Below are positions 1-64,000 of a stretch of DNA of 64,000 nt, one piece after another (positions within the stretch are counted from its first letter, which is position 1; each line of letters begins with the position of its first letter). The position numbers and the translations under genes were made by a program. A model generated the notes under the pieces. The model was given only the letters and a program-made list of their open reading frames with translations, had not been told where the DNA came from and ran no database searches. Source of the stretch: a bacterium (lineage in GTDB: Bacteria; SZUA-182; DTGQ01; JBLIRR01); the NCBI GenBank assembly GCA_049472395.1, contig JBLIRR010000009.1, positions 59,710 to 123,709 of the forward strand, given 5' to 3'.

Positions 1-44
1 ATGGGAAAAAAGAACTATAAAGAATCGAGAGAACTAGTGCAAAA

Positions 45-610
45 GTGAACCTTGCCTGTGAAACAAAGTTAAGACGCAAGGATGGAAGGCTCATAAATGT
101 TGAAGCATCCACCGCAATCATCCAATATAACGGGAAACCGGCGACAATGGGAATTGTGCGAGATGTTACAGAACGGAAAAGAATGGAAGAAGAATTATTA
201 AAGATAGAAAAGTGTGAATCTATCTGCCGGGGTAAAGGGGAAATATTTTTTATGGATGATGATAAGGCACTGCGAGATACGATGGGAGATATATTACTAT
301 ATTTGGGTTACCAGATTGAGTTTGTGCAAAAGATGGGAGTGAGGCAATTGAACTTTATAAAAAAGCACAGTGTGAAAAGAATCCATTTGATGTGGTTGTC
401 TTAGATTTGACTATCCCTGGCGGGAGAGGTGGAAAAGAGACTATGAGGAAGCTTCATAAAATTGATCCCGATGTTAAAGCAATTATTTCAAGTGGGTATC
501 CCAATGATCCTGCTATATTTAATTATAAAAATTATGGTTTCAAAGGGGCAATTACCAAACCTTACGAAATAAATAAATTTAGCATGTTATTAAGAGAATT
601 AATTTCATGA
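45..610 (+). pseudogene. Disrupted PAS-C / response-regulator receiver gene (frameshift in an A-run near 328-331; stop codon immediately upstream of 45)
   Basis: ORF 45..404 ends a PAS-like segment and begins a receiver domain (FFMDDDKALRDTMGDILLYLGYQIEFV). Frame +2 continues the receiver from 323 (DGSEAIELYKKAQCEKNPFDVVVLDLTIPGG...KAIISSGY...ITKP). The frame switch maps to caaaag at 327-332. Confidence 0.4.
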
Positions 611-676
611 ACTTAAAAAAATTCTTTTAAGAATAGGAAAGAGCTCATAAAATGAAGAAGAAATATGCCGTGGCGC

Positions 677-721
677 TAATTGTCAACTAATTGTCAACTA
701 AAACTAAATTTTATTGTCAGC
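677..721. repeat. Tandem direct repeats TAATTGTCAAC x2 (677-687, 688-698) plus a degenerate third copy ttattgtcagc (711-721), downstream of the 704..1759 gene
   Basis: Read directly from the sequence. The same 11-mer core recurs upstream of the gene. Confidence 0.7.
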
Positions 722-1759
722 TACATGCCTTATGATTGCGGCTATTGAGGGATTAAGATTCTCTGTTTTTATCACAATGTCAGGGTGTTGTCTTTTAAAT
801 ACTCGGAATACCTCATCAGCAAATCCCTGACCAAGTGCGTTTACACCTTTAAAATTCAATATGATTTCCCTAAATTTATCAAGCCCTGCAAGGAGTCTTC
901 TTGCCTCAGAGCGTGAGATATATTCAGTTTGAAACAGCTTTACATATACACGGGTCTTTTCAAACTTATAATCAAAAGCCTCGGGGGCAAATTCCATAAA
1001 AATTCCTTCGAGGATCCTTTTTGATCCCCTTCCTATGGTAAATGTCACTTCTGTCCCTTCAATAAATCTCTTTTGTTCCACAAATACATCTTTCTTGATA
1101 TTGTCGAAGATCAGGTTTATTCTGTGCGATCTGAAAGCAACGACATCCCCCGATTTTGATGAAAAAAACACTCCTTCGCCAGAGTGTCGTTCTCTCATCG
1201 TGGTCGTTTTTCCCTTTATCAGTTCCCCTATGACTGCATTTTCATCGGGTAAGTTGAATTTTTTATAAATTGAAAAAAAAATGCCGATACCATAATCTCT
1301 TATCTTGAAAGAAAATCTGTACTGATCCATAGTCACTTCGATATCACTCACCTCAGAAGAGGAATGCTCTATTGCGTTATTTAAAATCTCGGTAAATGCA
1401 TATCTGACGATATCTAAAACATTCTCTCTCAGATCACTTTTTAAATTTGAAAGTAAAGCAATCTCACGAAAAACCTGATCTTCCTCTAAACCTTGTAAGA
1501 TAACCCTTTTTCTTGTTCTCCCTGTAGGCTTGCTTTTTCCGACAATTTTATATATAGCCCCTCTCGTAGCACCCTCTTTTATGACCTCCCCATTTTGGAT
1601 CAATGTTTTGAGATGTTTATTGAGCGCTTGTCTTGATATACCAAGGAAATCGGATAGCTCCTTTCCGGATAACGTCTTATTTTCTTTAAGATATCTCACT
1701 ATAGTCTCTTTTGTGCCCATGAAATTAATTATACCTATTGTCAACCTATTGTCAACCAT
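704..1759 (-). CDS. HTH (winged-helix) - GHKL/HATPase-like ATPase - STAS-like C-terminal domain protein (single-polypeptide partner-switching-like module)
   Basis: N-terminal wHTH (LSGKELSDFLGISRQALNKHLKTLIQNG). N-box-like NNAIEHS, DYGIGI and HSGEGVFF glycine motifs typical of GHKL ATPases. C-terminal about 100 aa resembles STAS/DUF4325. The gene is flanked by 11-mer repeats. Confidence 0.55.
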   Translation of the reverse strand: MVDNRLTIGIINFMGTKETIVRYLKENKTLSGKELSDFLGISRQALNKHLKTLIQNGEVIKEGATRGAIYKIVGKSKPTGRTRKRVILQGLEEDQVFREIALLSNLKSDLRENVLDIVRYAFTEILNNAIEHSSSEVSDIEVTMDQYRFSFKIRDYGIGIFFSIYKKFNLPDENAVIGELIKGKTTTMRERHSGEGVFFSSKSGDVVAFRSHRINLIFDNIKKDVFVEQKRFIEGTEVTFTIGRGSKRILEGIFMEFAPEAFDYKFEKTRVYVKLFQTEYISRSEARRLLAGLDKFREIILNFKGVNALGQGFADEVFRVFKRQHPDIVIKTENLNPSIAAIIRHVADNKI

Positions 1760-1780
1760 ATTTAAATTCTATTGTCAACT
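1735..1780. promoter_or_regulatory. Three direct copies of CTATTGTCAAC (1735-1745, 1746-1756, 1770-1780) immediately upstream of the 704..1759 gene; likely operator/iteron sites
   Basis: Exact 11-mer repeats seen in the sequence. They lie between the start codon (1759) and the upstream AT-rich region. Confidence 0.5.
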
Positions 1781-2019
1781 TAAGAGGGTAAGACCGTTGG
1801 GCAATCGCATGAAAGATTTCGAGTTGTTCAGTGAGAATTTTAGATATTTTCTAAAAAATTTTAAACAGGGTAACAGTTTATCCTGTCAATATAGCTGAAA
1901 AGGTCACCCTCAGTTCGAAGAATAATCGGATCATTTCCGAAAAATTATATATTTCCACAGGGGCATTGTCCCTGATGAAATAACAATAGAAATCTAAACA
2001 GAAAAAAGCAGGGATAAAA

Positions 2020-3876
2020 ATGAATAGGTGGAATGTATATTTAAACGATGAGATTAAAGGTCCCTATACAACTGAAGAATTGTCCCAACTTGAAGGATTC
2101 ACATCAAATACAAGAGTTTCCCTTGACGATTACCATGAGAGGTGGGGAGCTGCTGAAACATTTCCAGAGCTTAGAAGTCTTTTTGGCAGCCCCGAAAAGA
2201 CCGATACCGCACGGTGTCCGGAATGTGGCGCATCTTTAAAATTTAAAGATGGTGAAATCAAGACAAAGTGTGAATATTGTGGTTCCTCCCTTGCTGTTTC
2301 TAAAAAAGAGGAGATGCTTGTTGCCACTGAATGTCCAAAATGCGGCAGTTCTATAGAATACCCGGATGGATCAAATACATTTAAATGCAATTATTGTAAT
2401 TCCTCCCTTTTAATAACAAACAGGGAGAGAATCTTTCATTTCCATATCAAGCAATGTATGGATGCCCAAGAAGCAGCTAGACTTGCCTCAGAGTTCGCCA
2501 GAAATGAAAATCTCAGAATTTCAAATCTGGCCCCACGGTTATATTATGTTCCTTTCTGGCGGTATACTGCAATCTCAATGGATCAGAATATCGGAGAGAA
2601 ATTTTTTGAATTTAGTAAAACAAGACTGAAATCTACGGTGGAAAGTGTTGTTGGAACTTTACACAATGCTATTTGCGATGATTATAATGATTATAAAGAG
2701 ATACCTTCCACCATAGGCACAAAGATCAAAAAGGTTAATGAAACTGACTGTAAGCTCATAGATTATAATATTCTTGCCCGTAATGAGGCATATGGCATTG
2801 ATACGCTAGGTATACAGGCCCAGGTTTTAAAATTAGAATCTTTGCATGATGAGGAATTAAAAAAGCAGGCCATAGTATTGCCGCCAACCATATCAATTGA
2901 AGAAATAAAAGACATGGTAATAAAAAATTCGACTATCGTGTATTGTGAAGGAGGAGACATAGCACATTGCGGGGAAAATTCAAATATGGACTATGAAAAG
3001 ATATATTTCCAGAAGAAAAGTCTGCTGGGAGAAAGACTTATGCTTATCTATTTGCCTTTCTGGATATCAGATTGTTATATTGGGCAGGAAAAAGCCTTTA
3101 TAGTAATCAATGAATTGATGAAGCAAGTGGACCTTTACCACGAAGGGTTTGAATTGGAAAAGGCTCCGGCTGTATCAGAAATCTACCAGATCCCGCGGTT
3201 TGCGCCATTATGCTGCCCTGATTGTGGTAAGAGCATGGAATCAGGAGAATTCCATGCGTTACACGTATGTATGAATTGCAATCGCCTGTGGCAGGCGGAA
3301 AATGATAAATTTATAAATGTTGATTTCAGTATTATTGCACCAAATAAAAAATTATCCGGGAAACTTATCCACTTGCCAATGTGGCAGTTTGAAGCTGTCA
3401 TCGCATCAGACTCATTAAAGATGAGCACGCGTGAGGAATTCTCCAGGATAGTCCCCAGGATGAGATCTTTCTCTCTCCTGAAAGAAGAGGATAGATCAAA
3501 ACCAATAAATATATATGTTCAGGGATGGGGTGACAGGAACTTTCCGAAAGTCAGCGGGATCCCCAAGAATTTCCTTGAACGTCAACCCGCCCTGAGTTTT
3601 GCTGAAAACAGCACAATCACAGATATGGTGCGATGTATTTATGATGAAAGAGAAGCAAAGGAAATGGCGCACCTGGCGTTTATATCAGTAATCCCGGTAG
3701 ATATAGCAATTTCAACCAGGTGGCTTAAATTCATAAATGAAATGCACATCGAGTTCAGTAAAACCAGGCTATTACTTCTACCCTTTTATGAACTGGGGCC
3801 TGATCTTATCGATGGCGTCACAGGTGCCAGTGTGCCTAAAGGGGAATTACAGGAAGGAATAAGAAAAATAAAATAA
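2020..3876 (+). CDS. Multi-zinc-ribbon protein with N-terminal GYF-like (DUF4339-type) domain
   Basis: Three CxxC...CxxC pairs (CPECG...CEYCG; CPKCG...CNYCN; CPDCG...CMNCN). N-terminus WNVYLNDEIKGPYTTEELSQL is GYF_2-like. No catalytic motif recognised. Confidence 0.5.
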   Translation: MNRWNVYLNDEIKGPYTTEELSQLEGFTSNTRVSLDDYHERWGAAETFPELRSLFGSPEKTDTARCPECGASLKFKDGEIKTKCEYCGSSLAVSKKEEMLVATECPKCGSSIEYPDGSNTFKCNYCNSSLLITNRERIFHFHIKQCMDAQEAARLASEFARNENLRISNLAPRLYYVPFWRYTAISMDQNIGEKFFEFSKTRLKSTVESVVGTLHNAICDDYNDYKEIPSTIGTKIKKVNETDCKLIDYNILARNEAYGIDTLGIQAQVLKLESLHDEELKKQAIVLPPTISIEEIKDMVIKNSTIVYCEGGDIAHCGENSNMDYEKIYFQKKSLLGERLMLIYLPFWISDCYIGQEKAFIVINELMKQVDLYHEGFELEKAPAVSEIYQIPRFAPLCCPDCGKSMESGEFHALHVCMNCNRLWQAENDKFINVDFSIIAPNKKLSGKLIHLPMWQFEAVIASDSLKMSTREEFSRIVPRMRSFSLLKEEDRSKPINIYVQGWGDRNFPKVSGIPKNFLERQPALSFAENSTITDMVRCIYDEREAKEMAHLAFISVIPVDIAISTRWLKFINEMHIEFSKTRLLLLPFYELGPDLIDGVTGASVPKGELQEGIRKIK

Positions 3877-4146
3877 GCAGCAAAGGCTCACCTTCAATAA
3901 AGTTCATTTTATTTTATGAAGTACTTTTATCGTGGAATCTCTTGAAGGAATGGGGTCAGGACCAATATGGTCAAAACAAGTTTTTATATCACAGGTAAGC
4001 AAATACTCCTCTACAATATTCGGTATGCTTTCCCGAAGCTTCTCATGAGCAGCTCGTTCTACACGACATTTTTGTTTTCTTACGTTTTTGTCCATTGAAC
4101 ATACCGCCCTTCCTCTTCATGTGTTGACATTAGTATGTGTGCGTAT

Positions 4147-5313
4147 TTATTTTTTTTCTTCATTCCAATAGGGAGATAAAGCCCTTAGTTTCTCTATAAT
4201 CCCGGGCATCTTCTCTATCACGAAATCCACTTCCTTTATATTGTTATAAATGCTTAAACTGAATCGAATGGAACCATGAGCCATAGTAAAGGGAACACCC
4301 ATTGCTCGAAGTACATGTGAAGGTTGAAGAGAGCCTGAGGTACATGCGGAACCGGAGGATGCGCATATGCCATATTCATTGAGCATCAGAAGAATTGCTT
4401 CCCCCTCGATAAATTCAAAGCTAATATTGGTTGTTGTCGGAAGGCGGTTTTGACAGTCGCCATTTATACGTACATGAGGTATTTGCCGAAGAATTTCGTT
4501 CTCTAACTTATCCCTCAGACGCTTAACCTTGGTATTTTCATCCTTGATATTACTCGCAGCCAGTTCGCAAGCTTTGCCAAGTCCGATAATATTCGGGGTA
4601 TTTTCAGTACCACTTCTGCGGCTCCTCTCTTGATGTCCTCCGATTAAATAAGGAGAAAATTTTGTTCCTTTCCTCACGTAGAGCACACCTATACCCTTGG
4701 GAGCATGCAGTTTATGCCCTGATAAGGACAGCATATCAATTGCATTATTTTTCATATCCAGGGGTATTTTCCCCACTGCCTGGACAGCATCTGAGTGAAA
4801 TAAAATACCTTGTTCTCTGGCAAGCTCGGCAGCCTTTTCCACAGGGAATAGAACTCCTGTTTCATTATTAGCCCACATAAGGCTTACAATGGCGGTATCA
4901 GGGGTGAGGCTCCGTGTATACTGTTCCATGTCCAAACGCCCATTGGCATCAACGGGTATTTCGGTGATGCGGCAACCTTCATGGGCGAGATGGGCAGCGA
5001 GCGATTTAACAGCCGGATGTTCTACCCGGCTGGTTACAATATGCTTTTTATGAGGATTAACCTTGAGGGCAGACCGGATCGCGGTATTATCGCTTTCAGT
5101 GCCGCAGCTTGTAAAAATTATTTCATCAGGGTGTGCATTAAGTAATGCTGCGACCTGCTCACGCGCTGTTTTGATTTTTTGGGCTACCTGGCCCCCGAAA
5201 GAATGCATACTTGATGGATTTCCATATAAATCGGAAAAATAGGGAAGCATTTCCTCCACTACCTCAGGAGCGGCCCTCGTTGTCGCATTATTATCAAAAT
5301 AAATCGTATTCAT
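4147..5313 (-). CDS. nifS: Cysteine desulfurase NifS/IscS family (PLP-dependent)
   Basis: Class-V aminotransferase motifs including the PLP lysine context SGHKLHAPKGIG. Active-site cysteine loop SSGSACTSG. Translationally coupled to nifU. Confidence 0.9.
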   Translation of the reverse strand: MNTIYFDNNATTRAAPEVVEEMLPYFSDLYGNPSSMHSFGGQVAQKIKTAREQVAALLNAHPDEIIFTSCGTESDNTAIRSALKVNPHKKHIVTSRVEHPAVKSLAAHLAHEGCRITEIPVDANGRLDMEQYTRSLTPDTAIVSLMWANNETGVLFPVEKAAELAREQGILFHSDAVQAVGKIPLDMKNNAIDMLSLSGHKLHAPKGIGVLYVRKGTKFSPYLIGGHQERSRRSGTENTPNIIGLGKACELAASNIKDENTKVKRLRDKLENEILRQIPHVRINGDCQNRLPTTTNISFEFIEGEAILLMLNEYGICASSGSACTSGSLQPSHVLRAMGVPFTMAHGSIRFSLSIYNNIKEVDFVIEKMPGIIEKLRALSPYWNEEKK

Positions 5314-6143
5314 TATGATACCTCCTCAACCGACAGGTCTTGAGAGACCATTTCATGGAGCTTCGTTTCAACAAAATGCTTTAGGGTCTGTCCGGCCGCT
5401 TTGCAGGAGGCACATGAACCTCTTGTAGCAACAAGCACCCTGTTGCCGATGACATCAATAAGGTCCACGTCCCCGCCATCTTTCCTTAAATAAGGTCTGA
5501 TCTCACGATCAATGGTTTGCTCAATCATCTTGATTTTCTGTATATTTGAGAGCCGAGGTTTCGCAGCTCCCCTATTTTCGTTCATTACCTGGGTGATAAT
5601 CTCCTCGATCTTTTCGTGACATCCACCGCATCCTCCCCCCGCTTTTGTATAATTGGTTACTTCTTCTACTGTAGTAAGATTGTTTTCTCTTATTACTCGC
5701 TCAATTTGCCGATCCGTAATACCAAAGCATTGACATATCATTTCACCTTCTGCTTTTTTTTCAGTCCTCCCACCTCTATAATGAGCGATTGCCTTCTCAA
5801 GAGCTTCCCTCCCCAATACAGAGCAATGCATTTTTTGTTGAGGCAGTCCACCGAGATCATCAGCAATATCTTGATTAGTAATCTTTTCTATTTCATCAAT
5901 CGTTTTACCTTTGATCATCTCGGTTAATGCCGTGGCTGAAGCAATAGCACTCGCACACCCAAAGGTTTTGAATTTGGCATCTTTGACCCTCCCGTGTTCA
6001 TCCAGTTTAAACGTAAGCTTCAGTGCATCGCCGCACGCCATGGACCCCACGGTCGCCTCACCATCAGGATTTTCTATTTCTCCTACATTTTTTGGATTTA
6101 GAAAATATTCCTTCACTTTATCCGAATATTCCCACATGGTCAT
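5313..6143 (-). CDS. nifU: NifU Fe-S cluster scaffold (N-terminal IscU-like, central BFD-like [2Fe-2S], C-terminal NifU domain)
   Basis: IscU-like GSMACGDALKL...FKTFGCASAIAS. Central CQCFG...GGGCGGC. C-terminal RGSCASCKAAGQTL. Confidence 0.85.
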   Translation of the reverse strand: MTMWEYSDKVKEYFLNPKNVGEIENPDGEATVGSMACGDALKLTFKLDEHGRVKDAKFKTFGCASAIASATALTEMIKGKTIDEIEKITNQDIADDLGGLPQQKMHCSVLGREALEKAIAHYRGGRTEKKAEGEMICQCFGITDRQIERVIRENNLTTVEEVTNYTKAGGGCGGCHEKIEEIITQVMNENRGAAKPRLSNIQKIKMIEQTIDREIRPYLRKDGGDVDLIDVIGNRVLVATRGSCASCKAAGQTLKHFVETKLHEMVSQDLSVEEVS

Positions 6144-6255
6144 CTGCTCCTTTTACTCTTTCTTTTTAATTTTCATATACAAATCCTTCTCATAAGTAAA
6201 TGATACTCCTATGTCTATATTTATATCGCACCCGTCCATTTTGTCAAATATGTGA

Positions 6256-6297
6256 GGGGGATAACAAAGAGGCTTATCCCCCTTACCTATTTTCTTT
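6256..6297. terminator. GC hairpin GGGGGATAA-(9 nt loop)-TTATCCCCC followed by a T-rich run; probable intrinsic terminator between the 6337..6900 gene and the nifU promoter
   Basis: 9-bp perfect stem (6256-6264 / 6274-6282) and a T-run at 6283-6297, seen in the sequence. Confidence 0.45.
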
Positions 6298-6336
6298 AAA
6301 ACAATATGTAGGAGCCTAAAAAAATAATGTATGTGA

Positions 6337-6900
6337 TCACAGTGTGAGACCCCATATATCAGACACAGTCAGGAGACTTGCCGGATCTGTCCCAAAGAGA
6401 AAGGGAGGATATAGCGCGAGATAAAAAAGATTCGCTCCGAGAATATTGGGAAGCTCTGCCCGCGTTCCGAGCGGTGGTAAAAATGTATAGTCGGGAGGTA
6501 AGGTTATCGGGAGAGGACTTCCTGTTGCCGGATCTACGAGATATGAGGGGGGAAAGTCACCAAAGCCATAATACATATTAAAATACAGCAATCCGCCACC
6601 TGCCATTGGGGGTATATTAAAAAGCGCCCACGTAACAGGTTTAACGGGGTCCCACGCAAGTACAGGCTCGACAGGAAGAACGGTAGCAGGAGTAAGGTCT
6701 GTAACGATGGGTGTGGGGACACCTGTCGCAGGATCGGGGGGCGAGAGGACGGGAGACCAGAGAGGCCAAAGCAAATTATACGGTGGCAGTGCTGTCCAAT
6801 ATGCTTGGGCGTGCACTGAAGAGAAGGGAGTGATCGCTATCACAGAAACGATTATGAGCATAGGAAATAGTAAAAGAAATATTTTTTTATCTCTGTACAT
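6337..6900 (-). CDS. Secreted P/W/Y-rich protein, divergent member of the LPPYN(T/L)LWPLWSP family
   Basis: Signal peptide ending VHAQA. Motif ALPPYNLLWPLWSPVLSPPDPATGVPTPIVTDLTPATVLP is shared with the 12.5-16.5 kb array. Confidence 0.6.
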   Translation of the reverse strand: MYRDKKIFLLLFPMLIIVSVIAITPFSSVHAQAYWTALPPYNLLWPLWSPVLSPPDPATGVPTPIVTDLTPATVLPVEPVLAWDPVKPVTWALFNIPPMAGGGLLYFNMYYGFGDFPPSYLVDPATGSPLPITLPPDYTFLPPLGTRAELPNILGANLFYLALYPPFLFGTDPASLLTVSDIWGLTL

Positions 6901-7261
6901 CGTGTATCTCCTTGTAAAATAATTATTAAAATTAAATGTGAAGAATCATTCCCTGATATTTCTTAGAGGAGGGCCACGAATGAATCTGTCTATGATATGT
7001 TTTCGCATTATTTTAGTATTGAGTATTTAGAGAAATTTTTTCAAATTTAATTATAATATATCTTTAATATATTTATTACTATGATTCAAATATACTTTTT
7101 ATTGATTTAATGTAACCTAATCTGGATAAGCAGAAAACAAATAAAGAGGACTTAATTGTGGAATAATATTAAAATGAGCTTGTTGAGTCACAATGTGCAT
7201 ATATTATATCAGTAGCAAATATCTGAGTCTCTTTATAGTGTCAGGTCTTTTATTAGAGGTA

Positions 7262-10200
7262 TCATTCTTCATTCTTTTCACGAGACCTGCCGAGCTTATT
7301 TTCTATGGCAGCAAGCAATTCGGGTGCCCTTATAGGCTTGCTCACGTAGTCATCCATTCCGGCTTCAAGACATCTCTCCCTGTCACCCTTCATTGCATAG
7401 GCGGTGAGAGCGATTATTGATATTCTGTCCCCTTTTTTTGCTTCTGCTTCCATGGTTCTGATCGCTTTGGTTGCGTCTAAACCATCCAGCACAGGCATTT
7501 GCACATCCATCAATATCAAATCTATTGAAGGGTTAGATTTATAGAGTGAAATTGCTTCTTGTCCATCATTTGATACAACCACATTATATCCTGATTTTTC
7601 TAAAACTTTTTTGGTTATTTGTTGATTTGAGATATTATCTTCTGCGATAAGAATAGTATAGGGTGTTTTTGTTTCAATAGGAATTTTTGTGTGTGAGGCA
7701 TTATGTGGTTCTTCTATTTCTGTCGGCGTATAGGGGAGCGTAAAATAAAATGTCGTGCCGTGATCAGCTCCTGTGCGAGATGTGAGTCTAATCTTTCCGC
7801 CCATTAACTCACTTAATTTTTTACAGATTGTAAGTCCCAAGCCGGTGCCGCCATGTTTTCTTGTGTGACTTACATCTGCCTGATGAAAGGGCCTAAATAT
7901 TTCCTTCTGTTTATCTTTAGGTATTCCTACGCCGGTGTCCGACACATAGAATTCTAATGTTTTCTTATTCTTTAAAGAAACGCCATATTCTATCGATCCG
8001 CTCTCAGTAAATTTTATTGCGTTGCTCATGAGATTATGCATTATTTGTTGTATCCTTGTGGGATCGCCCATGATAAATCTGCTTATAGTGTCAGGGCAAC
8101 TTTGTCTTAAGGAAATGTCTTTTCCTTCTTGAGATATGAGCATTGAGCAGTGAGAGTCAATATTATGTAATATGGACTTAAGTGAACAAGGAATAAGTTC
8201 AATTTCTAACTGTCCTGCTTCTATCTTTGAAAGATCTAAAATATCATTAAGAATAAATAATAATAAATTCACACTCTTTTTTATAGTGTGCAAATATTCT
8301 CTATGGTCCTCTGATAATTCATCACTAAGCATTAATTCCGTATAACCAAGTATAGGATTCAGAGGTGTCCTAATCTCATGGGACACATTTGCGAGGAATG
8401 CGGATTTCAAGCAATCAGACTCTTCTGCTTTTTCTTTTGCTTGTTTGAGTTGCTCTTCATATTCCTTAGTCGCTGTGATATCAGAAAAGCAGCCTGTCAT
8501 GCCTATTGGTTTTCCATTGTCATCTGTTAATAGTGATGCTTTGAGGCTCACAAGTAATTCCGTTCCGTCTTTTTTTCTTCCAACCAGTCCTTCTCCTGAA
8601 TAAGAGCCCTCGTTGGTTATAATATTGATGATCTCTTTTGCTTTTCCCCGGCTTTCCTCTGTCCAGTATTCCAGAACATTCTTCTCATACATCTCTTCAT
8701 AATCATTAAATCCCCACATCCTCGCAGCTGACGGATTCGCATACGTTATTGTGCCTTCAAGATCTGCTATGAATATTGCATTGAGAGATGTCTCAACAGC
8801 GCTATGCACTCTTTTTAATTCTTCTTCCACTTTCTTTCTGTCTGTGATATCTTCTCCCGAGCTTAAAATAGCAGTAATTTCCCCTGTTTCATCCCTCAGC
8901 ACGCTATAGTGCCACCTTATCATTCTTTCTTCACCATTTTTTGTAAGCACAGGATTTTCAAAATACTCAGCAGGCTCAATATTCCCGGCTATTAATTTGT
9001 TAAACACAGTTTTCACCTTGTCTCTTCTTTTTTCCGGAAGAAAATGATCGAACCAATTTTTGTTAAGGATCTCCTCTTTCTTGTACCCGAGTATCTCACA
9101 CCCATTTTTATTTATGAGGGTGACCCTCTGGTCGGCATCAATATTTACCAGCATAACTCCGGCAATATCAAGATAATTTTGCGCTTCATTTCTCTGCTGT
9201 CGTAATTCATTCTCTGCGCGTCTTCGCTCAGTGATATCTCTAAAAACACCCAGCAGATATTTCCCGCCGGAAAATGAAACTAAAGTCGAGTTTACATCAG
9301 CATAAAAAACGCCGCCATCTTTTCTCTTTACCGCAATATCTGTGGCAAGCTTAAGCTCACCTTTTGCCTGCTTCTCAAATTGCTCAATGATGTATGGAAG
9401 AGCTTCCTCGGGGTGTATGTCCATTATCCCCAGTGTTTTTATCTCCTCCAGGGTATAACCGAGCATCTGGCATATTGTATTGTTACCCATATCAAATTTT
9501 TTGGTTCCACTATCTGCGATTAATATTCCGTCAGTGGCATTATCGAAAATTGCCCTAAATTTTTGTTCTGATTCTGTTATCTTCTTTTCCCATTCCTTCC
9601 GATCGGTGATATCTATGAAGTTTTCTATGAGACACTTCTGGCCCTCAAGTTCAACTTTGGTCACCGTTTTAAGAATAGGGATTTTTTCACCGCTGGCAGT
9701 AAGGAGTGTACACTCGGACTTATTCACTGTCTCCCCAAGGTCTGTGATCGGGCAGCGTACTTTCTCGTCGGGACAGATATAGTTATGGCATACACTGCCG
9801 AGCAATTTGCCTTTTGGCACTCCACACATCTCGAGAGCCTTGGGATTAGCATTTATAATCTTGTGGGTGTTCGCATCAATCATTACAATCCCCGCGTGCA
9901 CTGTATCGAAGATGGTCCTTAAGTTATACTCGCTTTGTTGCAGCAGATCCTCTGCAATCTTTTTCTCGGTAATATCTTGAATCGCGCCTATCATAATTTC
10001 CGGAGTGCCATCGTTCCCAAGGTGTCTGATTTGAGGTTCTGTAGCAATGATCCAGCGTGTTTCGCCAGAGGGTCTTATAATCCTGTATGTTAATGGTGTG
10101 CCGGTAAATTTTTTAGTAACTCCTAATGCTGCATGGATCACCATTTCTCTGTCATCAGGATGTAAGAGAGTGTCGATAAGTGATTGAAAGGTATCGAATG

Positions 10201-11377
10201 TGTTATGTGTGCATGAAATCCCAAGTATTCTGCACATTTCATCCGACATTGTGAATGAATTATCTTTAAGGTTCCATTCCCAACTTCCCACATGCGCCAA
10301 CTGTTGCGCTCGCTTGAGACTTGCCTCGTTTTCTTGCAGCGACTTTTCAGTCTGTTCGTGTTTCAAGATATTACGCTGAAGTTGCTCGTTGATTGCTCTT
10401 AATTCTTTGGTTCGTTTTGTGACCAATGCCTCAAGATGATCCCTGTTGCGACGTAAATTTCTTGACATTAAATTAAACGATTGGGCTAACTCATTCAATT
10501 CTCGGCTTTGAAGTCCGGAAACTTCCTCGCCAAGATGTGTGCCCTCCTCTGCAATTTGGATTGCCTTATCATGGATCCTTCTGATCGGTGCACACACACA
10601 CTGCCTTACTGTTACATATTGCAGAATAAAAAAGCCTAAAATGATGAGTAATAAAATGCCGGAAAGCTTTAAAGAAAAACAATCAGCCATAGCGTATGCT
10701 GTATAAAGGGGAATGCGTATGGAAACGGCGGACACCGATTCTCCCAACCTACGATTGAATCCCCTTTGGATTCCAAATATATCAATAAGCCCTTGAGGTG
10801 CTATTTCCGGTGTGCTGTGACATTTCAGGCACGGCTCCGATATGGAAAAAGACCTCTTGAGAATTGTAAGATATGGCTCTCCATTAAATTTACGGATTGT
10901 TGAACGGCTCATAAGTTCCGGATTGATATTAAGCTCATTAATGAATGTCCTTTCATAGTCGTCCGCTTCATTTTTAGGACTTCGAGCATTGATAGCACAA
11001 TTTTTAAAATATAAATTGTCGGAATTTCTCGCTTTAAAATAGTCGTCAATCCTCCTGTTGGCATAGGTAGATGACATCCAGGTCGGATTAAAATATTCAA
11101 CTGGCACGTATTTTTCACCTATTGTAAAGGCATTCGGTTTTAGATCATGAAAAAAATAATCATGAACTGCTAATGTTCTGTCGAGGATAATTTCAGCCTT
11201 TGCTTGGGCCTCTGTAAGAGCCTGCGATCGCATGTGATAATTGACGAGTAAAACGATGGATATCGAAGATAGTGTAAATATAAAGGCTGTGATGATAGTA
11301 AGATATGTGGTAATCCTTAAAGGGAAAATTCTTTTTTTATATTCATTGATAATTTTTAAAAGTCTAGTAAATACCAT
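7262..11377 (-). CDS. Hybrid sensor histidine kinase: TM - CxxCH heme-type sensor domain - TM - about 5 PAS domains - HisKA - HATPase - C-terminal receiver
   Basis: CLKCH motif in the periplasmic-loop region (DUF3365-like sensor). Repeated PAS signatures ending ...DITERK. H-box FLANVSHEIRTPLNPI. G-box GTGLGLTICKKL. Receiver LIAEDNISNQ...LILMDVQMPVLDG. Confidence 0.85.
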   Translation of the reverse strand: MVFTRLLKIINEYKKRIFPLRITTYLTIITAFIFTLSSISIVLLVNYHMRSQALTEAQAKAEIILDRTLAVHDYFFHDLKPNAFTIGEKYVPVEYFNPTWMSSTYANRRIDDYFKARNSDNLYFKNCAINARSPKNEADDYERTFINELNINPELMSRSTIRKFNGEPYLTILKRSFSISEPCLKCHSTPEIAPQGLIDIFGIQRGFNRRLGESVSAVSIRIPLYTAYAMADCFSLKLSGILLLIILGFFILQYVTVRQCVCAPIRRIHDKAIQIAEEGTHLGEEVSGLQSRELNELAQSFNLMSRNLRRNRDHLEALVTKRTKELRAINEQLQRNILKHEQTEKSLQENEASLKRAQQLAHVGSWEWNLKDNSFTMSDEMCRILGISCTHNTFDTFQSLIDTLLHPDDREMVIHAALGVTKKFTGTPLTYRIIRPSGETRWIIATEPQIRHLGNDGTPEIMIGAIQDITEKKIAEDLLQQSEYNLRTIFDTVHAGIVMIDANTHKIINANPKALEMCGVPKGKLLGSVCHNYICPDEKVRCPITDLGETVNKSECTLLTASGEKIPILKTVTKVELEGQKCLIENFIDITDRKEWEKKITESEQKFRAIFDNATDGILIADSGTKKFDMGNNTICQMLGYTLEEIKTLGIMDIHPEEALPYIIEQFEKQAKGELKLATDIAVKRKDGGVFYADVNSTLVSFSGGKYLLGVFRDITERRRAENELRQQRNEAQNYLDIAGVMLVNIDADQRVTLINKNGCEILGYKKEEILNKNWFDHFLPEKRRDKVKTVFNKLIAGNIEPAEYFENPVLTKNGEERMIRWHYSVLRDETGEITAILSSGEDITDRKKVEEELKRVHSAVETSLNAIFIADLEGTITYANPSAARMWGFNDYEEMYEKNVLEYWTEESRGKAKEIINIITNEGSYSGEGLVGRKKDGTELLVSLKASLLTDDNGKPIGMTGCFSDITATKEYEEQLKQAKEKAEESDCLKSAFLANVSHEIRTPLNPILGYTELMLSDELSEDHREYLHTIKKSVNLLLFILNDILDLSKIEAGQLEIELIPCSLKSILHNIDSHCSMLISQEGKDISLRQSCPDTISRFIMGDPTRIQQIMHNLMSNAIKFTESGSIEYGVSLKNKKTLEFYVSDTGVGIPKDKQKEIFRPFHQADVSHTRKHGGTGLGLTICKKLSELMGGKIRLTSRTGADHGTTFYFTLPYTPTEIEEPHNASHTKIPIETKTPYTILIAEDNISNQQITKKVLEKSGYNVVVSNDGQEAISLYKSNPSIDLILMDVQMPVLDGLDATKAIRTMEAEAKKGDRISIIALTAYAMKGDRERCLEAGMDDYVSKPIRAPELLAAIENKLGRSREKNEE

Positions 11378-11678
11378 CCTTATTACTTGATCTGACCGAA
11401 AAGATAATTTTATTTTCTGATACTTCCCTATGCCTCCTAAATTTTTATCGGACTATTGCATCTCTGGCATCTGATAATAAAGTGGGTAAGATATCCGGTC
11501 AATCACCAAAAATGTATAAAGGATTATATTAAGCACGTTACAATAACCAATCTATAGTAGAATTGGTAAAGAATTATATTACCAAAGAGGAGACTGAAGT
11601 CATTGCTAATGGGGCTAATTCAGATTTAAGGAGTGGAGAAGAAACGCCCTGACATAGAATTAATGAAGATAGTGCTTT

Positions 11679-12062
11679 TTATTGTATTTGAGGAATTTTC
11701 ACAAATTCACGAGTATTATTAGTAACCAATACAACAGCAAGGCTTCTGGCGTGAGCGGCAATAAGCATATCCATAGCACCAATGGGTTGGCCAATTCTCT
11801 CCAAGTATGTCCGTATATCGCCATAGTGAGAAGCTGCGCGATCGTCATAGGGGATTATCTCTAAAGGGGCCAAAAAACTATTTAAAGCATCCCTATTCTG
11901 ATCAGGTTTACTGCTCTTAGAGATACCATATTCAAGTTCAGAGAGAGTAATAGAGGAAATTCCTATGTCTGACATATTGAATGTCCGAAGTTTGTTGATA
12001 ACATTGATGGGTTTTTTTTTGATTATATAGATGCAGATATTGGTATCAACCATAAAACGCAT
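11679..12062 (-). CDS. vapC: PIN-domain toxin VapC
   Basis: N-terminal MVDTNICIYII (conserved PIN aspartate). About 127 aa. Stop of the upstream antitoxin gene abuts its start. Confidence 0.8.
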   Translation of the reverse strand: MRFMVDTNICIYIIKKKPINVINKLRTFNMSDIGISSITLSELEYGISKSSKPDQNRDALNSFLAPLEIIPYDDRAASHYGDIRTYLERIGQPIGAMDMLIAAHARSLAVVLVTNNTREFVKIPQIQ

Positions 12063-12289
12063 TAAAATCTCTCCCTTCTCTCCGTGGGAGGTTGCTCTCG
12101 GTCGGTCATAAAGTCATCGCTGAATTGATCTAAGCTGCTGATAAAAGACGCCCAAGGATCATCCTTTGGAATGAGTAAAACATTGCGACCAATTCTTTTT
12201 ATATAAACCTCTTCCCCCTGGAATTTAAATTCTTTGGGGAGCCTTACTGCTTGACTTTTTCCATTCTTAAAAATTTTTGCTGTATTCAT
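12062..12289 (-). CDS. vapB: VapB antitoxin (AbrB/MazE-type swapped-hairpin)
   Basis: 75 aa, KNGKSQAVRLPKEFKFQGEEVYIKRIGRNVLL. Adjacent to and translationally coupled with vapC. Confidence 0.7.
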   Translation of the reverse strand: MNTAKIFKNGKSQAVRLPKEFKFQGEEVYIKRIGRNVLLIPKDDPWASFISSLDQFSDDFMTDREQPPTERRERF

Positions 12290-12496
12290 TGTTCTTCCTT
12301 TTTCTTTTTTAATATATATTTAAAAGTATATACTAATAAAAAAGAATTGTAAATTTATAGGGAGCGATTCGAATGCTATTGTCGATATTGAATCAACTAT
12401 GATGCTTAATTTTTTCCTAAATGATGGTATATGGAAATTTCTGTGAGTTTTATGCAGGCATAAGGAGGTATGATTTGAAGCTATAATAAGGATAAA

Positions 12497-12538
12497 CTAC
12501 TGTCAGACCAGACCTTTGTATAGGTGGTCTGACAGTAG
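12497..12538 (-). terminator. Perfect 14-bp inverted repeat (CTACTGTCAGACCA / TGGTCTGACAGTAG) followed on the minus strand by a U-rich tract; terminator of the tandem secreted-protein array
   Basis: Stem 12497-12510 / 12525-12538 with a 14-nt loop. The minus-strand continuation reads TTTATCCTTATTAT. It lies 14 bp past the stop of 12552..13163. Confidence 0.55.
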
Positions 12539-12551
12539 TAGTACACGCAGC

Positions 12552-13163
12552 CTAAAGTCCCAGAATGAGACCTGGCGTAAGCAGTGAAATATAGGCGGGT
12601 GGAGGATTAAGAAGAGCAGCAAAGAGGGGATAACTTGCCAATGTGCCTCCTTGTGCAATCTCATAGGCAACGGCATAGGCTGTATAGCTATTATAATATG
12701 CATTATTTCCTATGGGTACATAGGTAGTAAGCCATGCTGTGGATGTGGGGGCAAGTGTGGACCAGCCTTTTATCAGACTTAGATTAATAGGCAGCGGAGT
12801 CCCCAAAAGAGGATCCAGAAGATAACTTGGCGGCCAGAGATTCACCCCATACAAAGGATCAAAATAGGCCATGCCAAGTTTCGTATTATATAAAAGGTAG
12901 GGGTAGGCCAGGTCCGGATCCCAGGTGAGACCGGGTTGTATCGGAAGAACAGTGCTGCTTGTAAGGCTGCTTACAATAGGGGTCGCAACTCCTGTTATGG
13001 GATTAGCGGGAGATAAAATAGGGGACCATAACGGCCATAATGTATTGTAAGGTGGAAGAGCAGCCCACGTTTGCGCCTTGACGAGAGGTGCATGCCACAT
13101 ATAGATGCATATTATACAAATAAAAAAGATAAGTAATTTATACACGAATTTTTTTGATGTCAT
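12552..13163 (-). CDS. Secreted LPPYNTLWPLWSP-family protein (paralog 1 of tandem array)
   Basis: Signal peptide. AALPPYNTLWPLWSPILSPANPITGVATPIV...LTPGLILGL. About 60-70% identity to neighbouring paralogs, judged by eye. Confidence 0.7.
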   Translation of the reverse strand: MTSKKFVYKLLIFFICIICIYMWHAPLVKAQTWAALPPYNTLWPLWSPILSPANPITGVATPIVSSLTSSTVLPIQPGLTWDPDLAYPYLLYNTKLGMAYFDPLYGVNLWPPSYLLDPLLGTPLPINLSLIKGWSTLAPTSTAWLTTYVPIGNNAYYNSYTAYAVAYEIAQGGTLASYPLFAALLNPPPAYISLLTPGLILGL

Positions 13164-13212
13164 ATTTCTATTCTCCTTTATTTCCCTCTATTATTGTTAA
13201 GCTATTATTGCG

Positions 13213-13854
13213 TTAAGGTCCAAGTATAAGTAGTGGAGTGAGTAAAGAGCTGTATGCAGGCGGAGGATTGATAAGAGCGGCAAAAAGCGGATAGGTTGAA
13301 AGCGTCCCTCCCGCGGCAATTTCATAAGCAGTTGCAAATGCCGCATAGGCATTATAGTATGCGCTGTTTGCTACCGGTACATTGGCAAGAAGCCAGGTAG
13401 TAGAGGTCGGAGCTAGTGTGGACCAGCCGAGAATTAAGCTTAAATCGATGGGAAGGGGATTGCCGAGAGTATCGAGCAGATCAGATGGTGGCCATAAATT
13501 GACTCCCCAGAATGGATCATAATAGGTCATTCCAAGGGGAGTATTATAGAGTAAATAAGGATAACTTTTTCGTGGATCAAGAGTAAGCCCGGGTTGGAGA
13601 GGAAGGACCGTGTTGGTCGTCAAACTGGTTATTATCGGTGTCGGAGCACCTGTGATTGGATCGATGGGGGAGAGGGAAGGAGACCATAACGGCCACAGAG
13701 TATTATAGGGTGGCACAGCGCCCCAATTTGGGGTGGCAGGTACTACCGGTAATAGTACTGCATGTGCCCTGTGCGATTGAACGAATCCCAGAATCATAAT
13801 GGCAAAGCAAATCATAATGATTTTACTTAATTTACTTCGTAATACCTTATTCAT
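13213..13854 (-). CDS. Secreted LPPYNTLWPLWSP-family protein (paralog 2)
   Basis: Signal peptide ...HRAHA. GAVPPYNTLWPLWSPSLSPIDPITGAPTPII. C-terminus LLTPLLILGP. Confidence 0.7.
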   Translation of the reverse strand: MNKVLRSKLSKIIMICFAIMILGFVQSHRAHAVLLPVVPATPNWGAVPPYNTLWPLWSPSLSPIDPITGAPTPIITSLTTNTVLPLQPGLTLDPRKSYPYLLYNTPLGMTYYDPFWGVNLWPPSDLLDTLGNPLPIDLSLILGWSTLAPTSTTWLLANVPVANSAYYNAYAAFATAYEIAAGGTLSTYPLFAALINPPPAYSSLLTPLLILGP

Positions 13855-13889
13855 ATTCTATTCCTTTTTATCTAAAATTTATAATACTT

Positions 13890-14519
13890 TTACAATCCTA
13901 AAATTAAAGCCGGAGTCAACAGAGAAATATAGGCAGGAGGTGGATTGAGCAAGGCTGCAAATAACGGAAAACTTGCGAGGGTGCCTCCGAATGCAATCTC
14001 ATACGCCACACCGTAACTTGGGTATGTATTATAATAGGCACTGTTTGCTACCGGTACGTTGAGCGAGAGCCAAGTGGTAGAAGTCGGAGCAAGGGTAGAC
14101 CATCCCAGAACTAAGGATAAATCTATAGGCAGAGGAGTGCCTAAGACCGGATCTACCAGATAACTGGGCGGCCATAAGTTTATCCCTTCAAAGGGATCAT
14201 AATATGCCATGCCTAATGGAGTGTTATAGAGGAGCCAAGGATAGTCCTTGTTCAAAGCGTCCCAGGTTAAGCCGGGTTGGACCGGAAGCACTGTGCTTGG
14301 AGTAAGGCTATTGACAATAGGATCAGGAAGCAGGGTAATTGGATTTATGGGTGATAGGGCAGGCGACCATAAGGGCCATAACGTGTTATAGGGCGGAAGT
14401 GGTATCCATGTGGTTTTACTTGTCAAAAGCACTGCATTCGACTTTGATGCATAAGCACAACATATACATAGAAAGAGTATTATCATTATTACATACTTAA
14501 AATCTTTTTTTCTTATCAA
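13890..14519 (-). CDS. Secreted LPPYNTLWPLWSP-family protein (paralog 3)
   Basis: Signal peptide. IPLPPYNTLWPLWSPALSPINPITLLPDPIV. C-terminus LLTPALILGL. Confidence 0.7.
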   Translation of the reverse strand: MIRKKDFKYVIMIILFLCICCAYASKSNAVLLTSKTTWIPLPPYNTLWPLWSPALSPINPITLLPDPIVNSLTPSTVLPVQPGLTWDALNKDYPWLLYNTPLGMAYYDPFEGINLWPPSYLVDPVLGTPLPIDLSLVLGWSTLAPTSTTWLSLNVPVANSAYYNTYPSYGVAYEIAFGGTLASFPLFAALLNPPPAYISLLTPALILGL

Positions 14520-14656
14520 GACATATCTCCTTATCTTTCTCTCTTCATCTAAATGAAATCCTTATACTTTAGCTAATAACTCATTAATCATAATTTTTCT
14601 ATAGCACTCACCCCTTTCTCTTTAAAATATATATACATTCATACAGCTATGGTCTA

Positions 14657-15310
14657 CTATGGTCTAATCAAGACCATAGTCCCATAATCACTTTGAAAAG
14701 GATTGTAAATTGAGTAAGTCCCGTCCATAAGAGTTGATGAAATCACATTGCAATTTAAGGTAATGGTAAATAATCTCTGCGAAAATGGATTGATATAAGT
14801 GCCTGTTAATTGAAAAGTACTGGCTACCCCGACCGGATTAATGATTCCTGATACAGGGAATCCGGATATTACAAGAGGGTGATTCGCAAAAAGAGCAGTT
14901 CCGGTTACTACTCCTGATATCACATCCTGCGTAAGAATAAGGCTTATTTCTCCTCCACTCACTCTGGCCAAACTGGACCATGTCCCAATCCAATTACTTG
15001 TGGCCAAATTGGAGTTTGCTACAGTCACCGTATTGAGCAACGTTGGTGGTGGCGTCGCCAAAAGTGAAGTGACGGTTAATCCGGCGGAGGTTAAGACAGG
15101 CGCCGATACAATTGTGGTCAATGCCTGCGCCTGTCTTAGCAATGGATAGAATGGATTTAGGGTTATTACAGGTAAGCGGGGTGTGAAAGCAACTGATAAA
15201 ATTGGATCTGGTGGGGGCGGCAAAAGTTGTGCGCTTGATGGAAACTGTAAAGAAAATAGTATAGCTATACATAAGATAATAGCAATCTTTAGTCTATTTA
15301 TTAATTTCAT
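14657..15310 (-). CDS. Secreted protein homologous to the C-terminal domain of the 15389..16492 product (lacks the LPPYNTLWPLWSP N-domain)
   Basis: Signal peptide. The region ...WIGTWSSLARVSGGEISLILTQD...TGTALF...TITLNCNVISSTLMDGTYSIYNP aligns with ...WSGLWNSLLNVSQLGPMNLTLSQN...TGTASL...TVTLNCTITSATTMSGTYSII of the neighbouring gene. A direct-repeat/hairpin (CTATGGTCTA x2 ... AGACCATAG) overlaps its stop. Confidence 0.6.
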   Translation of the reverse strand: MKLINRLKIAIILCIAILFSLQFPSSAQLLPPPPDPILSVAFTPRLPVITLNPFYPLLRQAQALTTIVSAPVLTSAGLTVTSLLATPPPTLLNTVTVANSNLATSNWIGTWSSLARVSGGEISLILTQDVISGVVTGTALFANHPLVISGFPVSGIINPVGVASTFQLTGTYINPFSQRLFTITLNCNVISSTLMDGTYSIYNPFQSDYGTMVLIRP

Positions 15311-15388
15311 GAAAGATATCCTTTTAATATAGTATTAATCTCTATTATCGATGATTTATAATATTACTAATCAATAGTATTGATAAAT

Positions 15389-16492
15389 CTATAGCGCGGT
15401 TACATTAAAGCTTCCAAAGTCACTTTCTTTAAGGCTTATGATAGAGTATGTTCCGCTCATTGTGGTTGCACTGGTTATGGTGCAGTTTAAGGTAACAGTA
15501 TAATCGATCGGTACGAGCACTAATCCGCTGAGGGCAAGTTGATAGTCGGTAAAAATACCTGTTAAGGTAAAGGTAGTGCCGCCGAGGAATGTACCACTTA
15601 CCGTCACAGGCAAAGGAACAAGCTTATTTAATATTAATGAAGCCGTTCCGGTAACAGCACCGGTAGTTGTATTTTGTGATAAAGTGAGATTCATAGGCCC
15701 TAATTGACTCACATTGAGAAGACTATTCCATAGTCCACTCCAATTAGTGATAACAGGAGCTGCAACAGTAGTGCTCGGAGTCAGTGATCCCCCGCCGACG
15801 CTCGGAAGAAGAAATGTAAGGGCTGAAATGGCTGCGGTTGGGACTGGCACAGTAGGAACTGGTGCAGGTATTATCGGCGTTGGAGGTGCCGGTGTAATAG
15901 GTGCCATAGGAATCCCCGGCAGAGGTGTCCCCACAATTGCAGCAGCAGTGAGGAGAGAGGTAAGGGGCGGCGGTATTACAGCTGTGGTTGCTGCCGGTCC
16001 GCCAGGAGGTAAAGTAAGAGATGGAAGAGCACTTAAGTATGCAAGATTAGCAGCAGGCACCAGGTTTTTCAATGTAGAGAAAGACGTCGGTGGAAGGGCG
16101 GAATACCCTGGTGGTAAAACTATTGGCGAAGGTGTGTTACCGTGTAGCAAATATTTAGGAGGCCAGCTATTTATTCCAAATAAGGGATCGAAATAGACCA
16201 TCCCGATAGGGGAATTATAAAGAAGCCATGGATAAATAGAAGCTGGATCCCAGGTTAATCCTGGCATCTCAGGAAGAAAAGTGTCTTGTGTGAGGCTGCT
16301 TACCAAAGGAGTGGGTAAACCTGTAGCAGGGTTTGTAGGAGATAAAGCAGAAGACCATAATGGCCATAAAGTATTATACGGTGGAAGGGCTTGCCAATTC
16401 TGAGCAAAGGTCAAGTGTGGGTATAGAAAAAGAACAATGGCAAATGTTAATAAAATTTTGATTATATGATTTCTTTTGATTATTATTTTCAT
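15389..16492 (-). CDS. Secreted two-domain protein: LPPYNTLWPLWSS N-domain + Pro-rich linker + C-domain shared with 14657..15310
   Basis: Signal peptide ...LTFAQNW. QALPPYNTLWPLWSSALSPTNPATGLPTPLV. Linker PITPAPPTPIIPAPVPTVPVPT. C-terminal domain as described for 14657..15310. Confidence 0.7.
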   Translation of the reverse strand: MKIIIKRNHIIKILLTFAIVLFLYPHLTFAQNWQALPPYNTLWPLWSSALSPTNPATGLPTPLVSSLTQDTFLPEMPGLTWDPASIYPWLLYNSPIGMVYFDPLFGINSWPPKYLLHGNTPSPIVLPPGYSALPPTSFSTLKNLVPAANLAYLSALPSLTLPPGGPAATTAVIPPPLTSLLTAAAIVGTPLPGIPMAPITPAPPTPIIPAPVPTVPVPTAAISALTFLLPSVGGGSLTPSTTVAAPVITNWSGLWNSLLNVSQLGPMNLTLSQNTTTGAVTGTASLILNKLVPLPVTVSGTFLGGTTFTLTGIFTDYQLALSGLVLVPIDYTVTLNCTITSATTMSGTYSIISLKESDFGSFNVTAL

Positions 16493-16583
16493 AATTTACT
16501 CTTCTTTCCTACTTTCTTATACAATTTTCCTAAATAAAAAAACAAAATTTTTTCTGAATAAATATCACCATCCTTTCTAGTAG

Positions 16584-17006
16584 TTACATTTTGTAATGTC
16601 TTTCTTCGTGCCTCTTAATTAATTCCATAATTGTATGTGGATAATAAGGCTTTTTTATAATCTGGATTTGGTCGGCATAGGGACTTTGCTCTATCAACGT
16701 AGAATTTGAACTGTCATCCTTCATTAGCACGAGGTGTCTGGCGATCTGTTGATGATTGTTTTCGAAAAGAAATGTAATAAATTCTAAGCCATTTTTCCCT
16801 GGTAAGCGGAAATCGACGAATCCTATTCTGATGCCCTCAGAATTTTTTCGCGTATTTTGTACTATGAGATTGTAATACTCCTCTGCAGATTTGTTAACCA
16901 TTACTTCATAACCGCATATTTCTATAAGATTTTTTAAATAATTTACCAGTAGTGTATTCATGCTAATTATGGAGGCTTTTTTATGCTCTTCATCCATAGC
17001 AATCAA
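16584..17006 (-). CDS. Stand-alone receiver-like (pseudo-receiver) domain protein
   Basis: CheY-like fold signature FVDFRLPGKNGLEF (phospho-Asp position) and IIKKPY (K-P). The N-terminal acidic pair is missing. Confidence 0.45.
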   Translation of the reverse strand: MIAMDEEHKKASIISMNTLLVNYLKNLIEICGYEVMVNKSAEEYYNLIVQNTRKNSEGIRIGFVDFRLPGKNGLEFITFLFENNHQQIARHLVLMKDDSSNSTLIEQSPYADQIQIIKKPYYPHTIMELIKRHEERHYKM

Positions 17007-17318
17007 TTGAAAAATGTGATTAATTTAATAGATTATTCTTCTTGAAAGCTTTAATTCATCCTGTAGGGAGCGATAGAGAGGATGATAAGCAACAAATATG
17101 CCAAAATCAAGATGCATGGCATTTTACCTACAAGGTTATGCGTGCAGATACGCAACTCGTGCGAGAGGACAGACTGCTTTTAAAGATGCAATAGTACCAA
17201 ATTGGTACAAAAGAAATAGATAATGTGATTTAACATATTGATTTATTTAATCTTTTCTATGTTGTCATAATTCTAATACACCTGTTAAATTTTGGTATAG
17301 TGGTATAGTTGAGGAGCA

Positions 17319-18698
17319 CTAATTTTCTGCTTCTTGTTGGTACTGCTTGAGACGCCTTATTAAGCTTTGTCTTGATATTTGCAGGATTTTTGCCGTTTGG
17401 GTTTGATTATAATTTGTTTCTTTGAATACTTTTTGGATATGAGCCTTTTCAATTTCCCAGAGTGCTTGAGGGCTATAAAAATGAGCATTTGGCACTTTCT
17501 TTCTCTCTATGACTAACTCTTCTGGTAAAGCATCCATGGACAGAAATTTTGACCTCTCTCGTAGCACTGATCCATTAATAATATTTTCTAATTCCCGGAT
17601 ATTGCCCGGATAGTCATAGCTTAAAAGTAGATTTCTCACATCTTCATGAATTCCCTTTAATGGCTTATTATGGGTGGTGGTAAATATCTTAAAGAAATGA
17701 TCAATTAAAAGTGGAATGTCTTCCCGACGTTCTCTCAAGGGAGGGAGTTTAATATCATTGATATGTAATCGGTAATAAAGATCACGTCTGAAATTTCCTT
17801 TTTCTACTTCCAAATGTAAGTTTTTATTTGACGCAACGATTATCCTCACATCGGCGCTTATAGGTCGAGAATTCCCTAATTTAAAAAATTCATTTTCTTG
17901 GAGAACACGCAACAGGTTCACCTGAAGGGCAAGATCAAGCTCTCCTATCTCATCAAGAAACAGGGTTCCTCCTTTTGCCTCTTCAAATAGTCCTTTCGCT
18001 TCTTCAATCGCCCCGGTAAATGCACCTTTTTTATGACCAAATAGTCGATCTTCAAATAATTCTTTTGAAAAGCTCCCCACATTAAACGCGATAAATGGAT
18101 TATCACGCCTGGGACTCAATGAATGAATCACACTTGCAACTAATTCTTTTCCAGTTCCACTTTCACCCAGAATGAGAACAGGGTTGGTTGATTGGGCAAT
18201 TGATTCAATAATTTTAAATAATTGCCACATCTTATCAGACGCTGTGACGATATTGTGAAATGCTTCTGGATGTTTTATTGTATCAAATAAGATCTTTTCT
18301 CTTAAGGATTTCACCTCGTTTTCTAATTCTTGTTTTTCAATGGCTCTTCTTACTGCAAGGAAAAGCTTTTCAAAATTAAAGGGTTTTAAGATATAATCAT
18401 ACGCTCCCTTTTTTATGCATGAAACCGCCGATTCAACCTCATCTATTGCTGTTAATATAATACATTCAGAATGAGGATGATTATTTTTTATAAGATCAAG
18501 TAATATAAATCCGTTTTTATCAGGCAAATTCAAATCAATGATCACCAGTGCATAAGAATTGAGTTTGATCAATCCCTCTGCTTCGTGCGCTGAGCCAGCC
18601 AGATCAATATCGGTATACCCTTTTTGTAAGAATCGAAACTGGAGACTCTCTCTTAAATTTTTTTCATCGTCAATAATAAGTATCTTAGACATTTTCAT
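17319..18698 (-). CDS. Sigma-54-dependent response regulator (NtrC family: receiver - AAA+ - Fis-type HTH)
   Basis: Receiver ILIIDDE...[11 protein letters not shown]. Walker [15 protein letters not shown] motif. C-terminal [23 protein letters not shown]. Confidence 0.85.
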
Positions 18699-18706
18699 GT
18701 ATCTTT

Positions 18707-20680
18707 TTATGGAGCAGGCAGATAAATACTAAATGTGGACCCTTTGCCTTCTTCAGAAGACACTGAGATATCTCCGCCATGTTCCTTGATTATGTTATAC
18801 GAAATAGATAATCCAAGGCCTGTTCCGCCCTTGCTCCCTTTTGTAGTATAAAATGGGTCGAATATTTTATTCATTATCTCTTGATTCATACCACACCCGT
18901 TATCACTTATTTTTATAAGTATAGCATTTTTGATATATTTTGTTATAATAGTAATTTCGCCCTTTTCGTTGTGTATGGCGTGAGATGCATTCAAGAGTAT
19001 ATTCGTTATTACTTGTTCTAATCTATAGAATTTCCCCTTTATAAGAGGAAGGTCAGGCGCCAAAATTTTCTTTATATGAGGTACTCTTTTGGAGAGTTCT
19101 TCTCGTATTAAGAGCATCGTCTGCTCAATAACGAGATTAATATTCACATCATTGATATGGTTCGAAATTTCTTGCCGGGAAAACTCTTTGAGCCCGTATG
19201 TGATTTTGTGAATACGTTCTATTCCGCATGCTATTCCATCCATAAGGGCATCGAGTCTCTCCTTGATTGCCATGTAATCTATACCTGCGGTTATAAATTG
19301 TTCGTTTCTGTATGCGCGATCTAAAATTGGTCGAATGTCTTCAATAAATTGTTTGATAACAGGAAAATTAAGCATAATGAATGTTGTCGGATTATTAATT
19401 TCATGGGCTATTCCTGAAACCATTCGGCCTAAAGAGGCCATCTTTTCAGCCTGTATAAGTTGTAGGTGTTTCCTGTCCTTCTCCTCGATAATACGAGTAA
19501 TATCAGTAATATCTTCTAATACCTCAATCACATTTTCTGGTTCTCCTTTTTCATTTAAAAGAGGGGATGCACTTACTCGATATATTCTCTTTTCATTCTT
19601 TGACACCACATGTATCTCTTGTTCCATTTCAAGCCTGCCTGTGTGGAATGCTCTCACGGCAGGACATTTTTCGCAGATTTGCTCTCTGTCCTTATAAATT
19701 GTATAGCATTTTTTGCCCCTGATCCTTTTATCCTTGAGAGTTGATTCTATTGCCTTGTTCGTCCATAATATATTCATATCTTTATCTAAAATAGAAAGCC
19801 CTACATTTACCCCCGAGACAATGGCTTTTAATTTCTCTCTTTCTGTTTTTAATTCATTTTCAATAGTGCGTTTTTCAGTAATATCGTTTCCTGAATAAAG
19901 AATGCCTATATTATTACCACTTTCATCAGATATGGGTGCATTATTCCATTCAATGAGATGTTTTTCACCCTGACTATCCACCACATATCCTTCATAATGG
20001 TGATCCTCTGCTTTATTTCCTGACAGGAGTTTTTTAAAAATTTTGGCTTCTTTATTCGCACTATTGTCCTGAGGAAGGCAGGTTTCGAACCAATTTTTAC
20101 CGATCAGTTCGTATTGAGAGCGTTTAAGAATATGTTGTGCCTTTTGATTAGCCTGAATAATGATTCCATTTCTGTTAATCACAATGAGTATGATCCCTGC
20201 TATGTCCATATATTTTCTGGCAATATCTCTTGCCTTTCGCACATATTCCGTAGATTCTATGCGTTCGACTATCTTTGATACTCTCTCTGCAACCGCATTC
20301 AGTAAAATCCTTTCTTCTTTAAGGAATGGTCCTTCATCGTGTTCAGGCTTTTTTTCTTTATAGTATATTGTTATATTTCCACGTTTTTTTTTGTGAGGAG
20401 TAATATCAGCACAGAGAGCCCATTGACTTCTGCGAAAGTGAGTGCTTCTGCATTTAAATCCATCCAGTACGATACTCGCACACGCACACTCCGAATAGCG
20501 CGATGAATGAGGGAGAATGTTAGCTATTTTCTGAAGAATTTCAAAGAGGTTCCTATTTTCTTCATCAACGATTCTTGAAATGCCATAAAGACAATTAAGT
20601 TGTTTAATGTAGGTAGTATTTTTTAATAAAATTTCGTGTTTATCTAAGTCTGCGTTGTTTTTTTTGATAATATTAACCAT
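18707..20680 (-). CDS. Cytoplasmic PAS-domain sensor histidine kinase, cognate to the 17319..18698 regulator
   Basis: PAS segments (...NDITEKR). H-box VSGIAHEINNP. HATPase NASHAI...GGTGLGLSISYNII. Overlapping stop/start with the downstream regulator. Confidence 0.8.
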   Translation of the reverse strand: MVNIIKKNNADLDKHEILLKNTTYIKQLNCLYGISRIVDEENRNLFEILQKIANILPHSSRYSECACASIVLDGFKCRSTHFRRSQWALCADITPHKKKRGNITIYYKEKKPEHDEGPFLKEERILLNAVAERVSKIVERIESTEYVRKARDIARKYMDIAGIILIVINRNGIIIQANQKAQHILKRSQYELIGKNWFETCLPQDNSANKEAKIFKKLLSGNKAEDHHYEGYVVDSQGEKHLIEWNNAPISDESGNNIGILYSGNDITEKRTIENELKTEREKLKAIVSGVNVGLSILDKDMNILWTNKAIESTLKDKRIRGKKCYTIYKDREQICEKCPAVRAFHTGRLEMEQEIHVVSKNEKRIYRVSASPLLNEKGEPENVIEVLEDITDITRIIEEKDRKHLQLIQAEKMASLGRMVSGIAHEINNPTTFIMLNFPVIKQFIEDIRPILDRAYRNEQFITAGIDYMAIKERLDALMDGIACGIERIHKITYGLKEFSRQEISNHINDVNINLVIEQTMLLIREELSKRVPHIKKILAPDLPLIKGKFYRLEQVITNILLNASHAIHNEKGEITIITKYIKNAILIKISDNGCGMNQEIMNKIFDPFYTTKGSKGGTGLGLSISYNIIKEHGGDISVSSEEGKGSTFSIYLPAP

Positions 20681-20867
20681 GATTACGTAGTTACTTTTCC
20701 CTGTTTTATTATAATACGAATTGAAGATACCCTTCGATACGGTTCCTTTTATTGTTATTTAGTAAATACTAAGATTGTGAAGTATCCTATAATAACTATT
20801 TATATTTATATATAATATACTTCTTTTTTTATATTGAAAACAACAATAAATATAATGCAGCAATTCT

Positions 20868-21836
20868 TTAATTAAGAAATTCATTAAGATTTTTTTGGGT
20901 ATCGAAATACTTCATGTCCTTAGTAGAAACCCCGACCATACCAGTCGTCAGGTTAGGTCCTCTTAGGTGAGAGAAGGCGTCTATAAGCGATTGTTGCTCC
21001 CACTCGTCATCGATAATCGAAAAAATTTTTAAGGATTCTATCACAGTGTCTTCTTCCATATCGTAAATACTTTTTAAGCATTGAGTTCCTGTCACCGGAT
21101 GTTTATAGTGTATCGGATTCTGTTTTAAAAGGACGTGAGGGATGTGAGGAAAAGAATAGAAAAGAGGAATAATCTCGTCAAAGTGAATTCCTGGGAGATA
21201 ATTGAGCGCCTGCGACAGAACCTGTAGCCACTTTTTTTTGAATAATTTTTGAATAAAACAGTGTTGTGTAATGGCCTTTCCAATCAAGGGAGCTTGATTG
21301 AGGGGTATATCATATACCAAGGAAAGAAGCCAATAAAATGCGGGAGTATCTATTTCCTTATGTTTTATAATATTTCCAAACAGGAGGCTGTTGAGGTGAG
21401 CATATCTTGTAAGGCATGCGATATCGAGGGCAGTTTCGATAGTCCGGTGACGCACAAGTGCCCGCTGCTTATTTTCATTGGTGCTGACACCGCTAAAGTA
21501 AAATATCATGGGGTGAAATTGGGCATCCGCAATAATATGGGTAATTATCCCTGCAATAAGTGCCCACATCGCTTCCTTTAATGCTTCTTGTTGTTCTCTT
21601 AAAAGACGGATAAGGGGAGCGAAGCTATTTGTATTGTTTTCATGAAGAGGAAGACTTATTTCCTGAAATGACTGTGAATCTTGACCGAAGATGAAATATA
21701 AGGGGGTATCGAATATTACTGCACCAGCTAGGTAAATATGTGTATATTGTGTGATGATTGCCTTTAAGTGGGACTCCTTCTTTAATCGTTGGGCTGCTCT
21801 TTCGGCAAGAGCCCAGTGTAAGTATTCTTTCGGCAT
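20868..21836 (-). CDS. Hypothetical protein (possible metal-dependent hydrolase; His-rich)
   Basis: Long ORF with consistent coding character and no recognisable motifs beyond several His residues (HIIADAQFH). Weak resemblance to the zinc-dependent phospholipase C family, unverified. Confidence 0.35.
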   Translation of the reverse strand: MPKEYLHWALAERAAQRLKKESHLKAIITQYTHIYLAGAVIFDTPLYFIFGQDSQSFQEISLPLHENNTNSFAPLIRLLREQQEALKEAMWALIAGIITHIIADAQFHPMIFYFSGVSTNENKQRALVRHRTIETALDIACLTRYAHLNSLLFGNIIKHKEIDTPAFYWLLSLVYDIPLNQAPLIGKAITQHCFIQKLFKKKWLQVLSQALNYLPGIHFDEIIPLFYSFPHIPHVLLKQNPIHYKHPVTGTQCLKSIYDMEEDTVIESLKIFSIIDDEWEQQSLIDAFSHLRGPNLTTGMVGVSTKDMKYFDTQKNLNEFLN

Positions 21837-22333
21837 AATATCTTATGTATCTTTCATAACACTTTTCTCCGTGCGCTCCCTATTATGTCATATTCTTGGG
21901 GGATAGACAATCCTTGGCATATCATCTCAGCAATTCTGTTATGGCGCACTCCCAAAAGTATAAGGGATTCCTGGCCAACAAAACAATTAGCCATAACAGA
22001 ATTGCAGCTCATCATGAGAGGAGTAAATATATTCAATGAGTTATTAATACATGAAAACGTAAGCACATGTATAGTAGAAAATTGATAAAAGCTTATTTAG
22101 AGCATGGTACAGTGTATATGATAAGAATATCAAATGAAGCGTATCACACCTTTCTACAAGAAACAATCAGAATTCTGAGTGCAAGTTTCAGAAATCTGAT
22201 ACATACCGAAAATAATAGCAGGGAAATTTAAGGATTCACAGGACAGATGATAGTGGCATGAATTTTGGATTTGATTATCGGATGAAACTACAAAAAAATG
22301 TATGATAGACCTTGATAACTGAAGGAGAGGATC

Positions 22334-24514
22334 ATGAAAAAATGTATTATTATCGCAATTATTATAAGCATAAGTCTTTTTTACACCTCATGTATGCAGG
22401 AGAATGAGGAGGTGCCAGAAGGTGTGCGATATGACATCACTGAACCGACAATCCATGGCAGAAGGCTAGCAGCGCTCTCCTCGGTCGATGATTGTGATGA
22501 GCTGCTTGCACATTTAAAGGAGGCTGCAATAGAGGATATGGAAGCAAAGATTGATGCCTATGCATCGAGTATCGAGGAGTGCGGCGGGTGCTGTTATATG
22601 TATGTGGGCTATGCAGAGGATATGGATGGAGGGACTATTGCTACCTCAGCCAATGACACCACAAGAAATGAAGAAGGAGGGGCTTCTGAGTATTCTACAA
22701 CGAACAATCAGGTCGTTGGCGTTGATGAAGCTGATTTTATTAAGAATGATGGTTCATATATATATATTCTTGCTGATAATAAATTTCAAATAATCAAAGC
22801 ATGGCCTCCTGGTGAGGCGGAAACGGTGAGTAAGGTTGATATTGAGGGAATCCCCAAAAAACTCTTTATTTCCTCAGACAGGGCGTTAGTCTATTCAAGT
22901 GGCGACTATATCGGGATACAGAATCAGTATCCTGAGTATTATAATTACTGGTATTCCGATAATGAGTGTACCTACGGGTATGATTGCGATTTTACGGGCG
23001 ATAACCGTCGACTGAAAATAACCGTGTATGATATTTCAGATCGATCGAATCCTTCTCTTCTCAGAGAAATTCGGTTCTCAGGTTCCTTTATTAATGCTCG
23101 ACGGATAGGAAAGGCTGTGCATACAGTAATTATTTCCCCGACATTCTCATCTCCTGATATCAAATACTGGCCGGACATCCTGCAAGAGTGTTGGTACAAT
23201 TATGAGGACACACCAACACTGCAAGAGCTTCTCTCAGCATTTGAGGAGCTTAAGCAGACAAACCGTGAAATTATTGACAATTCAACTATTATTGATTGGA
23301 TTCCCAGCATAGAGGATGTGCGTTATGAGGAGAGTGGGATAGTATCTGACAGCAGTCTTATTCAAGATTGCAGTAATTTCTATGAAACCAATCGAGGGGA
23401 GCGCCAGTCTTTTCTTACCGTGTTCTCACTTGATATTGATCAGATGGGGGAGCTTCATCAAGTAAGTATTGTGGGACGTCCGGGAGCTGCCTATGCTTCT
23501 TCCTCTGCCCTTTACATAGCTGCCAGACAGCAAGTCAATTCTGCCTATGGCTGGTTCTACGAGGATAGGGCAGGCATAGAGGAGGCGAGTATGGTTCATA
23601 AATTTAGGCTGCAAGAAAATCCCGCACGATGTGAGTATGCGGGTAGTGGCGTTGTGAAAGGCAGGGTCCTTAATCAGTTTTCTATGGATGAATATGATGA
23701 TCATTTCCGTATTGCGACAACAACCGGCCATCTTCCCAGTTCGAATGTTCACAGCACATTAACTATTCTCAAGGAAGACTCAGAGGAACTGAGAATTGTC
23801 GGACAGGTTGATAATATTGCTCCTTCCGAAGATATTAGATCAGTCAGGTTCGATGATTCCAGGGCGTTTATTGTGACCTTTAAAAAAACTGATCCGCTTT
23901 TTGCCTTCAATTTGATCGACCCTACAGCGCCGAGAATTGAGGGGGAGCTGAAAATCCCCGGATATTCCACCTATATGCATCTTATGGATGAGAACCATTT
24001 GCTCACTATAGGGTATGACGCAGATGATGTAGGAGACTTTGCCTGGTTTCAGGGCATTATGTTGCAGATATTCGATGTGTCTGATATGTCCGACCCTCAA
24101 CAGGTTCACGAGGAAGTGATCGGCACACGGGGAAGCACCTCAGAGGCAGCGACAAACCACCTTGCCTTTAATTATTTTTCTCCCAAGGACCTTCTCGCGA
24201 TCCCCATAACAATCTGTGAGGGAGAAGAGGGGGGCAGTTCCTATGGCACAGAGATGACCTTCAGCGGACTGCTCGTCTATAATGTAACCGTGGAAAATGG
24301 CTTTGCAGAGCCGGGTCGTGTCTCACATGTGGAGCCGGGGACTGAAGAGAGCGCTCATGCATGTTATAATTGGTGGACAAACTCACATTCGATCGTTCAA
24401 CGGAGTATTTTCATGGATGATTATGTGTATTCCGTGGCACTTGATGAGATTAGAATTCAGAGCCTGGATAACCTGGGAAATGATATATGTGTCATAGACC
24501 TCACAGAAGAATAA
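22334..24514 (+). CDS. Secreted lipoprotein with beta-propeller domain (Beta_propel-type), paralog of the C-terminal region of 58490..62476
   Basis: Lipobox LFYTSC. Good RBS GGAGAGG. Collinear similarity to the large protein, e.g. RIEGELKIPGYSTYMHLMDENHLLTIGYD / IFDVSDMSDPQQV versus RIEGELEIPGWSTHIEPRGERLIALGVDD / LFDVSDMKDPQLM. Confidence 0.7.
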   Translation: MKKCIIIAIIISISLFYTSCMQENEEVPEGVRYDITEPTIHGRRLAALSSVDDCDELLAHLKEAAIEDMEAKIDAYASSIEECGGCCYMYVGYAEDMDGGTIATSANDTTRNEEGGASEYSTTNNQVVGVDEADFIKNDGSYIYILADNKFQIIKAWPPGEAETVSKVDIEGIPKKLFISSDRALVYSSGDYIGIQNQYPEYYNYWYSDNECTYGYDCDFTGDNRRLKITVYDISDRSNPSLLREIRFSGSFINARRIGKAVHTVIISPTFSSPDIKYWPDILQECWYNYEDTPTLQELLSAFEELKQTNREIIDNSTIIDWIPSIEDVRYEESGIVSDSSLIQDCSNFYETNRGERQSFLTVFSLDIDQMGELHQVSIVGRPGAAYASSSALYIAARQQVNSAYGWFYEDRAGIEEASMVHKFRLQENPARCEYAGSGVVKGRVLNQFSMDEYDDHFRIATTTGHLPSSNVHSTLTILKEDSEELRIVGQVDNIAPSEDIRSVRFDDSRAFIVTFKKTDPLFAFNLIDPTAPRIEGELKIPGYSTYMHLMDENHLLTIGYDADDVGDFAWFQGIMLQIFDVSDMSDPQQVHEEVIGTRGSTSEAATNHLAFNYFSPKDLLAIPITICEGEEGGSSYGTEMTFSGLLVYNVTVENGFAEPGRVSHVEPGTEESAHACYNWWTNSHSIVQRSIFMDDYVYSVALDEIRIQSLDNLGNDICVIDLTEE

Positions 24515-24754
24515 AATAACCGGAGTTACAAAAGTGCAGCATAATTAGGGCTTTTTAAATTTACCACAGAGAGGACAGAGGACACAAATATTTCATACTC
24601 CCTCTGTGATCTTTATGTTCTCTGTGGTAAAATAATAATCACCGTGAGGCACCTTTTCAGGTATATTGACAGGATAACAGGATTGACAAGATAATTGTAA
24701 AGTAAGGCTGGGTGAAATGAACTATAATATTCGATTAAGGGGGATACCACTTTC

Positions 24755-25630
24755 ATGAAGAAATTAGAGCCCATGATTATTATGGGACGGGACTTTAGCG
24801 TTGAGGAACTCAAGCTTATCAAGGAGATGGTGGAGTTATACCCTAAATTGAGCAGGACGGAATTGGCAAAAACCATATGCGAGAACATCTTCTGGGAAGC
24901 GCCTAATGGGATAATAAAACATAATAGTTGTCTTAAAGCGCTTGAGAAACTGGAAGAACAGGGACATATTGAACTGCCGGTGCTGCGATCACCAAAATCC
25001 AGAAAGCAAACAAAAATATGCATTACTCCGAGGAGCGATCCTGCTGAGATGATGGAGGGGCGCATAGATCAATGGGGAAGTATTACTATAGAAAAAACAA
25101 ATACAAAAAATGTTGGATTATGGAATGAATATATCGAGAGATATCACTACCTGGGATATAAAATCCCCTTTGGTCTGCATCAAAAATATTTTGTGACATT
25201 AGGGGGACGAGTGGTTGCGTGTATGTTATATACTTCCTCAGCTTGGGCGTTGGAGTGCAGAGATAAATGGATCGGATGGTCGGCAAGGCAGAAAGAAAAA
25301 AACCTCACCCGTATTGCCAATATGAGCCGCTTTCTTATATTGCCCTGGGTGAGGCTGAAGAATCTCGCCAGTTGCACCATCTCTTTATCGTCAAAGCTTA
25401 TAGAGGGGGATTGGGAGGAAAGATTTGGGTATAAGCCTGTTTTACTTGAGAGTTTTGTTGATGCTACCCTCTATAAAGGGACTTGTTACCGGGCGGCAAA
25501 CTGGATTTATCTGGGGCAGAGCAAAGGCCGTGGCAGGCAAGATCGCTATAATAAAGGTTTGTCCACTATTAAAGACGTATTTGTGTATCCACTCTGTGAT
25601 GACTTTAGAGAAGAGTTATACAAGATATGA
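24755..25630 (+). CDS. Conserved hypothetical protein, tentatively DUF4338-like
   Basis: Motifs YHYLGY and NMSRFLILPWV that I associate with DUF4338-type proteins. A possible sigma-70 promoter upstream has TTGACA-18 bp-GATAAT at about 24706-24735. Confidence 0.45.
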   Translation: MKKLEPMIIMGRDFSVEELKLIKEMVELYPKLSRTELAKTICENIFWEAPNGIIKHNSCLKALEKLEEQGHIELPVLRSPKSRKQTKICITPRSDPAEMMEGRIDQWGSITIEKTNTKNVGLWNEYIERYHYLGYKIPFGLHQKYFVTLGGRVVACMLYTSSAWALECRDKWIGWSARQKEKNLTRIANMSRFLILPWVRLKNLASCTISLSSKLIEGDWEERFGYKPVLLESFVDATLYKGTCYRAANWIYLGQSKGRGRQDRYNKGLSTIKDVFVYPLCDDFREELYKI

Positions 25631-25642
25631 CTATTCAGTAAA

Positions 25643-27001
25643 TTACATCATTGTTTTTGCTTTTTCATTCATCGAAGCTCTCTGTTGTAATTGTTTCTTA
25701 CTCTCCATCTTGTATATGGTGAAAGCAATATCTTCCGCGAGTTCTTTAAATAAACATTGCTCTTCCTTATCTTTTATCAGATACACAGAGGTGGAAACCG
25801 AAAATAATCCGTACACTGTGCCATTAAATTCAAGTCGTGTGGTCATTGCTCCCACATCACTGCAATCAGCTGCAAGCGGACAGAAAGGGCAGTCAGATGA
25901 GGGATTTTCGATGACCGTAATACCTTCATGGGAGAGGGATTTTTCTGCACAGGTGGGTAACGCGCCTTTCCCCAAAAGTTTTTTAAAGTATTGAAAATTT
26001 TTACTTTGACCTTGCCCTGTAATGAATGTAAAGTTATGGTGCTCATCCCACAGAGCTATCCATACGCTATGATAACAATGGGATTCCATAAGAGTGCTGC
26101 AAATCATTTGAATCATTTTTCTCATATTTTTTTCTTTGATACATTTCGTATGGATGCTGCGAATTTTGCTCAGAATCATATTTAGATGTCTGCTTTTCTC
26201 GTCACTTGGATAGGTGTAAAATATATTTCCCCTGATTTCAGGCTTTCTTCGTTGTGTGACATCACGGAAGATCAATACCATACCGCTAATATTTCCCTTT
26301 CCATCCTTAATGGGAGAGCCACTGTCATCAATAGGTATTTTTTTCTTTTTTTTATTTATTATTGACACATTATTCGCCACGCTCACAACCGAACCCTCTT
26401 TAAGCACTCTATTAAAAGGAATTTTAACAGATTCTCCCGTATCTTCATTGACCATTATTAATACCTCTTCGAGCAGTTTATCTTTTACTTCGGGCAGGTT
26501 CCACCCGGTGAGTTTTTCAGCCATAGGATTCATAAAGGAGATTTTTCCTGTTTTATCTGTAGTAATTACTGCATCGCCTATACTTTGCAAGGTAGTAAAG
26601 AGCCATGCCTCCTTCTCTTTTAATTGTTTTTCCATTTTATGTTTATAGAGAGCGGTTTCAATTACCCCATGGAGTTCTTTATATTGAAAAGGTTTAAAAA
26701 TAAAGCCATACGGCTCGGATTGAATCATTTCTTGCAGTGTAGTATCGTCAGCATAACCCGTCACAAAAACGATAGGAATATCAAAATCACTATGTATCAA
26801 ATGAGCAGCTTCAATACCATTCATTTCACCTTTCAGTTTGATATCCATGAGTATAAGATGCGGAGGATTTTCTTTCACCTGTTTTACCGCATCTTCCCCT
26901 GACGACACAATTGCGGAGACCTCATATCCGAGAAACTGCAGGCATCTTTTATAGTCTTCTGCGACTATAAGTTCATCCTCAACGACCATGATTTTATTCA
27001 T
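25643..27001 (-). CDS. Response regulator with receiver - PAS - Cys-rich GAF-like C-terminal domain
   Basis: Receiver IMVVEDE...LILMDIKLKGEMNG...VFVTGY. PAS ends VLIFRDVTQRRK. The C-terminal region carries CxxC...C motifs. Confidence 0.7.
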   Translation of the reverse strand: MNKIMVVEDELIVAEDYKRCLQFLGYEVSAIVSSGEDAVKQVKENPPHLILMDIKLKGEMNGIEAAHLIHSDFDIPIVFVTGYADDTTLQEMIQSEPYGFIFKPFQYKELHGVIETALYKHKMEKQLKEKEAWLFTTLQSIGDAVITTDKTGKISFMNPMAEKLTGWNLPEVKDKLLEEVLIMVNEDTGESVKIPFNRVLKEGSVVSVANNVSIINKKKKKIPIDDSGSPIKDGKGNISGMVLIFRDVTQRRKPEIRGNIFYTYPSDEKSRHLNMILSKIRSIHTKCIKEKNMRKMIQMICSTLMESHCYHSVWIALWDEHHNFTFITGQGQSKNFQYFKKLLGKGALPTCAEKSLSHEGITVIENPSSDCPFCPLAADCSDVGAMTTRLEFNGTVYGLFSVSTSVYLIKDKEEQCLFKELAEDIAFTIYKMESKKQLQQRASMNEKAKTMM

Positions 27002-27123
27002 ATTGCGCGCCTCCCCTCAGAGGCTGATAGAGTCTCTTTTTTCTCTGATAATTAAAATCTGTCATAAAAAAAAAAGGATGTCAAGAATCAAGATAAAAAT
27101 GTGGTAAAAAAATCTGTATCTCC

Positions 27124-29061
27124 TTATTCCCTCCCTGTTGGAAGATCAATAGTAATTGTTGTACCTTTGCCCTTTTCACTTTCGATGCCTATTGACCCGC
27201 CATGAATATTTACCAATTCATTGGAGATTGTAAGGCCTAATCCTGTTCCTTTTGATTTTTTCGTAAAAAAGGGGGTAAATACTTTCTCAAGATCTTCTTT
27301 ATCTATCCCCATCCCATTGTCTTTGAAGCTAATTCTGATTGCTTTTTCTTTCACGAGGTGCGCCTTAATCTCTATTTTGCCGCTATTATTCTGACAAGAT
27401 TGATATGCATTGTCTAAAATATTATTAAAGACCTCTCCGAGCTGGAATGGGTCCGCCTCGATAAACAGGTGTTTTATGGATTCACATTTATTGTCAATCG
27501 TGATACGTTTTTCAGAAAATATTTTGTTTTTATTGATAATACATTCATTAAGGAGTGTATAAATGGAGATTTTCGAATAATGAGGCATTTTTATCCGTGA
27601 GTAGGCAAGAAGATTATTAATAATCTGATTGCCTTCTGATATTTTTTTATCAATATTCTTGATATGTGTATCAATCGATGTATTATTATTTTTTCTTTTT
27701 ATGTTATAGGTTGCTGCTTGTATGACACCTAAAGGATTGCGAAGTTCGTGGGCAACTATCGCTGCAAGAGTGCCAATATCTGAGAGCCGCTTTGCTTGCT
27801 CTAATTCTTTTTGTGCGCGAAACAATTGAGTGGTCTTTTCGTTGACCAATTTTTCAATATCCTCTTTATCTCTTTTCAATATCTCTTCTGCTTTCTTTCT
27901 CTCAGTGATGTCTCTGACAATACAACTGTAAAATAATTTTTCTTTTTCCTTCCATGTAGCAAATGATAACTCAGAAGGAAATTCTGTTCCATCTTTTTTC
28001 ACACTCTCCAATTCGATAAGTTCATTGTTCATGTGCGCTTTGTCGATTGCGTCTATGTGTTTGACTATATTCTGAAGAGATGTTTTGGATAAATCAGATA
28101 TTAACATCGTGAGGGGTTTGCCTATTATTTCTTTTACTTCATAGCCATAAATAGCCTGCGCACCTTTGTTCCATGAGATTATTGTGAATTGATTATCGAT
28201 GGAAATAATCGCGTCATTGGCTGACTGCACGAGAGAATTTAACCTCATCTTGGATTCGCGAAGCGCTCTCTCGCTTTTTTTTAAATTGCTGAAAAGTAAA
28301 TTGTAAGGACTCCTTAGGCCTATCTCAACAATCGCCTTATAAATATAGTAAAATGAAAGTATCTTAAAATAATGCCCCACGAGATTGGACAGGCTGTAAG
28401 CATGAGCATACAATGTAAACGCCAGTTCTGCGCATATGGTTGTTATTATAGATACAATGATATAGTAAAATACCTTTTGTTCGATAAGGTTCTGTTTTAC
28501 CACGTGAAAGATAATTGCACAAAGAAGAATAAACGATATCATATACTCGCTCATTTTCTTAAAGCGTGTCAGTCCACCGCCTTCAATAAAACAATCGGGA
28601 AAGATCTGCCAATAAAAGATGGATCCCAATAAGAGGAGTACTGCTGAAAAATAAATGAGGAAGAGTGTCTTATTATTCTTAAGAGTAAGTTTGAGGAATA
28701 AGGGCGCGAGAAAAAGGGTTATGCTTTCAAGATACCGTGCACCAATCCATAACTGCGTTGGCAGGTTTGTTCCATATCCCTGGAATATATTCATGCCGGG
28801 GTATGTCAGCGTATGCAATAAATCAATGATGCCAATGAATAAATAGGCGATACCTAAGAACAGAAGATAACTGTTATCCGTTAATTGGCGCGAATTCCAT
28901 GCAAATATAAATATACTGGCGGCAATAATTATACTGAATAATTCAGCGATGTTGTGAAAGAGGAGATAATGGTAGAGGCTGGTGAGATAAAGGCCTAAAA
29001 GAACCATACCCCCGCAAAGAATGTGTATATAAGTGGTATATACACCAGAGTGTTCTTCCAT
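27124..29061 (-). CDS. Membrane sensor histidine kinase (multi-TM N-terminal sensor - PAS - HisKA - HATPase)
   Basis: At least 6 hydrophobic helices in the N-terminal segment. PAS ending VRDITERKKAEE. H-box AHELRNPLGVIQ. HATPase GTGLGLTISNELV. Confidence 0.8.
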   Translation of the reverse strand: MEEHSGVYTTYIHILCGGMVLLGLYLTSLYHYLLFHNIAELFSIIIAASIFIFAWNSRQLTDNSYLLFLGIAYLFIGIIDLLHTLTYPGMNIFQGYGTNLPTQLWIGARYLESITLFLAPLFLKLTLKNNKTLFLIYFSAVLLLLGSIFYWQIFPDCFIEGGGLTRFKKMSEYMISFILLCAIIFHVVKQNLIEQKVFYYIIVSIITTICAELAFTLYAHAYSLSNLVGHYFKILSFYYIYKAIVEIGLRSPYNLLFSNLKKSERALRESKMRLNSLVQSANDAIISIDNQFTIISWNKGAQAIYGYEVKEIIGKPLTMLISDLSKTSLQNIVKHIDAIDKAHMNNELIELESVKKDGTEFPSELSFATWKEKEKLFYSCIVRDITERKKAEEILKRDKEDIEKLVNEKTTQLFRAQKELEQAKRLSDIGTLAAIVAHELRNPLGVIQAATYNIKRKNNNTSIDTHIKNIDKKISEGNQIINNLLAYSRIKMPHYSKISIYTLLNECIINKNKIFSEKRITIDNKCESIKHLFIEADPFQLGEVFNNILDNAYQSCQNNSGKIEIKAHLVKEKAIRISFKDNGMGIDKEDLEKVFTPFFTKKSKGTGLGLTISNELVNIHGGSIGIESEKGKGTTITIDLPTGRE

Positions 29062-29214
29062 TTCTCTATATTAATAATGTTTTCTTATAATATGTGAATA
29101 CAACTGATGATAAAAAAATTTATATTATTATCTTATATGAAATAATAATAGAGAATTTTAATGATTATGTCAATCTCTATGCAACACTATAAACGTATGC
29201 CCTTGATCGAATGG

Positions 29215-29310
29215 CGTTGGGCCTGTGGGGGGGAATTGCGGGATGCCGGCAACCGGACGCCGGTTATACCGGCATCCAGTTGTGCGATCGGCATCCGGAA
29301 TCATTGAACC
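29215..29310. other. GC-rich structured element (nested perfect hairpins GATGCCGG...CCGGCATC enclosing AACCGG-ACG-CCGGTT) in an otherwise AT-rich intergenic region
   Basis: Read from the sequence. Local GC is far above its surroundings. It lies between the kinase start (29061) and the end of the repeat-protein gene (29357). Confidence 0.35.
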
Positions 29311-29356
29311 TCGCATTTTGATTTACATGTATATGTTTTTGCTTTATTAAAAACGG

Positions 29357-29995
29357 TTACTCCATAGGCTTTGTTCCATAAGGTCGTATCCCATAGAGAG
29401 GAACAACACGAGGTGGTGTCACAGGTTCAGGGTCACTAATAGGATTTTTCCAGTCATCTATCTTTCTTGGAGGAGGCCCCGGATAGGAAGTATCGATAGG
29501 TTTTATTTGAGAAGGATGAATAGGAGTTATGATATCAGGATATTCAGTGAGGGGGATAGGTGTTGTTATTCCGTAATAGGTAACAACCGGATCAATCGGA
29601 TATAGTGATGAGGGGATATCAGGAATCTCAATGGGATTTACAGGAGAGGGAAAGACGCCATACAGGAGGACAGGCTGCTCTATCGGAGGAATAGGATTAC
29701 TCCAATCAGGAAATTCAATGACTTTCCATGGAGAAGGGTTTACTCCATAGAGCGGAAAAACAATGTCAATGGGATTCCAGGGATACGTGGGTTGTTTCCA
29801 AGAAGGGATTTCAATGGGCTGCCAAGGAGCAGGAACGCCATAATAAGCTACCACTCGACTGGTTGGATATTGAGGCGTATTACGGAAAGAGAAAGAAGAA
29901 GGGGAGCCCCACTGCCCGGCAAATTGACTTATTTCCCAGAACAAGGTTTGTGTATTTTTTCTGTTTTCCAGTTTTTCAAAAAATATATGCGCCAT
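29357..29995 (-). CDS. Leaderless P/W/Y-rich repetitive protein (degenerate repeats YG(V)xPSPWxxIE(I/F)PxW); last gene of the radical-SAM operon
   Basis: No signal peptide. Repeats YYGVPAPWQPIEIPSWKQ / LYGVNPSPWKVIEFPDWSN / LYGVFPSPVNPIEIPDIPS. Its start lies 7 bp from the stop of the upstream radical-SAM gene. Confidence 0.5.
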   Translation of the reverse strand: MAHIFFEKLENRKNTQTLFWEISQFAGQWGSPSSFSFRNTPQYPTSRVVAYYGVPAPWQPIEIPSWKQPTYPWNPIDIVFPLYGVNPSPWKVIEFPDWSNPIPPIEQPVLLYGVFPSPVNPIEIPDIPSSLYPIDPVVTYYGITTPIPLTEYPDIITPIHPSQIKPIDTSYPGPPPRKIDDWKNPISDPEPVTPPRVVPLYGIRPYGTKPME

Positions 29996-30001
29996 AAAGT
30001 T

Positions 30002-31111
30002 TCACCTCCTTTCATTGTGAGACTCTGCACGGTAAAGGCATAAAGGATTATTAAAGATTGAGCCACTATAACAGTATGCGGTAGACTTGCAGCCTCCCCT
30101 GCATACATAATTATATTCACAGCTGCTGCACTCTCCTTTCAGCATGCTGGTATCAAAATCGCGGTTATACGAGAAATTCCCCGGCTTATTCCAGATATAA
30201 GCGAGTGATTCCCTGCGGATATTCCCTTCAATGAATTCCGGGAGGGTGGGCATGGAAAGACACCCTTTAATGTCTCCGTTTGCTTCTATACCAAGGGCCT
30301 GTATCCCCGCAAAACACCCTGTAAAGAAGGGGAGATGTCGTTGCCGTGATACACTGCTTCGAAGCATTTCTTCATTCCGGCTAAAATAACCGATATTGTC
30401 AGCCACATCAACTTGTATTCGCCTATTGTTACGGACCTTGAGAATAAATTGTTCAATAGCAGGGAGGTCTTCCGGTTGTACCACAAAGTTCCGGTGTTCG
30501 CACAGATTCCCCCGTGGTACGCCAATTTGAAGCTGCCATATCTCTACTCCTTTATCACATGCAATATGGAAGAGCTCATCGAGTTCCATTATATTATCTT
30601 TGGTAATAGTCGTGACAACAGCTGAGGAGACCTCATTTTGGCGAAGCAGGGATAAGGCATTCATCACCCGCTCATATGATCCTGGCTTTCGCCGGATTTT
30701 TTCATGAGTGTCCTTGAGCCCGTCCAGACTAATAGCGACATTGGCGAGGTGTGCTTTTTTGATGCGGTCGACGAGCGCTTGGTCCATGAGGTAGCCATTT
30801 GAGATGGCATTTACCTTAACATTATAGCGATTAAGGCAAAGGGCGAGATCATCCCAGTCTTCCCGCAAGAACGGCTCTCCACCTAAGAGTGTCAGAAGCT
30901 CGCAGCCCATCTGTCCTAATTGATGACAGAAATCGAGGGCTTCTTCATGGTTCAGTTCTTCTCCTCGTCTCTCACCCGCTTCAGAACCACAGTGTGCACA
31001 ATTCATATTGCAGCGAAGGGTTAACTCCCACACCACACTGCGTGGATAATATTTTATCTTATCCAGGTAATACCTCGGATTTTCCTTCATGAGCTTCAGT
31101 ATATAACGCAT
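30002..31111 (-). CDS. Radical SAM enzyme with C-terminal SPASM domain
   Basis: CNMNCAHC (CxxxCxxC) within WELTLRCNMNCAHCGSE. SPASM cysteines GCFAG...GDIKGCLS...CSSCEYNYVCRGGCKS. Confidence 0.8.
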   Translation of the reverse strand: MRYILKLMKENPRYYLDKIKYYPRSVVWELTLRCNMNCAHCGSEAGERRGEELNHEEALDFCHQLGQMGCELLTLLGGEPFLREDWDDLALCLNRYNVKVNAISNGYLMDQALVDRIKKAHLANVAISLDGLKDTHEKIRRKPGSYERVMNALSLLRQNEVSSAVVTTITKDNIMELDELFHIACDKGVEIWQLQIGVPRGNLCEHRNFVVQPEDLPAIEQFILKVRNNRRIQVDVADNIGYFSRNEEMLRSSVSRQRHLPFFTGCFAGIQALGIEANGDIKGCLSMPTLPEFIEGNIRRESLAYIWNKPGNFSYNRDFDTSMLKGECSSCEYNYVCRGGCKSTAYCYSGSIFNNPLCLYRAESHNERR

Positions 31112-32942
31112 GTGATATCTCCTGATAAATTTGTTCAGCCTCTGGCAGGAAACAGGGATTTAATCCCTGAACCCTGAAAAGCCAACAGCCTCCCCTGCAT
31201 CGGGAAAGGTGTGAACAGCGTTTACATTCATCGGGTAGAGATGATGGAACCTTACCTCGAAAGTCAGCAAAACCTCTCGCCCAGATGTTTTTCAAAGAGG
31301 AGGTAAGAAAATTCCCTTCTTCTCGCCCTACACTCCCCGGAACAGCACAACCAGTCACATCTCCTTCTGAGTTTAAACAGAAGGTATTCCAGCCAGAGCC
31401 ACATGAAAATGGCTGAGCGCGCACAAGAGATTCCAGCGGGCCCAGATAACCGAAAGCCTCGCTAAGTTCAACCATAAATCCCCTCCGCCGGGCCTCGAGG
31501 ACAAATCGGAATGCCTGTTTAACCAGCTCAGGTGTATTTCTCTCTGGTGCTCCATTGCGATACAGAAGCGGCTGAAGCTGTAATCTTCGTGCTCCGCAAC
31601 GAAACACCTCTTCTGTGAGCTGTGAAAGTTCACGGATATTCTCTTCTAATAGAATAGTGGTGACACTGATAGAGGGAACGCCGACATCATGGAAAAATTC
31701 AATGGATCGAATTCCTCGCTCATACGCATTATTGCTTTTGCGAATCCGATCTTGTGCGTCTCTGTATCCATCGAGAGTAATTGCGACAGAATCGAAGTGT
31801 GCCTGCTCCAATGCGGCAAGATGATCCTCAGTTGCCTGCCCATTGGTTGTTAAGCCGACTTTTATCCCTTTCTGGTGGGCATAATGGGTGATATCAAATA
31901 TGTCCCGGCGAAGCAGAGGCTCGCCCCCGATAATAGAGAGAAACTCACACCCCAGGGAAGCAAGCTCATCTATTGCTTTGAGAACCTGACGTGTAGTTAA
32001 TTCTTTGGGATTGGCCTGCTTTGATGTAGTATCGCAATGACTGCAGTTGAATTGACACCTGTCCGTGCTTAACCATTGAACAAACTGCGGCATTTTCGAT
32101 TGGGCAGGGAAGTCCTGAAATGATGGCGCTTCTGTGTTCTGCCTGCTCGAGCCTTTTTCTTGCCTGCTATGCTCCGGGCCCTTCTTTTCAGGGCTGTAAT
32201 GCTTAAAGGCGCTCAGGAGGTCTAATGGAAAAGGAAAAACAATAGTAGAGCCTTTTTGAACAGACATATCTCTCATGGTTTGAAGGTAACGCAATTGTAA
32301 GCTCTGGGGATTATCACTAAGAATTTTGCCCGCTTTTACTAAAGTCTGGGCAGCCTGGTATTCCCCTTCCGCATCAATGATCCTTGCTCTTCTCTCTCGT
32401 TCAGTTTCAGCCTGTTTCGCCATAACACGTTTCATCTCTTCAGGCAGGGTTATTTCTTTTATCTCGACAATGGGGATACTGATTCCCCAATCACTGGTAT
32501 GATCACTTATCACCTGCTGCAGTTCCGTATTAATTTTTTCTTGCTGGCATAGCAAATCATCCAGATTCACCTGGCCAAGTATACTGCGCAACGTTGTCTG
32601 AGCGATAAGAAAGGTTGATTGGTAAATATTTTGAATCCTTATGATTGCCCGGGCTGGATCGGTAATTTGGAAATAGACCACCGCATCCACAGTGACCGGT
32701 ACATTGTCCCGTGTCATGATCTCTTGGCGAGGCACATCTATGGAGACGAGCCTGAGATCGACTTTTCTGACTCTATCAACGAGCGGGATGAGGAAGATTA
32801 ATCCGGGCCCCTTGCTGCTGTGCAATTTCCCGAGGCGAAACACGACTACCCGTTCATATTCTTTCAATATCTTGAATGTTGAGGTGAAAAGAGCGCCAGC
32901 AGCGATGATTAATAGAAGAATTTTTATAAGTCCAAGATACAT
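31059..32942 (-). CDS. Fusion protein: N-terminal SPFH/band-7 (stomatin/prohibitin-like) domain + radical SAM/SPASM domain
   Basis: N-terminal TM plus an SPFH signature (YERVVVFRLGKL...VSIDVPRQEIMTRDNVPVTVDAVVYFQITDP...AETERERRARII). Then WLSTDRCQFNCSHCD (CxxxCxxC) and SPASM-type C-terminal cysteines (CGSGWNTFCL...GCAV...CKRCSHLSRCRGGCW). Confidence 0.7.
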   Translation of the reverse strand: MYLGLIKILLLIIAAGALFTSTFKILKEYERVVVFRLGKLHSSKGPGLIFLIPLVDRVRKVDLRLVSIDVPRQEIMTRDNVPVTVDAVVYFQITDPARAIIRIQNIYQSTFLIAQTTLRSILGQVNLDDLLCQQEKINTELQQVISDHTSDWGISIPIVEIKEITLPEEMKRVMAKQAETERERRARIIDAEGEYQAAQTLVKAGKILSDNPQSLQLRYLQTMRDMSVQKGSTIVFPFPLDLLSAFKHYSPEKKGPEHSRQEKGSSRQNTEAPSFQDFPAQSKMPQFVQWLSTDRCQFNCSHCDTTSKQANPKELTTRQVLKAIDELASLGCEFLSIIGGEPLLRRDIFDITHYAHQKGIKVGLTTNGQATEDHLAALEQAHFDSVAITLDGYRDAQDRIRKSNNAYERGIRSIEFFHDVGVPSISVTTILLEENIRELSQLTEEVFRCGARRLQLQPLLYRNGAPERNTPELVKQAFRFVLEARRRGFMVELSEAFGYLGPLESLVRAQPFSCGSGWNTFCLNSEGDVTGCAVPGSVGREEGNFLTSSLKNIWARGFADFRGKVPSSLPDECKRCSHLSRCRGGCWLFRVQGLNPCFLPEAEQIYQEISHALYTEAHEGKSEVLPG

Positions 32943-32953
32943 AGATGTCTCCT

Positions 32954-33874
32954 TTATCTGAAAAATAGTGAGGGGATGAACTTACCCAAAAGATTTATTG
33001 CAAACCAGGCTAAACCGAGAAATGAAAAAAGAGAAAAGATTAAAGATAAAAGGCCATACATTGAAATCCAATTTATTTTGCCTTTTCGCAGCTCTTTGTT
33101 GCCCTTTTGCCCGAGATTGACGGTCTTGGAAATATCAGATAAGAGCCAGTATCCGTCGCCATGAACCAGCGGATTTAAAATAATACTCCAGCGAGTGTAC
33201 TGGAGAATTAAGAGGGGAGTTACATAATATTCAATGCGAGGGTATACTGCTACAAGGAATATAAGAATGCTATTAAAGGCGAGATCCATGAGCAGGCCCG
33301 ATGAATTAATCAATAATCGAATATTTTGCGGAAGGCACCATGCTTCCTGAGTATCAATGTATACTGCCGGGAAAATCCAGAGAAAGGTAAAACCAAGACG
33401 TGAAGGGAAATAAGGTCTTGATGCCATATAATGCCCCATTTCATGTGAAATTATCGGTAACGCGGAAATCAAGGCAATCAGGAGGCCTTCATACCACCGA
33501 TTAAGACGAAAAGTACGGGCAACATTTTGAAAATAGTAGAGTTGGATTAATCCTAAAAGGAGAGAGATGAAAATATATGGAGACAGATGGATGTCATCAA
33601 TCTGTCGTCCTCTGGTTATTTTGCCCTGCCTTAGGGGAACCACTGCCCCCTCTTTTTCCATGCTGGTTAAAAGCGAGCGGACTTCTTTGAGGCCAATTTT
33701 GTATTTTTTAACAAGATAGCTCACGGTGGCACCTGCATTTAATTCAAGCAGAAGGCGAAGTGTAAGCCAGTCAATATGATATAATCGTTTTCTGGGAGTA
33801 CGAATCCAGAGGGTCCCGTCATCCAACGGCCCGTATTCAAAACGAAAACAAAGGTGATACTTTTCTCTTTCCAT
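32954..33874 (-). CDS. Membrane M50-type zinc metalloprotease (HExxH) with N-terminal PqqD-like (RiPP-recognition-element-like) domain
   Basis: HEMGHYMASR in a multi-TM region. The N-terminal about 90 aa (LWIRTPRKRLYHIDWLTLRLLLELNAGATVSYLVKKYKIGLKEVRSLLTSMEKEGAVV) resembles PqqD/RRE domains by pattern. Confidence 0.55.
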   Translation of the reverse strand: MEREKYHLCFRFEYGPLDDGTLWIRTPRKRLYHIDWLTLRLLLELNAGATVSYLVKKYKIGLKEVRSLLTSMEKEGAVVPLRQGKITRGRQIDDIHLSPYIFISLLLGLIQLYYFQNVARTFRLNRWYEGLLIALISALPIISHEMGHYMASRPYFPSRLGFTFLWIFPAVYIDTQEAWCLPQNIRLLINSSGLLMDLAFNSILIFLVAVYPRIEYYVTPLLILQYTRWSIILNPLVHGDGYWLLSDISKTVNLGQKGNKELRKGKINWISMYGLLSLIFSLFSFLGLAWFAINLLGKFIPSLFFR

Positions 33875-34008
33875 TAATAATATCTAGATTAGTAGTTTAC
33901 TATAGTATAGAAAGTAGACATAATCTATTTCATTTTCTTTCACCTGCGAGTGTAATACATCTATTTTTTGATATGAATTATAGGGAGGTTTTTTAACAGC
34001 AGCAATTT

Positions 34009-35157
34009 CTACTTTTCAATCAATGCGAGAAAATGATCAACAAGAAAAGGATTGAAGGTGGTGCCTTTTTCTTCTTTGAGTATTTCTAATATTACCTCCC
34101 GGGGCTTCGGTCCTTGGTAGGGACGTTTGCTTCGCATGGCATCGAATACATCTGAGATGGAAATGATCTGACTTACAATATTCGGCTTCCAGTTTTCCCT
34201 GATTTTGGGGTAACCGGTTCCGTCAAATCTTATGTGATGCTCAAGGGCGCTAAGCACGGCAATCTTGGGAACTTCTTCAAGCCGTAATATATAGCGAGCG
34301 CCCTTAACCGTATGGGTCTCTATGATGGCTCTTTCCTCAGGGGTAAGCTTTCCCGGTTTGGTGATGATTTCATTGGGAATAAATAATTTCCCTGAATCAT
34401 GAAGGATTGAAGCGATCCCTATATTGTATAAATGATCCCCTTTAAAACCAAGAGATTGCGCCTGACTCATAGTTAATATACACACATTAATAACATGGGT
34501 AAAGGTATACTCATCAGATGATTTTAAGGATGCCAATATACGAAAGGGATTGATGCCTTGGGCAAATGCCTTGACAAATTCTTGGATCATATCATCGATA
34601 CCTTGGATTTCTATCTTTTTATAATTCTGTATGCGGTAATAAAGCTCTTTTAATTCGTCAAGCTTGCTGTCTCTCAGCATGATTAATTCCTGAATCTTCT
34701 CTTCCTCGTTTGATTCCGAGAGAGAATCTTTACCATGAGCCTTATTTTTATCAATCTTAAGTTCTACCTTGCCGATTTTAATAAACTTGCTGGCATGTAT
34801 GGAGCCGCTCTCAAGTGTTGAGAATTTCTGGATTAAATCTTGAAACTCTATTTTGGGGATACCTTCAATGAAGGTAAGTCTCTCGATCGAATTTTCTTTC
34901 AAGATACTGATGAATTTTTGTGTAGAGTGCTCGCTTGATGAAGAAAAGCAACTGTTGTTTACAATCAAATCATTATCAACCAAAAAAAAGGTTATCTCAG
35001 GGCTCAAATGGAGCAGGTCCGAAAGATCCGTATATGCATTCTCGAGAAAGCGCATTGTCTGTGGATGATTAAGTGAATAAAAGCGGGCATTGGCAATTGT
35101 TGAAGTAAACTTGATAATTACCTGTGATAAGGCTTTTTCATATGCTAAGTCCGGCAT
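34009..35157 (-). CDS. HD-GYP domain c-di-GMP phosphodiesterase-like protein with N-terminal domain of unknown function
   Basis: HD motif ILHDSGK. HHIRFDGTGYPK (GYP). Confidence 0.8.
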   Translation of the reverse strand: MPDLAYEKALSQVIIKFTSTIANARFYSLNHPQTMRFLENAYTDLSDLLHLSPEITFFLVDNDLIVNNSCFSSSSEHSTQKFISILKENSIERLTFIEGIPKIEFQDLIQKFSTLESGSIHASKFIKIGKVELKIDKNKAHGKDSLSESNEEEKIQELIMLRDSKLDELKELYYRIQNYKKIEIQGIDDMIQEFVKAFAQGINPFRILASLKSSDEYTFTHVINVCILTMSQAQSLGFKGDHLYNIGIASILHDSGKLFIPNEIITKPGKLTPEERAIIETHTVKGARYILRLEEVPKIAVLSALEHHIRFDGTGYPKIRENWKPNIVSQIISISDVFDAMRSKRPYQGPKPREVILEILKEEKGTTFNPFLVDHFLALIEK

Positions 35158-35247
35158 GCTGACCTTTTAATTGAATGTTACGTTGTTGATTCATGAACGG
35201 TCTTCTATTATATTATCGGCATAACTCACGGATATCTTCTGCTTTTT

Positions 35248-37482
35248 TTATTGTCTCGCCATAAGTTTTGTGCATGCCGCGCGGATTCTCTCATCATTTG
35301 ATTTTTTTCCAATAGCAAGGAGTGTGGTGAGCGTGTGTGGCGGATAGTGGTAAAGAGATTCAAACAGAACCGCTTTCATCTTTAAATGACTTTTTGGATG
35401 GATGGTAAAAAAAGACCGGGCAAGTTTTTCAAGGGCCGGTAGAGCACAAGGATCACCTATCTGTCCAAGTGCTTTGATAATTTTTTCATTTTTTATATAG
35501 TATTCTTCAAATAATATGAAGCGTTTTATTAGTGAGACAAGATCCATGGCAACATCTCTAATCCGATATTTTCCTGCCTGGAGAATCGCATGGTTATATT
35601 CGTCAGGATTATTCGACCGAATTGCATTGCGAAGCTGACGGATTCCCCATGGATCTTTAAAGGTGAGGAGCGTGATGAGGGCCTCAATGCGAATATTTTG
35701 GTCCCAATGTTTGCACAGGGGCATCAAATAGGGCGTAAGTTCCTTATTTCCCATTGTGCGAAGAAGAAACAGGATATTCTGCACAGATCCTACTTTACTA
35801 CTGTTAAGCATTGTTTTTGCGTGATCCACAGTTGCGTGGCCAAACCCTTGTAATATCTTAAAGATTATATCTCCTTCATCAATAAATTCCTGCGAAGCAT
35901 AGACTTGGAGGAGATAGGGAATCACCACTGGTCCGAGTGATATAATAAAATCATGCGCATCTTTGTTCTCCTCGTGTGACACTTTATTAAAGCATGTAAC
36001 CGCTTTTGACACTATCTGGGAATCCTTGAATCCTTCAAGAGCCTCCTGTGCCGCAGATCTGAGGGCCTGCCGTGGTTTCTCAGTGCTGTGCCTGGCGAGT
36101 GTAGCAAATAATTCCAAAAGGAAGGTGAATTCACCCATCTCAATGAGTGAGGGGAAAGTGCGCACGAGCTTTTTAGCAAACTCTCTATATTCATCATCTT
36201 GAATGTCCTCTTCCTCCATAAAGGTGATTAAGATACGGGCAAATCGCGCATCGATACAAGTATCTTCAAGGGTTTCAAGATACTCATCAATTGAAAATCC
36301 ATGACGGTCTTTGAATAATCCTTGTCTTGGCTCATTAGTCAGATATTTGATCAGGTTTTCATATTCTGAGATAACATATTTTTCATATTCTTCCTGTTTA
36401 AATAAATTCTGTAATTCCTCTGAGCGCTCTTCGGCAGCTCTTTCGGAAGGGAGTGGATCAGGGGTCTTTTTTGTAAGCCTGGTGTCAGTGTCATCCTTTG
36501 TTTGTGATAACTTTTGAACAAGTGCCATGAGAGAAGAAGATATTTCTTCACCCCTTTTATTGGCCTCTATGAGCATTTCAATAACAAGATCTTGAGATAA
36601 ATGATTCAGAAATGCCTCCCTCTGGTTCGCATTCTTAGCTGATGAGCAGTGTTTAAAGGTGGTTGCAAGAAACTGTTTTTTTAGTTCCGGTTTGAGTTGT
36701 TGCATAAGAGTATTGAGCTTTTCAAAAATCGGCGAGTTCCTCCGATCCATACGTTGTTTCATATCTGCTTCATGAAGGTGCCTGGTGATAATATTTTCAT
36801 AACTTTGGAGCGCAGCGTTTGTGTCAATTTTATACTCATTAATAAAGTATGCAAGTTGAGCGGGATTAATCTGCTTCAAATCCCTGAGAGATAATCCATC
36901 CTCTGATTCCGTGAGTGTATCTGTGAGGAGATGAGCGACAAAATCATGCCAGATTCCCGCCTCATTTTTAATGTCTGCTTTTTCCTTTATTATCTCTGCC
37001 TCTTCAGTAAGATGGAATTTACTGTAGTCGAGTAACTGGATTTTGATGTGAAGAAACCCTTTATCTTCAATAGCTTTCTCAATGCCGCCCATTGATTGCA
37101 GGTTTTCTCGCGTGCGTGAGATAAGGTTGAGGAAGAAGAAAAGTTCCTCTTTGTCAATACCTTGATAAAACGTGATCCCTGCAATGCCGTGCTCACTTAA
37201 AGCAGTTGCGAATTCTTTATACACAGGATTTTTTTTATCAAGATAGCCTGATCCTACAAGCAGTGTGTCCTTTGCAATGCCCAGGGTAATTTCAGGGGTG
37301 AGCTCAAATATTTTGATGAGGATCTCATGTGCTCGTTCGTTGCTCATTTTCACTTGAATATGATCAGCCGGGTAAATCAATACATTTTTTCGTGCAATAT
37401 TAAGTTCAATAAGAGCTTGTGCCAAATGCTTGGTATCGAGGGGCACCTCTTTTGAGACGTTGTGCTCATGTATATCGATCAT
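35248..37482 (-). CDS. Large cytoplasmic protein with C-terminal HEAT-like repeats, function unknown
   Basis: 744 aa with coding-like composition. C-terminal repeats of the HEAT/PBS-lyase type (…NIRIEALITLL…, …DPCALPALEKLA…). Upstream of HD-GYP in the same orientation. Confidence 0.45.
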   Translation of the reverse strand: MIDIHEHNVSKEVPLDTKHLAQALIELNIARKNVLIYPADHIQVKMSNERAHEILIKIFELTPEITLGIAKDTLLVGSGYLDKKNPVYKEFATALSEHGIAGITFYQGIDKEELFFFLNLISRTRENLQSMGGIEKAIEDKGFLHIKIQLLDYSKFHLTEEAEIIKEKADIKNEAGIWHDFVAHLLTDTLTESEDGLSLRDLKQINPAQLAYFINEYKIDTNAALQSYENIITRHLHEADMKQRMDRRNSPIFEKLNTLMQQLKPELKKQFLATTFKHCSSAKNANQREAFLNHLSQDLVIEMLIEANKRGEEISSSLMALVQKLSQTKDDTDTRLTKKTPDPLPSERAAEERSEELQNLFKQEEYEKYVISEYENLIKYLTNEPRQGLFKDRHGFSIDEYLETLEDTCIDARFARILITFMEEEDIQDDEYREFAKKLVRTFPSLIEMGEFTFLLELFATLARHSTEKPRQALRSAAQEALEGFKDSQIVSKAVTCFNKVSHEENKDAHDFIISLGPVVIPYLLQVYASQEFIDEGDIIFKILQGFGHATVDHAKTMLNSSKVGSVQNILFLLRTMGNKELTPYLMPLCKHWDQNIRIEALITLLTFKDPWGIRQLRNAIRSNNPDEYNHAILQAGKYRIRDVAMDLVSLIKRFILFEEYYIKNEKIIKALGQIGDPCALPALEKLARSFFTIHPKSHLKMKAVLFESLYHYPPHTLTTLLAIGKKSNDERIRAACTKLMARQ

Positions 37483-37601
37483 AATGTAATGATTTAATCT
37501 ATTTTTAAAAATTAGATATATATAAATATAGTATCGGTTAAAAATTGATTTTTCTTGATTTGCAAAGAATAAATGAATATGATATTCCGAAAGAATAGAA
37601 A

Positions 37602-39332
37602 GTGCTCATAAAAGAAAGGAGAGGGCTGATGAAAATAAAAGTCGTAAGTGTAATATGTGTAGTTGTATTATTACTCTCAATCCATCCATCCATCGCTCAG
37701 ACCATAGAGTATTTGGATGCGAAATCTCTGAAAGAAGTTATACATGTGAAGGCGAAGCCGGTCTCTGAAGGCACGTTGCGTGTCCCCTTGATTACATGGG
37801 GAGGTGATACCGCAACAATCCTTGCCTTGACAAGCGGGATTTTTAAGGAAGAGGGATTGAATGTTGAATTGTTTGCGGAAAATAATTTTCCAAAACAGAT
37901 TGAGGAATGTCTTTCTGGAAAATCACCTTACCTGCGCGGCACCATGGGTATGATTAATGCTGCATCTGAAGTATTTAACGAGCAAGGCAAAGACCTTACT
38001 GTCATTTACCAGATGACATGGTCGACGGGTGGTGATGCGATGGTCGTGCGCCCTCAAAAGAATCTCGCTAATATCCGCACCGTGGCCCTTCAGTTATATG
38101 GACCACATATGGATTATGCGGCCAATCTATTCAGAAATAATCGGCGGCTTTCCGAGGTAAAATTCAAATGGCTTAAGGAATTGTCACTCCCGACGTACAG
38201 TACGGATAAAATAGTTGATCCTGTCAGTGCTTTTGCTAGTCAAGCGTCGCTTGATGCGGTTATGTGTATTATTCCTGACGCGCTCGCACTCACTTCAGGA
38301 GGAAAGGAGGGCACCGGCGCTGCCGGATCGGTAAAGGGCGCCACAATATTGCTTTCAACCAAGACCGCGTCGCGCATTATTGCAGATGTCTATGCAGTGC
38401 GGAAAGATTATCTGGATACGAATCGAAAAAGCGTTGAGAAATTCGTTCATGCTCTTATGAGAGGTGAGGAGGCACTGAGAGACTTATTAAAAAATAAAAA
38501 AACAGAGCAGGCAAAATATCAGCAGCTCTTAACAAAGTCTGCAGAATTATTGCTTGATGCCCCCCAGGCTACTGCCGATGTGGAAGCGTTGCTTGCAGAT
38601 TGTGAATTTGTTGGGTATACGGGCAATCTAAGTTTTTTTACTGGTAAAGGGACAACTCGCACCCTCAATACGCTCACAGGTGAGATTCAATCTGCATTTA
38701 TTCAATTAAAGCTTTTAAATAAAGAAGTGCCGATTGCTTCGGCTGAATGGGACTATAATACAATGGCGGAAGGATTAAAATATGCCACAAGCATACCGGC
38801 CTCTAAGACAAAATTTGATAAAAAAAAGGTTGCGGCAAAAGTGGAGAAGCAAATAACTGTTGAGCCGACAACCTGGGCAGAAGAGGGGATGCTGTTTGAG
38901 GTTGAGATCAACTTCAAGCCGAACCAGAGTGATTTCACAGAAGCAGAATATGCAAAGGATTTTCAAAAAGCGATTCAGATTGCGCAAACCTATGGAGGCT
39001 CCCTTGTGGTGATTGAGGGACATTCTGATCCGCTTGGCATTCTAAAGGCTCGTCAGAAAGGACAATCTCAAGTGGAGCTTAGCATGATGGAGCAGCAAGC
39101 GCGAAACCTTTCACTGAAACGCGCAGATTCGGTGAGGAAAAGCTTCTTAAAGTTTTCAAACAACAAAGGATTGGTAATAGATGACTCCCAGTTTATAGCT
39201 GTGGGTATAGGCGTAAAATACCCAAAATTTAATCCGCCAAGGACAAAGGATGAATGGGCTGCAAACCGTCGAGTCGTCTTTCGAATAAAAGAAGTGGAGG
39301 CGGAACTCGAAGAATTCACTCCCTTAAACTAA
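37602..39332 (+). CDS. Periplasmic SsuA/NMT1-like substrate-binding-fold protein fused to C-terminal OmpA-like peptidoglycan-binding domain
   Basis: Signal peptide ...SIAQT. SBP-like pattern LRVPLITWGGDTATILALTSGIFKEEGLNVEL. OmpA-like GHSDPLG...LSLKRADSV...NRRVVF. Confidence 0.6.
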   Translation: MLIKERRGLMKIKVVSVICVVVLLLSIHPSIAQTIEYLDAKSLKEVIHVKAKPVSEGTLRVPLITWGGDTATILALTSGIFKEEGLNVELFAENNFPKQIEECLSGKSPYLRGTMGMINAASEVFNEQGKDLTVIYQMTWSTGGDAMVVRPQKNLANIRTVALQLYGPHMDYAANLFRNNRRLSEVKFKWLKELSLPTYSTDKIVDPVSAFASQASLDAVMCIIPDALALTSGGKEGTGAAGSVKGATILLSTKTASRIIADVYAVRKDYLDTNRKSVEKFVHALMRGEEALRDLLKNKKTEQAKYQQLLTKSAELLLDAPQATADVEALLADCEFVGYTGNLSFFTGKGTTRTLNTLTGEIQSAFIQLKLLNKEVPIASAEWDYNTMAEGLKYATSIPASKTKFDKKKVAAKVEKQITVEPTTWAEEGMLFEVEINFKPNQSDFTEAEYAKDFQKAIQIAQTYGGSLVVIEGHSDPLGILKARQKGQSQVELSMMEQQARNLSLKRADSVRKSFLKFSNNKGLVIDDSQFIAVGIGVKYPKFNPPRTKDEWAANRRVVFRIKEVEAELEEFTPLN

Positions 39333-39344
39333 GGAGGATTTTCG

Positions 39345-40112
39345 ATGAAAAAATATCTATTATACCTGTGCCTTCTCTGTTGTATCCTGATGATGAATGT
39401 TTCCTGTGAGGCACCACAAAAGCAAAGCCGGAACAAAAAAAAAGAGATCAATAGAGAAATAGATCTTGCAAAGATTAAACGCATAGACATTCCCATTGAT
39501 GAAAGTCTTGTCACGAGTGAGGCATCACTGACGCGTAATTTTTACTTTATTTTTGACGGCAGTGGAAGCATGCAGGACGCGCCGGGAGGTGCGTGCAGGG
39601 GAGATCAACGATTTGGCAGCAAACTTGAGGGTGCCAAGTGGGCCGTGCAAGAATTTATGAAAAAGGTACCTGATACTATTAACATAGCTCTCTATGTGTT
39701 TGATACCTACTATGGGAGACGGGAGGTTGTGCCGCTTGGAACAAATAATAGGCAGGAATTTATTCGGGCGGTGAATACAATTCGCCCCGGAGGTATGACG
39801 CCGCTTGCCGACGCAATAAAATTTGCCACTGATCAGCTTGTGAGCCAATATAAGAAACAGCTCGGATATGGGGAATACAGAATAGTCGTTATCACGGACG
39901 GTATTGCTGAGGATATACCAGAGGCTGTTATTTACTCTGCAAAGCGAGGCATGCCGATTTACGCTATAGGATTGTGTATTGGCGATGACCATCCGTTGCG
40001 GCGATATGCTCTTTCATACAGAGCAGCGGATAATTTTGCCGATTTGGCAAAAGGATTGGAAGAGACCCTGGCTGAGTCGGAGGTGTTTGATCCCACGGAA
40101 TTCAAATTTTAA
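39345..40112 (+). CDS. Lipoprotein with von Willebrand factor A (VWA) domain
   Basis: Lipobox MMNVSC. MIDAS-like FIFDGSGSMQD plus downstream T/D residues. Confidence 0.7.
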   Translation: MKKYLLYLCLLCCILMMNVSCEAPQKQSRNKKKEINREIDLAKIKRIDIPIDESLVTSEASLTRNFYFIFDGSGSMQDAPGGACRGDQRFGSKLEGAKWAVQEFMKKVPDTINIALYVFDTYYGRREVVPLGTNNRQEFIRAVNTIRPGGMTPLADAIKFATDQLVSQYKKQLGYGEYRIVVITDGIAEDIPEAVIYSAKRGMPIYAIGLCIGDDHPLRRYALSYRAADNFADLAKGLEETLAESEVFDPTEFKF

Positions 40113-40127
40113 GTGAGGTAAAGCGCG

Positions 40128-41678
40128 GTGAAAAAATCAACTGTAGGCGCACTATTACTTATAATCATAGGCATTATCGGCGTTGTCGGCTATTCATTTT
40201 TAAAACCCTGGCTTTTTGAAAAATCCATTCGGAAGACCTCGGATGCATCAAAGACATACCAAACCATACGAATAGGTGGGGACAATTACCTCGGATACTG
40301 GTTCATCACATCGCCTGAGATGCGCAAATTTGCTGCACGAAGGGGTTTGCAGATCGATTTTACCGATGATGAAGGGGCTTACAGGGAACGCTTAGAAAAA
40401 TTTGCAAAGGGGCAGTATGAGTGTATTGTGTTGCCGGTGAATTCCTATCTTGAGCATGGCGCCCCACATAGCTTCCCTGGTGTGATCGTCGCCTCAATCT
40501 CAGAATCAAAGGGTGCGGACGGGATTGTTGCCTTCTCCGATATCCTTTCTACCGGCACAATCAATGACCTTAATGATGCAAATATTAAAATTGTCTATAC
40601 AAGTGAATCTCCGAGTTCTTTCTTGCTCGATTTAACTATTGTTGATTTTGATCTTTTTCAACTCCAAAACAATGACGCCTGGCGTGTTGAAGTTGCAAGT
40701 TCCAAGGAAGTATATACCCGCGCGAAAAAAAATGAAGGAGATGTGTTTGTACTGTGGGAGCCTGATTTATCAAAAGCTATAGAACTGCCAGGAATGAAAT
40801 ATCTTTGGGGCTCTGATAAATTCGCGGGGTATATTTTAGATGTGTTCGTCTTCAACCGTAAGTTTTTCGAAAAGCAAAGTGATACAGTGCGTGATTTCCT
40901 CAATGCTTATTTCCGTGTAATGAGCATCTATAAAAATAATAGGGATCAAATGGTGAAGGAAATGAGCAAATCAACCAGGTTGAAAAAGGAGGTGATTGAG
41001 GATATGCTCAATAAGATAGAATGGTTTGATTTGCATGAGAACAGCAGTATGCAGTTTGGCATTACCTCCCGGGTTGGTGTACCGGTCAATGATGGCCTTA
41101 TTACGACTATTATTGCCTGTACCGAGGTAATGATAAAAACCAAAAAATTTGATAAGGACCCGCTTCAAGGAAATCCCTATTTGATTACCAACAGTCAAAT
41201 TATTGAGGAATTATCCAAGACGGGTATTGTCTCTGCCCTGGCTGGGTCCACAGGAGATTCCGTAGATTTTAAGCCTCTTGATGATGCAGGTTGGGAAGCC
41301 CTTCGCGAGATTGGGACGCTCCGTGTTGAGCCGATTACCTTCCAGAGATGGGATAATCTGATGGATGCGGCGGGAAAAAAGATCGTGGACAAGATTGCCC
41401 AGATGCTCGAGCATAATTACCCTCACTATCGGATAGTCATTCGGGGCCACACCGAACCAGGTGGAGATGAGAGGGAGAATGAAAAATTATCAATGCAGAG
41501 GGCCCAGACTGTAAGGCAATATTTAATTGCAGTACATACTATTAATCCTCACCGGCTGAGGGCAGAGGGGAGGGGGTCGAAATCGCCGCCAGCGCAAAGG
41601 CCGGGTGAGTCTCCACGAGCGTATCGCTATCGTTTATCACGGGTTGAGTTGGTGGCTTTTGAGGAAAATCTTTTGTAA
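40128..41678 (+). CDS. Membrane-anchored SsuA/NMT1-like substrate-binding-fold protein fused to C-terminal OmpA-like domain
   Basis: N-terminal TM helix. IRIGGDNYLGYWFITSPEMRKF...GVIVASISESKGADGIVAF. OmpA-like YRIVIRGHTEPGGDERENEKLSMQRAQTVRQYL...RVELVAF. Confidence 0.6.
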   Translation: MKKSTVGALLLIIIGIIGVVGYSFLKPWLFEKSIRKTSDASKTYQTIRIGGDNYLGYWFITSPEMRKFAARRGLQIDFTDDEGAYRERLEKFAKGQYECIVLPVNSYLEHGAPHSFPGVIVASISESKGADGIVAFSDILSTGTINDLNDANIKIVYTSESPSSFLLDLTIVDFDLFQLQNNDAWRVEVASSKEVYTRAKKNEGDVFVLWEPDLSKAIELPGMKYLWGSDKFAGYILDVFVFNRKFFEKQSDTVRDFLNAYFRVMSIYKNNRDQMVKEMSKSTRLKKEVIEDMLNKIEWFDLHENSSMQFGITSRVGVPVNDGLITTIIACTEVMIKTKKFDKDPLQGNPYLITNSQIIEELSKTGIVSALAGSTGDSVDFKPLDDAGWEALREIGTLRVEPITFQRWDNLMDAAGKKIVDKIAQMLEHNYPHYRIVIRGHTEPGGDERENEKLSMQRAQTVRQYLIAVHTINPHRLRAEGRGSKSPPAQRPGESPRAYRYRLSRVELVAFEENLL

Positions 41679-41705
41679 CATAATATAAATAAAAAGGTGA
41701 GTTGA

Positions 41706-42560
41706 ATGCGGAACCGATGCCTGAAAAGACCGACGGCAAAACCAGAAAAATTGCCCACTGTTGCTGATTTTTCATCCGCTGCTGTGCAGAAAGCCATACT
41801 CTCTGAAACCCTTCAGCATCCGATAACGTTGTATCCGGCAGGTATCTCGTTGGTGAGTCTCCTCTACATGGGCCTTGTGAGCTTTAATCCAACGTCATTT
41901 GCCATTTGCTTCGGGAGTGGCTTATTTAGTCTTGGCTCCTGGGTATATAATTTTTTCCTTAGGGGCAAGGATTTTGAATCGAAATATATTAGAAACCTCC
42001 AGAATGCTTTGGCACAACAGACCGAAAAAGCCTTAAGGGACTTAAAAAGCGATCTTCTTGATAATGAGTGCCCGGAGGCAGCTGAGCAACTTGATAAATT
42101 AAAGGAAAAATTCGAAAGTCTTGATGAACTGTTAAGGGAGAAGCTTGATGAAAAAGAACTCACCTTCGGACGATATCATGGCATTGGGCAACAGGTCTAT
42201 TTTTCAGGGATCGATAACCTGCAGGATGCTGCAGCAGCATTAAAAAGCATTAGCGCCATTGATCCGGCGCGTATAAAGAAGTTGCTTAAAAAACTTCGAA
42301 GCATCAAAGAACCTGATGGGGTAACGTTGAAGGAAATGGAGACATTAGAGGAGAGACAAAAACTAAGGGATGATCAACTTCGGAAAGTGAAACAGCTCAT
42401 GATTCAGAATGAGGCCGCCATGACTCAATTGGATAAAACCACCATTGCCATTGCTGAAATGGATACGATGAAGGGCCAGTCTGACGTAGATATGGAAACA
42501 GCCATGACAGAGCTTGCACAGATTACGGAACGGGCAAAGGATTATTCAAATAGCGTATAA
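41706..42560 (+). CDS. Membrane protein (2 TM) with long coiled-coil region
   Basis: Two hydrophobic helices near residues 55-100, followed by a heptad-rich charged region. Confidence 0.4.
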   Translation: MRNRCLKRPTAKPEKLPTVADFSSAAVQKAILSETLQHPITLYPAGISLVSLLYMGLVSFNPTSFAICFGSGLFSLGSWVYNFFLRGKDFESKYIRNLQNALAQQTEKALRDLKSDLLDNECPEAAEQLDKLKEKFESLDELLREKLDEKELTFGRYHGIGQQVYFSGIDNLQDAAAALKSISAIDPARIKKLLKKLRSIKEPDGVTLKEMETLEERQKLRDDQLRKVKQLMIQNEAAMTQLDKTTIAIAEMDTMKGQSDVDMETAMTELAQITERAKDYSNSV

Positions 42561-42615
42561 AATTTTTATTCCGGCGCAGCCGGCAATATTATCTTTACAA
42601 GGGGGAGGATAATTT

Positions 42616-43821
42616 ATGGAAGCACAAGGAAACGTAACAGTCAAAGAGAGAGCTTCAACCGGCTTGATTGTGCCGGATGAAGTCGCAGTGAAACAGGAGC
42701 TGCAGCTTGTGGACCCAACATCCATATCAACGCAGGCCGTGGATTCGAATTTAGAAAAACAGGCTGATGATTTCATTGAGATGCTACTGAGCGGTGATAT
42801 AGATGATCAGAAAAAAAAGATGGCTGTTGATCAGATGGGTGCAAAGACCCAGAAAATAGCGGCGCAACGAAGCAAGATGCTTCAGCAGCCAATTAATAAC
42901 CTCGTAAAAACGGGTGAAGATGGGGGGCCTGTTGCCAAGTCACTTGTAGACCTGAAAATGCAGGTAGAAGCGCTTGATCCGGTAAAATTTGATTTTGCTC
43001 CCGGATGGTTTTCACGATCACTTGGATTCCTGCCTTTTATCGGCACGCCACTTAAAAAATATTTTACCCAATATGAAAGTGCTCAAACTGTTATTGACGC
43101 TATTATTAAATCTCTCGAGAAGGGGAGGGACCAATTAAGGAGAGATACGATTACCTTGTCAGCGGACCAAAAAAGTATGCGGGAGATGACCATACGGTTA
43201 GAGCGGGCTATTCAGCTTGGCCAACTTCTTGATCAAAAACTCCAGTATAAACTTGACAGGGATATCCCCCCCGAAGATCCGAAATACAATTTTATATCTG
43301 ATGAACTATTATTTCCTCTGCGCCAGCGGGTAATGGACTTGCAGCAACAGTTGGCGGTGAATCAACAGGGTGTCCTTGCAACAGAGATCATCATTCGAAA
43401 TAACAGAGAGCTTATGCGAGGCGTGAACCGGGCATTAAATGTCACCGTTAACGCCCTGCAAGTGGCGGTCACCGTTGCTCTGGGACTTGCCAATCAAAAA
43501 ATCGTGTTAAAGAAGATCGAGGCCATTAATAAGACCACATCAGACCTCATTGCAAATACCGCCCAACAGTTGCGGATGCAAGGCGCCCAGATTCATAAAC
43601 AAGCCTCTCAGGCAGCGCTCGATATGAATTCATTGGAGAAGGCTTTTGCAGATATAAATGCAGCGTTAGATGATATTTCAAAATTCCGGAGAGAGGCACT
43701 TCCGCAAATGGCTAATTCAATATTGCGCATGAACACTCTGACTGACCAGGCTGAAGAAAGTATCAGTAAGATAGAGCAGGGGACACAACTGCAATCAGAA
43801 ATTATTATTGATGTAGAATAA
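42616..43821 (+). CDS. TelA-like (toxic anion resistance family) protein
   Basis: About 400 aa, soluble and highly alpha-helical/coiled-coil. Overall pattern reminiscent of TelA/KlaA/YceH from memory. No diagnostic motif confirmed. Confidence 0.4.
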   Translation: MEAQGNVTVKERASTGLIVPDEVAVKQELQLVDPTSISTQAVDSNLEKQADDFIEMLLSGDIDDQKKKMAVDQMGAKTQKIAAQRSKMLQQPINNLVKTGEDGGPVAKSLVDLKMQVEALDPVKFDFAPGWFSRSLGFLPFIGTPLKKYFTQYESAQTVIDAIIKSLEKGRDQLRRDTITLSADQKSMREMTIRLERAIQLGQLLDQKLQYKLDRDIPPEDPKYNFISDELLFPLRQRVMDLQQQLAVNQQGVLATEIIIRNNRELMRGVNRALNVTVNALQVAVTVALGLANQKIVLKKIEAINKTTSDLIANTAQQLRMQGAQIHKQASQAALDMNSLEKAFADINAALDDISKFRREALPQMANSILRMNTLTDQAEESISKIEQGTQLQSEIIIDVE

Positions 43822-43840
43822 AAACAAGGGGGAGATATAA

Positions 43841-44917
43841 ATGCGTGAATCACGATTTTTTACTTTATTTTTAATAAGCATTATTACTATTATGGTGGTC
43901 GCTACAATTCCTCTGCATTCTTTTGCGCGACCGAAAAAATACACCGTTGCATGGTCAATTTATGCTGGCTGGATGCCCTGGGATTATGCGGGATATGCAG
44001 GTATTCTCAAGAAATGGGCAGATAAATATGGCATAGCCATTGATCTTGTAAGGATGGATTATATCCCATCGGTAGAGGCTTTTGTCGCAAAAAAGGTAGA
44101 TGGGTGCGTTATGACGAATATGGAATGTCTTGATATGCCGGCATCCTCTGGCATTGATTGCACGGTGCTTATCATGGGGGATTTTTCAAATGGCAATGAT
44201 GCTATTTTGACGCGCGATGGGATCGGGATCGCGGGATTGAAGGGCAAGGATATTTACCTGGTGGAGCTTTCCGTATCTCACTATCTTCTGGCACGCTGTC
44301 TTGAAATGAATGGCTTAAAGGAGAAAGATGTGAGGATAGTAAATACCTCTGACAGCGATATCGGACCGGTTTTTCTCTCAAATAAATCACAAAAGGCAGT
44401 CGTCACGTGGAATCCGATAGTTATGGAAATAGAGCAGGTGCCAGGAATAAGTAAAATATATACCTCAGCGAATATCCCTGGTGAAATCCTCGATCTTATG
44501 GTTGTAAGCACCGATGTACTTAATAAGAATCCTGATTTTGGTAAGGCTCTCACCGGCGCATGGTATGAAGTTATGGATATGATGTCGAAAAGAGGACCTG
44601 TGGCGGATAAAGCCCTCACATATATGGCTGAATCCGCAGGTACGTCACTTGTGGAATATAAGAGGCAACTTGCAACAACAGCAATGTTCTATACCCCTCA
44701 ATCGGCGACTGATTATACAAAGGGCAGTGAGATCAAAGAAAAAATGAATTTTGTGCGAAAATTCTGTTTTGATCATGGATTGCTCGGTGAGAATGCCCCT
44801 TCAATGGACATTGTCGGTATTTCCTATCCTGATGGCACCATTCAGGGGGATAGGAAGAATATTAAAATGCGGTTTGACAGCACCTATATGCAGCGTGTCG
44901 CTGATGAGCACCTTTAA
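43841..44917 (+). CDS. ABC transporter periplasmic substrate-binding protein, SsuA/TauA/NMT1 family
   Basis: Signal peptide. KKYTVAWSIYAGWMPWDYAG... pattern typical of nitrate/sulfonate/bicarbonate-family SBPs. Followed by permease and ATPase genes. Confidence 0.75.
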   Translation: MRESRFFTLFLISIITIMVVATIPLHSFARPKKYTVAWSIYAGWMPWDYAGYAGILKKWADKYGIAIDLVRMDYIPSVEAFVAKKVDGCVMTNMECLDMPASSGIDCTVLIMGDFSNGNDAILTRDGIGIAGLKGKDIYLVELSVSHYLLARCLEMNGLKEKDVRIVNTSDSDIGPVFLSNKSQKAVVTWNPIVMEIEQVPGISKIYTSANIPGEILDLMVVSTDVLNKNPDFGKALTGAWYEVMDMMSKRGPVADKALTYMAESAGTSLVEYKRQLATTAMFYTPQSATDYTKGSEIKEKMNFVRKFCFDHGLLGENAPSMDIVGISYPDGTIQGDRKNIKMRFDSTYMQRVADEHL

Positions 44918-44934
44918 AGGTAAATGGGCCAAAG

Positions 44935-45744
44935 ATGCAATTCTTTAAGATCAATGCTCGGCCACGCCGTACAAGTGCGCTTATCATCTCCTCTCTCTTG
45001 TTTATTATCTGTATCACTACGTATTTTGTGGGCTCCTACTTAAGGCATAAGGAGAATCCTCAGGATAAAGTTATGCCCACAATTTCCGAGATGGTACAGG
45101 GATTGTATCGGTCAGCATTCACGCGGGATCGAAAGGGAGAATATAGACTTCTTGTTGACAGTGTGGCCAGTGCCAGAAGGTTCTTTATCGGAACAGCGCT
45201 GCTTTTTCTTGCCATGATACTTGGTCTTAATATGGGCGTGTTCCCCTATATCGAGGAATTATTTTTGGGGTTTACACTATTTTTCGATAAAGTACCCGCC
45301 CTTGCCTTGCTTCCGATCTTATTTATTGTATTTGGTCTTGGAGAGGTCTCCAAGATCGCTCTTATTGTGGTTGGGGTGTTCCCGACGATTATTTTAGATA
45401 CGTATTTAAGGGCAAAGGAAGTGCCGAGAGAGCAAATTATCAAAGGATTGACTCTAGGGGCCAGTGATTTTGAGATCGCCTATCGGATTGTCCTCCCTCA
45501 AATATTTCCCAAAGCCCTTGATACGATAAGATTGAATTTTAAAGCGGTTATGCTCTATTTGATCGCCGGCGAATCACTCGCTGCCACGGTTGGCCTTGGG
45601 TATCGGATCTTCGTTGTGAGGCGCTACATTGCCATGGACATAATTATTCCCTATGTCATATGGATGAGCCTTCTGCTTTTTATTACTGATATGGCGGTCC
45701 GGATATGGATTAATAAACGCTATCCCTGGCTTGATAAAGAGTAA
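44935..45744 (+). CDS. ABC transporter permease (SsuC/TauC-like)
   Basis: Six hydrophobic helices. EAA-like loop region (...AKEVPREQIIKGLTLGAS...). Confidence 0.8.
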   Translation: MQFFKINARPRRTSALIISSLLFIICITTYFVGSYLRHKENPQDKVMPTISEMVQGLYRSAFTRDRKGEYRLLVDSVASARRFFIGTALLFLAMILGLNMGVFPYIEELFLGFTLFFDKVPALALLPILFIVFGLGEVSKIALIVVGVFPTIILDTYLRAKEVPREQIIKGLTLGASDFEIAYRIVLPQIFPKALDTIRLNFKAVMLYLIAGESLAATVGLGYRIFVVRRYIAMDIIIPYVIWMSLLLFITDMAVRIWINKRYPWLDKE

Positions 45745-45749
45745 AGACA

Positions 45750-46673
45750 ATGGATGATTCACGGCACTATATACTCTATCTTGAGAATATTTATCAGAAA
45801 TATCCGGATAAGGAAGGAAGATTCAGAACGATACTCAATGATATTGATCTGAGGGTCAGGGAGGGAGAGTTCTTAACGGTTGTCGGGCCGACCGGATGTG
45901 GCAAATCCACGCTCCTTCGATTGATTTTAGGATCAGAGCGCCCATTTAGCGGAAATCTCCTGGTGAATGATTCCAAGGTGAGCAGCCCTGACAGAAATCG
46001 AGGAATCGTGTTTCAAAAGTATTCTCTCTTTCCTCACCTTACTGTGCTTGAAAATGTCATCTTCGGGCTTCAACTTGAGAAATTCACTCTCCCCGGACGT
46101 CTCCTAGGGCCTATTCACTTTCGGAAAAAGTCAATGGAATTTAAAAAGCAGGCGATTGAGTATTTAAAGCGGGTGGGCATGGATAACGATGTGAATAAGT
46201 ATCCCTATCAATTATCAGGCGGAATGCGCCAAAGGGTGGCCATTGTGCAAGCCTTAATAATACAGCCTGCCCTTTTGCTCATGGATGAACCCTTTGGAGC
46301 TCTCGATGATGGAACACGTCAGGTGATGCAGCTTTTTATGCTTGAGCAGTGGGAAAAGACAAAAATGACCATATTCTTTGTCACTCATGATCTTGAGGAA
46401 GCATTATTCCTCGGAACCCGTGTTATTGTCCTGTCTCCATATTATAAAACCGACTGTGAAGAGTGTGAAGGCTCAAAGATAGTAACCGATAAGGCCATTT
46501 CAGGGAGCCACCCCAAACCGACTGATTTCAAATATACCCCAGAATTTAATAAGCTGCTTGAGCAGATACGAAGAGATGGCCTCGATCCATCCCACACACA
46601 ACATATCAGCCAATTCGACCTCAGCCACGCTGATTCCTACCGTTCAGTGACAGGCGATGAATGGAGAAGATAA
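45750..46673 (+). CDS. ABC transporter ATP-binding protein (SsuB/TauB-like) with C-terminal extension
   Basis: Walker A GPTGCGKST. Signature LSGGMRQRV. Walker B LLMDEPFGALD. Confidence 0.85.
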   Translation: MDDSRHYILYLENIYQKYPDKEGRFRTILNDIDLRVREGEFLTVVGPTGCGKSTLLRLILGSERPFSGNLLVNDSKVSSPDRNRGIVFQKYSLFPHLTVLENVIFGLQLEKFTLPGRLLGPIHFRKKSMEFKKQAIEYLKRVGMDNDVNKYPYQLSGGMRQRVAIVQALIIQPALLLMDEPFGALDDGTRQVMQLFMLEQWEKTKMTIFFVTHDLEEALFLGTRVIVLSPYYKTDCEECEGSKIVTDKAISGSHPKPTDFKYTPEFNKLLEQIRRDGLDPSHTQHISQFDLSHADSYRSVTGDEWRR

Positions 46674-46692
46674 ATAACTACATTGCATAATA

Positions 46693-46790
46693 CTGTCACT
46701 TTATGACAGTATTCTACAATTATATCAAGAAATCATTTGAAATAACTTTCAAATATCGATATAATGTAAGAAACTGTTATTTATTGACAG
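46693..46790. promoter_or_regulatory. Palindromic operator-like sites ACTGTCA-N5-TGACAGT (46693-46710) and CTGTTA-N5-TGACAG (46774-46790) upstream of the AbiEi gene
   Basis: Inverted repeats seen in the sequence. AbiEi antitoxins are known to autoregulate by binding inverted repeats in their own promoter. Confidence 0.4.
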
Positions 46791-46811
46791 TAACATGCAA
46801 AAAACATCGAT

Positions 46812-47456
46812 ATGCAAAAGATTGTAGAATTAATTTTAGAAAAAAGTCCAGTTGACTATATTACAACAGATTTGTTGCATATGATTTTAGGGGGATCAAA
46901 AGATAGGTTATATAGTATTGTGAAACGAGCTTTAGCTTCAAAGGACTTGGTGAGAGTGCGTAGAGGACTTTATGTTCTTGGCGAAAAATACCGTCGTTTT
47001 AAAATTTCGGAAGTCATTTTGTCTCAAAGAATTTATTCTCCTTCATATTTAAGCTTTGAATATGCGTTATCATTTCATGGATTGATTCCGGATATAGTTC
47101 AAAGAGTATTATCCGCCTCATATTATAGATCACAAGTATTTGAAACTCAGGTTGGGATTTATGAATACTATCATATTCCTTTAAAACCATTTTTTTTAGG
47201 TGTCCAAAGGCATAAAAATCAATTTGGAAATGGATTCTTGATTGCTGGACCAGAACGAGCGCTTTGTGATTTGATTTATAAAAAGAAAATAAAATGGGTA
47301 AATATATCTGTACTTGTGCAGGGTTATAGAGTTGAAGAAGAAGAACTATTAAAATTTAATCAAAAATTATTAATTGATGTTGCTGATAATTATCCTGTGA
47401 TTTTTGTTAAGAAATTTATTAACAAATTAGTGAAGGAAATTAATAATGTCTTATAG
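46812..47456 (+). CDS. AbiEi-family type IV antitoxin (wHTH + C-terminal domain)
   Basis: About 214 aa, directly upstream of an AbiEii-like gene and overlapping it by 11 bp. The N-terminal region is compatible with a winged helix. Family-level call from gene context and length. Confidence 0.55.
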   Translation: MQKIVELILEKSPVDYITTDLLHMILGGSKDRLYSIVKRALASKDLVRVRRGLYVLGEKYRRFKISEVILSQRIYSPSYLSFEYALSFHGLIPDIVQRVLSASYYRSQVFETQVGIYEYYHIPLKPFFLGVQRHKNQFGNGFLIAGPERALCDLIYKKKIKWVNISVLVQGYRVEEEELLKFNQKLLIDVADNYPVIFVKKFINKLVKEINNVL

Positions 47457-48294
47457 GTCACTGATTGAGGAGCGTCTACGAGAATCTGAATACCGATCTG
47501 AATTAGAAGAAGAGAATGCATTAAAACAAATCTTTCAAGAAATTATTTTATATGCACTTTATGAAGCCCGATTTTTTAATATTGCGGCATTCCATGGTGG
47601 GACAGAACTTCGGATTTTAAGAAATTCGAATAGATTCTCAGAAGATTTAGATTTTGCGTTGTATGTAAAAAACAAAGCATTTGATTTTTCTCTTATGACA
47701 AAACAGGTTAAAGAAAGTTTGTTCAACTGGGAGGTAGAAATGGAGGTTATTGATAAGTCAAAAGCAGGCAATGTTATAAAAAAAATGTTGCTAAAAGATA
47801 CTTCCATGGCTAAGTTACTGATTCTTAATCCTCTATATGATAAACGAAAAACTGTAAGCGTTAAGGTTGAATTAGATACACATCCCCCAGAAGGAATTAA
47901 CACCGAAATTAAATACTTAGAATATCCTGTTACATTTCCTGTGACAAGCTTCGACTTATCTACAAGTTTTTCTGGTAAGTTACATGCATTATTATGTAGA
48001 AATTATATCAAGGGACGTGATTGGTATGATTTTATTTGGTACACCCAAAAAAAACCTGAATTAAACATTAAATTTATTAGAAATGCATTTTTTCAACAAG
48101 GCCCATGGGAAAAACAGAATATTGAGATAGATAAAGAATGGATTATAGAAAAATTGAAACAAAAGATCAATGAGATAGATTGGAAACAGGCAAAAGAGGA
48201 TGTCCGACCATTTTTGAAGCATGATTATGTTGGAGGACTTGAACACTGGAGTAAAGCATATTTTCAACAAGCCCTTATGAGATTATATGAGTAA
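47446..48294 (+). CDS. AbiEii/AbiGii-family nucleotidyltransferase toxin (DUF1814)
   Basis: FHGGTELRILRNSNRFSEDLDF matches the conserved GG[ST]xL...R.S.DlDf nucleotidyltransferase core of AbiEii. Confidence 0.75.
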   Translation: MSYRSLIEERLRESEYRSELEEENALKQIFQEIILYALYEARFFNIAAFHGGTELRILRNSNRFSEDLDFALYVKNKAFDFSLMTKQVKESLFNWEVEMEVIDKSKAGNVIKKMLLKDTSMAKLLILNPLYDKRKTVSVKVELDTHPPEGINTEIKYLEYPVTFPVTSFDLSTSFSGKLHALLCRNYIKGRDWYDFIWYTQKKPELNIKFIRNAFFQQGPWEKQNIEIDKEWIIEKLKQKINEIDWKQAKEDVRPFLKHDYVGGLEHWSKAYFQQALMRLYE

Positions 48295-48510
48295 TAATTT
48301 AATGTCGCATTCGAATATCGAATGGGGTCAGACTGCTCTTTTCCATTATGAATATTTGATATCAGGCAGACAGGCACATCAGTATTATTCAACTGGTATG
48401 AATCCTGCCAAAAAATACTTGTTTCTTCCTCGTTCCCCTTCAGCGATTAGAATTCTTTTTTTCATTACCATGAGTCATCTTGGAATGATAAATCACTGTC
48501 CCAGTCTCTT

Positions 48511-48882
48511 CATTTCTCTCACCTTATCGTACTTGAAAATGTCATATTCTGTCTTCAACTTGAAAAATTCACTCTCACCGGACGTCTCCTAAGGCCCATC
48601 CACTTTCGGAAAAAGTCATCGGAACCCGTGTTATTGTCCTTTCTCCATATTATCACACTGATTGTGAAGAGTGTGAAGGCTCAAAGATAGTAACAGATAA
48701 GGCCATTTCAGGGAGCTACCCCAAACCGACTGATTTTAAATATACCCCAGAATTTAATGAGTTGCTTAAACAGATACGAAGAGATGGCCTCGATCCATCC
48801 CACAGACATCATATCAGTCAATTCGACCTAAGCCACGCTGATTCTTACCGTTCAGTGACACCCGATGAATGGAGAAGATAAA
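48511..48882 (+). pseudogene. Degenerate, internally deleted duplicate of the 3' end of the ABC ATPase gene (45750..46673)
   Basis: 48511-48618 is about 90% identical to 46025-46133, and 48619-48882 is about 90% identical to 46408-46676, with about 274 bp of intervening gene sequence missing. By-eye alignment in the sequence. Confidence 0.7.
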
Positions 48883-48902
48883 TAAGGAATTTTACGGACC
48901 CA

Positions 48903-49352
48903 TTACTGTAATAGAGCCCAGCTTAAATAGACATCGGGTGTACCATAAACAAATGTTGGATACTCGGACTGGGCATAGGGAAAGGTAATCCCAGGCAAAG
49001 TCGTATATGAAAATGTAGTTTCATAAGGAGAGCTTGGATAGGGATACGTCGGAATACCGGTGGTGGTGTATAACCCTGTTATATCAGGGGGCAGAAAAGG
49101 GCTGAATGTAGAGAATCCGAGCAGAGTTCCATTGATACTATTGAAATATGCATAAAAATAATAAGGACGCATGGTCTGTTGTAATAAAATAAAAGCTAAA
49201 GGCGCAGGGAGAATATCGAAGGGTGGCCAAATGATTATTGGCCAGGGCTCGATAGAGTATTGTCCCCGGACATTTGATCCGGGTGTTAAGGCGAAAACAC
49301 TCATAACTATAACAATTATTATGGCGGCTTTAAAGAATTTATAATTATGCAT
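48903..49352 (-). CDS. Small secreted P/Y/W-rich protein (possible distant relative of the LPPYNTLWPLWSP family)
   Basis: Signal peptide. PWPIIIWPPFDILPAP. Tyr/Pro-rich C-terminus. Confidence 0.45.
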   Translation of the reverse strand: MHNYKFFKAAIIIVIVMSVFALTPGSNVRGQYSIEPWPIIIWPPFDILPAPLAFILLQQTMRPYYFYAYFNSINGTLLGFSTFSPFLPPDITGLYTTTGIPTYPYPSSPYETTFSYTTLPGITFPYAQSEYPTFVYGTPDVYLSWALLQ

Positions 49353-49514
49353 ACGTTCTCCTCATCTTTTTGTGTATTATGCGTACTTTGTCAGAAAAAA
49401 ATAAAAAAATCTTTCTACTGAATAGTATAGTTCTCATTATATCATAGAAAGGGTATATATTAGAGAAAATGTTTTTATTATTTTTTAGCCCTTTTTGAAA
49501 AAAGGGAGAGAAGG

Positions 49515-49961
49515 TTATGGAAATATTAATATATTATTGGTAATTCCCTTTATACCGTAAACAGTGCAAGCCAGTTCTTCTATCAGATATTTCTCCCACA
49601 ATTGCTGAACATGTCCTTCAAGTGTTACCCATCGGTTATTTATTAAAACCTCGATATGATAAATATCAATATCTGCATACAATTTAAGAACATTGATAAG
49701 ATTTGATTTCAGATTCGCGTCATCCGGCAGCACCTCTGTGCTCGGATATTGAACCACTATATTATTAATGACGCGCGAGACTCCTAGTATATGCGAGGCA
49801 TAGACTTCAGCCTTATGCGAGGCTAAATAACCGAATACGGCGCCTGACAATGTCACTTGCCCATCTTTAACAGCGACCTTAACATTGGCGAGATCGACCT
49901 GGCCGTCCTGACAAAGACGATCTATGAGTACTTTTTTGATGTGTTGATCTAGGCGAGACAT
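49515..49961 (-). CDS. Tandem BON-domain protein (OsmY-like), no signal peptide
   Basis: Two repeats of the BON pattern (...VKVAVKDGQVTLSGAV... / ...IEVLINNRWVTLEGHV...). Confidence 0.5.
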   Translation of the reverse strand: MSRLDQHIKKVLIDRLCQDGQVDLANVKVAVKDGQVTLSGAVFGYLASHKAEVYASHILGVSRVINNIVVQYPSTEVLPDDANLKSNLINVLKLYADIDIYHIEVLINNRWVTLEGHVQQLWEKYLIEELACTVYGIKGITNNILIFP

Positions 49962-50532
49962 AGTTATCCCTTTTCCCTTATTCTTTCTCTTCTCGGAGGT
50001 ATTATTCTCTTTTCTATTTTCAGGATCTTAACATACTATTTAAAAAATTATTATATATAATGATTAAATTCTCATCAATTGTTTATTGCCTCTTTTATTT
50101 GACTTTTTACTACCTGTTATATGAATACATCCTTATCTTTCAATGTATGATTCTTATAACAATAGTAAGACGTATTCATTGTCGAAGTTCAATTTTCCAT
50201 TGATTATTCGTACACTCATTTATAGCAATTGTAATATCAATTAAACCGTCGAATAATTTTTTATCGCTCCACCACCCAACAAATAGCCGGAATCCCTTGT
50301 ATATCTAAGAGTACGCCATAATGAGATTGCTGATATTTCAGTTACTGTGTTGAAAAATTATCAATAATTATATATAATTCTATTATTAAAAACAAAGAAC
50401 ACATTACTTCTCTTACCGTTATTCGTATGAGTTCGAAGCCTTGAATGTTGAACCTATGAACGTCCAGGAAAAACAGAAGAGAAAGCAGGGGAGGGGCATT
50501 ATGAGGAAAATAAAAAATGAGATCAAGAGTAT

Positions 50533-51972
50533 ATGAAAACCTTTAAAAGAGGAGAAAAGAATATGAGATGGATGAACAAAACTATATTTTCTATAATAGT
50601 GTTCATTGCATGTAGTTATGTGTTACACATACCATGTTCAGCGCAACAATACCAGGTGTATATGGGAGCACCTCTTTACATGGCAGCGAAGAATATGTAT
50701 CAGTATTCACCCTCCTTTTCCATAGTGAACAAATGGACTTCCCTTATGGAAAATAACTGGATAAATACCATGAATATCCAAGTACGTAGTTACGCACCAT
50801 CAATTTTTACACCGCATGATTTCTGGTGGACAATGTACCCAATCGATACGCAGACAGAGGAGCTGCCGGAGGAGGGACATCAGACTCAAGGATTAATGCT
50901 TCTCATTGAATTTGAGGGAATAGAGGGACTGAGTAATTTTGTCTATGAGCTTCAAAGCAGGGAAATTGTTTCACTATTATTAGCCTCAGCACAGTTTGTA
51001 GAGGAGAATTGCGAACAGGTAAAAATGCTTCAACAGTATGGATTGGAAGTGGGGGCTGTGTACTCGAATGTAGCGCTTTGGGATGTACCCTATGAGGAGC
51101 AGTTTGATATTATGAAAACAACTGTCGAGGATATTGAGGCGTGTATCGGTAAACCGGTAAGAATATTCGGATCGAGGTATTTTGCCTACGATGAAAATAC
51201 CGTGAGGGCTGCTGAAGCCCTTGGCATTCCTTATGTGCTCGCACGGGGAACCACTGGGGCTAAGGCAACGATTTATCAACCGGAAGAATATGATGTTAAA
51301 ATCTTTTCGGTTTCAAATGTGTCATCAGAGAAGTATGGAACAGGAAGTCTCTGTGACTACAGTTATTGGGCGCGCGAGGGAACGTCAGAGCAGTTCAGAG
51401 AAGAGCTGTATGGAGCGCTCACATTTGATAAAATCTCTCCGGTGTCCCATACCTATATCGGGGGATTAAAAGCAGCATGGAATGAAGTGTATATAGATTT
51501 TTTCGACAATGCTGATGTTGTATGGGTTGATTTGGATACCTTCGGAAGTATTGATAGCACACTTCCTTTTGCAGAGATCCCACAGAATCGAGAGGTCCAA
51601 TATACTACACCAAAACCGGCCGTCCCTTTAGAGGAAGAACCTAATGTGGCAAACCCCTGTGCTCTTGAAGATTTTCCCTTTTATAATGATCAGGGAGGGA
51701 ATGTAGGGGACAAGATCGTGTTCTTTCATAACGGGACTGGCCCCATGTGTCTGGATTTCCTTGATTTTATTGCCACAATCGAGTATCCCATAGAGGAATA
51801 TCTCATAGGTGATGAAGAATTCAGGGATGCATTGAATGCCCTTAAAGCTGAATTCGGATCAAGTGAAGGTGTCTCAGCCTCTTTTGGCTATTTCCCCATA
51901 ATATTCATTCGCAATAAAGCGTATTCAGGATTTAATGAGACGATTCAGTCTGATATAGAGGGGATGCTGTAA
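50533..51972 (+). CDS. Secreted hypothetical protein
   Basis: Signal peptide (...PCSAQQ). 479 aa with no confident motif. A possible polysaccharide-deacetylase-like central region is unverified. Confidence 0.4.
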   Translation: MKTFKRGEKNMRWMNKTIFSIIVFIACSYVLHIPCSAQQYQVYMGAPLYMAAKNMYQYSPSFSIVNKWTSLMENNWINTMNIQVRSYAPSIFTPHDFWWTMYPIDTQTEELPEEGHQTQGLMLLIEFEGIEGLSNFVYELQSREIVSLLLASAQFVEENCEQVKMLQQYGLEVGAVYSNVALWDVPYEEQFDIMKTTVEDIEACIGKPVRIFGSRYFAYDENTVRAAEALGIPYVLARGTTGAKATIYQPEEYDVKIFSVSNVSSEKYGTGSLCDYSYWAREGTSEQFREELYGALTFDKISPVSHTYIGGLKAAWNEVYIDFFDNADVVWVDLDTFGSIDSTLPFAEIPQNREVQYTTPKPAVPLEEEPNVANPCALEDFPFYNDQGGNVGDKIVFFHNGTGPMCLDFLDFIATIEYPIEEYLIGDEEFRDALNALKAEFGSSEGVSASFGYFPIIFIRNKAYSGFNETIQSDIEGML

Positions 51973-51989
51973 GGGGTTTAAGGGACAAA

Positions 51990-53345
51990 TCAAATAGTAT
52001 TATCAGATAAAAGAAACGCGGTTTCTCCGGCTTTGATATGAATGGTATCAAGATGCTGTGAGCCCCCACAGTGATTGACAGAAATACAGTACTCTCCTTC
52101 AGGCACAAAACTGCGCGCCAAGTAAATCTCACCCGGTAATGTTTTCCATGATCGCGTGTCCGCCTTTTCTATAAAAACAGTATTTGTCACATTGGCCGCA
52201 AACCTGAGAAAAGGATCATCTATCTTTTTCGTTGCTGTTTGTTTGAGAGCGACCCTGGCAATTGCTTTGGCCATAATCCTGCCTTTGCGGTCGTCAAGGT
52301 TTTTAACCGCGATTTTATTAATATCTTCCACTAATTCAGCCTCAACAGTAATTGTTTTTGATGGTCCCTTAATAATCATTGTGCTGGCGCTGCACTGGGG
52401 TTTATTTACCACATAGCGAGGGAACGCCATTGACACCGGCCCCTCTTTTGTTCCCACAATGAGTTTATCTTCAATCTTTACAGGCGATTTTCCGTTAAGG
52501 TGAATCATTACGATCCTGCCCATCTTCTCTGCATTTTTCTGTTGTATCCCCGTATAGTGATCTGCACCTATGTTGTACCTGTCGAGCTCATCAGCTCTGC
52601 CGGTGGCCTGGGCGACTCTTATGATGTCATGGAGTAATGATTCCGGCATGCGAGTGCCATAATGCTTCCCATAATCCTGAAAAGCCTTGAATGCCTTGAA
52701 GTAATCTATATACGCATCCTCAAGGTTCCCGTTGGCCTCATAAAGCATACCGCTTAAGTATCTGCCGAAGGCATCCTCCTTATACACATTCTTTTTTTCA
52801 TATTTATCATTAAATGACAGAAGCAAGGAATCAAGACGCCGACACTCAACCAGAGCATCTTCATTCTTCCCCTCTATCACGTAATTTAAAGCGGAAAAAA
52901 GATTAATAAGCGCCCTCTCAAAATCCTCTCCATTGTAAGGGAGTATAAAGTCATTCGTAATAAATGAAGCAGCTTCTTTTGATAATTTCTTGGTCCAAAG
53001 CTCTTCAGCAAGTTTTTCAGCCTTGTGAAAATAGGTGTTGCTTTCATCATAATTTCCGCATCTAAGATTGATCATGGCAGAATCAAGTAAGAAAATCAGG
53101 GTATTGTTATGCCCATACGATTTCTTATTTTTTTTTAGAAACTCAATCGCAACGGGGCAATTGCGGGCTCGCATATGATTCTCTAACGTACGGTAATTAA
53201 GCGCCGGTGCACAGCCCCCGCACAAGGTGAATCCTACCATGATAATAATAAAGTATAAGTGAAGGGGAGAGGAACGCATACCGGACAGGGGGACCACCGC
53301 AGGTGGAAGCTCCCCCTGTTCTCTATGGTGTGCTAATAATTTCAT
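51990..53345 (-). CDS. TPR-like lipoprotein (COG3014-like); the true start is probably the internal Met giving the lipobox LCGGC (about 53279)
   Basis: Lipoprotein signal MRSSPLHLYFIIIMVGFTLCGGC. Helical repeat region. Sits in a lipoprotein operon. Confidence 0.45.
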   Translation of the reverse strand: MKLLAHHREQGELPPAVVPLSGMRSSPLHLYFIIIMVGFTLCGGCAPALNYRTLENHMRARNCPVAIEFLKKNKKSYGHNNTLIFLLDSAMINLRCGNYDESNTYFHKAEKLAEELWTKKLSKEAASFITNDFILPYNGEDFERALINLFSALNYVIEGKNEDALVECRRLDSLLLSFNDKYEKKNVYKEDAFGRYLSGMLYEANGNLEDAYIDYFKAFKAFQDYGKHYGTRMPESLLHDIIRVAQATGRADELDRYNIGADHYTGIQQKNAEKMGRIVMIHLNGKSPVKIEDKLIVGTKEGPVSMAFPRYVVNKPQCSASTMIIKGPSKTITVEAELVEDINKIAVKNLDDRKGRIMAKAIARVALKQTATKKIDDPFLRFAANVTNTVFIEKADTRSWKTLPGEIYLARSFVPEGEYCISVNHCGGSQHLDTIHIKAGETAFLLSDNTI

Positions 53346-53930
53346 TTATTTGAATTCACCGAACTCTTTCTCTATTTCTTCATCAAGCTCTTCCTGGGCC
53401 TTTTGCGCCTGGAATTTTTGCCATAATGATTTTTCATTTTTGTAGCTGGTCATCATTGAATTTTTCACAGCTTGGGCTGCCATCTCAGAATCAAGGGTAA
53501 CAAGCACATATATCTCTCCGCTTGGAGATATCCATACATCCTTTTGCCTTGAACCTGTAATGACCTGGCTTGCAACCTGTTTTGAAACATTTGTGGATAC
53601 CTTGTCCACGGTTTCGTCATCGCCAATTCCCGTATTTTCTGTGAAATTCTTGACCATATTCTTTACTTTTACGTTCATCATTCTGGCTAATTCATCCCGT
53701 GCATTTGCTAAAGCCATGGTCCTGGTGTGCTGCACGCCTGCTTTGCTTTTTTGTGATGAACCAACCGCAGCTAATCCCTGGTCCGCCGATGCCCCAAGAA
53801 CCCATTGTGGGGCATTGGCAAATTCGTTCGCCAAATCTTTATCCTGTATCTTTGTGCCCTTTTTACGCCCGCAACCGGACACGGTGATAAAGAGCATTAA
53901 AATTATCGTGCACCATGCAATTTTTTTCAT
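53346..53930 (-). CDS. LPP20/FlgP-like lipoprotein
   Basis: Lipobox VSGC. ...QHTRTMALANARDELARMMNVKV resembles the LPP20 fold signature. Confidence 0.45.
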   Translation of the reverse strand: MKKIAWCTIILMLFITVSGCGRKKGTKIQDKDLANEFANAPQWVLGASADQGLAAVGSSQKSKAGVQHTRTMALANARDELARMMNVKVKNMVKNFTENTGIGDDETVDKVSTNVSKQVASQVITGSRQKDVWISPSGEIYVLVTLDSEMAAQAVKNSMMTSYKNEKSLWQKFQAQKAQEELDEEIEKEFGEFK

Positions 53931-53966
53931 ATACTGTCTCCTTTCATGTGGTTAAAATTTTGGTCG

Positions 53967-55442
53967 TTATGTTGACTCATGAAAATAAATCACTTTCGGT
54001 TTTTCATTTTTGAATTGGGGCATGGCCATTCCGATATCAGCATTAATATAGGTTGGATCACATATGATATAGCGGATGCCATTGGCGAGGATACTGTCAC
54101 CTTCTAGAGGGTCTGTAAACTTGACTGCCGTTGCCAGATGATTCGGATAATGAAGACCGATGACGGAAAGCCCGGTAAGTTTTCTCACTAAAAATGCAAA
54201 AAGAATGGATCGGTCTTCGCAATCTGAGAAAGGATAATAGAGAGTTTCTTCAGAAAGCATATACTTCTCTCTTCCGAATTGGGCATCGTCAGTCTTATAT
54301 TCAAAGGCTGTCTGCACAAAGTGGAGTAAGAAATTGACAGCCTCTCCCTCAGATTTCCCTCCAATATACGGTCTTAATCCATTGAGTAACGATTCTGTTG
54401 CTTCATCCGAGACCGGGGCTTGAAAATATACCTCAAAATTTGTCTGGGGGTAAAACCTAAAGAATTCAATAAGTTCTGCATTAAAGGTGACAGGAATCTC
54501 ATAACGCTTCCCCTGATAGTCAAATGAGAGGTTTTTTGTACTGGGTATATGCGTTATGTTCGGAGAAAATTGAATGCTCGTATCCATCACGCGATCAGCT
54601 TCAGGATAACTTCCTTTATAGGTATATAACGCTCCAAGCTGCTTTTTGGTTTCATCAAATGAAATGGCATAATATTTTTTTCCATCCAATTTGATAAAAG
54701 GAACCGCGTAGAGTGTAGTGTGTGAAGGCAGCAATAGATTTACTTTATTTTCATTATAACCTATACGCGCCTCATAACCTGATTTTGAAAGGATGAACCA
54801 GGCTAAAAGCGTCGTTTCATTGGCGTTTTCTTTACCATAGAGTGCTTCACCCATTTTATATATAAGAAAATAGTAGCCCCAGTCATTGAGCTGGAGGTCG
54901 TTCTTATATGTGTGGATAGCATGGACAGTATTTTCATAGGACGCTTTGCTCAAAGTTTCCCAGAAAGAGCTGATATTATTCTTATCTATACTCCCTTTTA
55001 TTGTGAGCTTCATGGCAGGATCGTAAGGGATATCAAGTGATTGTCCGAAAAAAGTTATCGTCACAGACCTTCCCTCTATCTTCTGCCCAACAGGCTCTTT
55101 CTTCGGAGTCGGTTTTGGAGGAGCCTGTGCGGGTATTTTTTCTATTTTCGTGCCCTGAAAAGATTTTTCTTTATCTGCCGCTTTCTGAGAGGGAGCACGA
55201 GGGACTCTTACAGGTTTTGGTTTCTCATATATTTTAGCACCCGCAAAGAGGGTGAATTCTTTCCACTGTCTTTTAAGGTACCTGGTAAATTCCTTGTCCC
55301 GTTTATCTTTGAATTCCTGAAAATCACCAAGTTCCTGTTTTTTCCACTTCTCAAATTCACTTTCTGCACCTGTGTGATGTATGAGAACAAATGAAAATAG
55401 AATAAAAATCAAGACACAAGAATTTTTCCATTTTATCATCAC
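53967..55442 (-). CDS. Secreted protein with possible transglutaminase-like/papain-fold Cys-His-Asp domain
   Basis: Signal peptide. C-terminal ...YPFSDCEDRSILFAFLVRK...HYPNHLATAV...YIICDPT is arranged like the C/H/D triad of transglutaminase-like cysteine peptidases. Low certainty. Confidence 0.35.
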   Translation of the reverse strand: MMIKWKNSCVLIFILFSFVLIHHTGAESEFEKWKKQELGDFQEFKDKRDKEFTRYLKRQWKEFTLFAGAKIYEKPKPVRVPRAPSQKAADKEKSFQGTKIEKIPAQAPPKPTPKKEPVGQKIEGRSVTITFFGQSLDIPYDPAMKLTIKGSIDKNNISSFWETLSKASYENTVHAIHTYKNDLQLNDWGYYFLIYKMGEALYGKENANETTLLAWFILSKSGYEARIGYNENKVNLLLPSHTTLYAVPFIKLDGKKYYAISFDETKKQLGALYTYKGSYPEADRVMDTSIQFSPNITHIPSTKNLSFDYQGKRYEIPVTFNAELIEFFRFYPQTNFEVYFQAPVSDEATESLLNGLRPYIGGKSEGEAVNFLLHFVQTAFEYKTDDAQFGREKYMLSEETLYYPFSDCEDRSILFAFLVRKLTGLSVIGLHYPNHLATAVKFTDPLEGDSILANGIRYIICDPTYINADIGMAMPQFKNEKPKVIYFHEST

Positions 55443-55451
55443 AAGATACCT

Positions 55452-56444
55452 TTATTCTGGATCTTTAAAATAGTCGAGAATCCTCACGGTAAGTACCTTA
55501 GAAACTTTTTTTATGGCATTATGTGCCGCTTCGGAATAAGTGAGATGTGAACCTCTCTTATTCTCCTCAATCTTACCAACTATTTCATTGGTATGAGTAT
55601 CCATAATAGCAACTGATACAGTGGCACGCGCATACTTCCAATCAGGATTTTTAATGTCCACCTGTTCGAGAGTGACGGAGCCTTTAAGAGTGATATTGGA
55701 ATTGTCCCTTTCCGTGGTTATGATATACCCCTCCTGACCCAACTGTTCTGAAATCAAGCTCGCCACTGTCTTTGTATAGTTATCCTCGGCAAAATCGAGG
55801 TATATTCTCATACTCGCCTTTATACTGTGTATTTTTTTGTAAATATCCCGTATTTCATAATCAGTGATGGACGCATCCTCAAAGCCAAGAACTCTCAATC
55901 TGCTTGCGATGACCTGCCTTTCAAGCCAAAGCTTATTAATGTGCAGGAGCGATCGTAACTTCGAGAAGGGGCTAGGCATACTCTCAAGAGAATTAAGAGT
56001 TATTTCTATTTTATCATCCATACTGTCTATTTTTTCCTGCCACTCCCTCCTCGCTTTTTGTCTGTTAAGAACCGCAAGAGCATAATAGACATTTTGTTTC
56101 TCGTCATACCATGTTTTCCCTATCGTGACCCCTTTAAGCTCAACGGCCGAGAGTACCCCGATTTTTTGTTCAGCATCCCTCGTGACAGTCTCTTCTCCGG
56201 ATTCACTTGTGGCTGATCTTACTATACTAAGTACGCTGCTCATTACGGTGGATTCAAAAATGGATGACATCTCTGCCTTTGCCTGACGCCGTGCCTCTTG
56301 CTCTGATTGGCCGATTCCTGTTGCGGTAAGGTATTTTGAGGCTGAATACTCTGGGGTGATATCCGGTTTTTTTGATGCTGCAAATGCCGGGAGTGCGCTC
56401 AATAAAAACATCAGTAAAAGGAGTTTTTTCATTGTGCCTCTCAT
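55452..56444 (-). CDS. LPP20/FlgP-like lipoprotein with C-terminal extension
   Basis: Signal peptide ...FAAS. YLTATGIGQSEQEARRQAKAEM matches the LPP20-type motif. Confidence 0.5.
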   Translation of the reverse strand: MRGTMKKLLLLMFLLSALPAFAASKKPDITPEYSASKYLTATGIGQSEQEARRQAKAEMSSIFESTVMSSVLSIVRSATSESGEETVTRDAEQKIGVLSAVELKGVTIGKTWYDEKQNVYYALAVLNRQKARREWQEKIDSMDDKIEITLNSLESMPSPFSKLRSLLHINKLWLERQVIASRLRVLGFEDASITDYEIRDIYKKIHSIKASMRIYLDFAEDNYTKTVASLISEQLGQEGYIITTERDNSNITLKGSVTLEQVDIKNPDWKYARATVSVAIMDTHTNEIVGKIEENKRGSHLTYSEAAHNAIKKVSKVLTVRILDYFKDPE

Positions 56445-57040
56445 AGAGAAAAGCGAGGACGTTTAATGAATTTCTTTATTTTCTTCTCACCTATCCATGC
56501 TTTTCTATTCGTTTCAACATCAATAAGCTCGAGATTAACCTGATAGAACATGACCGCTTTGCCCCCAATCTTATCCTGTATGGTGCTTATGGTCCCTTTT
56601 AACATAAAGTCAGCGCCTATTTCCTCGCCAGCTGATTTCGCCGTGTCTTCAGATGAATGAATAGCTTGATCTTTACGCTCATCCCGTATCTCTTCTCTTT
56701 CCTCTTTTGCCGCGACAAAGTCCACCTCGCCTGAGTTTATTAATGCCCGTTCAAGGTCTTTGACAAAGGTTTGCACATTAATATGCTCATGACTGCGATT
56801 CTTGATCGTTCCCACAATAACAACGGGTAATGTCCCCCCATGCCCCTTTTTAAAATTATTAAGCCATGGACGTTGGAGAGAGTCACCGATCATCTCTTCA
56901 GATACGAGACGGGAATCGGTGTCATTCCACCGTCCGCTCAGATCAACTGTTTCGGTGGTGTCAATTCTCTTTACGGATGTCGCGCATCCAATGGCGAGAA
57001 ACAGGGTAAAAACAAGCAGTAATTTTAATAAATTCTTCAT
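56441..57040 (-). CDS. LpoB/FlgO-like (COG3417-type) lipoprotein
   Basis: Lipobox LAIGC. Central GTIKNRSHEHINVQTF...LERALINSG pattern as in LpoB-family lipoproteins. Confidence 0.5.
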   Translation of the reverse strand: MKNLLKLLLVFTLFLAIGCATSVKRIDTTETVDLSGRWNDTDSRLVSEEMIGDSLQRPWLNNFKKGHGGTLPVVIVGTIKNRSHEHINVQTFVKDLERALINSGEVDFVAAKEEREEIRDERKDQAIHSSEDTAKSAGEEIGADFMLKGTISTIQDKIGGKAVMFYQVNLELIDVETNRKAWIGEKKIKKFIKRPRFSL

Positions 57041-57195
57041 CTCACAATTTCCTCCCCAGAAAATTAATAATTTTTTTTATGAAGATAACAGCTTATTAAA
57101 AATATGTCAAATTATAATGTATAATATCAGCAATTCTAATTTTGACTGTTAAATTTCTCGCCATATTTTATATACCCATAATGAGATTGATTATA

Positions 57196-58209
57196 TTATA
57201 TAAGATCAGCAAGAAAGTCATAATTTCTTGTTTTATTAAATTTTTCAAGCTCCTCGATAAGTAATTCATCACCAGGGCGGATAAAGGAGCCCCCCTCAAC
57301 GGCTAATCCTTCATCAAATAGCCCAATAAATATGGAAATATTTTTTCCCTTGCCATGATACGCAGCCCGTGCCACATCAATAAGGAATGGCGGCATATAG
57401 TGGCCCTCAATAAATTGTTCTTCAAGCACTGTTCCTTTGGCTGCATAGGTAGGATTAAGATGCATATTGATGCGAATATTATATTTATCGGCTATGGTGC
57501 TCAAATAGTCAATTCCCTGTTCAATATCCTTCCGTGCCTTTTCGTCACTCATGTCTGATACGGGTTTTTGCATGAAATAGCATTTAAGCCTGTATTTGTA
57601 AGGCGCGATCTTTTTTATAAAGTTTTCAAAAAGCTCAAAGCTTAAACCCTTCTGAAATATCTCATTACGGATCTTTTCATTAAAAGCTTCAAAGCCTATA
57701 GCCAGCTCAAGTTCCGTTGGCGTGTCCCCCTCCTTCAATGCTCGCGACAGAAATTCCAATTCCTCCACTTCCACATATTCAGGTCGTGTTTCCATGCACA
57801 AGGTGTGCAGATTCGGGAAGGAGAGATTTATCTTCGCCATAAGGTACATGAGTGCAGTTGAAGAAAAGGTTACTTCATCAAGCACTGAGCCATTATTGCT
57901 TAGAATTATTTTTTGAATGGATTCTTTGTGCTCCAGTACTTTCGGATCATTGAAAATATGGTCAACCTGAGCGATGAGGGCCTTGTAGCTTACATGCTCC
58001 TTTGACATCTTGGAGGGAAGGTTACAGCCGATACATCGTGACCACCGACATGCCTGGGTGTAAAATACTGTAAAGAGAATAAGCCCTTCATCTGAGTTCT
58101 GGAACCACATTTGGGCAGGCTTATTTTCATTATGCGATTCATTAAAGGTGTATTTCTTAAATCCTTTTTCAGATCCACTTTGAATTTGTTTTTCCGCGAT
58201 CTTTTTCAT
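57196..58209 (-). CDS. Putative Fe-S (radical-SAM-like) enzyme with non-canonical Cx4Cx2C motif
   Basis: TQACRWSRCIGCN near the N-terminus. About 337 aa with a TIM-barrel-like length. Family not recognised with confidence. Confidence 0.35.
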   Translation of the reverse strand: MKKIAEKQIQSGSEKGFKKYTFNESHNENKPAQMWFQNSDEGLILFTVFYTQACRWSRCIGCNLPSKMSKEHVSYKALIAQVDHIFNDPKVLEHKESIQKIILSNNGSVLDEVTFSSTALMYLMAKINLSFPNLHTLCMETRPEYVEVEELEFLSRALKEGDTPTELELAIGFEAFNEKIRNEIFQKGLSFELFENFIKKIAPYKYRLKCYFMQKPVSDMSDEKARKDIEQGIDYLSTIADKYNIRINMHLNPTYAAKGTVLEEQFIEGHYMPPFLIDVARAAYHGKGKNISIFIGLFDEGLAVEGGSFIRPGDELLIEELEKFNKTRNYDFLADLI

Positions 58210-58489
58210 AAATCATAATTATATAGAGGCGATTTTTTTTTTCAAGAAAGATGATAATTTTTTCGCAATTTTCATTTTGGATTATAGATTATATAAGAAA
58301 TGCCGGCAATTTTTCAGGCATTTTTTTTGCATAAAATTTTTTTTAGTACTTAGAAAATGAAAGAATAGTATAATTTCGTTGTCTTTTCATAAAAGATTAA
58401 AGTAACAAATAGCGCATGAGCGCATGACTTTTTTGTTAAAATTAATAAATAAAATGTATATATACATTTCAAAAAAAGGGGCGGAGAGA

Positions 58490-61400
58490 ATGATTAAAAG
58501 AATCAAAAAAATAATAGCATCTATATTTATTTTAAGTTGTATTTTTTTTATTTTTTCAGGAGCATTGCATGCACAATTCTTTGGATTTGATCAATTTATT
58601 ACAAATACGACAAATACTAATATATTTACTTCTACATCATGGCCTTTATTCCAGACTGCGACCACTCAACCTGTTAATTCGTTGTTGTTCATTAATTCCA
58701 TTTTTCCCCAGTCTCCCTTCCCGCAGAATACTAGCCTGAGTTCTTTATTTCCTCAAACTAATCAGCTCTTCTCTAACTGGCCAGTGACTTCCATAACTCC
58801 CATAACCTTCCCTACACTCTCAACCTCGCTCCTTCCTTCATGGTTCTCTCCTTTTGACCGAGGGGGGTGGAACTGGCCACAAGATATAGCCCAAATTGAG
58901 ATTGAGCAGGTGATCAATGAATCATTCGATGAGCAATCGATTTATTTGACTCAGGGAAATTTGATCAGGATTGAGCTTACGGCCAATCCCAGCACCGGCT
59001 ATCAATGGCAAGGAGAGTGGGATAAATCAAAGCTGTCTCTCCATGACCATTTCAATATAATCCCGTCGTCTGTTGGATTGTTGGGTGCAAGTGGGAAGGA
59101 GGTATGGATATTTAAAGCTCTCGCTTTGGGGAAAACAGAAATTTCCTTTGAGTATAAGCGACCATGGAATTTTTATGCTGCTCCTTTAAAGGAGCTCGTG
59201 TTTACTATCATTATCCATGCTGAAGGAAGTATGAATGATCTTGTGGGCAAGGACTCTGACTTTGTGTCCGCGGGCACCGAGAGCCCTGTGTATGGTGCAT
59301 ATGGAAGCGCAATGTACAGTGCAAACGCGACCGCTGCTCCGGAAGCAGCTTTAAGAGATGACCAGGCCCAGATTGCCAGGGAGATTGAAGAGGCTGATAT
59401 AATAAAGATTGAGGGAACGTATCTTTATTTACTGAATAGGTACCGTGGCTTGATAATTTGCAATATTGCAAATCCCCGCAAGCCTTCGATGGAAGGGAGA
59501 ACCCCAATTCCCTCAGGTGATCCCAAGGATATGTATATTGATGGCACTCGTGCCTACATCATAGTCAATTCAGTGAATAGTGAGCTTTCCTATACAACGG
59601 ATCTTTTTGATAATGAAAGCGCAAGTGATCCTTTCATTCCCCCTTCACAACAATCAAGCAGCATTGTAATAGTTAATATATCGAATAAATCGAATCCTCA
59701 CGTAATAACCACCATTGACGTGGAAGGCACTGTAACAGACTCCCGCATTGTCGGAAACATTTTATATGTGGTTTCCTCCGAATACCCTTTATACTATTAT
59801 GCTCAACCACTACCTGTTGCAGTCTTAGAGGGAACTACAACCAGCACGGCACCTGTTGATATTGCTGTTCCTTTGAATGTTGGGATCGGCGAGGCGGTAG
59901 CTATTGAAGTTGTCGCCGGTGAAGGAGTAGCGGTTGGATCTATGGATTCTGAAATGGATGAGAGCATCCCGGAGAGAACCGAACACACTATCCATGTGAC
60001 CTCAATTGATATCTCAAGTGCCGCGAATACGCGAGTTGTCGATCGTCTTGATTTTATCGGCTATACCAACTATATTCATGTCACGGACAAGGCAATATTT
60101 ATCGAATCATACAATAATTCTTACCGTGACGCGAGCACCACTATCACCTTTGTAGACATTTCAGATCATTACGGTGCCATTGAGGAGAGGGGTTCAGTCC
60201 AGATTCCAGGTAGTGTAAAAGATAAATTCAAGATGGATTACTATGATGGCTATTTAAGGGTATGTACCTATAAATGGGACAATGAGGGCGGGGTGAGCAT
60301 TCTCTCTATAATAGATGTGCGCAATCCTGATCGCTTAAATGTAGTAAGTGAGGTGCCAGTGGGACGAGGTGAACAACTCTTCGCCACACGATTCGACGGG
60401 GAGCGTGGCTACCTTGTAACCTTTGAACGGATTGATCCCCTCTGGGTAATTGATCTGAGCAACCCACGTGAGCCTCGAATCGAAGGAGAACTGGAGATAC
60501 CAGGATGGTCAACACACATCGAACCTCGGGGTGAGCGGCTCATTGCGTTGGGAGTAGATGATACAATCGGCCGCAAGGTGTCAGTGTCCCTTTTTGATGT
60601 AAGTGATATGAAGGACCCCCAGCTCATGAGGCGCGTATCATTCGGTGAGGGCAATGGGTGGAGCTCCTCCACAGCCTATGGGGATGTGAAGGCATTAACC
60701 GTGATAGATGATTCGGGATTGATTCTTCTCCCCTATTCTACATCAGTTACTACAGGCGGGAGGTATACCCAGGATCATAGATTGCAGCTTATTGACTTCT
60801 CATATGATGATATAGAGGCGCGCGGCTGGGTGAGCCAGAAGGGCAGTGTCCAGAGAAGCCGCAATATTGCTAACTATCTCTTTTCCGTGTCTCTCGATGA
60901 ACTTCAGGTTATTGATGCAACCAATCGGGATAAACCAGAGATCATCAGTTCACTCCCCTTGGCGCGCAATAGTATAGATTTTGTAGCCCTTAACAATGGC
61001 TATGGCGTGCATTTGACAACCGACGATTACAGCAGCTATTCCCTAAGCGCCGTCCCGCTCTCTGATCCGGAAGACGGAACGGTGATCAGCAGAATTGACC
61101 TTGATGCTCAGAGCACACCCTCTCTTATCGCAAATGGAAACATGGTCTATGTCATAATGACAGAGTATAACACCTACTATCCTTATGGTGTAGAGCCGGC
61201 CATCCCCGTCGTAGATATAGCTGTAAACACAATGGAGGTATCCACGGAGCCGGCGGAACCTTCACGACAGGCAGGTATCACAACGACAGAACCGATGGTC
61301 TTTGCAGCAAATCCGGTCGTCAATTCAACCGAGCCGTCCGTCGGTTCAACCTCAGCGAGTGCTGTGTCCCCATCAGTGGATATAGAAGCTATTGCACCGC

Positions 61401-62476
61401 CGGAGAAGTATTATCCTGTTGCCATGACAACAGTGCAAATTTATGATTTTAGCACTATTACAAGGCCTCGAAAACGAGGCTTTTTAGAGGTCCCGGGGAC
61501 CTATTACGGTCTAAGGGCACGAGGGGAAGCTCTTCCTGTGCATTCATCATCGTATAGCAATTATAATATTATCCAGATTGCCAGTGATGTGCTTGTATTT
61601 AATAAAGCCGAGCCATACTATTATGGGGATAGATACTATATCGCTGCTGAAGGCCCCACTGATGATTCGGCAGATATGGAGGAATTTAGAGGATTGTTGG
61701 TTGTCGATCTTTCAAATCCCGACAAACCGGAATTGGCAGCCCAGGTCCCATATGGTGACATTAATCCCAGGTCACTTTTTGCTGAGGATGAAATACTCTA
61801 TTACTCCTACAGTCGCGACATTAAAGAAGAGGATCAGAAGCGGCCCCAAAGCAAGTATTATTTGGCGAGAGTAAACCTGGCTGATCCTTCTCATCCTTAC
61901 GAGTTTCACCATATTAATATACCAGGATACTGTGTTGGCCTGAATAATTCAGGGGAGTTTGCCTATACAATCAACATTGAGTGGTCGGATGAGGAAGAAG
62001 ATTCCTGGTATCAGGATTATTCATTTAATGTGGTAAAGATTGTGGATGATACAGCTTACTTGTTCGATACGATCCCACTGGACGGCCAGTGGTATAATAC
62101 GATCATTGACAGCGGGTATGCGTACCTTTCCGGATCAGGAGGATATGTGCGGTATTATGACAGTATGCAGTATGGCGCCATCCGCGCTCCATACTATGGC
62201 GGGTATGGTGAATTTATAATTATTGATCTTTCAAATCCGGAAAACCTCGTTGAATATAAACATTCACCCAGCGGAGGGAGCTTTGATATATTTGCTGCGA
62301 GAAACCATTCTCTCTTTGCCCGGGTAAATGGGGGACTCGCCTGCTACGACGTTGCTGATCCGGAGCACCCAAACCTTGAGGAATCAAGACAGGGCTATTC
62401 TTCTACCATTGTATTTTTAAACAATAAAGCATATCTCCCCCTTGGCTATTATGGCCTATGGGTGAAAGGTTTATAA
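58490..62476 (+). CDS. Very large secreted protein: signal peptide - chagasin-like (I42) peptidase-inhibitor domain - extended beta-propeller region (paralog of 22334..24514)
   Basis: Start at ATG 58490 (RBS GGGGCGGAGAG), preferred over the ORF-track start 58424. Signal peptide ...GALHAQ. All three chagasin loops are present: NPSTGYQW, LGASGKE, KRPWN. Downstream region is collinear with the 726-aa beta-propeller protein. Confidence 0.75.
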   Translation: MIKRIKKIIASIFILSCIFFIFSGALHAQFFGFDQFITNTTNTNIFTSTSWPLFQTATTQPVNSLLFINSIFPQSPFPQNTSLSSLFPQTNQLFSNWPVTSITPITFPTLSTSLLPSWFSPFDRGGWNWPQDIAQIEIEQVINESFDEQSIYLTQGNLIRIELTANPSTGYQWQGEWDKSKLSLHDHFNIIPSSVGLLGASGKEVWIFKALALGKTEISFEYKRPWNFYAAPLKELVFTIIIHAEGSMNDLVGKDSDFVSAGTESPVYGAYGSAMYSANATAAPEAALRDDQAQIAREIEEADIIKIEGTYLYLLNRYRGLIICNIANPRKPSMEGRTPIPSGDPKDMYIDGTRAYIIVNSVNSELSYTTDLFDNESASDPFIPPSQQSSSIVIVNISNKSNPHVITTIDVEGTVTDSRIVGNILYVVSSEYPLYYYAQPLPVAVLEGTTTSTAPVDIAVPLNVGIGEAVAIEVVAGEGVAVGSMDSEMDESIPERTEHTIHVTSIDISSAANTRVVDRLDFIGYTNYIHVTDKAIFIESYNNSYRDASTTITFVDISDHYGAIEERGSVQIPGSVKDKFKMDYYDGYLRVCTYKWDNEGGVSILSIIDVRNPDRLNVVSEVPVGRGEQLFATRFDGERGYLVTFERIDPLWVIDLSNPREPRIEGELEIPGWSTHIEPRGERLIALGVDDTIGRKVSVSLFDVSDMKDPQLMRRVSFGEGNGWSSSTAYGDVKALTVIDDSGLILLPYSTSVTTGGRYTQDHRLQLIDFSYDDIEARGWVSQKGSVQRSRNIANYLFSVSLDELQVIDATNRDKPEIISSLPLARNSIDFVALNNGYGVHLTTDDYSSYSLSAVPLSDPEDGTVISRIDLDAQSTPSLIANGNMVYVIMTEYNTYYPYGVEPAIPVVDIAVNTMEVSTEPAEPSRQAGITTTEPMVFAANPVVNSTEPSVGSTSASAVSPSVDIEAIAPPEKYYPVAMTTVQIYDFSTITRPRKRGFLEVPGTYYGLRARGEALPVHSSSYSNYNIIQIASDVLVFNKAEPYYYGDRYYIAAEGPTDDSADMEEFRGLLVVDLSNPDKPELAAQVPYGDINPRSLFAEDEILYYSYSRDIKEEDQKRPQSKYYLARVNLADPSHPYEFHHINIPGYCVGLNNSGEFAYTINIEWSDEEEDSWYQDYSFNVVKIVDDTAYLFDTIPLDGQWYNTIIDSGYAYLSGSGGYVRYYDSMQYGAIRAPYYGGYGEFIIIDLSNPENLVEYKHSPSGGSFDIFAARNHSLFARVNGGLACYDVADPEHPNLEESRQGYSSTIVFLNNKAYLPLGYYGLWVKGL

Positions 62477-62492
62477 GTCGTATAGATCCATA

Positions 62493-62539
62493 ATATGTGT
62501 TCCTGCACTGTCTGGGTAAGGCGGGGCAGGAACACATAT
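62493..62539 (+). terminator. Perfect 14-bp hairpin (ATATGTGTTCCTGC / GCAGGAACACATAT, 19-nt loop) 17 bp after the stop of the large gene
   Basis: Seen in the sequence. No U-tract follows, so it is not a canonical intrinsic terminator. Confidence 0.4.
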
Positions 62540-63059
62540 GAAAAAGATTATAGGAAATTCCTTTTATGATCCAAAATGTTTCATCCGCACCAGCATGCTC
62601 TTGTTCCTTATACCTTTAGGTTTCCGGCTAGCTGGTTAACCTAGAGTCATCTCCCTGACTCTCCTCGCTTTATGAGGTACACACAATAATGCCTGATGGC
62701 GCACGGCTAAATCCGCTATGACGCCAGCTGAGCAAATTGGCAATAATAGCATCGTTAAAAAGACGCCATGAAAATTCAAGAATTGAGCTTGCAGCATGGA
62801 AAATCATTGTAAAATTTCCTAATTAAGCTCGTACCGCGAAATTGCTAAACTCACTTACATTCAAACAGTTGCAATTTTCTTAATTTATAGGAATGTGTTA
62901 CAATTATCTTTAAGAGCGTGTCTGAAAAATATTTGTATGCCCTATGGACAAAAGGAAACCTCTAATATAAGATTAAATACGGTAAAAGAGTAAAATATAA
63001 GAACAGCGAAAAGAAATAGGGTGTTACTGAAAGGCATAAAGGAGGAAAGGGTAGCTCGA

Positions 63060-64000
63060 ATGTATAAGGTTTTTATCTCCAGTACTTATCTCGATAATAT
63101 ACAAAGACGGAAGGTTGTTCAGGATGCCATCACTGCGGCGAAAATGGTATGGCATGGTATGGAAATCTTTACTGCCAGCACACGGCCTACGGTAGAGGAA
63201 TGTCGCCGATGTGCAAAGGAGGCGGATCTGCTGGTGGGGATCATTGCCTGGCGTTATGGATGGGTGCCCGATGGTGAAGAAAGGTCCATAACCGAAATGG
63301 AATACGATGCTGCCAGGGATAAGTTGATGTTTCAACTGGACCCGAAGCTTCCGGTTAATCCTGATCAGGATTTTGATCCGGGAGAAGATCGATGGGATAA
63401 ACAGAAAAAGCTGGAGGCCTTTAAAAAACGTTTTGCCAAAGAGCAGATGCCTGCCTATTTCAGGGAAGAGACCTTGGGTCAGAAAGTCCTGGATGCTTTA
63501 AACAAGTGGAGGGAAGGTCGTGAGAAACAAACTGAAAAGAAGGGATGGAAGCGATCATCAAGGCCAAGCCAAGGCCCTTCCCGCAGCAAAAAAGAAAGAG
63601 AGGCTGAAGAGATAGCCTCATACTGCAAAAAAGTGGAATCCCTCCATGTGAATCTGCCGGTCGCCGGATTTGCCGAACATATTAAAGTTCCCATCGATAT
63701 TGAGGATCTCTACGTGCCCTTAAGGGCTATGATGGATTTAAGAGGCATTGCCGGAGAGATCTTTCATGATGCAGATCATGCTGAAAAGTGTCTCAGGGCC
63801 TGCAAAGGAGGCTGTGAGATTGCCCTTACCGACGCCTTTAAGCAGGCAGAATCACGCAAGCAGAAAGGGCTCGTCATTCTTGGTGATCCCGGATCAGGGA
63901 AAACCACCCACTTAAAATGTTTACTCCTGTGGTGCCTGCGAAAAGGGCCGCAGACCCTCGGCCTTCCTCCTGAAATGATCCCTGTGTTTTTACCTTTGAG
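63060..64000 (+). CDS. DUF4062-like N-terminal domain + P-loop (NACHT/STAND-type) NTPase, 3'-truncated by the window end (not in the ORF track because it has no stop)
   Basis: ATG at 63060 preceded by AAGGAGG (63039-63045). Open frame to 64000. MYKVFISSTYLDNIQRRKVV...ADLLVGIIAWRYGWVP resembles DUF4062. Walker A ILGDPGSGKTTHL at the end of the window. Confidence 0.6.
   Translation, partial: MYKVFISSTYLDNIQRRKVVQDAITAAKMVWHGMEIFTASTRPTVEECRRCAKEADLLVGIIAWRYGWVPDGEERSITEMEYDAARDKLMFQLDPKLPVNPDQDFDPGEDRWDKQKKLEAFKKRFAKEQMPAYFREETLGQKVLDALNKWREGREKQTEKKGWKRSSRPSQGPSRSKKEREAEEIASYCKKVESLHVNLPVAGFAEHIKVPIDIEDLYVPLRAMMDLRGIAGEIFHDADHAEKCLRACKGGCEIALTDAFKQAESRKQKGLVILGDPGSGKTTHLKCLLLWCLRKGPQTLGLPPEMIPVFLPL

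Follow-up and report, generated by a model that had tools for sequence, protein, structure and literature searches.

CapK and CapS, which control adjacent immune operons (Chambers et al., EMBO J 2026, PMC13373217), are in our best reading the closest characterised relatives of the protein described here. CapS has a STAS-wHTH architecture and is a winged-helix (wHTH) repressor that binds its own promoter and so regulates itself, and the immune operons downstream include Bub, CBASS and Thoeris (PMC13373217). In CapK, the internal STAS domain is not a phospho-substrate and is predicted to form an ssDNA-sensing groove together with the GHKL domain; the kinase is activated by ssDNA, and phosphorylation frees the repressor (PMC13373217). 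VapKSC is a toxin-antitoxin system, in which the structure of VapS has been solved (PDB 9z7o) (PMC13373217).

The window (the whole stretch of 64 kb that was analysed) holds a single-gene cassette whose product has the same set of domains as CapK by its description, namely HTH, GHKL anti-sigma-type kinase and STAS, and the non-substrate STAS of CapK fits the STAS-like domain found here, which has Gln in place of Ser. As with CapS, the operator overlaps the gene's own promoter, here by prediction, with sites on the -35 element and in the spacer. There are also clear differences. CapK and CapS come from a pair of genes, capK first and capS second, that precede an immune operon, whereas here there is one gene with no conserved neighbour; the domain order is HTH-STAS-GHKL in CapK and wHTH-GHKL-STAS here; and CapS binds as a dimer to TTAA palindromes, in contrast to the 9-11-bp direct repeats that stand as triads at both gene ends here. 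Neither this architecture nor direct repeats are mentioned in the CapK/CapS paper (PMC13373217). The features of the locus are the following:

679..1781, minus strand: whole cassette (upstream triad, promoter, probably leaderless gene, downstream triad), the block common to relatives
1737..1780, minus strand: predicted upstream operator triad, at positions kept in homologues
1728..1755, minus strand: sigma-70 promoter, matching 12 of 12 consensus positions
704..1720, minus strand: coding sequence of 338 aa, ATG at 1720-1718, stop at 704-706
1535..1720, minus strand: winged helix-turn-helix, aa 1-62, recognition helix SRQALNKHLK
1031..1483, minus strand: GHKL (SpoIIAB/RsbW-like) ATP-binding, kinase-like domain, aa about 80-230
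719..952, minus strand: STAS-like DUF4325 domain, aa about 257-334 (Pfam DUF4325, E 9.5e-14)
679..722, minus strand: predicted downstream operator triad, with equivalent triads in homologues

The protein and its promoter

The initial annotation had described a wHTH, an anti-sigma-kinase-like GHKL domain and a STAS-like domain in one chain, and all three were confirmed, in that order. As in SpoIIAB and RsbW, the GHKL fold carries the N, G1 and G2 ATP-binding boxes (N box E111..N114 N115..H119; G1 D142xG144xG146; G2-like G181 E182 G183). SpoIIAA is phosphorylated on a serine of its STAS domain, and Rv1364c is a fused partner-switching protein of M. tuberculosis. The further claim that the chain unites both halves of a partner-switching pair did not hold, because the position of the phospho-serine, seen in VapS, is occupied here by Gln298, which is invariant in 31 sequences. 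Compared with SpoIIAB-SpoIIAA, RsbW-RsbV and Rv1364c, this protein has no phospho-acceptor Ser and no sigma or PP2C partner but has an extra wHTH, and while kinase and antagonist are separate proteins in the SpoIIAB and RsbW systems, a single polypeptide is found here. Its output seems to lie in binding DNA and not in sequestering a sigma factor. More speculatively, the protein could act as a promoter-tethered anti-sigma factor, because one predicted operator site contains the -35 hexamer.

When the profile of the DUF4325 domain was compared with the PDB, VapS (9z7o, E 0.023) was the only solved structure that matched the C-terminal domain by sequence. The match extends over all of DUF4325, with the ILDF..V and IIxxVV(D/E)N motifs in it, and aligns FAS*PFF of VapS to GQ*GFAD; an AlphaFold model gives a beta-alpha repeat fold across the STAS-like region. 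VapS differs in being a separate small protein with a VapC partner and a conserved phospho-Ser48 (numbered from the 18-residue gap between chain and native length), whereas here there is the invariant Gln and no recurrent PIN/VapC gene. Among the 127 nearest neighbours of the family, neither a sigma factor or PP2C phosphatase, nor PIN/VapC, nor a STAS-wHTH gene recurs. No transposase, integrase, recombinase or HUH domain was found in the protein by Pfam and NCBIfam and no Rep-like domain by Pfam, PADLOC gave no match apart from the HTH, and a literature search for 'DUF4325' returned incidental mentions only.

The -35 element TTGACA (1755-1750) lies within the middle site of the upstream triad, and the 16-nt spacer before the -10 element TATAAT (1733-1728) holds the proximal site, an arrangement that is kept in homologues. 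The ATG follows the -10 element by only 7 nt and a Shine-Dalgarno sequence is absent, and because of this short distance the mRNA is probably leaderless. Of 58 homologue cases, 48 have the start 6-7 nt past the -10 element and 1 has an SD-like sequence. Translation almost certainly begins at the ATG at 1720 and not at 1759, since homologues begin there; the 13 extra codons of the longer form are translated operator and promoter. No terminator for the cassette was found in the window.

The repeat triads and their correspondence with the recognition helix

Across the whole 64 kb, exact ATTGTCAAC occurs at 679, 690, 1737, 1748 and 1771, always on the plus strand. These five matches compare with 0.48 expected, and five were reached by none of 100 shuffles; no exact copy was found in the window outside the two clusters, and a one-mismatch copy, ATTGTCAGC, lies at 713. 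The 11-mers reported earlier are present where they had been placed, CTATTGTCAAC three times (1735-1745, 1746-1756 and 1769-1779) and TAATTGTCAAC twice (677-687 and 688-698), with a degenerate third copy at 713-721. The gene runs on the minus strand, so that the promoter side is the cluster at 1735-1780 and the 3' side that at 677-722; the degenerate third 3' copy, said to follow the stop codon, lies inside the last codons instead, and the stop (704-706) falls between copies. The two clusters form a 44-nt direct repeat (679-722 versus 1737-1780; 82% identity, 1058 bp apart) that brackets the single minus-strand gene, and both copies have the identical layout, with site starts 11 and 23 bp apart. 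Each consists of three (G)TTGACAAT sites, a triad with spacings of 23 and then 11 bp on the gene strand, and the proposed operator code of the family is GTTGACAAT with spacing of 23 and 11 bp.

On the gene strand, the upstream triad consists of a distal GTTGACAATAG (core 1771-1779), a 12-nt AT-rich spacer and then GTTGACAATAG GTTGACAATAG, whose middle and proximal cores are at 1748-1756 and 1737-1745, so that the sites stand at -58, -35 and -24 relative to the ATG. Site 1 of the downstream triad (713-721, GCTGACAAT) forms the codons A-D-N of the C-terminal tail VADNKI, sites 2 and 3 (690-698 and 679-687) lie 3' of the stop codon, and no -10 element was found after this triad. The cassette region is AT-rich; no GC anomaly was seen in the window, and no Rfam or tRNA features were found there.

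The family comprises at least 529 relatives in species-representative genomes (633 clusters at 50% identity, E <= 1e-30), with hosts in more than 15 phyla, almost all uncultured. The flanking repeats recur in these homologues. At 54% identity or more, the upstream triad is present in 23 of 23 relatives and the downstream triad in 19 of 26; among more distant relatives the numbers are 30 of 48 and 9 of 52. The 3' triad is not essential to the family, because about a quarter of the close and most of the distant relatives lack it.

The repeats are very probably operators of the protein's own wHTH, as had been suggested for them from the start, given their fixed positions across the more than 15 phyla. 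In 80 loci with about 600 kb of homologue flanks, exact TTGACAATNNNTTGACAAT always adjoins the gene and lies on the gene strand. Moreover, the repeat shifts together with the recognition helix, which supports this assignment:

helix SRQAxNKH: repeat TTGACAAT, most loci
helix SRQA(I/A)A(Q/K)H, or SRQYAALL in L075: repeat TTTACAAT, loci L067, L069 and L075
helix SRQTVLQH: repeat CCTGTCAAT, locus L073
helix SRAYINRFF: repeat GTTGACAACTT, L070-L080 group, largely CPR/Patescibacteria

In L067 and L069 the variant motif is present at the 3' end too. An inverted extra copy of the site occurs only in the L070-L080 subfamily; otherwise the sites are direct repeats in a single orientation. The protein has the winged-helix fold of MarR/ArsR-type autorepressors, and no palindromic dimer operator of that type was found. 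It is from co-occurrence and covariation that we infer the link between wHTH and site. Tandem TTGACAAT pairs followed by TATAAT are also present in many phage promoters without this gene, and TTGACA is the -35 consensus as well, so the upstream pattern could partly be promoter architecture.

Two well-known systems resemble this layout. The winged helices of OmpR and PhoB bind head to tail to 11-bp direct repeats that lie at the -35 element or replace it (pho box), and 11-bp-periodic direct repeats overlapping the -35 element are found here as well. Those proteins are activators with receiver domains, whereas the present locus has a third site 23 bp upstream and a 3' array, and its sites coincide with a perfect -35 element and fill the spacer, which implies repression. 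In phage lambda, the tripartite OL and OR flank cI and interact by long-range looping, and the module travels as a specificity unit. Here, too, a regulator gene lies between two three-site arrays, with binding of its own product being predicted; in lambda the sites are palindromes at a distance of 2.4 kb and serve divergent lytic promoters, unlike the direct sites of this cassette, which are 1.06 kb apart with one evident promoter.

Some triads occur alone, away from the gene (solo triads). Of 125 upstream triads, 73 have a -10 element after them, against only 5 among 69 downstream triads and 8 among 43 solo ones; in none of the 43 solos does the -10 score 5 or more out of 6. These counts bear on the idea that the protein is an ordinary global or local transcription factor for which the solo and 3' triads are regulatory sites of other genes, and they make such a regulon decidedly unlikely in our judgement. 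The existence of solo triads would suit it, in particular of those that lie just 5' of same-orientation genes, for example an aromatic-lyase gene (L273, L281 and L351), and the related CapS represses a downstream operon besides itself (PMC13373217). Against it, in addition to the missing -10 elements, the genes past the 3' triad differ in family and orientation, and no further triad was found beyond the cassette ends in the 64-kb window or in about 600 kb of homologue flanks. The data do not point to the regulon that the initial annotation had hoped to define through other clusters.

It is very unlikely, in our estimate, that the 3' triad is a functionless evolutionary relic, either the orphan promoter-operator left by a tandem copy since lost or a duplicated upstream region. 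The repeat unit is one gene length, consistent with an ancestral tandem array, and many family members have no 3' triad. A functionless copy would have decayed, as the -10 region after the 3' triad did, but the non-coding 3' sites 2 and 3 keep near-perfect cores and the exact 11-bp spacing even where the proteins are only 45-60% identical, and in L067 and L069 they match the variant motif of the subfamily. A further locus touches this question: in L058 an 85-nt repeat encloses cargo genes, and its distal copy retains a degenerate -10 element and start, which the relic reading can count in its favour.

Cassette boundaries, contexts and carriers

By blastn against the closest relatives, L226 (76% aa identity) and L229 (82%), the alignment covers exactly 679-1781 and the flanks are unrelated; in other pairs of relatives, homology likewise stops at the outer triad edges. 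Cassettes with 92-95% DNA identity have flanks that are unrelated on one side or both. The same unit is thus found in different contexts with filled and empty sites, the latter keeping one triad. At an orthologous aromatic-lyase locus, L351 is filled while L273 and L281 carry a solo triad, in which the upstream flank and spacer are joined to the downstream flank, so that the site is chimeric with respect to the L351 junctions; the comparison is between different species, and the flanks diverge again within about 80 nt. Other filled and empty pairs have one flank only in common, and together with the re-broken flanks this indicates that simple excision was not the sole event at these sites. L250 was rejected as a clean empty site of L028, the pair being ambiguous with only the left flank and triad in common. 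About 24 solo triads were present in a sample of 120 metagenome hits. Within one locus, the spacers of its two triads resemble each other more (0.56) than they do spacers of other loci (0.44; permutation p about 1e-4). One locus, L311, has four triads within 4.6 kb.

The retention of a single repeat recalls solo LTRs, which are left by deletion between direct terminal repeats. Similar features are the gene-sized unit, the direct repeats, the 5' copy with the promoter and the single repeat at empty sites; the repeats here are 44 bp and not hundreds, and reverse transcriptase, integrase and target-site duplication are all lacking.

Searches for neighbours and carriers were mostly negative. An all-against-all comparison of 825 flank ORFs, with Pfam and PADLOC applied to the 127 nearest neighbours, revealed no conserved neighbour: the most frequent family reaches at most 3 of 127, as do PADLOC families, and the neighbours are mostly housekeeping genes. 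No recombinase, transposase, integrase or HUH domain is enriched among the 127. By tblastn, no relatives were found in 72,556 plasmid records or in phage records, and viral contigs hold only 11 distant relatives with 31-39% identity. Pair and triad pattern matches in viral contigs were rejected, being unrelated promoters or 11-mer tandem arrays. In 58 cassettes there is in general no target-site duplication, the distribution of substrings shared by the outer flanks being equal to the null, with the exception of L046, in which a 10-bp direct repeat flanks the cassette. Contigs of 1.1-2 kb carry many of the homologues. Circular or tandem ones were not seen, and the three tested (L355-L357) have unique flanks without terminal overlap. 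No locus has two tandem copies, although identical tandems would collapse in short-read assemblies. Terminal inverted repeats and attC hairpins are absent, the terminal repeats being direct.

These results bear on two readings. One takes the repeats as iterons of an integrated mini-replicon origin, or as a chance or low-complexity repeat, and we regard it as barely credible. Winged-helix Rep proteins bind direct repeats, and the region is AT-rich; yet the protein is not Rep-like, it has no plasmid relatives, the loci lie in chromosomes of up to 5.75 Mb, and shuffles and conservation exclude chance. Among the carriers are the complete chromosomes CP070686.1, OZ244846.1, CP092081.1, OY282354.1 and OZ240092.1. 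The initial annotation had spoken of iterons; in the replication sense, this term finds no support.

The other reading, which we consider rather unlikely, is an actively mobile selfish element, in which the triads would be att-like, the protein would synapse them, and a 1.06-kb circle would be excised and re-integrate at solo triads, recombination being carried out by the host or by an unrecognised activity of the protein. The sharp bounds at the triad edges, the near-identical cassettes in different contexts, the empty sites with exactly one triad and chimeric flanks, and the solo triads without promoter all agree with it, as do the arrangements of L311 and L058 and the direct repeat of L046. 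Furthermore, the upstream triad looks as if it had been copied from the 3' end of the gene (GTTGACAATAGAATTTAA = VDNRI*), which is what a circular or tandem junction should give. Against this stand the lack of recombinase-type domains in protein and neighbours, of a general target-site duplication, of circular or tandem contigs, and of plasmid or phage carriers, the viral-contig relatives being distant only. Solo triads are also explained by ordinary host deletion between the 44-bp direct repeats, with no element-encoded activity needed. Finally, gene GC follows host GC (r 0.93) and is largely ameliorated to the host, which indicates that many copies are old residents and not recent arrivals. 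The earlier suggestion of a small cassette therefore stands as far as its boundaries, one-triad empty sites and varied contexts are concerned, and lacks a recombinase or target-site duplication as signs of mobility.

A proposed function and its significance

In our judgement, the locus is probably an autorepressed, horizontally spreading single-gene regulatory cassette with operator arrays at both ends. The wHTH would probably bind the sites of a triad as monomers, head to tail and one per site, and binding at the -35 and spacer sites would shut off the gene's own transcription. The same protein would also occupy the 3' triad, which may cooperate with the promoter triad by looping over the 1.06-kb gene, by analogy with lambda OL/OR, or, as another tentative role, may act as a roadblock or insulate the terminator-less cassette from nearby transcription. 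More tentatively, oligomerisation or DNA binding may respond to ATP at the GHKL domain and to a ligand at the non-phosphorylatable STAS-like domain; with CapK as a guide, this ligand might be ssDNA. As direct repeats of 44 bp, the triads make the gene behave as a discrete insertion or deletion unit, and recombination between triads, or the reverse, would leave or use a single solo triad. The comparisons between relatives support the view that this unit, with its consensus promoter and an mRNA that is probably leaderless, has reached many phyla by horizontal spread. An autoregulator that targets solely itself has no obvious benefit for the host, and this counts against the autorepressed cassette, as does the close match of gene GC to host GC, which marks many copies as long-standing residents.

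It is also conceivable, if unlikely, that the DNA-binding GHKL/STAS protein loads head to tail on both triads, pairs them and in this way drives, or strongly biases, excision and re-integration of the Campbell type at solo triads, with no classical recombinase involved. If so, the cassette would represent a new kind of selfish element, the size of one gene, whose consensus promoter and leaderless mRNA would permit expression in almost any host.

For the autorepressed cassette, the analysis provides a large uncharacterised family with a model, consisting of an operator code and a correspondence between recognition helix and site across subfamilies. The solo triads and the filled and empty sites present a regulator gene that behaves like an LTR-bounded unit, and the likeness to the DNA-damage sensors CapK/CapS and VapKSC suggests, by analogy, a single-chain version of their signalling logic. 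As a minimal portable expression unit, the cassette bears on the question of how a gene that enters a new host can be kept silent and still be expressible there, and it could also be used as a part for synthetic circuits.

Repeat triads and the promoter of the cassette gene

Inspection of the window revealed a minus-strand ORF flanked by two clusters of ATTGTCAAC. This exact 9-mer occurs five times (starts at 679, 690, 1737, 1748 and 1771) against 0.48 expected in 64 kb, none of 100 shuffles gave five copies, and a copy with one mismatch is positioned at 713. The 11-mer clusters that the initial annotation described as bracketing the gene are thus borne out, as all five exact copies lie at the gene ends. 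According to a repeat search, the two clusters are one 44-nt direct repeat (82% identity, 1058 bp apart), each copy being composed of two abutting 11-mers, an AT-rich spacer of 12–13 nt and a third 11-mer. Each copy is called a triad.

Features in and around the cassette
679–1781 (−): cassette, with both triads, the promoter and one gene for a 338-aa wHTH-GHKL-STAS-like protein
1737–1780: upstream triad, 44 nt
679–722: 3' triad, 44 nt
597–609 (+) and 1718–1730 (−): 13-nt exact inverted repeat AATTAATTTCATG (chance probability roughly 0.04); the first copy ends the receiver-domain ORF, 70 nt beyond the 3' triad, and the second is the −10-to-ATG stretch of the cassette gene
1–610 (+), beside the cassette 3' end: decayed sensor-kinase remnant, frameshift near 340–395
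45–404 (+): ORF with no Pfam match, resembling a PAS end fused straight to a receiver start, HisKA/HATPase missing
392–610 (+): ORF for the C-terminal half of a receiver domain (PF00072)
2020–3876 (+): 618-aa protein with two zinc-ribbon motifs and, at its N terminus, a GYF_2-like domain; every Pfam match is weak and no further annotation exists

The upstream cluster reads AGTTGACAATAGAATTTAAATATGGTTGACAATAGGTTGACAATAGGTATAATTAATTTCATG on the gene strand. Its middle site supplies the −35 element TTGACA, the proximal site fills the 16-nt spacer and TATAAT follows, so that 12 of 12 promoter consensus positions are matched. The mRNA is probably leaderless, because the ATG at 1720 stands 7 nt past the −10 element without a Shine-Dalgarno sequence. 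The three upstream sites of relatives lie at about −58, −35 and −24, and of 58 promoters whose −10 could be recognised, 48 have the start codon 6–7 nt past it and one has an SD-like sequence. The deposited protein P0001 (351 aa; 704–1759) begins 13 codons too early, homologues aligning from the ATG at 1720; its extension MVDNRLTIGIINF is the operator and promoter in translation, and the same artefact (MTIxIIxFM...) is found in several homologues. At the other end, site 1 of the 3' triad provides codons of the C-terminal tail HVADNKI (family consensus HVVDNKI), the stop codon falls inside the spacer and two further sites lie beyond it; neither a −10 element nor an intrinsic terminator was found after this triad. 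The distal upstream site with its spacer, GTTGACAATAGAATTTAA, would encode VDNRI and a stop, which makes the upstream triad resemble a copied gene 3' end.

Domain composition, family and covariation of helix and repeat

The window protein matches HTH_11/HTH_24, HATPase_c_2 (27.1 bits; cut-off 27.4) and the 'STAS-like' DUF4325 (E 9.5e-14), and its ATP-binding boxes are unchanged across 31 sequences. By these profiles, one chain holds both a kinase-like and a STAS-like domain. The C-terminal-domain profile matches one solved structure, VapS (PDB 9z7o, E 0.023), whose motif FAS*PFF aligned to GQ*GFAD, placing the invariant Gln298 opposite the conserved phospho-serine of VapS (Ser48, a numbering deduced from an 18-residue tag). 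Because of Gln298 at this position, the STAS-like domain cannot be a classical phospho-substrate; the wHTH, GHKL and STAS domains first proposed for the chain are supported, but the claim that it unites both halves of a partner-switching pair is not.

The family comprises 2829 matches at 90% clustering and 633 clusters at 50% identity (E ≤ 1e-30), nearly all of the latter 335–350 aa long. At least 529 relatives were returned by one-genome-per-species scans, and the best 80 of these are all from MAGs, of WOR-3, Desulfobacterota, Nitrospirota, Verrucomicrobiota, Planctomycetota, Chloroflexota, Bacteroidota, Gammaproteobacteria, Spirochaetota, Patescibacteria, Melainabacteria and Actinomycetota. 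At 54% identity or more, the upstream triad is present in 23/23 and the 3' triad in 19/26 relatives; below 54%, the figures are 30/48 and 9/52. Every exact TTGACAATNNNTTGACAAT in about 600 kb of homologue loci directly abuts the gene, on the gene strand. Relatives of about 46–51% identity to the window protein (L231, L293, L315, L316, L339 and L048) often have no 3' triad and instead carry a second triad 75–165 nt upstream of the promoter triad.

Recognition helix and repeat in homologue loci
SRQAxNKH: TTGACAAT, most loci
SRQA(I/A)A(Q/K)H, or SRQYAALL in L075: TTTACAAT, L067, L069 and L075
SRQTVLQH: CCTGTCAAT, L073
SRAYINRFF with changed wing (GKANxA): GTTGACAACTT, L070, L071, L074, L076, L079 and L080 (largely CPR/Patescibacteria)

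Subfamilies with a variant helix have another repeat in an unchanged architecture. In the L070–L080 group, two GTTGACAACTT in direct orientation precede the −10 and an inverted copy, AAGTTGTCAAC, stands between −10 and start; in L067 and L069 the variant motif is present at the 3' end too. No other computational argument speaks as strongly as this covariation for recognition of the predicted sites by the wHTH, and for binding at the 3' sites too. It also speaks against the view that the repeats are mere −35 hexamers, a real caveat because phage promoters in which TATAAT follows TTGACAATnnnTTGACAAT are common in the absence of the gene: six viral contigs (L090, L112, L114, L130, L150 and L178) have TTGACAATnnnTTGACAAT, 5–6 nt and TATAAT/TATAAA with no homologue of the gene. 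This duplication of a −35-like octamer within the phage spacer looks like a promoter design that recurs, or like the operator of another repressor.

Cassette boundaries, solo triads and mobility

In blastn, the two closest relatives (76% and 82% aa identity) match the window at exactly 679–1781, from triad outer edge to triad outer edge, and their flanks are unrelated to those of the window. Among 156 cassettes, five pairs of 92–95% DNA identity (L002/L291, L002/L355, L005/L272, L039/L308 and L335/L349) cease to be homologous on one or both sides, within about 10–35 nt of a triad in those examined in detail. Such sharp bounds and differing flanks would suit a new sort of selfish element, but this is improbable, as no recombinase-like domain was found in the window protein, a general target-site duplication is absent among 58 cassettes, no circular or tandem contigs were found, and there were no relatives in plasmids or phages, viral contigs holding distant ones only. 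Of the small mobile cassette suggested at the outset, the boundaries at the outer triad edges hold; active transposition finds no support in a recombinase or a general target-site duplication. A 10-bp direct repeat, CAAGGGCGTT, lies just outside both triads of L046, flanking the whole cassette, the sole case resembling a target-site duplication among the 58 (0.02 expected). In L002, a 310-nt AT-rich insertion (3604–3913) edged by short CATCCA repeats lies about 30 nt upstream of the cassette. It may be a miniature insertion element and is not present in L291, which is collinear otherwise.

Neighbouring genes, mostly housekeeping, showed no recurrent family: 825 flank ORFs compared all-against-all gave clusters of at most five loci, led by generic ABC ATPases, and Pfam and PADLOC on the 127 nearest neighbours gave at most three matches per family with no integrase/transposase enrichment. 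Gene GC follows host GC (r 0.93) yet is on average 4 points lower, pointing to long residence mixed with transfer. Contig CAYHGV010000043.1 (23 kb) carries two complete cassettes (L009 and L012) with both triads each, roughly 13 kb apart, so several copies per genome occur.

A triad-pattern scan of metagenomes gave a sample of 120 stretches, classed after removal of 11-mer tandem arrays.

Triads in the metagenome scan
Upstream of a homologue: 59, and 6 cut by contig ends
Downstream of a homologue: 21
Alone (solo): about 24

The −10 element follows upstream triads and is missing from solo and downstream ones. In the filled, Desulfatiglandales-like locus L351 the order is rpoD, triad, gene, second triad and aromatic lyase gene, and the similar L273 and L281 have one triad upstream of the orthologous lyase. 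In the alignment, this solo copy is the left flank and spacer of the L351 upstream triad joined to the right flank of the downstream triad, the product expected if recombination occurred within the shared site 2/site 3 segment; deletion and Campbell-type integration would both fit. Host processes that delete DNA between 44-bp direct repeats are enough to explain solo triads. Spacers of paired triads are more alike within a locus (0.56) than between loci (0.44; p about 1e-4). In L311 (reverse complement, 6223–10840), four near-identical triads in one orientation within 4.6 kb enclose, in turn, a TauE gene, the cassette gene and an AbiEi-antitoxin-like gene (no Pfam match), triads 3 and 4 having 59 nt in common, including 15 nt of right flank. 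In L058 (3930–8520), the upstream triad recurs 3.4 kb downstream of the gene as an 85-nt copy whose −10 and start are degenerate. Between these direct repeats lie the regulator, an AIPR (abortive-infection) gene and an unknown gene of 368 aa. Because L250/L028 and other comparisons share one flank only, synteny breaks are often located at triads.

Proposed autoregulation and related systems

Promoter and operator overlap, triads stand at both ends, and wHTH, GHKL and STAS-like domains occur together. The wHTH would very probably bind the predicted sites and repress its own gene. OmpR/PhoB-type winged helices bind direct repeats head to tail, and by analogy cassette protein monomers would plausibly do the same. 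Lambda OL and OR loop; the 3' triad could likewise be a second operator array that may loop to the promoter and/or block transcription through the terminator-less unit. More speculatively, the GHKL and STAS-like pair might sense ATP status or a ligand and tune binding. This ligand could be ssDNA as for CapK, in which an internal STAS and a GHKL domain are predicted to form an ssDNA groove (PMC13373217).

Among characterised systems, CapK/CapS and VapKSC (EMBO J 2026) come closest, having the domain set and autoregulatory logic in common with the cassette. The cassette differs in that it has one gene instead of two, its domains come in another order, it lacks both a neighbouring immune operon and a phospho-serine, and it carries direct-repeat triads in place of TTAA palindromes. 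Membership tests placed it with none of classical partner switching, CapK/CapS, MarR-type palindrome binders, iteron replicons or transposons, and the iteron reading offered earlier is dropped. A literature search found no description of a single-gene wHTH-GHKL-STAS-like architecture with two triads. The cassette protein very probably still works like an autorepressor.

Follow-up and report, generated by a model that had tools for sequence, protein, structure and literature searches.

The PilS-PilR-PilA cassettes of Pseudomonas, Myxococcus and Geobacter are constructed from a histidine kinase, an NtrC-family sigma-54 activator and the gene for the major subunit of a surface structure. A comparable arrangement was found in a stretch of 64,000 nucleotides, hereafter the window, from contig JBLIRR010000009.1 of the bacterial assembly GCA_049472395.1, where a sensor kinase, a receiver-AAA+-HTH activator, a sigma-54 (-24/-12) promoter and the genes of exported, putatively structural proteins follow one another in the same order, and where a palindrome lies upstream at the distance typical of an enhancer. 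Unlike pilins, the products of this array carry ordinary Sec signal peptides and lack both a prepilin cleavage motif and a hydrophobic helix at the N-terminus; moreover, the kinase, a PAS protein, is soluble, and five structural genes stand together with a small receiver, no pilus machinery being encoded nearby. The reading that we tentatively favour, at a little less than an even chance, is that of a two-component sigma-54 operon in which the module termed WPLW serves to build or anchor a charge-free extracellular structure. The features concerned are given below in window coordinates.

6337-6900, minus strand: separate shorter WPLW paralogue, 187 aa (profile score 190 bits)
~12496-12539, minus strand: intrinsic-terminator-like hairpin at the operon end, stem then UUUAUCCUUAUUAU
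12552-13163, minus strand: WPLW protein, 203 aa, module from mature residue 1 (VKA/QTW...)
13213-13854, minus strand: WPLW protein, 213 aa, of the N-terminally extended class
13890-14519, minus strand: WPLW protein, 209 aa, of the class in which 10-12 aa precede the module (SNA/VLLTSKTTW...)
13032-13055, 13690-13713, 14373-14396 and 16361-16384: PPYNTLWPLWS motif sites of the array
14657-15310, minus strand: 217-aa secreted protein with signal peptide, Pro/Thr/Leu-rich N-terminal half and predicted CTD beta-barrel (~14660-15025)
15389-16492, minus strand: WPLW-CTD fusion protein, 367 aa (profile score 228 bits)
16584-17006, minus strand: 140-aa receiver-like protein, small and atypical (Pfam Response_reg matched weakly at E 6.8e-5, under the gathering score)
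17089-17103, minus strand: sigma-54 (-24/-12) promoter TGGCATATTTGTTGC(T), by pattern match
17194-17208, minus strand: perfect palindrome GTACCAA-T-TTGGTAC, read from the sequence, ~100 bp upstream of the -24 element
17319-18698, minus strand: NtrC-type sigma-54 activator (bEBP), 459 aa (Pfam Response_reg, Sigma54_activat at 1e-64, AAA_lid_14, HTH_8)
18707-20680, minus strand: PAS-domain histidine kinase, 657 aa (Pfam PAS_4, PAS_9, HisKA, HATPase_c)

The five adjacent minus-strand reading frames described in an earlier note at 12552-16492 are borne out, and each encodes a Sec-type signal peptide, made up of a basic n-region, a hydrophobic core and a cleavage site of the AxA type; the five translated signal peptides show neither a lipobox nor a twin-arginine motif. 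The genes are separated by short gaps on the same strand, with Shine-Dalgarno-like sequences, and no convincing terminator was found inside the array. The hairpin reported at its end is real: a perfect 14-bp stem (ACTACTGTCAGACC/GGTCTGACAGTAGT) folds at -28.7 kcal/mol (z = -3.8), and none of 200 shuffled sequences folded as well. At the upstream end, the kinase, which shows no obvious transmembrane segment at its N-terminus, is the first gene of the regulatory pair, and the activator is arranged as a receiver, an AAA+ sigma-54 interaction domain and a Fis-type HTH. The promoter sits in the 312-bp gap between the activator gene and the receiver-like gene, the latter of which would be the first gene transcribed from it; its product retains the phospho-acceptor Asp and the K-P motif, while the N-terminal acidic pair is missing from the translation. 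The palindrome is a candidate activator-binding site (UAS).

The eight-gene cassette is retained in a sister MAG (locus L080), in which the kinase and activator orthologues occupy the same positions (65% and 74% amino acid identity; dN/dS 0.11 for the kinase), the palindrome recurs as GTACCAATTTGATAC with one mismatch amid an otherwise diverged intergenic region, and the promoter recurs as TGGCATAGTAATTGCT in the equivalent place. Taken together, the promoter, the kinase and activator upstream of it, the short gaps, the terminal hairpin and this conservation imply, on sequence grounds, that the array is probably a single sigma-54-controlled transcription unit. In addition, 19 of 86 family arrays have the strict sigma-54 pattern upstream, where 1.5 would be expected and the opposite strand yields 1. 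It counts against the reading that such a site is recognisable in only about one fifth of the arrays. At least 17 other loci have a related bEBP no more than 6 kb from family genes, and bEBP genes number 2.15 per 100 kb over that distance versus 0.31 at 6-10 kb, an enrichment based on 17 genes (binomial p ~0.02).

The five array genes had been regarded as paralogous, which holds for four of them through the WPLW module, each with the PPYNTLWPLWS motif; the 217-aa protein is without the module and belongs only through a second domain (CTD), its C-terminal 120 aa sharing 38% identity (E 3e-11) with the C-terminus of the 367-aa protein. The three short WPLW paralogues share 65-70% identity over ~200 aa, and the 367-aa protein, the architecture of which was found again in P0123 and P0129, shares ~50% with them over ~185 aa. 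Likewise, the LLTPxLILG(L/P) motif is C-terminal in the three short proteins but internal, as SLLTAAAIVG, in the 367-aa protein. Two copies outside the array had also been claimed. The one at 6337-6900 is a true member, with 41-49% identity to the remaining window copies and the motif as PPYNLLWPLWSP at 6766-6783; a 1371-aa hybrid sensor kinase (domains by Pfam) is encoded upstream of it, and no sigma-54 site was detected in its 360-bp upstream region. The reading frame at 48903-49352 must be removed from the family, since the motif is absent and a profile-profile comparison aligned only the signal peptide (hhalign probability 1.8%).

A profile search of the kind the note had proposed disclosed at least 755 homologues at E <= 1e-3, far beyond chance. 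The WPLW family is undescribed and confined to a small group of uncultured sediment bacteria, in which 3-21 or more copies are present per genome, none being found on viral contigs. Tandem arrays of stand-alone ~200-aa proteins account for most members. The module spans ~130-170 aa and starts at the mature N-terminus or within 12 residues of it, forming two conserved N-terminus classes with an extension of 10-12 aa or with the module from mature residue 1. W3, Y9, W13 and W16 are invariant and W80 and W114 near-invariant, and the composition is 16% Pro, 15% Leu and 4.3% Trp with K+R+E of only ~2.6%, a pI of ~4 and a GRAVY of ~+0.4. Structure prediction of the 203-aa protein with AlphaFold2 gave a pLDDT of 93.7 and a pTM of 0.88, for a single chain and from an alignment low in diversity (46-90% identity). 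The predicted fold, Pro-locked and composed of a small beta-sheet and a long helix, matched no solved structure in the PDB, carbohydrate-binding modules (CBMs) included, and the WPLW domain is a confidently predicted fold unlike any of these.

The module is found by itself or joined to Pro-rich tandem repeats, beta-helix/PKD/Chlam_PMP, LVIVD, FG-GAP/BACON/discoidin, a metzincin-like region or the CTD. The beta-helix, PKD, discoidin and BACON partners are equally typical of enzymes with carbohydrate-binding modules. WPLW-CTD fusions occur repeatedly; the CTD, predicted to be a soluble, avidin-like eight-stranded beta-barrel, elsewhere comes after secreted (GLYG)n repeats, and both it and the WPLW module are lineage-specific. 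At five loci, genes of a third uncharged, secreted family lie in between WPLW genes. It counts against the favoured reading that no gene dedicated to export, sorting or polymerisation is conserved beside the family. The OmpA-, LpoB-, LPP20- and BON-domain genes of the window suggest that the host envelope is diderm.

From the fixed N-terminal position, the uncharged composition, the varied fusions including those with the CTD, the many copies and the 1:1 orthologues described below, we infer a structural or anchoring role for WPLW proteins. An unlikely alternative is that WPLW constitutes a new carbohydrate- or particle-binding module, in which the invariant Trp, Tyr, Asn and Pro residues form a platform that targets enzymes or adhesins to a polysaccharide or hydrophobic substrate and the stand-alone copies are secreted binding proteins. 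The conserved aromatics at the six positions named above fit such a platform, right-handed beta-helix, PKD, F5/8 type C, BACON and FG-GAP partners are usual for CBMs, and pullulanase- or amylase-type enzymes and sulfatases are at times among the neighbours; however, these carbohydrate-active neighbours are not consistent, and the lack of fold similarity to CBMs in the PDB speaks against this idea. Furthermore, stand-alone ~200-aa proteins in tandem at fixed orthologous positions would be unusual for CBMs, and near-zero charge with positive GRAVY is easier to reconcile with self-association or contact with a membrane than with a soluble lectin.

Somewhat less probable still is the proposal that an ordered surface filament is assembled from the short WPLW proteins, each subunit donating to the next a strand from one of its termini (either the N-terminal extension or the hydrophobic LLTPxLILGL at the C-terminus), with the kinase/bEBP/sigma-54 cassette acting as PilS-PilR do for pilA and the fusions serving as tip or decoration subunits. 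The gene order from kinase through activator to structural genes, the several individually conserved subunit types per array, and the conservation of the hydrophobic C-terminal peptide and of both N-terminus classes are in line with such a filament. Nevertheless, the products bear no class III (prepilin) signal, usher, chaperone, sortase and pilus-assembly genes are absent from the window and from the annotated recurrent neighbours, the monomer model is complete and confident with no strand missing, and in the fusion proteins the SLLT...G motif lies inside the chain.

The earlier suggestion of a local, diversifying expansion is not supported. Comparison of the window with the sister MAG revealed purifying selection, with dN/dS of ~0.05-0.12 and saturated dS across the orthologue pairs: the 209-, 213- and 203-aa WPLW proteins share 87%, 77% and 82% identity with their 1:1 orthologues (dN/dS 0.09, 0.05 and 0.07), the 367-aa protein 73% with a 400-aa orthologue (0.13), and the receiver-like protein 58% (0.11). 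Orthology is 1:1 at every position of the array (77-87%), whereas paralogues inside one array share only 61-70%, and the WPLW genes are conserved better than the adjoining kinase (65%) and activator (74%). No DNA tandem repeats were found within the array, the family is scattered over many loci per genome, and the cassette has been duplicated as a unit. The low dN/dS, saturated dS, position-wise orthology and absence of tandem repeats indicate that the array is old and that purifying selection has maintained every copy in its own right, as would be the case if the copies were separate parts of a single assembly. It is thus highly improbable that these proteins are diversifying or phase-variable surface antigens, exchanged or fast-evolving to evade phages, predators or immunity; secreted multi-copy tandem arrays with variable C-terminal parts would accord with that, but the paralogues are old and outlast their own regulators in conservation, and no recombinase or invertible-element signature appears among the annotated neighbours. 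Just as improbably, the proteins could be secreted effectors, toxins, bacteriocin-like proteins or substrates of modification enzymes, a notion that draws on their small, undescribed, secreted nature and on radical SAM/SPASM genes at 30002-32942, 15 kb from the array, and that is opposed by a cassette and conserved surroundings devoid of immunity, transporter and modification genes, by a charge-free, 16% Pro composition unlike known toxins, by high copy numbers with stable orthologues and by the absence of viral copies.

Under the preferred reading of a sigma-54-controlled extracellular structure, the soluble PAS kinase would phosphorylate the NtrC-type activator, which would bind the conserved palindrome ~100 bp upstream and open the promoter at 17089-17103. 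One transcript would subsequently cover the receiver-like gene and the five genes of Sec-exported proteins, ending at the hairpin. The WPLW module would be the shared unit of construction and anchorage in a hydrophobic, nearly charge-free protein coat or matrix on the outside of the cell. The stand-alone ~200-aa paralogues may be non-redundant structural subunits of this coat; the module would also tether Pro-rich stalks, adhesin-like beta-helices, propellers, a protease and CTD barrels to this coat, with the 367-aa fusion linking WPLW proteins to (GLYG)n-CTD proteins. Separate arrays would each have a sensor/activator pair of their own to activate them.

Several described systems resemble parts of this putative assembly. 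The CTD alone can be compared with other up-and-down beta-barrels that are soluble and have eight strands, such as avidin/streptavidin, DUF1842 and the barrels at the C-termini of the type 11 secretion (Slam) cargo fHbp, NHBA, TbpB and hemophilin (PMC12282271). Unlike avidin and TbpB-type barrels, it has no Pfam avidin or TbpBBD match; unlike Slam cargo, it has no DUF560 outer-membrane protein encoded near its genes at the three loci examined, and its N-terminal partners are (GLYG)n repeats, Pro-rich segments and WPLW rather than haem- or metal-binding effectors. Like SLH domains, dockerins and pilin-like N-terminal domains, WPLW is placed at a fixed terminus of unrelated passengers and also stands alone, although it shares neither sequence nor fold with them and combines a near-absence of charge with a very high content of Pro and Trp. 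The PE/PPE proteins of mycobacteria possess motif-named N-terminal modules of ~100-180 aa with variable C-termini in many copies in one lineage. WPLW is likewise a lineage-restricted multigene family with a Pro-containing N-terminal signature, variable and often low-complexity C-terminal extensions, and paired or tandem genes at many loci per genome; it differs in lacking homology, in Sec rather than ESX export, in a predicted beta-sheet and helix fold instead of a helical bundle, and in strong purifying selection with stable orthologues. Finally, chaplins, hydrophobins, curli subunits and TasA bear no sequence relationship to WPLW, which is predicted to be a well-packed globular domain rather than an amyloid repeat and has no CsgB-, CsgG- or TapA-type partner nearby; like them, however, the WPLW proteins are small, secreted, multi-paralogue, hydrophobic and very low in charge, a composition that suggests self-assembly at a surface.

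Five adjacent minus-strand open reading frames had been claimed at 12552-16492, and all of them are present. The signature PPYNTLWPLWS, which defines a secreted Trp/Pro-rich domain termed the WPLW module, was recovered by a six-frame motif scan in four of the five proteins, as had been proposed, and a further copy suggested at 6337-6900 was also borne out, where the motif variant PPYNLLWPLWSP is found in a protein 41-49% identical to the other copies of the window.

[quoted passage not shown]
12552-13163 (-), WPLW protein of 203 aa, from ORF and motif
13213-13854 (-), WPLW protein of 213 aa, from ORF and motif
13890-14519 (-), WPLW protein of 209 aa, from ORF and motif
14657-15310 (-), CTD protein of 217 aa without the WPLW module, from ORF and CTD similarity
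15389-16492 (-), WPLW-CTD fusion of 367 aa, from ORF and motif
6337-6900, lone WPLW copy, ORF carrying PPYNLLWPLWSP, from the six-frame motif scan

The three short paralogues (203, 213 and 209 aa) share 65-70% mutual identity, and the 367-aa protein is approximately 50% identical to them. The description of the array as five paralogues stands for the four proteins with the motif; the 217-aa protein lacks the WPLW module and is related through the CTD. The Sec signal peptides assigned in the earlier note were recognized in the sequences of all of them, each of which combines a basic n-region and a hydrophobic core with a cleavage site of the AxA type, and neither a lipobox nor a twin-arginine motif was seen on reading the array proteins. 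The other extra copy, placed by the same note at 48903-49352, had to be withdrawn, because the motif is absent and the profile-profile alignment covers the signal peptide only (hhalign probability 1.8%). This frame (-) encodes a 149-aa secreted Pro/Tyr/Thr-rich protein of similarly odd composition, almost uncharged and without a family match, which is adjoined by a BON-domain protein at 49515-49961 (-).

The perfect 14-bp hairpin reported after the last array gene was reproduced (dG -28.7 kcal/mol, z = -3.8). The terminator scan also flagged the W-P-L-W codons (tgg cca tta tgg), which form the short inverted repeat GGCCATTATGGTC, inside two genes at 16353-16365 and 13024-13036 (-); these were rejected as terminators and regarded as a by-product of the motif. 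Just past the array terminator, a toxin-antitoxin-like pair of 127 and 75 aa with a one-base overlap is located at 11679-12289 (-) and looks VapC (PIN)/VapB-like by eye, and a Gp49/HTH pair occupies the equivalent position beside the corresponding cassette of the sister MAG GCA_049472375.1 (locus L080).

The family was not recognized in the earlier note, and no curated family (Pfam-A, NCBIfam) or solved-structure sequence matched it. None of the seven candidate proteins hit a Pfam family at E <= 1, NCBIfam returned two chance-level matches (E 0.2-0.3), both in one protein, a family profile gave no match at E <= 1 against 177,635 PDB sequences, and the precomputed Pfam field was empty ('-') for all 120 homologues listed. 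A profile built from five sequences and searched against 5.8 billion proteins matched at least 755 of them at E <= 1e-3, and all named homologues are annotated as 'hypothetical protein' and come from MAGs labelled just 'bacterium'. An exhaustive HMM search of 1.84 billion representatives at 50% identity yielded only 102 clusters, and therefore the WPLW family is phylogenetically narrow. Of the GTDB species representatives, 11 genomes carry the family, with 117 matches confirmed in total; these carriers, named 'bacterium' or 'Pseudomonadota bacterium' at NCBI, have a GC content of 38-53% and were recovered from sites that include Futian mangrove and mudflat sediment, cold seeps and Zodletone spring. 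Each carrier harbors from 3 to 21 or more WPLW genes in up to 15 loci, mostly as singletons, with tandem arrays reaching nine genes (L074). The family is thus large inside a small lineage, and it is conserved. The literature searched by motif and MAG accession contained no paper on the WPLW family and none with the motif, and it gave Futian mangrove and mudflat sediments as the source of the MF1/MG MAGs. A phage or mobile-element origin was rejected, as no relative was confirmed among 2.9 million IMG/VR contigs and the neighbours are chromosomal signalling and metabolic genes. The window contains no rRNA, tRNA, Rfam match or universal marker gene.

The mature 203-aa protein was modelled by AlphaFold2 from a 103-sequence alignment with a pLDDT of 93.7 and a pTM of 0.88. 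In this model the signature itself makes up an N-terminal beta-hairpin (WAAL, turn PPYN, TLWP; predicted strands E3-6 and E11-14), which is followed by four more short strands, a 29-residue helix, short C-terminal helices and long Pro-rich loops that are also placed with confidence. The mature proteins consist of 16% Pro, 15% Leu, 4.3% Trp and 5.5% Tyr and are nearly devoid of charge (0.9% Lys, 0.6% Arg, 1.1% Glu; pI about 4, GRAVY about +0.4), and the invariant positions are chiefly Trp, Pro, Tyr, Leu and Gly. The module starts at mature residue 1 in about 60% of members (AxA↓Q-Y/N/T-W), and the remaining ones possess a conserved extension of 10-12 residues (AxA↓V-P/L-L...). The conserved core of about 130 aa is continued by several alternative parts.

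Architectures of WPLW proteins
1, core, helical part and hydrophobic end LLTPxLILGL
2, core and Pro-rich tandem repeats, e.g. (APLPVPTAI)n or (PTTWVGPTIPTTFVG)n
3, core, linker and at least one CTD barrel
4, core and right-handed beta-helix with PKD and Chlam_PMP repeats (P0131, L045)
5, core and LVIVD propeller (P0143)
6, core with FG-GAP, BACON and discoidin domains (P0166)

In addition, the module of P0141 follows a region that contains the metzincin-type motif HEVGHALGLGH. The WPLW module is thus common to many otherwise unrelated exported proteins and to short stand-alone subunits. Such sharing, as far as sequence can tell, characterizes modules for anchoring or assembly, and it is compatible with a binding module as well. 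The reading we prefer is that the WPLW module would be the shared unit that builds and anchors a hydrophobic extracellular coat or matrix with hardly any charge, of which the short paralogues would be distinct subunits, and to which the fusion proteins would attach stalks, a protease, adhesin-like domains and CTD barrels. Taken as a whole, with its putative extracellular structure and roles, this reading is tentative and falls just short of being probable. A new carbohydrate- or substrate-binding module, which would account for the fusion partners and fits less well with the arrays of stand-alone subunits, is rather unlikely.

The CTD was first delimited by comparing the C-termini of two array proteins: over its last approximately 120 residues, the 217-aa protein shares 38% identity (E 3e-11) with the end of the 367-aa protein; the latter thus comprises a signal peptide, the WPLW module, a Pro/Thr-rich linker and the CTD. 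Neither protein has a Pfam match at E <= 1, Avidin and TbpBBD included. The CTD is predicted to form an eight-stranded up-and-down barrel of the avidin/streptavidin type, a likeness of fold only in view of the missing Pfam Avidin match. Outer-membrane barrels (OmpW, OprF-N, NspA) were set beside it; a strand-face analysis across the family revealed one conserved, hydrophobic face and one variable, polar face, and the C-terminal aromatic residue is absent from the family. An outer-membrane eight-stranded barrel like those of OmpA, OmpW, OmpX and NspA was rejected, since the variable face is not a lipid-facing hydrophobic one and no aromatic beta-signal exists, and because of this pattern the CTD is considered soluble and avidin-like. 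The cargo barrels of type 11 secretion are typically C-terminal (PMC12282271), a position shared by the CTD; in contrast with such cargo, the CTD has no TbpBBD sequence match and no DUF560 secretor near its genes. DUF560 was found neither among the window ORFs scanned nor among the larger ORFs scanned near the CTD genes of L031 and L057, and with these three loci negative, the reading of CTD proteins as T11SS/Slam cargo was dropped. On the models, the CTD belongs to the soluble eight-stranded barrels, a fold class already known, and makes up a new sequence family within it.

Altogether 111 members of the CTD family can be detected, without exception in the set of MAGs that also holds the WPLW genes, and the commonest architecture runs from a signal peptide through 'AYYG' and (GLYG)n repeats, composed of 30-40% Gly, about 20% Leu and 10-20% Tyr, to the CTD. 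Further WPLW-CTD fusions are P0123 with two barrels and P0129 with one barrel and a Pro-rich tail. According to the models, WPLW and CTD are two lineage-specific, confidently folded modules. The (GLYG)n-CTD proteins (L031:13956-16009, L057:4313-5314 and the 111 database proteins P0221-P0331) represent a second lineage-specific secreted family, which resembles elastomeric or structural glycine-rich proteins and is confined to MAGs with WPLW genes.

A third uncharged secreted family, 'cluster 3', consists of 150-220 aa with an aromatic/Pro-rich start and the conserved core PLAPLITYTPLSLIGLTYAPVP, and one representative has no Pfam match. Its members are located at L002:2561-4420, L003:10757-11257, L004:8546-8998 and 10690-11235, L007:10685-11260 and L008:6719-8674, interleaved in all five loci with WPLW genes, and it is Pro/Thr-rich. 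The N-terminal half of the 217-aa protein was tried as a relative of this family and found not significant (3.3 bits with a bias of 26.8). The coat or matrix reading is supported by the co-location of these two families, (GLYG)n-CTD and the Pro/Thr-rich one, of like odd composition. The diderm context of the window, with its OmpA-family, LpoB-like, LPP20 and BON proteins, speaks for the same reading. The gene cluster of LPP20-family and LpoB-like lipoproteins at 53346-57040 (-) and the VWA-OmpA-TelA genes at 39345-43821 indicate a diderm envelope; unannotated neighbours of that cluster lie at 51990-53345, 53967-55442 and 57196-58209.

Several other genes of the window deserve mention. Large beta-propeller proteins of PF09826 are encoded at 22334-24514 (+) and 58424-62476 (+), the second of which additionally contains LVIVD repeats and a peptidase inhibitor domain of the chagasin type (I42); an LVIVD propeller is fused to the WPLW module elsewhere (P0143). 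Two adjacent radical SAM/SPASM proteins at 30002-32942 (-), one with an N-terminal SPFH/Band 7 fusion, are flanked by unannotated ORFs (29357-29995, 32954-33874) and may constitute a peptide-maturation cluster, for which no link with the WPLW array was found. Defence-related genes code for a DruA-like (Druantia) protein at 24755-25630 (+) and an AbiEii nucleotidyltransferase toxin at 47446-48294 (+).

Upstream of the array, a set of regulatory elements was disclosed.

Regulatory genes and sites of the cassette (array, small receiver gene, activator and kinase)
18707-20680 (-), PAS histidine kinase, same strand as the array, directly upstream
17319-18698 (-), NtrC-type activator with receiver, sigma-54 AAA+ and Fis-type HTH (Sigma54_activat, HTH_8)
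17194-17208, perfect 15-bp palindrome GTACCAA-T-TTGGTAC in a 312-bp gap
17089-17103 (coding strand), near-consensus sigma-54 promoter TGGCATATTTGTTGCT, pattern TGGCAC-N5-TTGCW
16584-17006 (-), atypical receiver gene, 140 aa, first gene after the promoter

A -24/-12 promoter hence precedes the first gene on the coding strand, a protein with Sigma54_activat and HTH_8 is encoded directly upstream, and the palindrome, approximately 100 bp upstream of the -24 element, offers a conserved candidate binding site. The receiver gene and the five array genes are separated by gaps of 35-137 bp, each with a Shine-Dalgarno-like sequence; there is no convincing terminator within the putative operon, and the terminal hairpin closes the unit. 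The locus is organized as a sigma-54, two-component-controlled operon of Sec-exported proteins, whose co-transcription is suggested by the short intergenic gaps, the single strand and the one strong terminator. L080 contains the orthologous eight-gene cassette with the gene order unchanged, with the sigma-54 promoter TGGCATAGTAATTGCT at the equivalent position and the palindrome retained with one mismatch within otherwise diverged DNA. Exact copies of the palindrome are absent from the other loci, which suggests that it is specific to the activator of this cassette. Downstream of the L080 cassette, additional perfect sigma-54 promoter motifs were noticed (L080:11006-11021 and 12242-12257), the first of which lies ahead of a gene for a single-domain receiver of 151 aa. 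A comparable receiver gene (L082:12092-12545) is located close to a second array of the sister genome, and small receivers may be a recurring part of such regulons.

Parts of this arrangement are also seen elsewhere in the family. A strict sigma-54 site (TGGCAY-N5-WTGCH, located on the coding strand 100-900 bp before the motif) was detected in 19 of 86 arrays, against 1 in the opposite-strand control and a chance expectation of 1.5. In at least 17 other loci, a gene for an NtrC-type activator is found no more than 6 kb from a family gene; the density of such genes in this range is 2.15 per 100 kb compared with 0.31 per 100 kb at 6-10 kb (17 genes), and in L003, L007 and L038 the activator is divergent from the family genes across an intergenic region holding the sigma-54 site. 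This one-regulator-per-array wiring is unusual. When 644 ORFs from 80 loci were clustered, two-component and sigma-54 signalling proteins were the sole recurrent class of neighbour; sulfatase-TPR, ABC ATPase, S8 subtilase, large propeller, pullulanase and GGDEF proteins appeared inconsistently, and no export or assembly machinery emerged. An ordered filament regulated in the manner of pilS-pilR-pilA would suit this control, and it is decidedly improbable with neither a pilin signal nor assembly genes found. No sigma-54 site can be recognized for the lone copy at 6337-6900; it lies behind a 1371-aa hybrid sensor kinase at 7262-11377 (-), which combines a Tll0287-like sensor, HAMP, four PAS, HisKA, HATPase and receiver domains. 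The window is altogether very rich in signalling proteins, such as a MASE3 kinase at 27124-29061 and a REC-PAS protein at 25643-27001.

The diversifying function suggested for the array was not supported by comparison with L080. The pairs 203/203, 213/213 and 209/208 are 82%, 77% and 87% identical with dN/dS values of 0.07, 0.05 and 0.09, respectively, and orthologue dN/dS ranges overall from 0.05 to 0.13, with dS saturated both for the orthologue pairs and among the paralogues. Cross-position pairs reach 61-70% identity only, orthology is 1:1 per array position, and no tandem repeats are detectable in the array at the DNA level. The array is therefore ancient, with each position kept by purifying selection, and each position accordingly reads, from sequence, as a non-redundant component. 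At 65% and 74% identity, respectively, the kinase and the activator are less well conserved than the WPLW genes. Diversifying antigens and toxins, contradicted by these selection data and by the context, are each highly improbable. A cassette of a CTD protein and two to three WPLW genes has been duplicated within genomes (ACMUJM_13815-13830 in the source genome; L082 in the sister genome), and the L082 duplicate has no kinase and activator of its own.

The WPLW protein family and its fold are undescribed, and the functional category, a surface or matrix protein under sigma-54, may be ordinary. An ambitious extension of the coat or matrix reading, which we consider unlikely, is that this uncultured sediment lineage builds a new, essentially charge-free envelope or matrix from three or four modules of its own (WPLW, (GLYG)n, 'cluster 3' and the avidin-like barrel), that the barrel docks on the Trp/Pro-rich WPLW peptide, and that many sensor/activator/promoter units remodel the surface. 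If true, such docking would be a new cohesin-dockerin-like assembly principle. If the coat or matrix reading is right, WPLW would be a new fold and a new way of assembling or decorating bacterial surfaces, used in dozens of instances per genome in a lineage known only from anoxic sediments (mangrove/mudflat, cold seep, sulfidic spring). The family would also give a handle on the cell biology of this lineage, namely its envelope material and the signals that, acting through sigma-54 activators in unusually large number, remodel this envelope, and it would provide databases with a well-defined domain family of at least 755 members, all now 'hypothetical'. Folded extracellular proteins seldom have as little charge as several of these co-located secreted families, which may interest workers on self-assembling or hydrophobic protein materials.

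With regard to known systems, the usual product of PilS/PilR regulation is a type IV pilin, and the PilS-PilR-PilA cassette is the closest regulatory analogy to the array. Type IV pilins themselves were rejected as counterparts, since the signal peptides end in cleavage sites of the form AxA↓Q(Y/N/T)W or else AxA↓V(P/L)L instead of the class III G↓F/M-x-x-x-E, and the mature WPLW N-terminus is predicted to be a beta-hairpin instead of a hydrophobic alpha-helix. Without any homology, the WPLW family resembles the SLH, dockerin and pilin-like modules in its shared-module architecture, and the PE/PPE proteins in being a multigene family defined by a motif.

What the first reader, a model, noticed from the sequence alone, without database searches (positions are those of the whole stretch)
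29357..33874. Candidate novel peptide/protein-modification operon: RRE-M50 protease, SPFH-radical SAM/SPASM fusion, second radical SAM/SPASM, and a leaderless P/W/Y-rich repeat protein
Four co-directional, tightly packed minus-strand genes (intergenic gaps of 7 and 11 bp, and a 53-bp overlap between the two radical-SAM genes). Two SPASM-type radical SAM enzymes are the hallmark of RiPP-like maturases. The first gene fuses a PqqD-like putative recognition element to an HExxH M50 membrane protease. The second fuses an SPFH/band-7 membrane-scaffold domain to a radical SAM core, a fusion I do not recognise from characterised systems. The terminal gene encodes a 212-aa protein with no signal peptide, made of degenerate aromatic/proline repeats (YGVxPSPWxxIEIPxW). 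Aromatic-rich X-X-X motifs are the known substrates of cyclophane-forming SPASM enzymes (streptide, darobactin and triceptide types), so this is a plausible precursor. The same P/W/Y-rich composition recurs in the many small secreted proteins of this window.
Basis: partly seen in the sequence, partly recalled or inferred. Interest (0 to 1): 0.85.

Follow-up and report, generated by a model that had tools for sequence, protein, structure and literature searches.

The report
Membrane-scaffolded radical-SAM peptide-maturation gene cassette
Four tightly packed genes in an uncultured bacterium form a conserved cassette that most likely modifies its own ~200-residue repeat protein at repeated Tyr-Gly sites, and one of its radical enzymes is fused to a stomatin-type membrane scaffold, a combination I found in no paper or curated family model.

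Summary
Four minus-strand genes (29357-33874) encode an RRE-S2P/M50 membrane metalloprotease, a TM-stomatin(SPFH)-radical SAM/SPASM fusion, a second radical SAM/SPASM enzyme and a 212-aa Pro/Tyr/Trp-rich repeat protein.

The cassette recurs in the same order in at least eight other loci from unclassified MAGs and metagenomes.

The repeat protein is not leaderless in the RiPP sense. Its first ~19 residues (MAHIFFxKLExRxxTQ) are almost invariant in 15 non-redundant homologues, with 1-3 copies per locus. The body is hypervariable except for repeated [L/Y]-Y-G-[I/V] motifs: 48 observed against 0.74 expected.

The small rSAM scores best against TIGR04103, the PlpX "splicease" family, which excises tyramine at X-Y-G. 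It stays far below that model's cutoff. PlpA splice tags (PLYGLPI, YGVVFP) resemble the repeats here.

Best reading: a RiPP-type system with two sub-modules, protease+SPFH-rSAM and rSAM+precursor. It probably makes multiple α-keto-β-amino acid sites. The chemistry is inferred, not shown.

Verdict: a new variant of a known kind; interest 0.68.

The parts
32954..33874 (-). g1: 306-aa membrane metalloprotease made of an N-terminal RRE/PqqD-fold domain and an S2P/M50-fold HExxH intramembrane protease
33605..33859 (-). g1 residues ~6-90: RRE-like winged-helix domain with β1-β2-β3-α1-α2-α3 order, the putative leader-binding module
33431..33445 (-). HEMGH zinc-binding motif of g1 (residues 144-148)
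   Evidence: H144, E145 and H148 are nearly invariant in an alignment of 23 relatives down to 25% identity, as are D240-G241-Y242 of the second motif LNPLxxGDGYW.
31059..32942 (-). g2: 627-aa fusion of a TM helix, a stomatin-type SPFH domain with coiled coil, a disordered linker, a radical SAM core and a SPASM domain
32361..32939 (-). g2 residues 2-194: N-terminal TM helix (2-24) and Band_7/SPFH domain (25-194)
   Evidence: Band_7 E=1.7e-36. Helix 2-28 in the model.
32091..32261 (-). g2 residues 228-284: low-complexity flexible linker between scaffold and enzyme; its length varies among orthologues, which are 619-884 aa overall
   Evidence: pLDDT <35. The alignment shows an indel-rich, non-conserved segment.
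31215..32069 (-). g2 residues 292-576: radical SAM core (CQFNCSHC at 296-303) and SPASM domain with invariant cysteines
   Evidence: Pfam. Invariant C296, C300, C303, C514, C522, C532, C573, C576, C582, C586 and C597 in 17 orthologues.
30002..31111 (-). g3: 369-aa stand-alone radical SAM/SPASM enzyme (CNMNCAHC at 34-41), splicease-like, with no RRE domain of its own
   Evidence: Pfam. NCBIfam best hits TIGR04103 at 259 bits (cutoff 725) and TIGR03913 at 237 bits. Orthologues are 62-86% identical. Closest solved structures by sequence: SkfB, CteB, SuiB, PqqE.
29357..29995 (-). g4: 212-aa precursor/substrate protein
   Evidence: ORF with strong RBS. No family hit. Only two clusters in 5.8 billion proteins by whole-sequence search, but 15 non-redundant leader-sharing homologues next to the cassette.
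29939..29995 (-). g4 residues 1-19: conserved leader MAHIFFEKLENRKNTQTLF
   Evidence: M1-A2-H3-I4-F5-F6, K8-L9-E10, R12 and T15-Q16 are invariant in the 5-sequence alignment. The same pattern holds in all 15 homologues.
29360..29857 (-). g4 residues 47-212: about 4.5 diverged repeats (IxxVVx[L/Y]YGVxPxPxxPIExPD...) carrying six Y-G sites (Y52, Y83, Y112, Y141, Y201, Y206)
   Evidence: The five [L/Y]YG[I/V] sites are position-conserved in the closest orthologues L001 (50% identical) and P0002 (54%).
33904..33933 (-). Promoter-like site in the 134-bp gap upstream of g1 (weak, 9 of 12 matches)
   Evidence: A separate 11 of 12 site at 29173-29145 precedes the downstream kinase gene, which suggests the cassette is its own transcription unit. 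This is inference.

Best explanation
This is a RiPP-type (ribosomal peptide/protein) maturation cassette built from two sub-modules.

Sub-module A is g3 plus g4. The precursor g4 carries a ~19-aa conserved leader and a hypervariable ~190-aa body studded with [L/Y]-Y-G-[I/V] motifs. g3 is a soluble rSAM/SPASM enzyme of the splicease-like clade. It most likely acts on these motifs, by analogy excising a tyramine equivalent from each Tyr so that the preceding Leu or Tyr becomes an α-keto-β-amino acid (-135.06 Da per site).

Sub-module B is g1 plus g2. g1 is a polytopic S2P-like zinc protease. Its cytoplasmic RRE-fold domain is proposed to bind the leader, both to present the substrate to the radical enzymes, which lack RREs of their own, and to direct leader removal. 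g2 is anchored by one TM helix. Its stomatin-type SPFH and coiled-coil part is expected to assemble into a ring or dome on the cytoplasmic face of the membrane, as solved stomatin and QmcA complexes do. This would tether many copies of a second rSAM/SPASM domain through a flexible linker next to the protease. That second enzyme installs a further, unknown modification.

Shown here: gene order and its conservation, the domain folds, the leader/core conservation pattern, the motif enrichment, and the independent occurrence of the sub-modules.

Inferred: leader binding, oligomeric scaffolding, the order of steps, the tyramine-splicing chemistry, and the role of the product (multi-ketoamide protease inhibitor, or a modified structural protein).

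My probabilities: g4 is the substrate of the cassette, 0.85. The Y-G motifs are the modification sites, 0.65. The modification is tyramine splicing, about 0.4.
For: 1. The cassette g1-g2-g3-g4 is conserved in order, spacing and g2/g3 overlap in L001, L002/L003, L004, L005, L046, L047, L048 and L056, while the flanking genes differ.

2. The precursor behaves like a RiPP precursor. It has an invariant leader and a hypervariable body. There are 1-3 paralogues per locus, including a 23-aa stub that is leader plus LYGG.

3. [LYFM]YG[IVL] occurs 48 times in 2943 aa of 14 precursors. Composition-preserving shuffles expect 0.74 (maximum 6 in 2000). Other ORFs of the same loci carry 0.035 per 100 aa.

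4. The best family for g3 is TIGR04103 (259 bits), then TIGR03913 (237), ahead of AhbD (177), WgkB (129), DynA (88) and anSME (80). PlpX belongs to IPR026482; I equate this with TIGR04103 from memory.

5. Spliceases act on X-Y-G. PlpA splice tags are GPIRPLYGLPI and AVAAGYGVVFP, the latter an engineered GYG variant. The repeats here read FPLYGVNPSP and VLLYGVFPSP.

6. A relative of g3 (P0231, 311 bits to TIGR04103) sits beside a repeat protein with xYGIP motifs. Another (P0181) sits beside a 71-aa peptide with AYG.

7. The g1 N-domain has an RRE fold and its body an S2P fold. An RRE-only g1 is retained in a second cassette (L045). A 33%-identical g1 relative sits in an ATP-grasp peptide cluster.

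8. g3 and g4 are absent together in L006, while g1 and g2 remain. A 40%-identical g1 relative pairs with a plain stomatin that is 52% identical to the g2 SPFH part.

9. The g2 SPFH part matches stomatin at 225 bits through its coiled coil. The solved entries contain 16 chains (stomatin) or 26 chains (QmcA). SPFH proteins form membrane-abutting rings or domes (PMC12624060 abstract).
Against: - g3 reaches only about a third of the TIGR04103 cutoff and is almost as close to TIGR03913, whose chemistry I could not establish. No characterised splicease sequence was available for a direct alignment or tree.
- One of three sampled relatives of g3 (L049) has a peptide with Y-[A/S]-[V/I]-G repeats and no YG, so the clade is not uniformly YG-associated.
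- YG enrichment is weak in some precursors (L046:10881 has 2 against 1.15 expected; L045 has none in the body).
- Known spliceotide precursors use Nif11/NHLP-type or other leaders. I found no report of one combined with an SPFH fusion or an S2P protease.
- No exporter is encoded in the cassette.
- The RRE-like domain also occurs in the rSAM-free pair L052, so it may recognise protease substrates in general rather than RiPP leaders.
- L006 keeps an apparently intact g2 rSAM domain with no precursor nearby.
Confidence: 0.6

Rival explanations
1. The cassette and substrate are the same, but the chemistry is aromatic crosslinking. One or both rSAM/SPASM enzymes would make C-C, C-O or C-N crosslinks (cyclophanes or streptide/darobactin-like links) on Tyr or Trp of the repeats, giving -2 Da per link.
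For: - The bodies are rich in W, Y and P.
- Many SPASM maturases crosslink aromatics.
- g3 has secondary hits to WgkB (129 bits) and DynA (88 bits).
- The g2 rSAM domain has no clear closest family (TIGR04133 at 125, TIGR03913 at 119, MftC at 115 bits), so a crosslinking role for it is open.
Against: - The only element conserved across hypervariable bodies is Y-G flanked by aliphatics. Trp positions are not conserved.
- The splicease-family model outscores every crosslinking family for g3 by at least 2-fold in bits.
Confidence: 0.2
2. g1 and g2 are primarily a membrane proteolysis and quality-control module: an S2P-like protease regulated by an SPFH scaffold, as with FtsH-HflK/C or NfeD-stomatin. 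g4 would then be a low-complexity structural or envelope protein whose processing they control. The end product would be a modified protein or material rather than a diffusible natural product.
For: - A protease plus plain-stomatin pair occurs without any rSAM or precursor in L052/L053.
- L006 keeps g1 and g2 without g3 and g4.
- The precursors are ~180-250 aa and Gly/Tyr/Trp/Ser/Pro-rich, like structural low-complexity proteins.
- No exporter is present in the cassette.
- The second cassette L045 is followed by a secreted S8 subtilase.
Against: - This does not explain why a catalytically intact rSAM/SPASM domain is fused to the scaffold in all ~19 family members.
- It does not explain the RRE fold of g1.
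- It does not explain the leader/core pattern and paralogue expansion typical of RiPP precursors.
- It is compatible with the best explanation as far as chemistry goes. The two differ mainly in the fate of the product.
Confidence: 0.12
3. The two rSAM enzymes are cofactor-biosynthesis or sulfatase-maturation enzymes (AhbD/NirJ heme, PqqE, MoaA, anSME), and their linkage to the repeat protein is fortuitous.
For: - g3 hits AhbD at 177 bits and NirJ2 at 150 bits.
Against: - All these scores are far below the family cutoffs and below the RiPP-maturase hits.
- anSME and MoaA are weak by sequence (80 and ≤75 bits; MoaA ~30 bits in PDB).
- No heme, PQQ, Moco or sulfatase genes lie nearby.
- The g4-type gene with its invariant leader follows g3 in every locus that has g3.
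Confidence: 0.03

Closest known systems
Spliceotide systems (PlpX/PlpY/PlpA of Pleurocapsa; RhaX/RhaA, RcsX and RasX of Rheinheimera): rSAM/SPASM 'spliceases' that excise tyramine at X-Y-G
   Same: - The maturase is an rSAM/SPASM enzyme whose best family model is the PlpX family.
- The adjacent substrate is strongly enriched in X-Y-G with X = Leu or Tyr followed by Val or Ile and Pro, resembling PlpA tags and the RasA LYG site.
- An RRE-like partner is present, as PlpY is in type I systems.
- Spliceases are described in a review as acting on distinct classes of precursor proteins as well as peptides.
   Different: - g3 is far below the family cutoff (259 against 725 bits).
- The leader is a new 19-aa type, not Nif11 or NHLP.
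- The substrate is ~200 aa with 3-7 candidate sites.
- The RRE is fused to an S2P protease rather than free-standing.
- A second rSAM is fused to a stomatin scaffold.
- The chemistry is untested here.
Repeat-motif rSAM RiPPs (TvgA/TvgB and TigB/TigE poly-cyclopropylglycine systems)
   Same: - The precursor has one leader and several copies of a short motif, each modified by an rSAM/SPASM enzyme.
   Different: - The motifs there are TVGG and TIGSVS, with Val or Ile as the target.
- The GYW tyrosyl-ligand signature of cyclopropyl synthases was not looked for here.
- Precursors there are ~60 aa.
- The RRE is part of the rSAM enzyme there.
SPFH-protease pairs: HflK/C-FtsH, QmcA-YbbJ (NfeD), archaeal stomatin PH1511 with protease PH1510
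   Same: - A stomatin-type SPFH protein is encoded next to, and presumably works with, a membrane protease.
- The g2 SPFH part is 50% identical to PH1511 over the core and scores 119 bits to QmcA.
- The plain pair also exists among g1 relatives.
   Different: - The protease here is an S2P/M50-fold zinc enzyme with an RRE domain, not FtsH or NfeD.
- The SPFH protein carries a C-terminal rSAM/SPASM enzyme.
- No paper in the searched library combines SPFH with rSAM/SPASM as a fusion.
RiPP intramembrane HExxH proteases (YydH/LiaK of epipeptides; the daptide protease)
   Same: These are the only NCBIfam families that g1 touches (~46.7 bits each). They are membrane zinc proteases that process rSAM- or otherwise-modified RiPP precursors.
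   Different: - Scores are far below the cutoffs (225 and 300 bits).
- The matches cover only the protease core (residues 88-264).
- The N-terminal RRE-fold domain is not part of those matches.
Cyclophane- or crosslink-forming SPASM maturases (streptide SuiB, darobactin/dynobactin DarE/DynA, triceptide 3-CyFE enzymes, WgkB)
   Different: - Family scores are lower than for the splicease family.
- The conserved substrate motif is Y-G, not Ω-X-X or K…W.

Membership tests
Splicease / spliceotide (PlpX family, TIGR04103 = IPR026482) | Radical SAM CxxxCxxC core plus a full SPASM domain | tested here: met
   g3: Radical_SAM 86 bits, SPASM 34 bits, CNMNCAHC at residues 34-41.
Splicease / spliceotide (PlpX family, TIGR04103 = IPR026482) | Scores above the curated cutoff of the family model | tested here: not met
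   259 bits against a cutoff of 725. It is the best-scoring family, but TIGR03913 is close at 237 bits. Ten relatives at 40-50% identity behave the same way. So g3 is not a member of the equivalog, at most of a wider splicease-like clade.
Splicease / spliceotide (PlpX family, TIGR04103 = IPR026482) | Adjacent precursor with X-Y-G splice motif(s) | tested here: met
   Six YG in g4 against 0.58 expected. Pooled [LYFM]YG[IVL]: 48 against 0.74 expected.
Splicease / spliceotide (PlpX family, TIGR04103 = IPR026482) | Loss of C8H9NO (-135.06 Da) and α-keto-β-amino acid formation | not testable with these tools
   Needs co-expression and MS/MS.
Splicease / spliceotide (PlpX family, TIGR04103 = IPR026482) | Phylogenetic nesting among the 27 characterised spliceases | not tested
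   No characterised splicease sequence could be obtained. The Scott et al. paper is not held, and the supplements are not held or contain no sequences.
RRE / PqqD-like leader-recognition domain | Winged-helix fold with three β-strands followed by three α-helices | tested here: met
RRE / PqqD-like leader-recognition domain | Detectable by the PqqD sequence model | tested here: not met
   No PF05402 hit even at E ≤ 10. Only weak wHTH hits (MarR_2, TrmB) and PDB 2xvc at E = 0.21. Low sequence similarity is usual for RREs.
RRE / PqqD-like leader-recognition domain | Binds the precursor leader | not testable with these tools
   Needs binding assays or complex prediction.
Site-2 protease / peptidase M50 | HExxH in a TM helix plus a second Asp-containing motif (NxxPxxxLDG-like) | tested here: met
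   HEMGH at 144-148 and LNPLVHGDGYW at 233-243. H144, E145, H148, D240 and G241 are at least 90% conserved in 23 relatives. The N-to-D spacing differs from what I recall as canonical S2P.
Site-2 protease / peptidase M50 | Pfam PF02163 at gathering score | tested here: not met
   11 bits against a cutoff of 27.2. Weak hits in 10 of 11 orthologues, best E = 4e-4.
Site-2 protease / peptidase M50 | S2P core fold | tested here: met
SPFH / Band 7, stomatin type | Band_7 domain above threshold, N-terminal TM anchor and C-terminal coiled coil | tested here: met
   Band_7 126 bits against a cutoff of 23.6. Stomatin 225 bits over residues 16-245. TM helix 2-28 and helix 168-207.
SPFH / Band 7, stomatin type | Forms ring or dome oligomers on the membrane | not testable with these tools
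   Inferred from solved homologues with 16 or 26 chains per entry and from PMC12624060.
Triceptide, streptide or darobactin-type crosslinking maturases | Membership of the corresponding rSAM family, and an Ω-X-X or K/W crosslink motif conserved in the substrate | tested here: not met
   DynA 88 bits and WgkB 129 bits, both far below their cutoffs and below the splicease-family score. Trp positions are not conserved among precursors.
Anaerobic sulfatase maturase or cofactor rSAMs (AhbD, NirJ, PqqE, MoaA, MftC) | Score above the family cutoff and matching pathway genes nearby | tested here: not met
   All are below cutoff: anSME 80/349, AhbD 177/500, PqqE 97/381, MftC 125/265 for g3. There are no pathway genes in the neighbourhoods.

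The most novel reading that the evidence does not exclude
The stomatin-type domain of g2 builds a membrane-attached ring or dome that encloses or abuts the RRE-S2P protease and carries a crown of tethered radical SAM domains. The result would be a compartment-like 'maturation reactor'. In it, a ~200-residue precursor captured by its leader is modified at many Tyr-Gly sites and then cleaved. The product would be a protein-sized, multi-ketoamide (multi-warhead) product or a set of repeat-derived peptides. This would be the first case of an SPFH scaffold organising natural-product or protein post-translational chemistry, and a new spliceotide-like class.
Probability: 0.25. Interest if true: 0.85.

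Novelty: new variant of a known kind. Interest (0 to 1): 0.68.

Why it matters
If the reading is right, three things follow.

1. It extends radical-SAM backbone chemistry, probably tyramine splicing, from short peptides to ~200-residue repeat proteins with several sites. Such products are potential multi-warhead protease inhibitors, and the enzymes are potential tools for multi-site protein engineering.

2. It gives SPFH/stomatin scaffolds, whose bacterial functions are still poorly defined, a concrete and testable client: a tethered enzyme plus a partner intramembrane protease.

3. It defines a family of RRE-fused S2P proteases as RiPP leader peptidases that can serve as a genome-mining hook. 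About 25 full-length relatives were seen, in at least three different cluster types.

None of the four genes is currently annotated beyond 'SPFH domain-containing protein', 'radical SAM protein' or 'hypothetical protein'.

Tried and rejected
- **Homology between g4 and the secreted family.** I compared g4 with the secreted P/W/Y-rich paralogues of the window (PPYNTLWPLWSP family). None was found (best E 0.2), so they are not extra substrates.
- **DNA-level tandem repeat in g4.** None was found. The repeats are old and visible only at the protein level.
- **Rfam scan of the whole window.** No riboswitch or RNA element was found.
- **PADLOC defence models.** Only generic rSAM similarity to viperins (~65 bits) was found. 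A defence-system reading was dropped.
- **Structure prediction with the orthologue alignment A3.** I repeated it with representatives from the HMMER search (A5).
- **Metagenome scan.** The close alignment gave only 5 loci, of which one was long enough to use, so the family is rare.
- **GTDB genome scan with g2.** Most of the 40 hits were ordinary stomatins. Only L005-L008 were true fusions, and the organism names stayed at 'bacterium', so host taxonomy is unresolved.
- **Characterised splicease sequences or the Scott et al. 2022 classification.** I could not obtain them, so no direct alignment or tree was possible.
- **Upstream HD-GYP-type and HEAT genes and the downstream kinase and regulator as cassette members.** Rejected, because the flanks are not conserved among loci.

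Full report
**1. The observation**

g2 and g3 overlap by 53 bp. g4 has a strong ribosome-binding site.

Pfam confirms Band_7 + Radical_SAM + SPASM in g2 and Radical_SAM + SPASM in g3. g1 and g4 have no Pfam family above threshold.

g4 is 20% Pro and has about 4.5 diverged repeats of 29-31 residues. Only Y-G and one Glu are invariant in these repeats, and there is no DNA-level tandem repeat.

The window comes from a 199,786-bp contig of an NCBI MAG labelled only 'bacterium'. The cassette has slightly higher G+C (0.47) than its flanks (0.39).

**2. Conservation**

The g2 fusion defines a small family of about 19 clusters at 90% identity. All come from unclassified MAGs or metagenomes, and all have the same TM-SPFH-linker-rSAM-SPASM layout with invariant cluster cysteines.

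Neighbourhoods recovered for L001, L002/L003, L004, L005, L046, L047, L048 and L056 show the same g1-g2-g3-g4 order and the same g2/g3 overlap. The flanking genes differ. The cassette is therefore the four genes, plus extra g4 paralogues in some loci.

The HD-GYP-type, HEAT, MASE3-kinase and response-regulator genes around it in the window are not part of it. A weak promoter-like site lies upstream of g1, and a strong one precedes the downstream kinase gene.

**3. The fourth gene is a leader-bearing precursor**

A whole-sequence search found only one homologue of g4. Aligning the genes that follow g3 in the other loci shows why.
- The first ~19 residues, M-[A/P]-H-I-F-F-x-x-L-E-x-R-x-x-T-Q, are nearly invariant. 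The remaining ~180-230 residues are hypervariable low-complexity sequence rich in P/W/Y or G/S/W/Y.
- Fifteen non-redundant leader-bearing genes were found, 1-3 per locus, including a 23-residue stub that is just leader plus L-Y-G-G-E-D.
- A conserved leader, a variable core and paralogue expansion are the signature of a RiPP precursor.

What recurs in the bodies is [L/Y]-Y-G-[I/V].
- The motif [LYFM]YG[IVL] occurs 48 times in 2943 residues of 14 precursors.
- Composition-preserving shuffles give a mean of 0.74 and a maximum of 6 in 2000 trials.
- Other ORFs of the same loci carry it at 0.035 per 100 residues, against 1.63 per 100 in the precursors.
- In the three alignable orthologues (about 50-54% identical to g4) all five such sites are position-conserved.
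- Enrichment is uneven. It is very strong in the window and L001, moderate in most loci, and absent in L045 and one L046 paralogue.

**4. The enzymes**

g3:
- Best NCBIfam hits are TIGR04103 'nif11-class peptide radical SAM maturase 3' (259 bits, cutoff 725) and TIGR03913 (237 bits).
- These are ahead of AhbD (177), WgkB (129), MftC (125), DynA (88) and anSME (80).
- Ten relatives at 40-50% identity give the same ranking and also stay below cutoff. g3 therefore belongs to an unmodelled clade next to these two families.

Link to spliceases:
- PlpX, the founding 'splicease', is described as a member of the uncharacterised SPASM subclass IPR026482. From my own knowledge this is the InterPro entry built on TIGR04103.
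- Spliceases excise a tyramine equivalent (C8H9NO, -135.06 Da) from Tyr in X-Y-G motifs, turning X into an α-keto-β-amino acid.
- Natural sites include MYG and LYG, and PlpA-derived splice tags read GPIRPLYGLPI and AVAAGYGVVFP (an engineered GYG variant).
- The window repeats read FPLYGVNPSP, VLLYGVFPSP, VTYYGITTP and VAYYGVPAP.

Neighbours of three sampled g3 relatives:
- One (P0231) is flanked by a 381-aa repeat protein with xYGIP motifs.
- One (P0181) is preceded by a 71-aa peptide with a single AYG.
- One (P0146) has a peptide with Y-[A/S]-[V/I]-G-E-E-D repeats and ATP-grasp genes, and no YG.

This supports, but does not prove, a YG-directed splicease-like activity for g3.

The g2 enzyme domain is about 31% identical to g3 and has no clear closest family. 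By sequence the closest solved structures for both enzymes are RiPP maturases (SkfB, CteB, SuiB, PqqE). By fold, SuiB, SkfB and ChlB lead but anSME and PqqE are close behind, so fold does not decide the chemistry.

**5. The protease**

With an alignment of 23 relatives, AlphaFold2 gave a confident model of g1 (pLDDT 93.4, pTM 0.86). Residues 10-74 form β1-β2-β3-α1-α2-α3.

Foldseek's top hit is also TigE, whose residues 3-85 are an RRE. HEMGH (144-148) and a second motif LNPLxxGDGYW are conserved down to 25% identity. Sequence models alone do not reach threshold: PqqD gave no hit, Peptidase_M50 was weak, and the YydH/LiaK and daptide proteases scored ~46.7 bits.

Neither rSAM has room for an RRE of its own. 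Only about 20-30 residues precede the core in g3, and only a short conserved segment precedes it in g2. The g1 domain is therefore the only leader-recognition candidate.

Two further points fit that role:
- The second cassette of genome GCA_040752695 (L045) has lost the protease body but keeps the N-domain as a 130-aa ORF.
- A 33%-identical g1 relative lies in a different peptide cluster, with a 59-aa peptide and an ATP-grasp enzyme.

**6. The scaffold and the modular history**

The g2 N-terminal half is a genuine stomatin:
- It scores 225 bits to human stomatin over residues 16-245, that is through the coiled coil and the C-terminal oligomerisation region.
- It is 50% identical to archaeal PH1511 and scores 119 bits to E. 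coli QmcA.
- The solved stomatin and QmcA entries contain 16 and 26 chains, and SPFH proteins in general form membrane-abutting rings and domes (PMC12624060).

The model shows a TM helix (2-28), the α/β SPFH core, a long helix (168-207), a disordered linker (228-282, pLDDT <35) and then the rSAM barrel. Orthologues range from 619 to 884 aa overall, largely because this linker region is indel-rich. Basic residues follow the TM helix, which suggests that the bulk of the protein, including the oxygen-sensitive enzyme, is cytoplasmic. This is inference.

A 40%-identical relative of g1 is followed by a plain 293-aa stomatin that is 52% identical to the g2 SPFH part, with no rSAM or precursor (L052/L053). 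L006 keeps g1 and g2 but lacks both g3 and g4, although its flanks are syntenic with L047 and L048, which have them.

The cassette is thus a composite. One part is a protease+SPFH pair, analogous to FtsH-HflK/C or NfeD-stomatin, to which an rSAM domain was fused. The other part is an rSAM+precursor pair. I found no paper that describes an SPFH-rSAM/SPASM fusion.

**7. Mechanism proposed**

The steps below are inferred.
1. g4 is made in the cytoplasm.
2. Its leader is bound by the RRE domain of g1 at the membrane.
3. g3, and the g2 enzyme domains tethered to a stomatin ring around or beside g1, modify the repeats. g3 most likely splices tyramine at [L/Y]YG[I/V]. The reaction of the second enzyme is unknown.
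4. g1 then removes the leader and possibly cuts between repeats.

No exporter is encoded in the cassette, so the destination of the product is open. Ketoamides are protease-inhibitor warheads, which makes a multi-warhead inhibitor a reasonable guess. A modified structural protein is the alternative.

**8. Verdict**

The finding is real and conserved, and it is not explained by current annotation. It belongs to a known kind, rSAM/SPASM RiPP systems, most like spliceotides. It fails the membership test for the PlpX equivalog and differs in three architectural respects: the stomatin-fused maturase, the RRE-fused S2P protease, and the ~200-residue multi-site precursor with a new leader. I rate it a new variant of a known kind, with interest 0.68.

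Noticed in passing
window 6337-6900, 12552-13163, 13213-13854, 13890-14519, 15389-16492 (and 14657-15310, 48903-49352), all minus strand: A paralogous family of small secreted proteins. Each has a signal peptide followed by a conserved 'LPPYNTLWPLWSP.LSP..P.TG' block and a P/W/Y/L-rich body. 14657-15310 shares a C-terminal domain with 15389-16492. The four members scanned have no Pfam family, and the family shows no homology to the cassette precursor and has 0-1 YG motifs. Function unknown.
   Followed up: partly
L050 2507-3652 (minus), next to rSAM P0231 at 4001-5131 (GCA_016218915, 'Deltaproteobacteria bacterium'): A 381-aa Cys/Asp-rich repeat protein with recurring x-Y-G-I-P (and x-Y-A-x-P) motifs sits divergently beside a TIGR04103-like rSAM/SPASM enzyme (311 bits). 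It is a candidate protein-sized splicease substrate of a different type.
   Followed up: partly
L049 2871-3077 (minus) and L059 850-1029: Small peptides with A-[I/V]-G-E-E-[D/T] motifs lie next to ATP-grasp (RimK-like) genes. In L049 they are with a g3-like rSAM (P0146); in L059 with a g1-like RRE-S2P protease (P0255). This is possibly one further RiPP family that shares parts with this cassette.
   Followed up: no
L045 (GCA_040752695, contig JBFMGO010000018) 5619-11941: This is a second cassette in the same genome as L004. g1 is reduced to the RRE-like domain (130 aa) and the precursor is only 99 aa with no YG in its body. A secreted S8 subtilase with a fervidolysin-like prodomain follows about 0.5 kb downstream. 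It may substitute for the missing protease.
   Followed up: partly
L006 5935-9934 (MAG Zod_Metabat.896): g1 and an apparently intact g2 are present, but g3 and the precursor are missing. The next gene is the HpnH-like rSAM (DUF3463) that lies downstream of the full cassette in L047 and L048. It is unclear what the g2 enzyme acts on there.
   Followed up: partly
C-termini of the 14 full-length precursors (window 29357-29380 and homologues): Most precursors end in an aromatic residue or pair...IY...TY...LY...FY...PY...LW...YWP/YWR/YWE. The window copy ends ...KPME. This recalls C-terminal Tyr chemistry such as MftC on MftA, but it was not examined.
   Followed up: no
window 31059-31111 and the orthologous loci: The 50-59 bp g2/g3 overlap is conserved. 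It encodes both the conserved g2 tail (...ALYPQT.EGKSQVLPG) and the conserved g3 N-terminus (MRYILKL.KENPRYY). This suggests translational coupling.
   Followed up: no
L052/L053 6001-7985 (GCA_029260755): An RRE-S2P protease relative (40% identity) is paired with a plain stomatin. A PP2C phosphatase and Flp/Tad pilus genes follow. No rSAM or leader-type peptide is present.
   Followed up: partly
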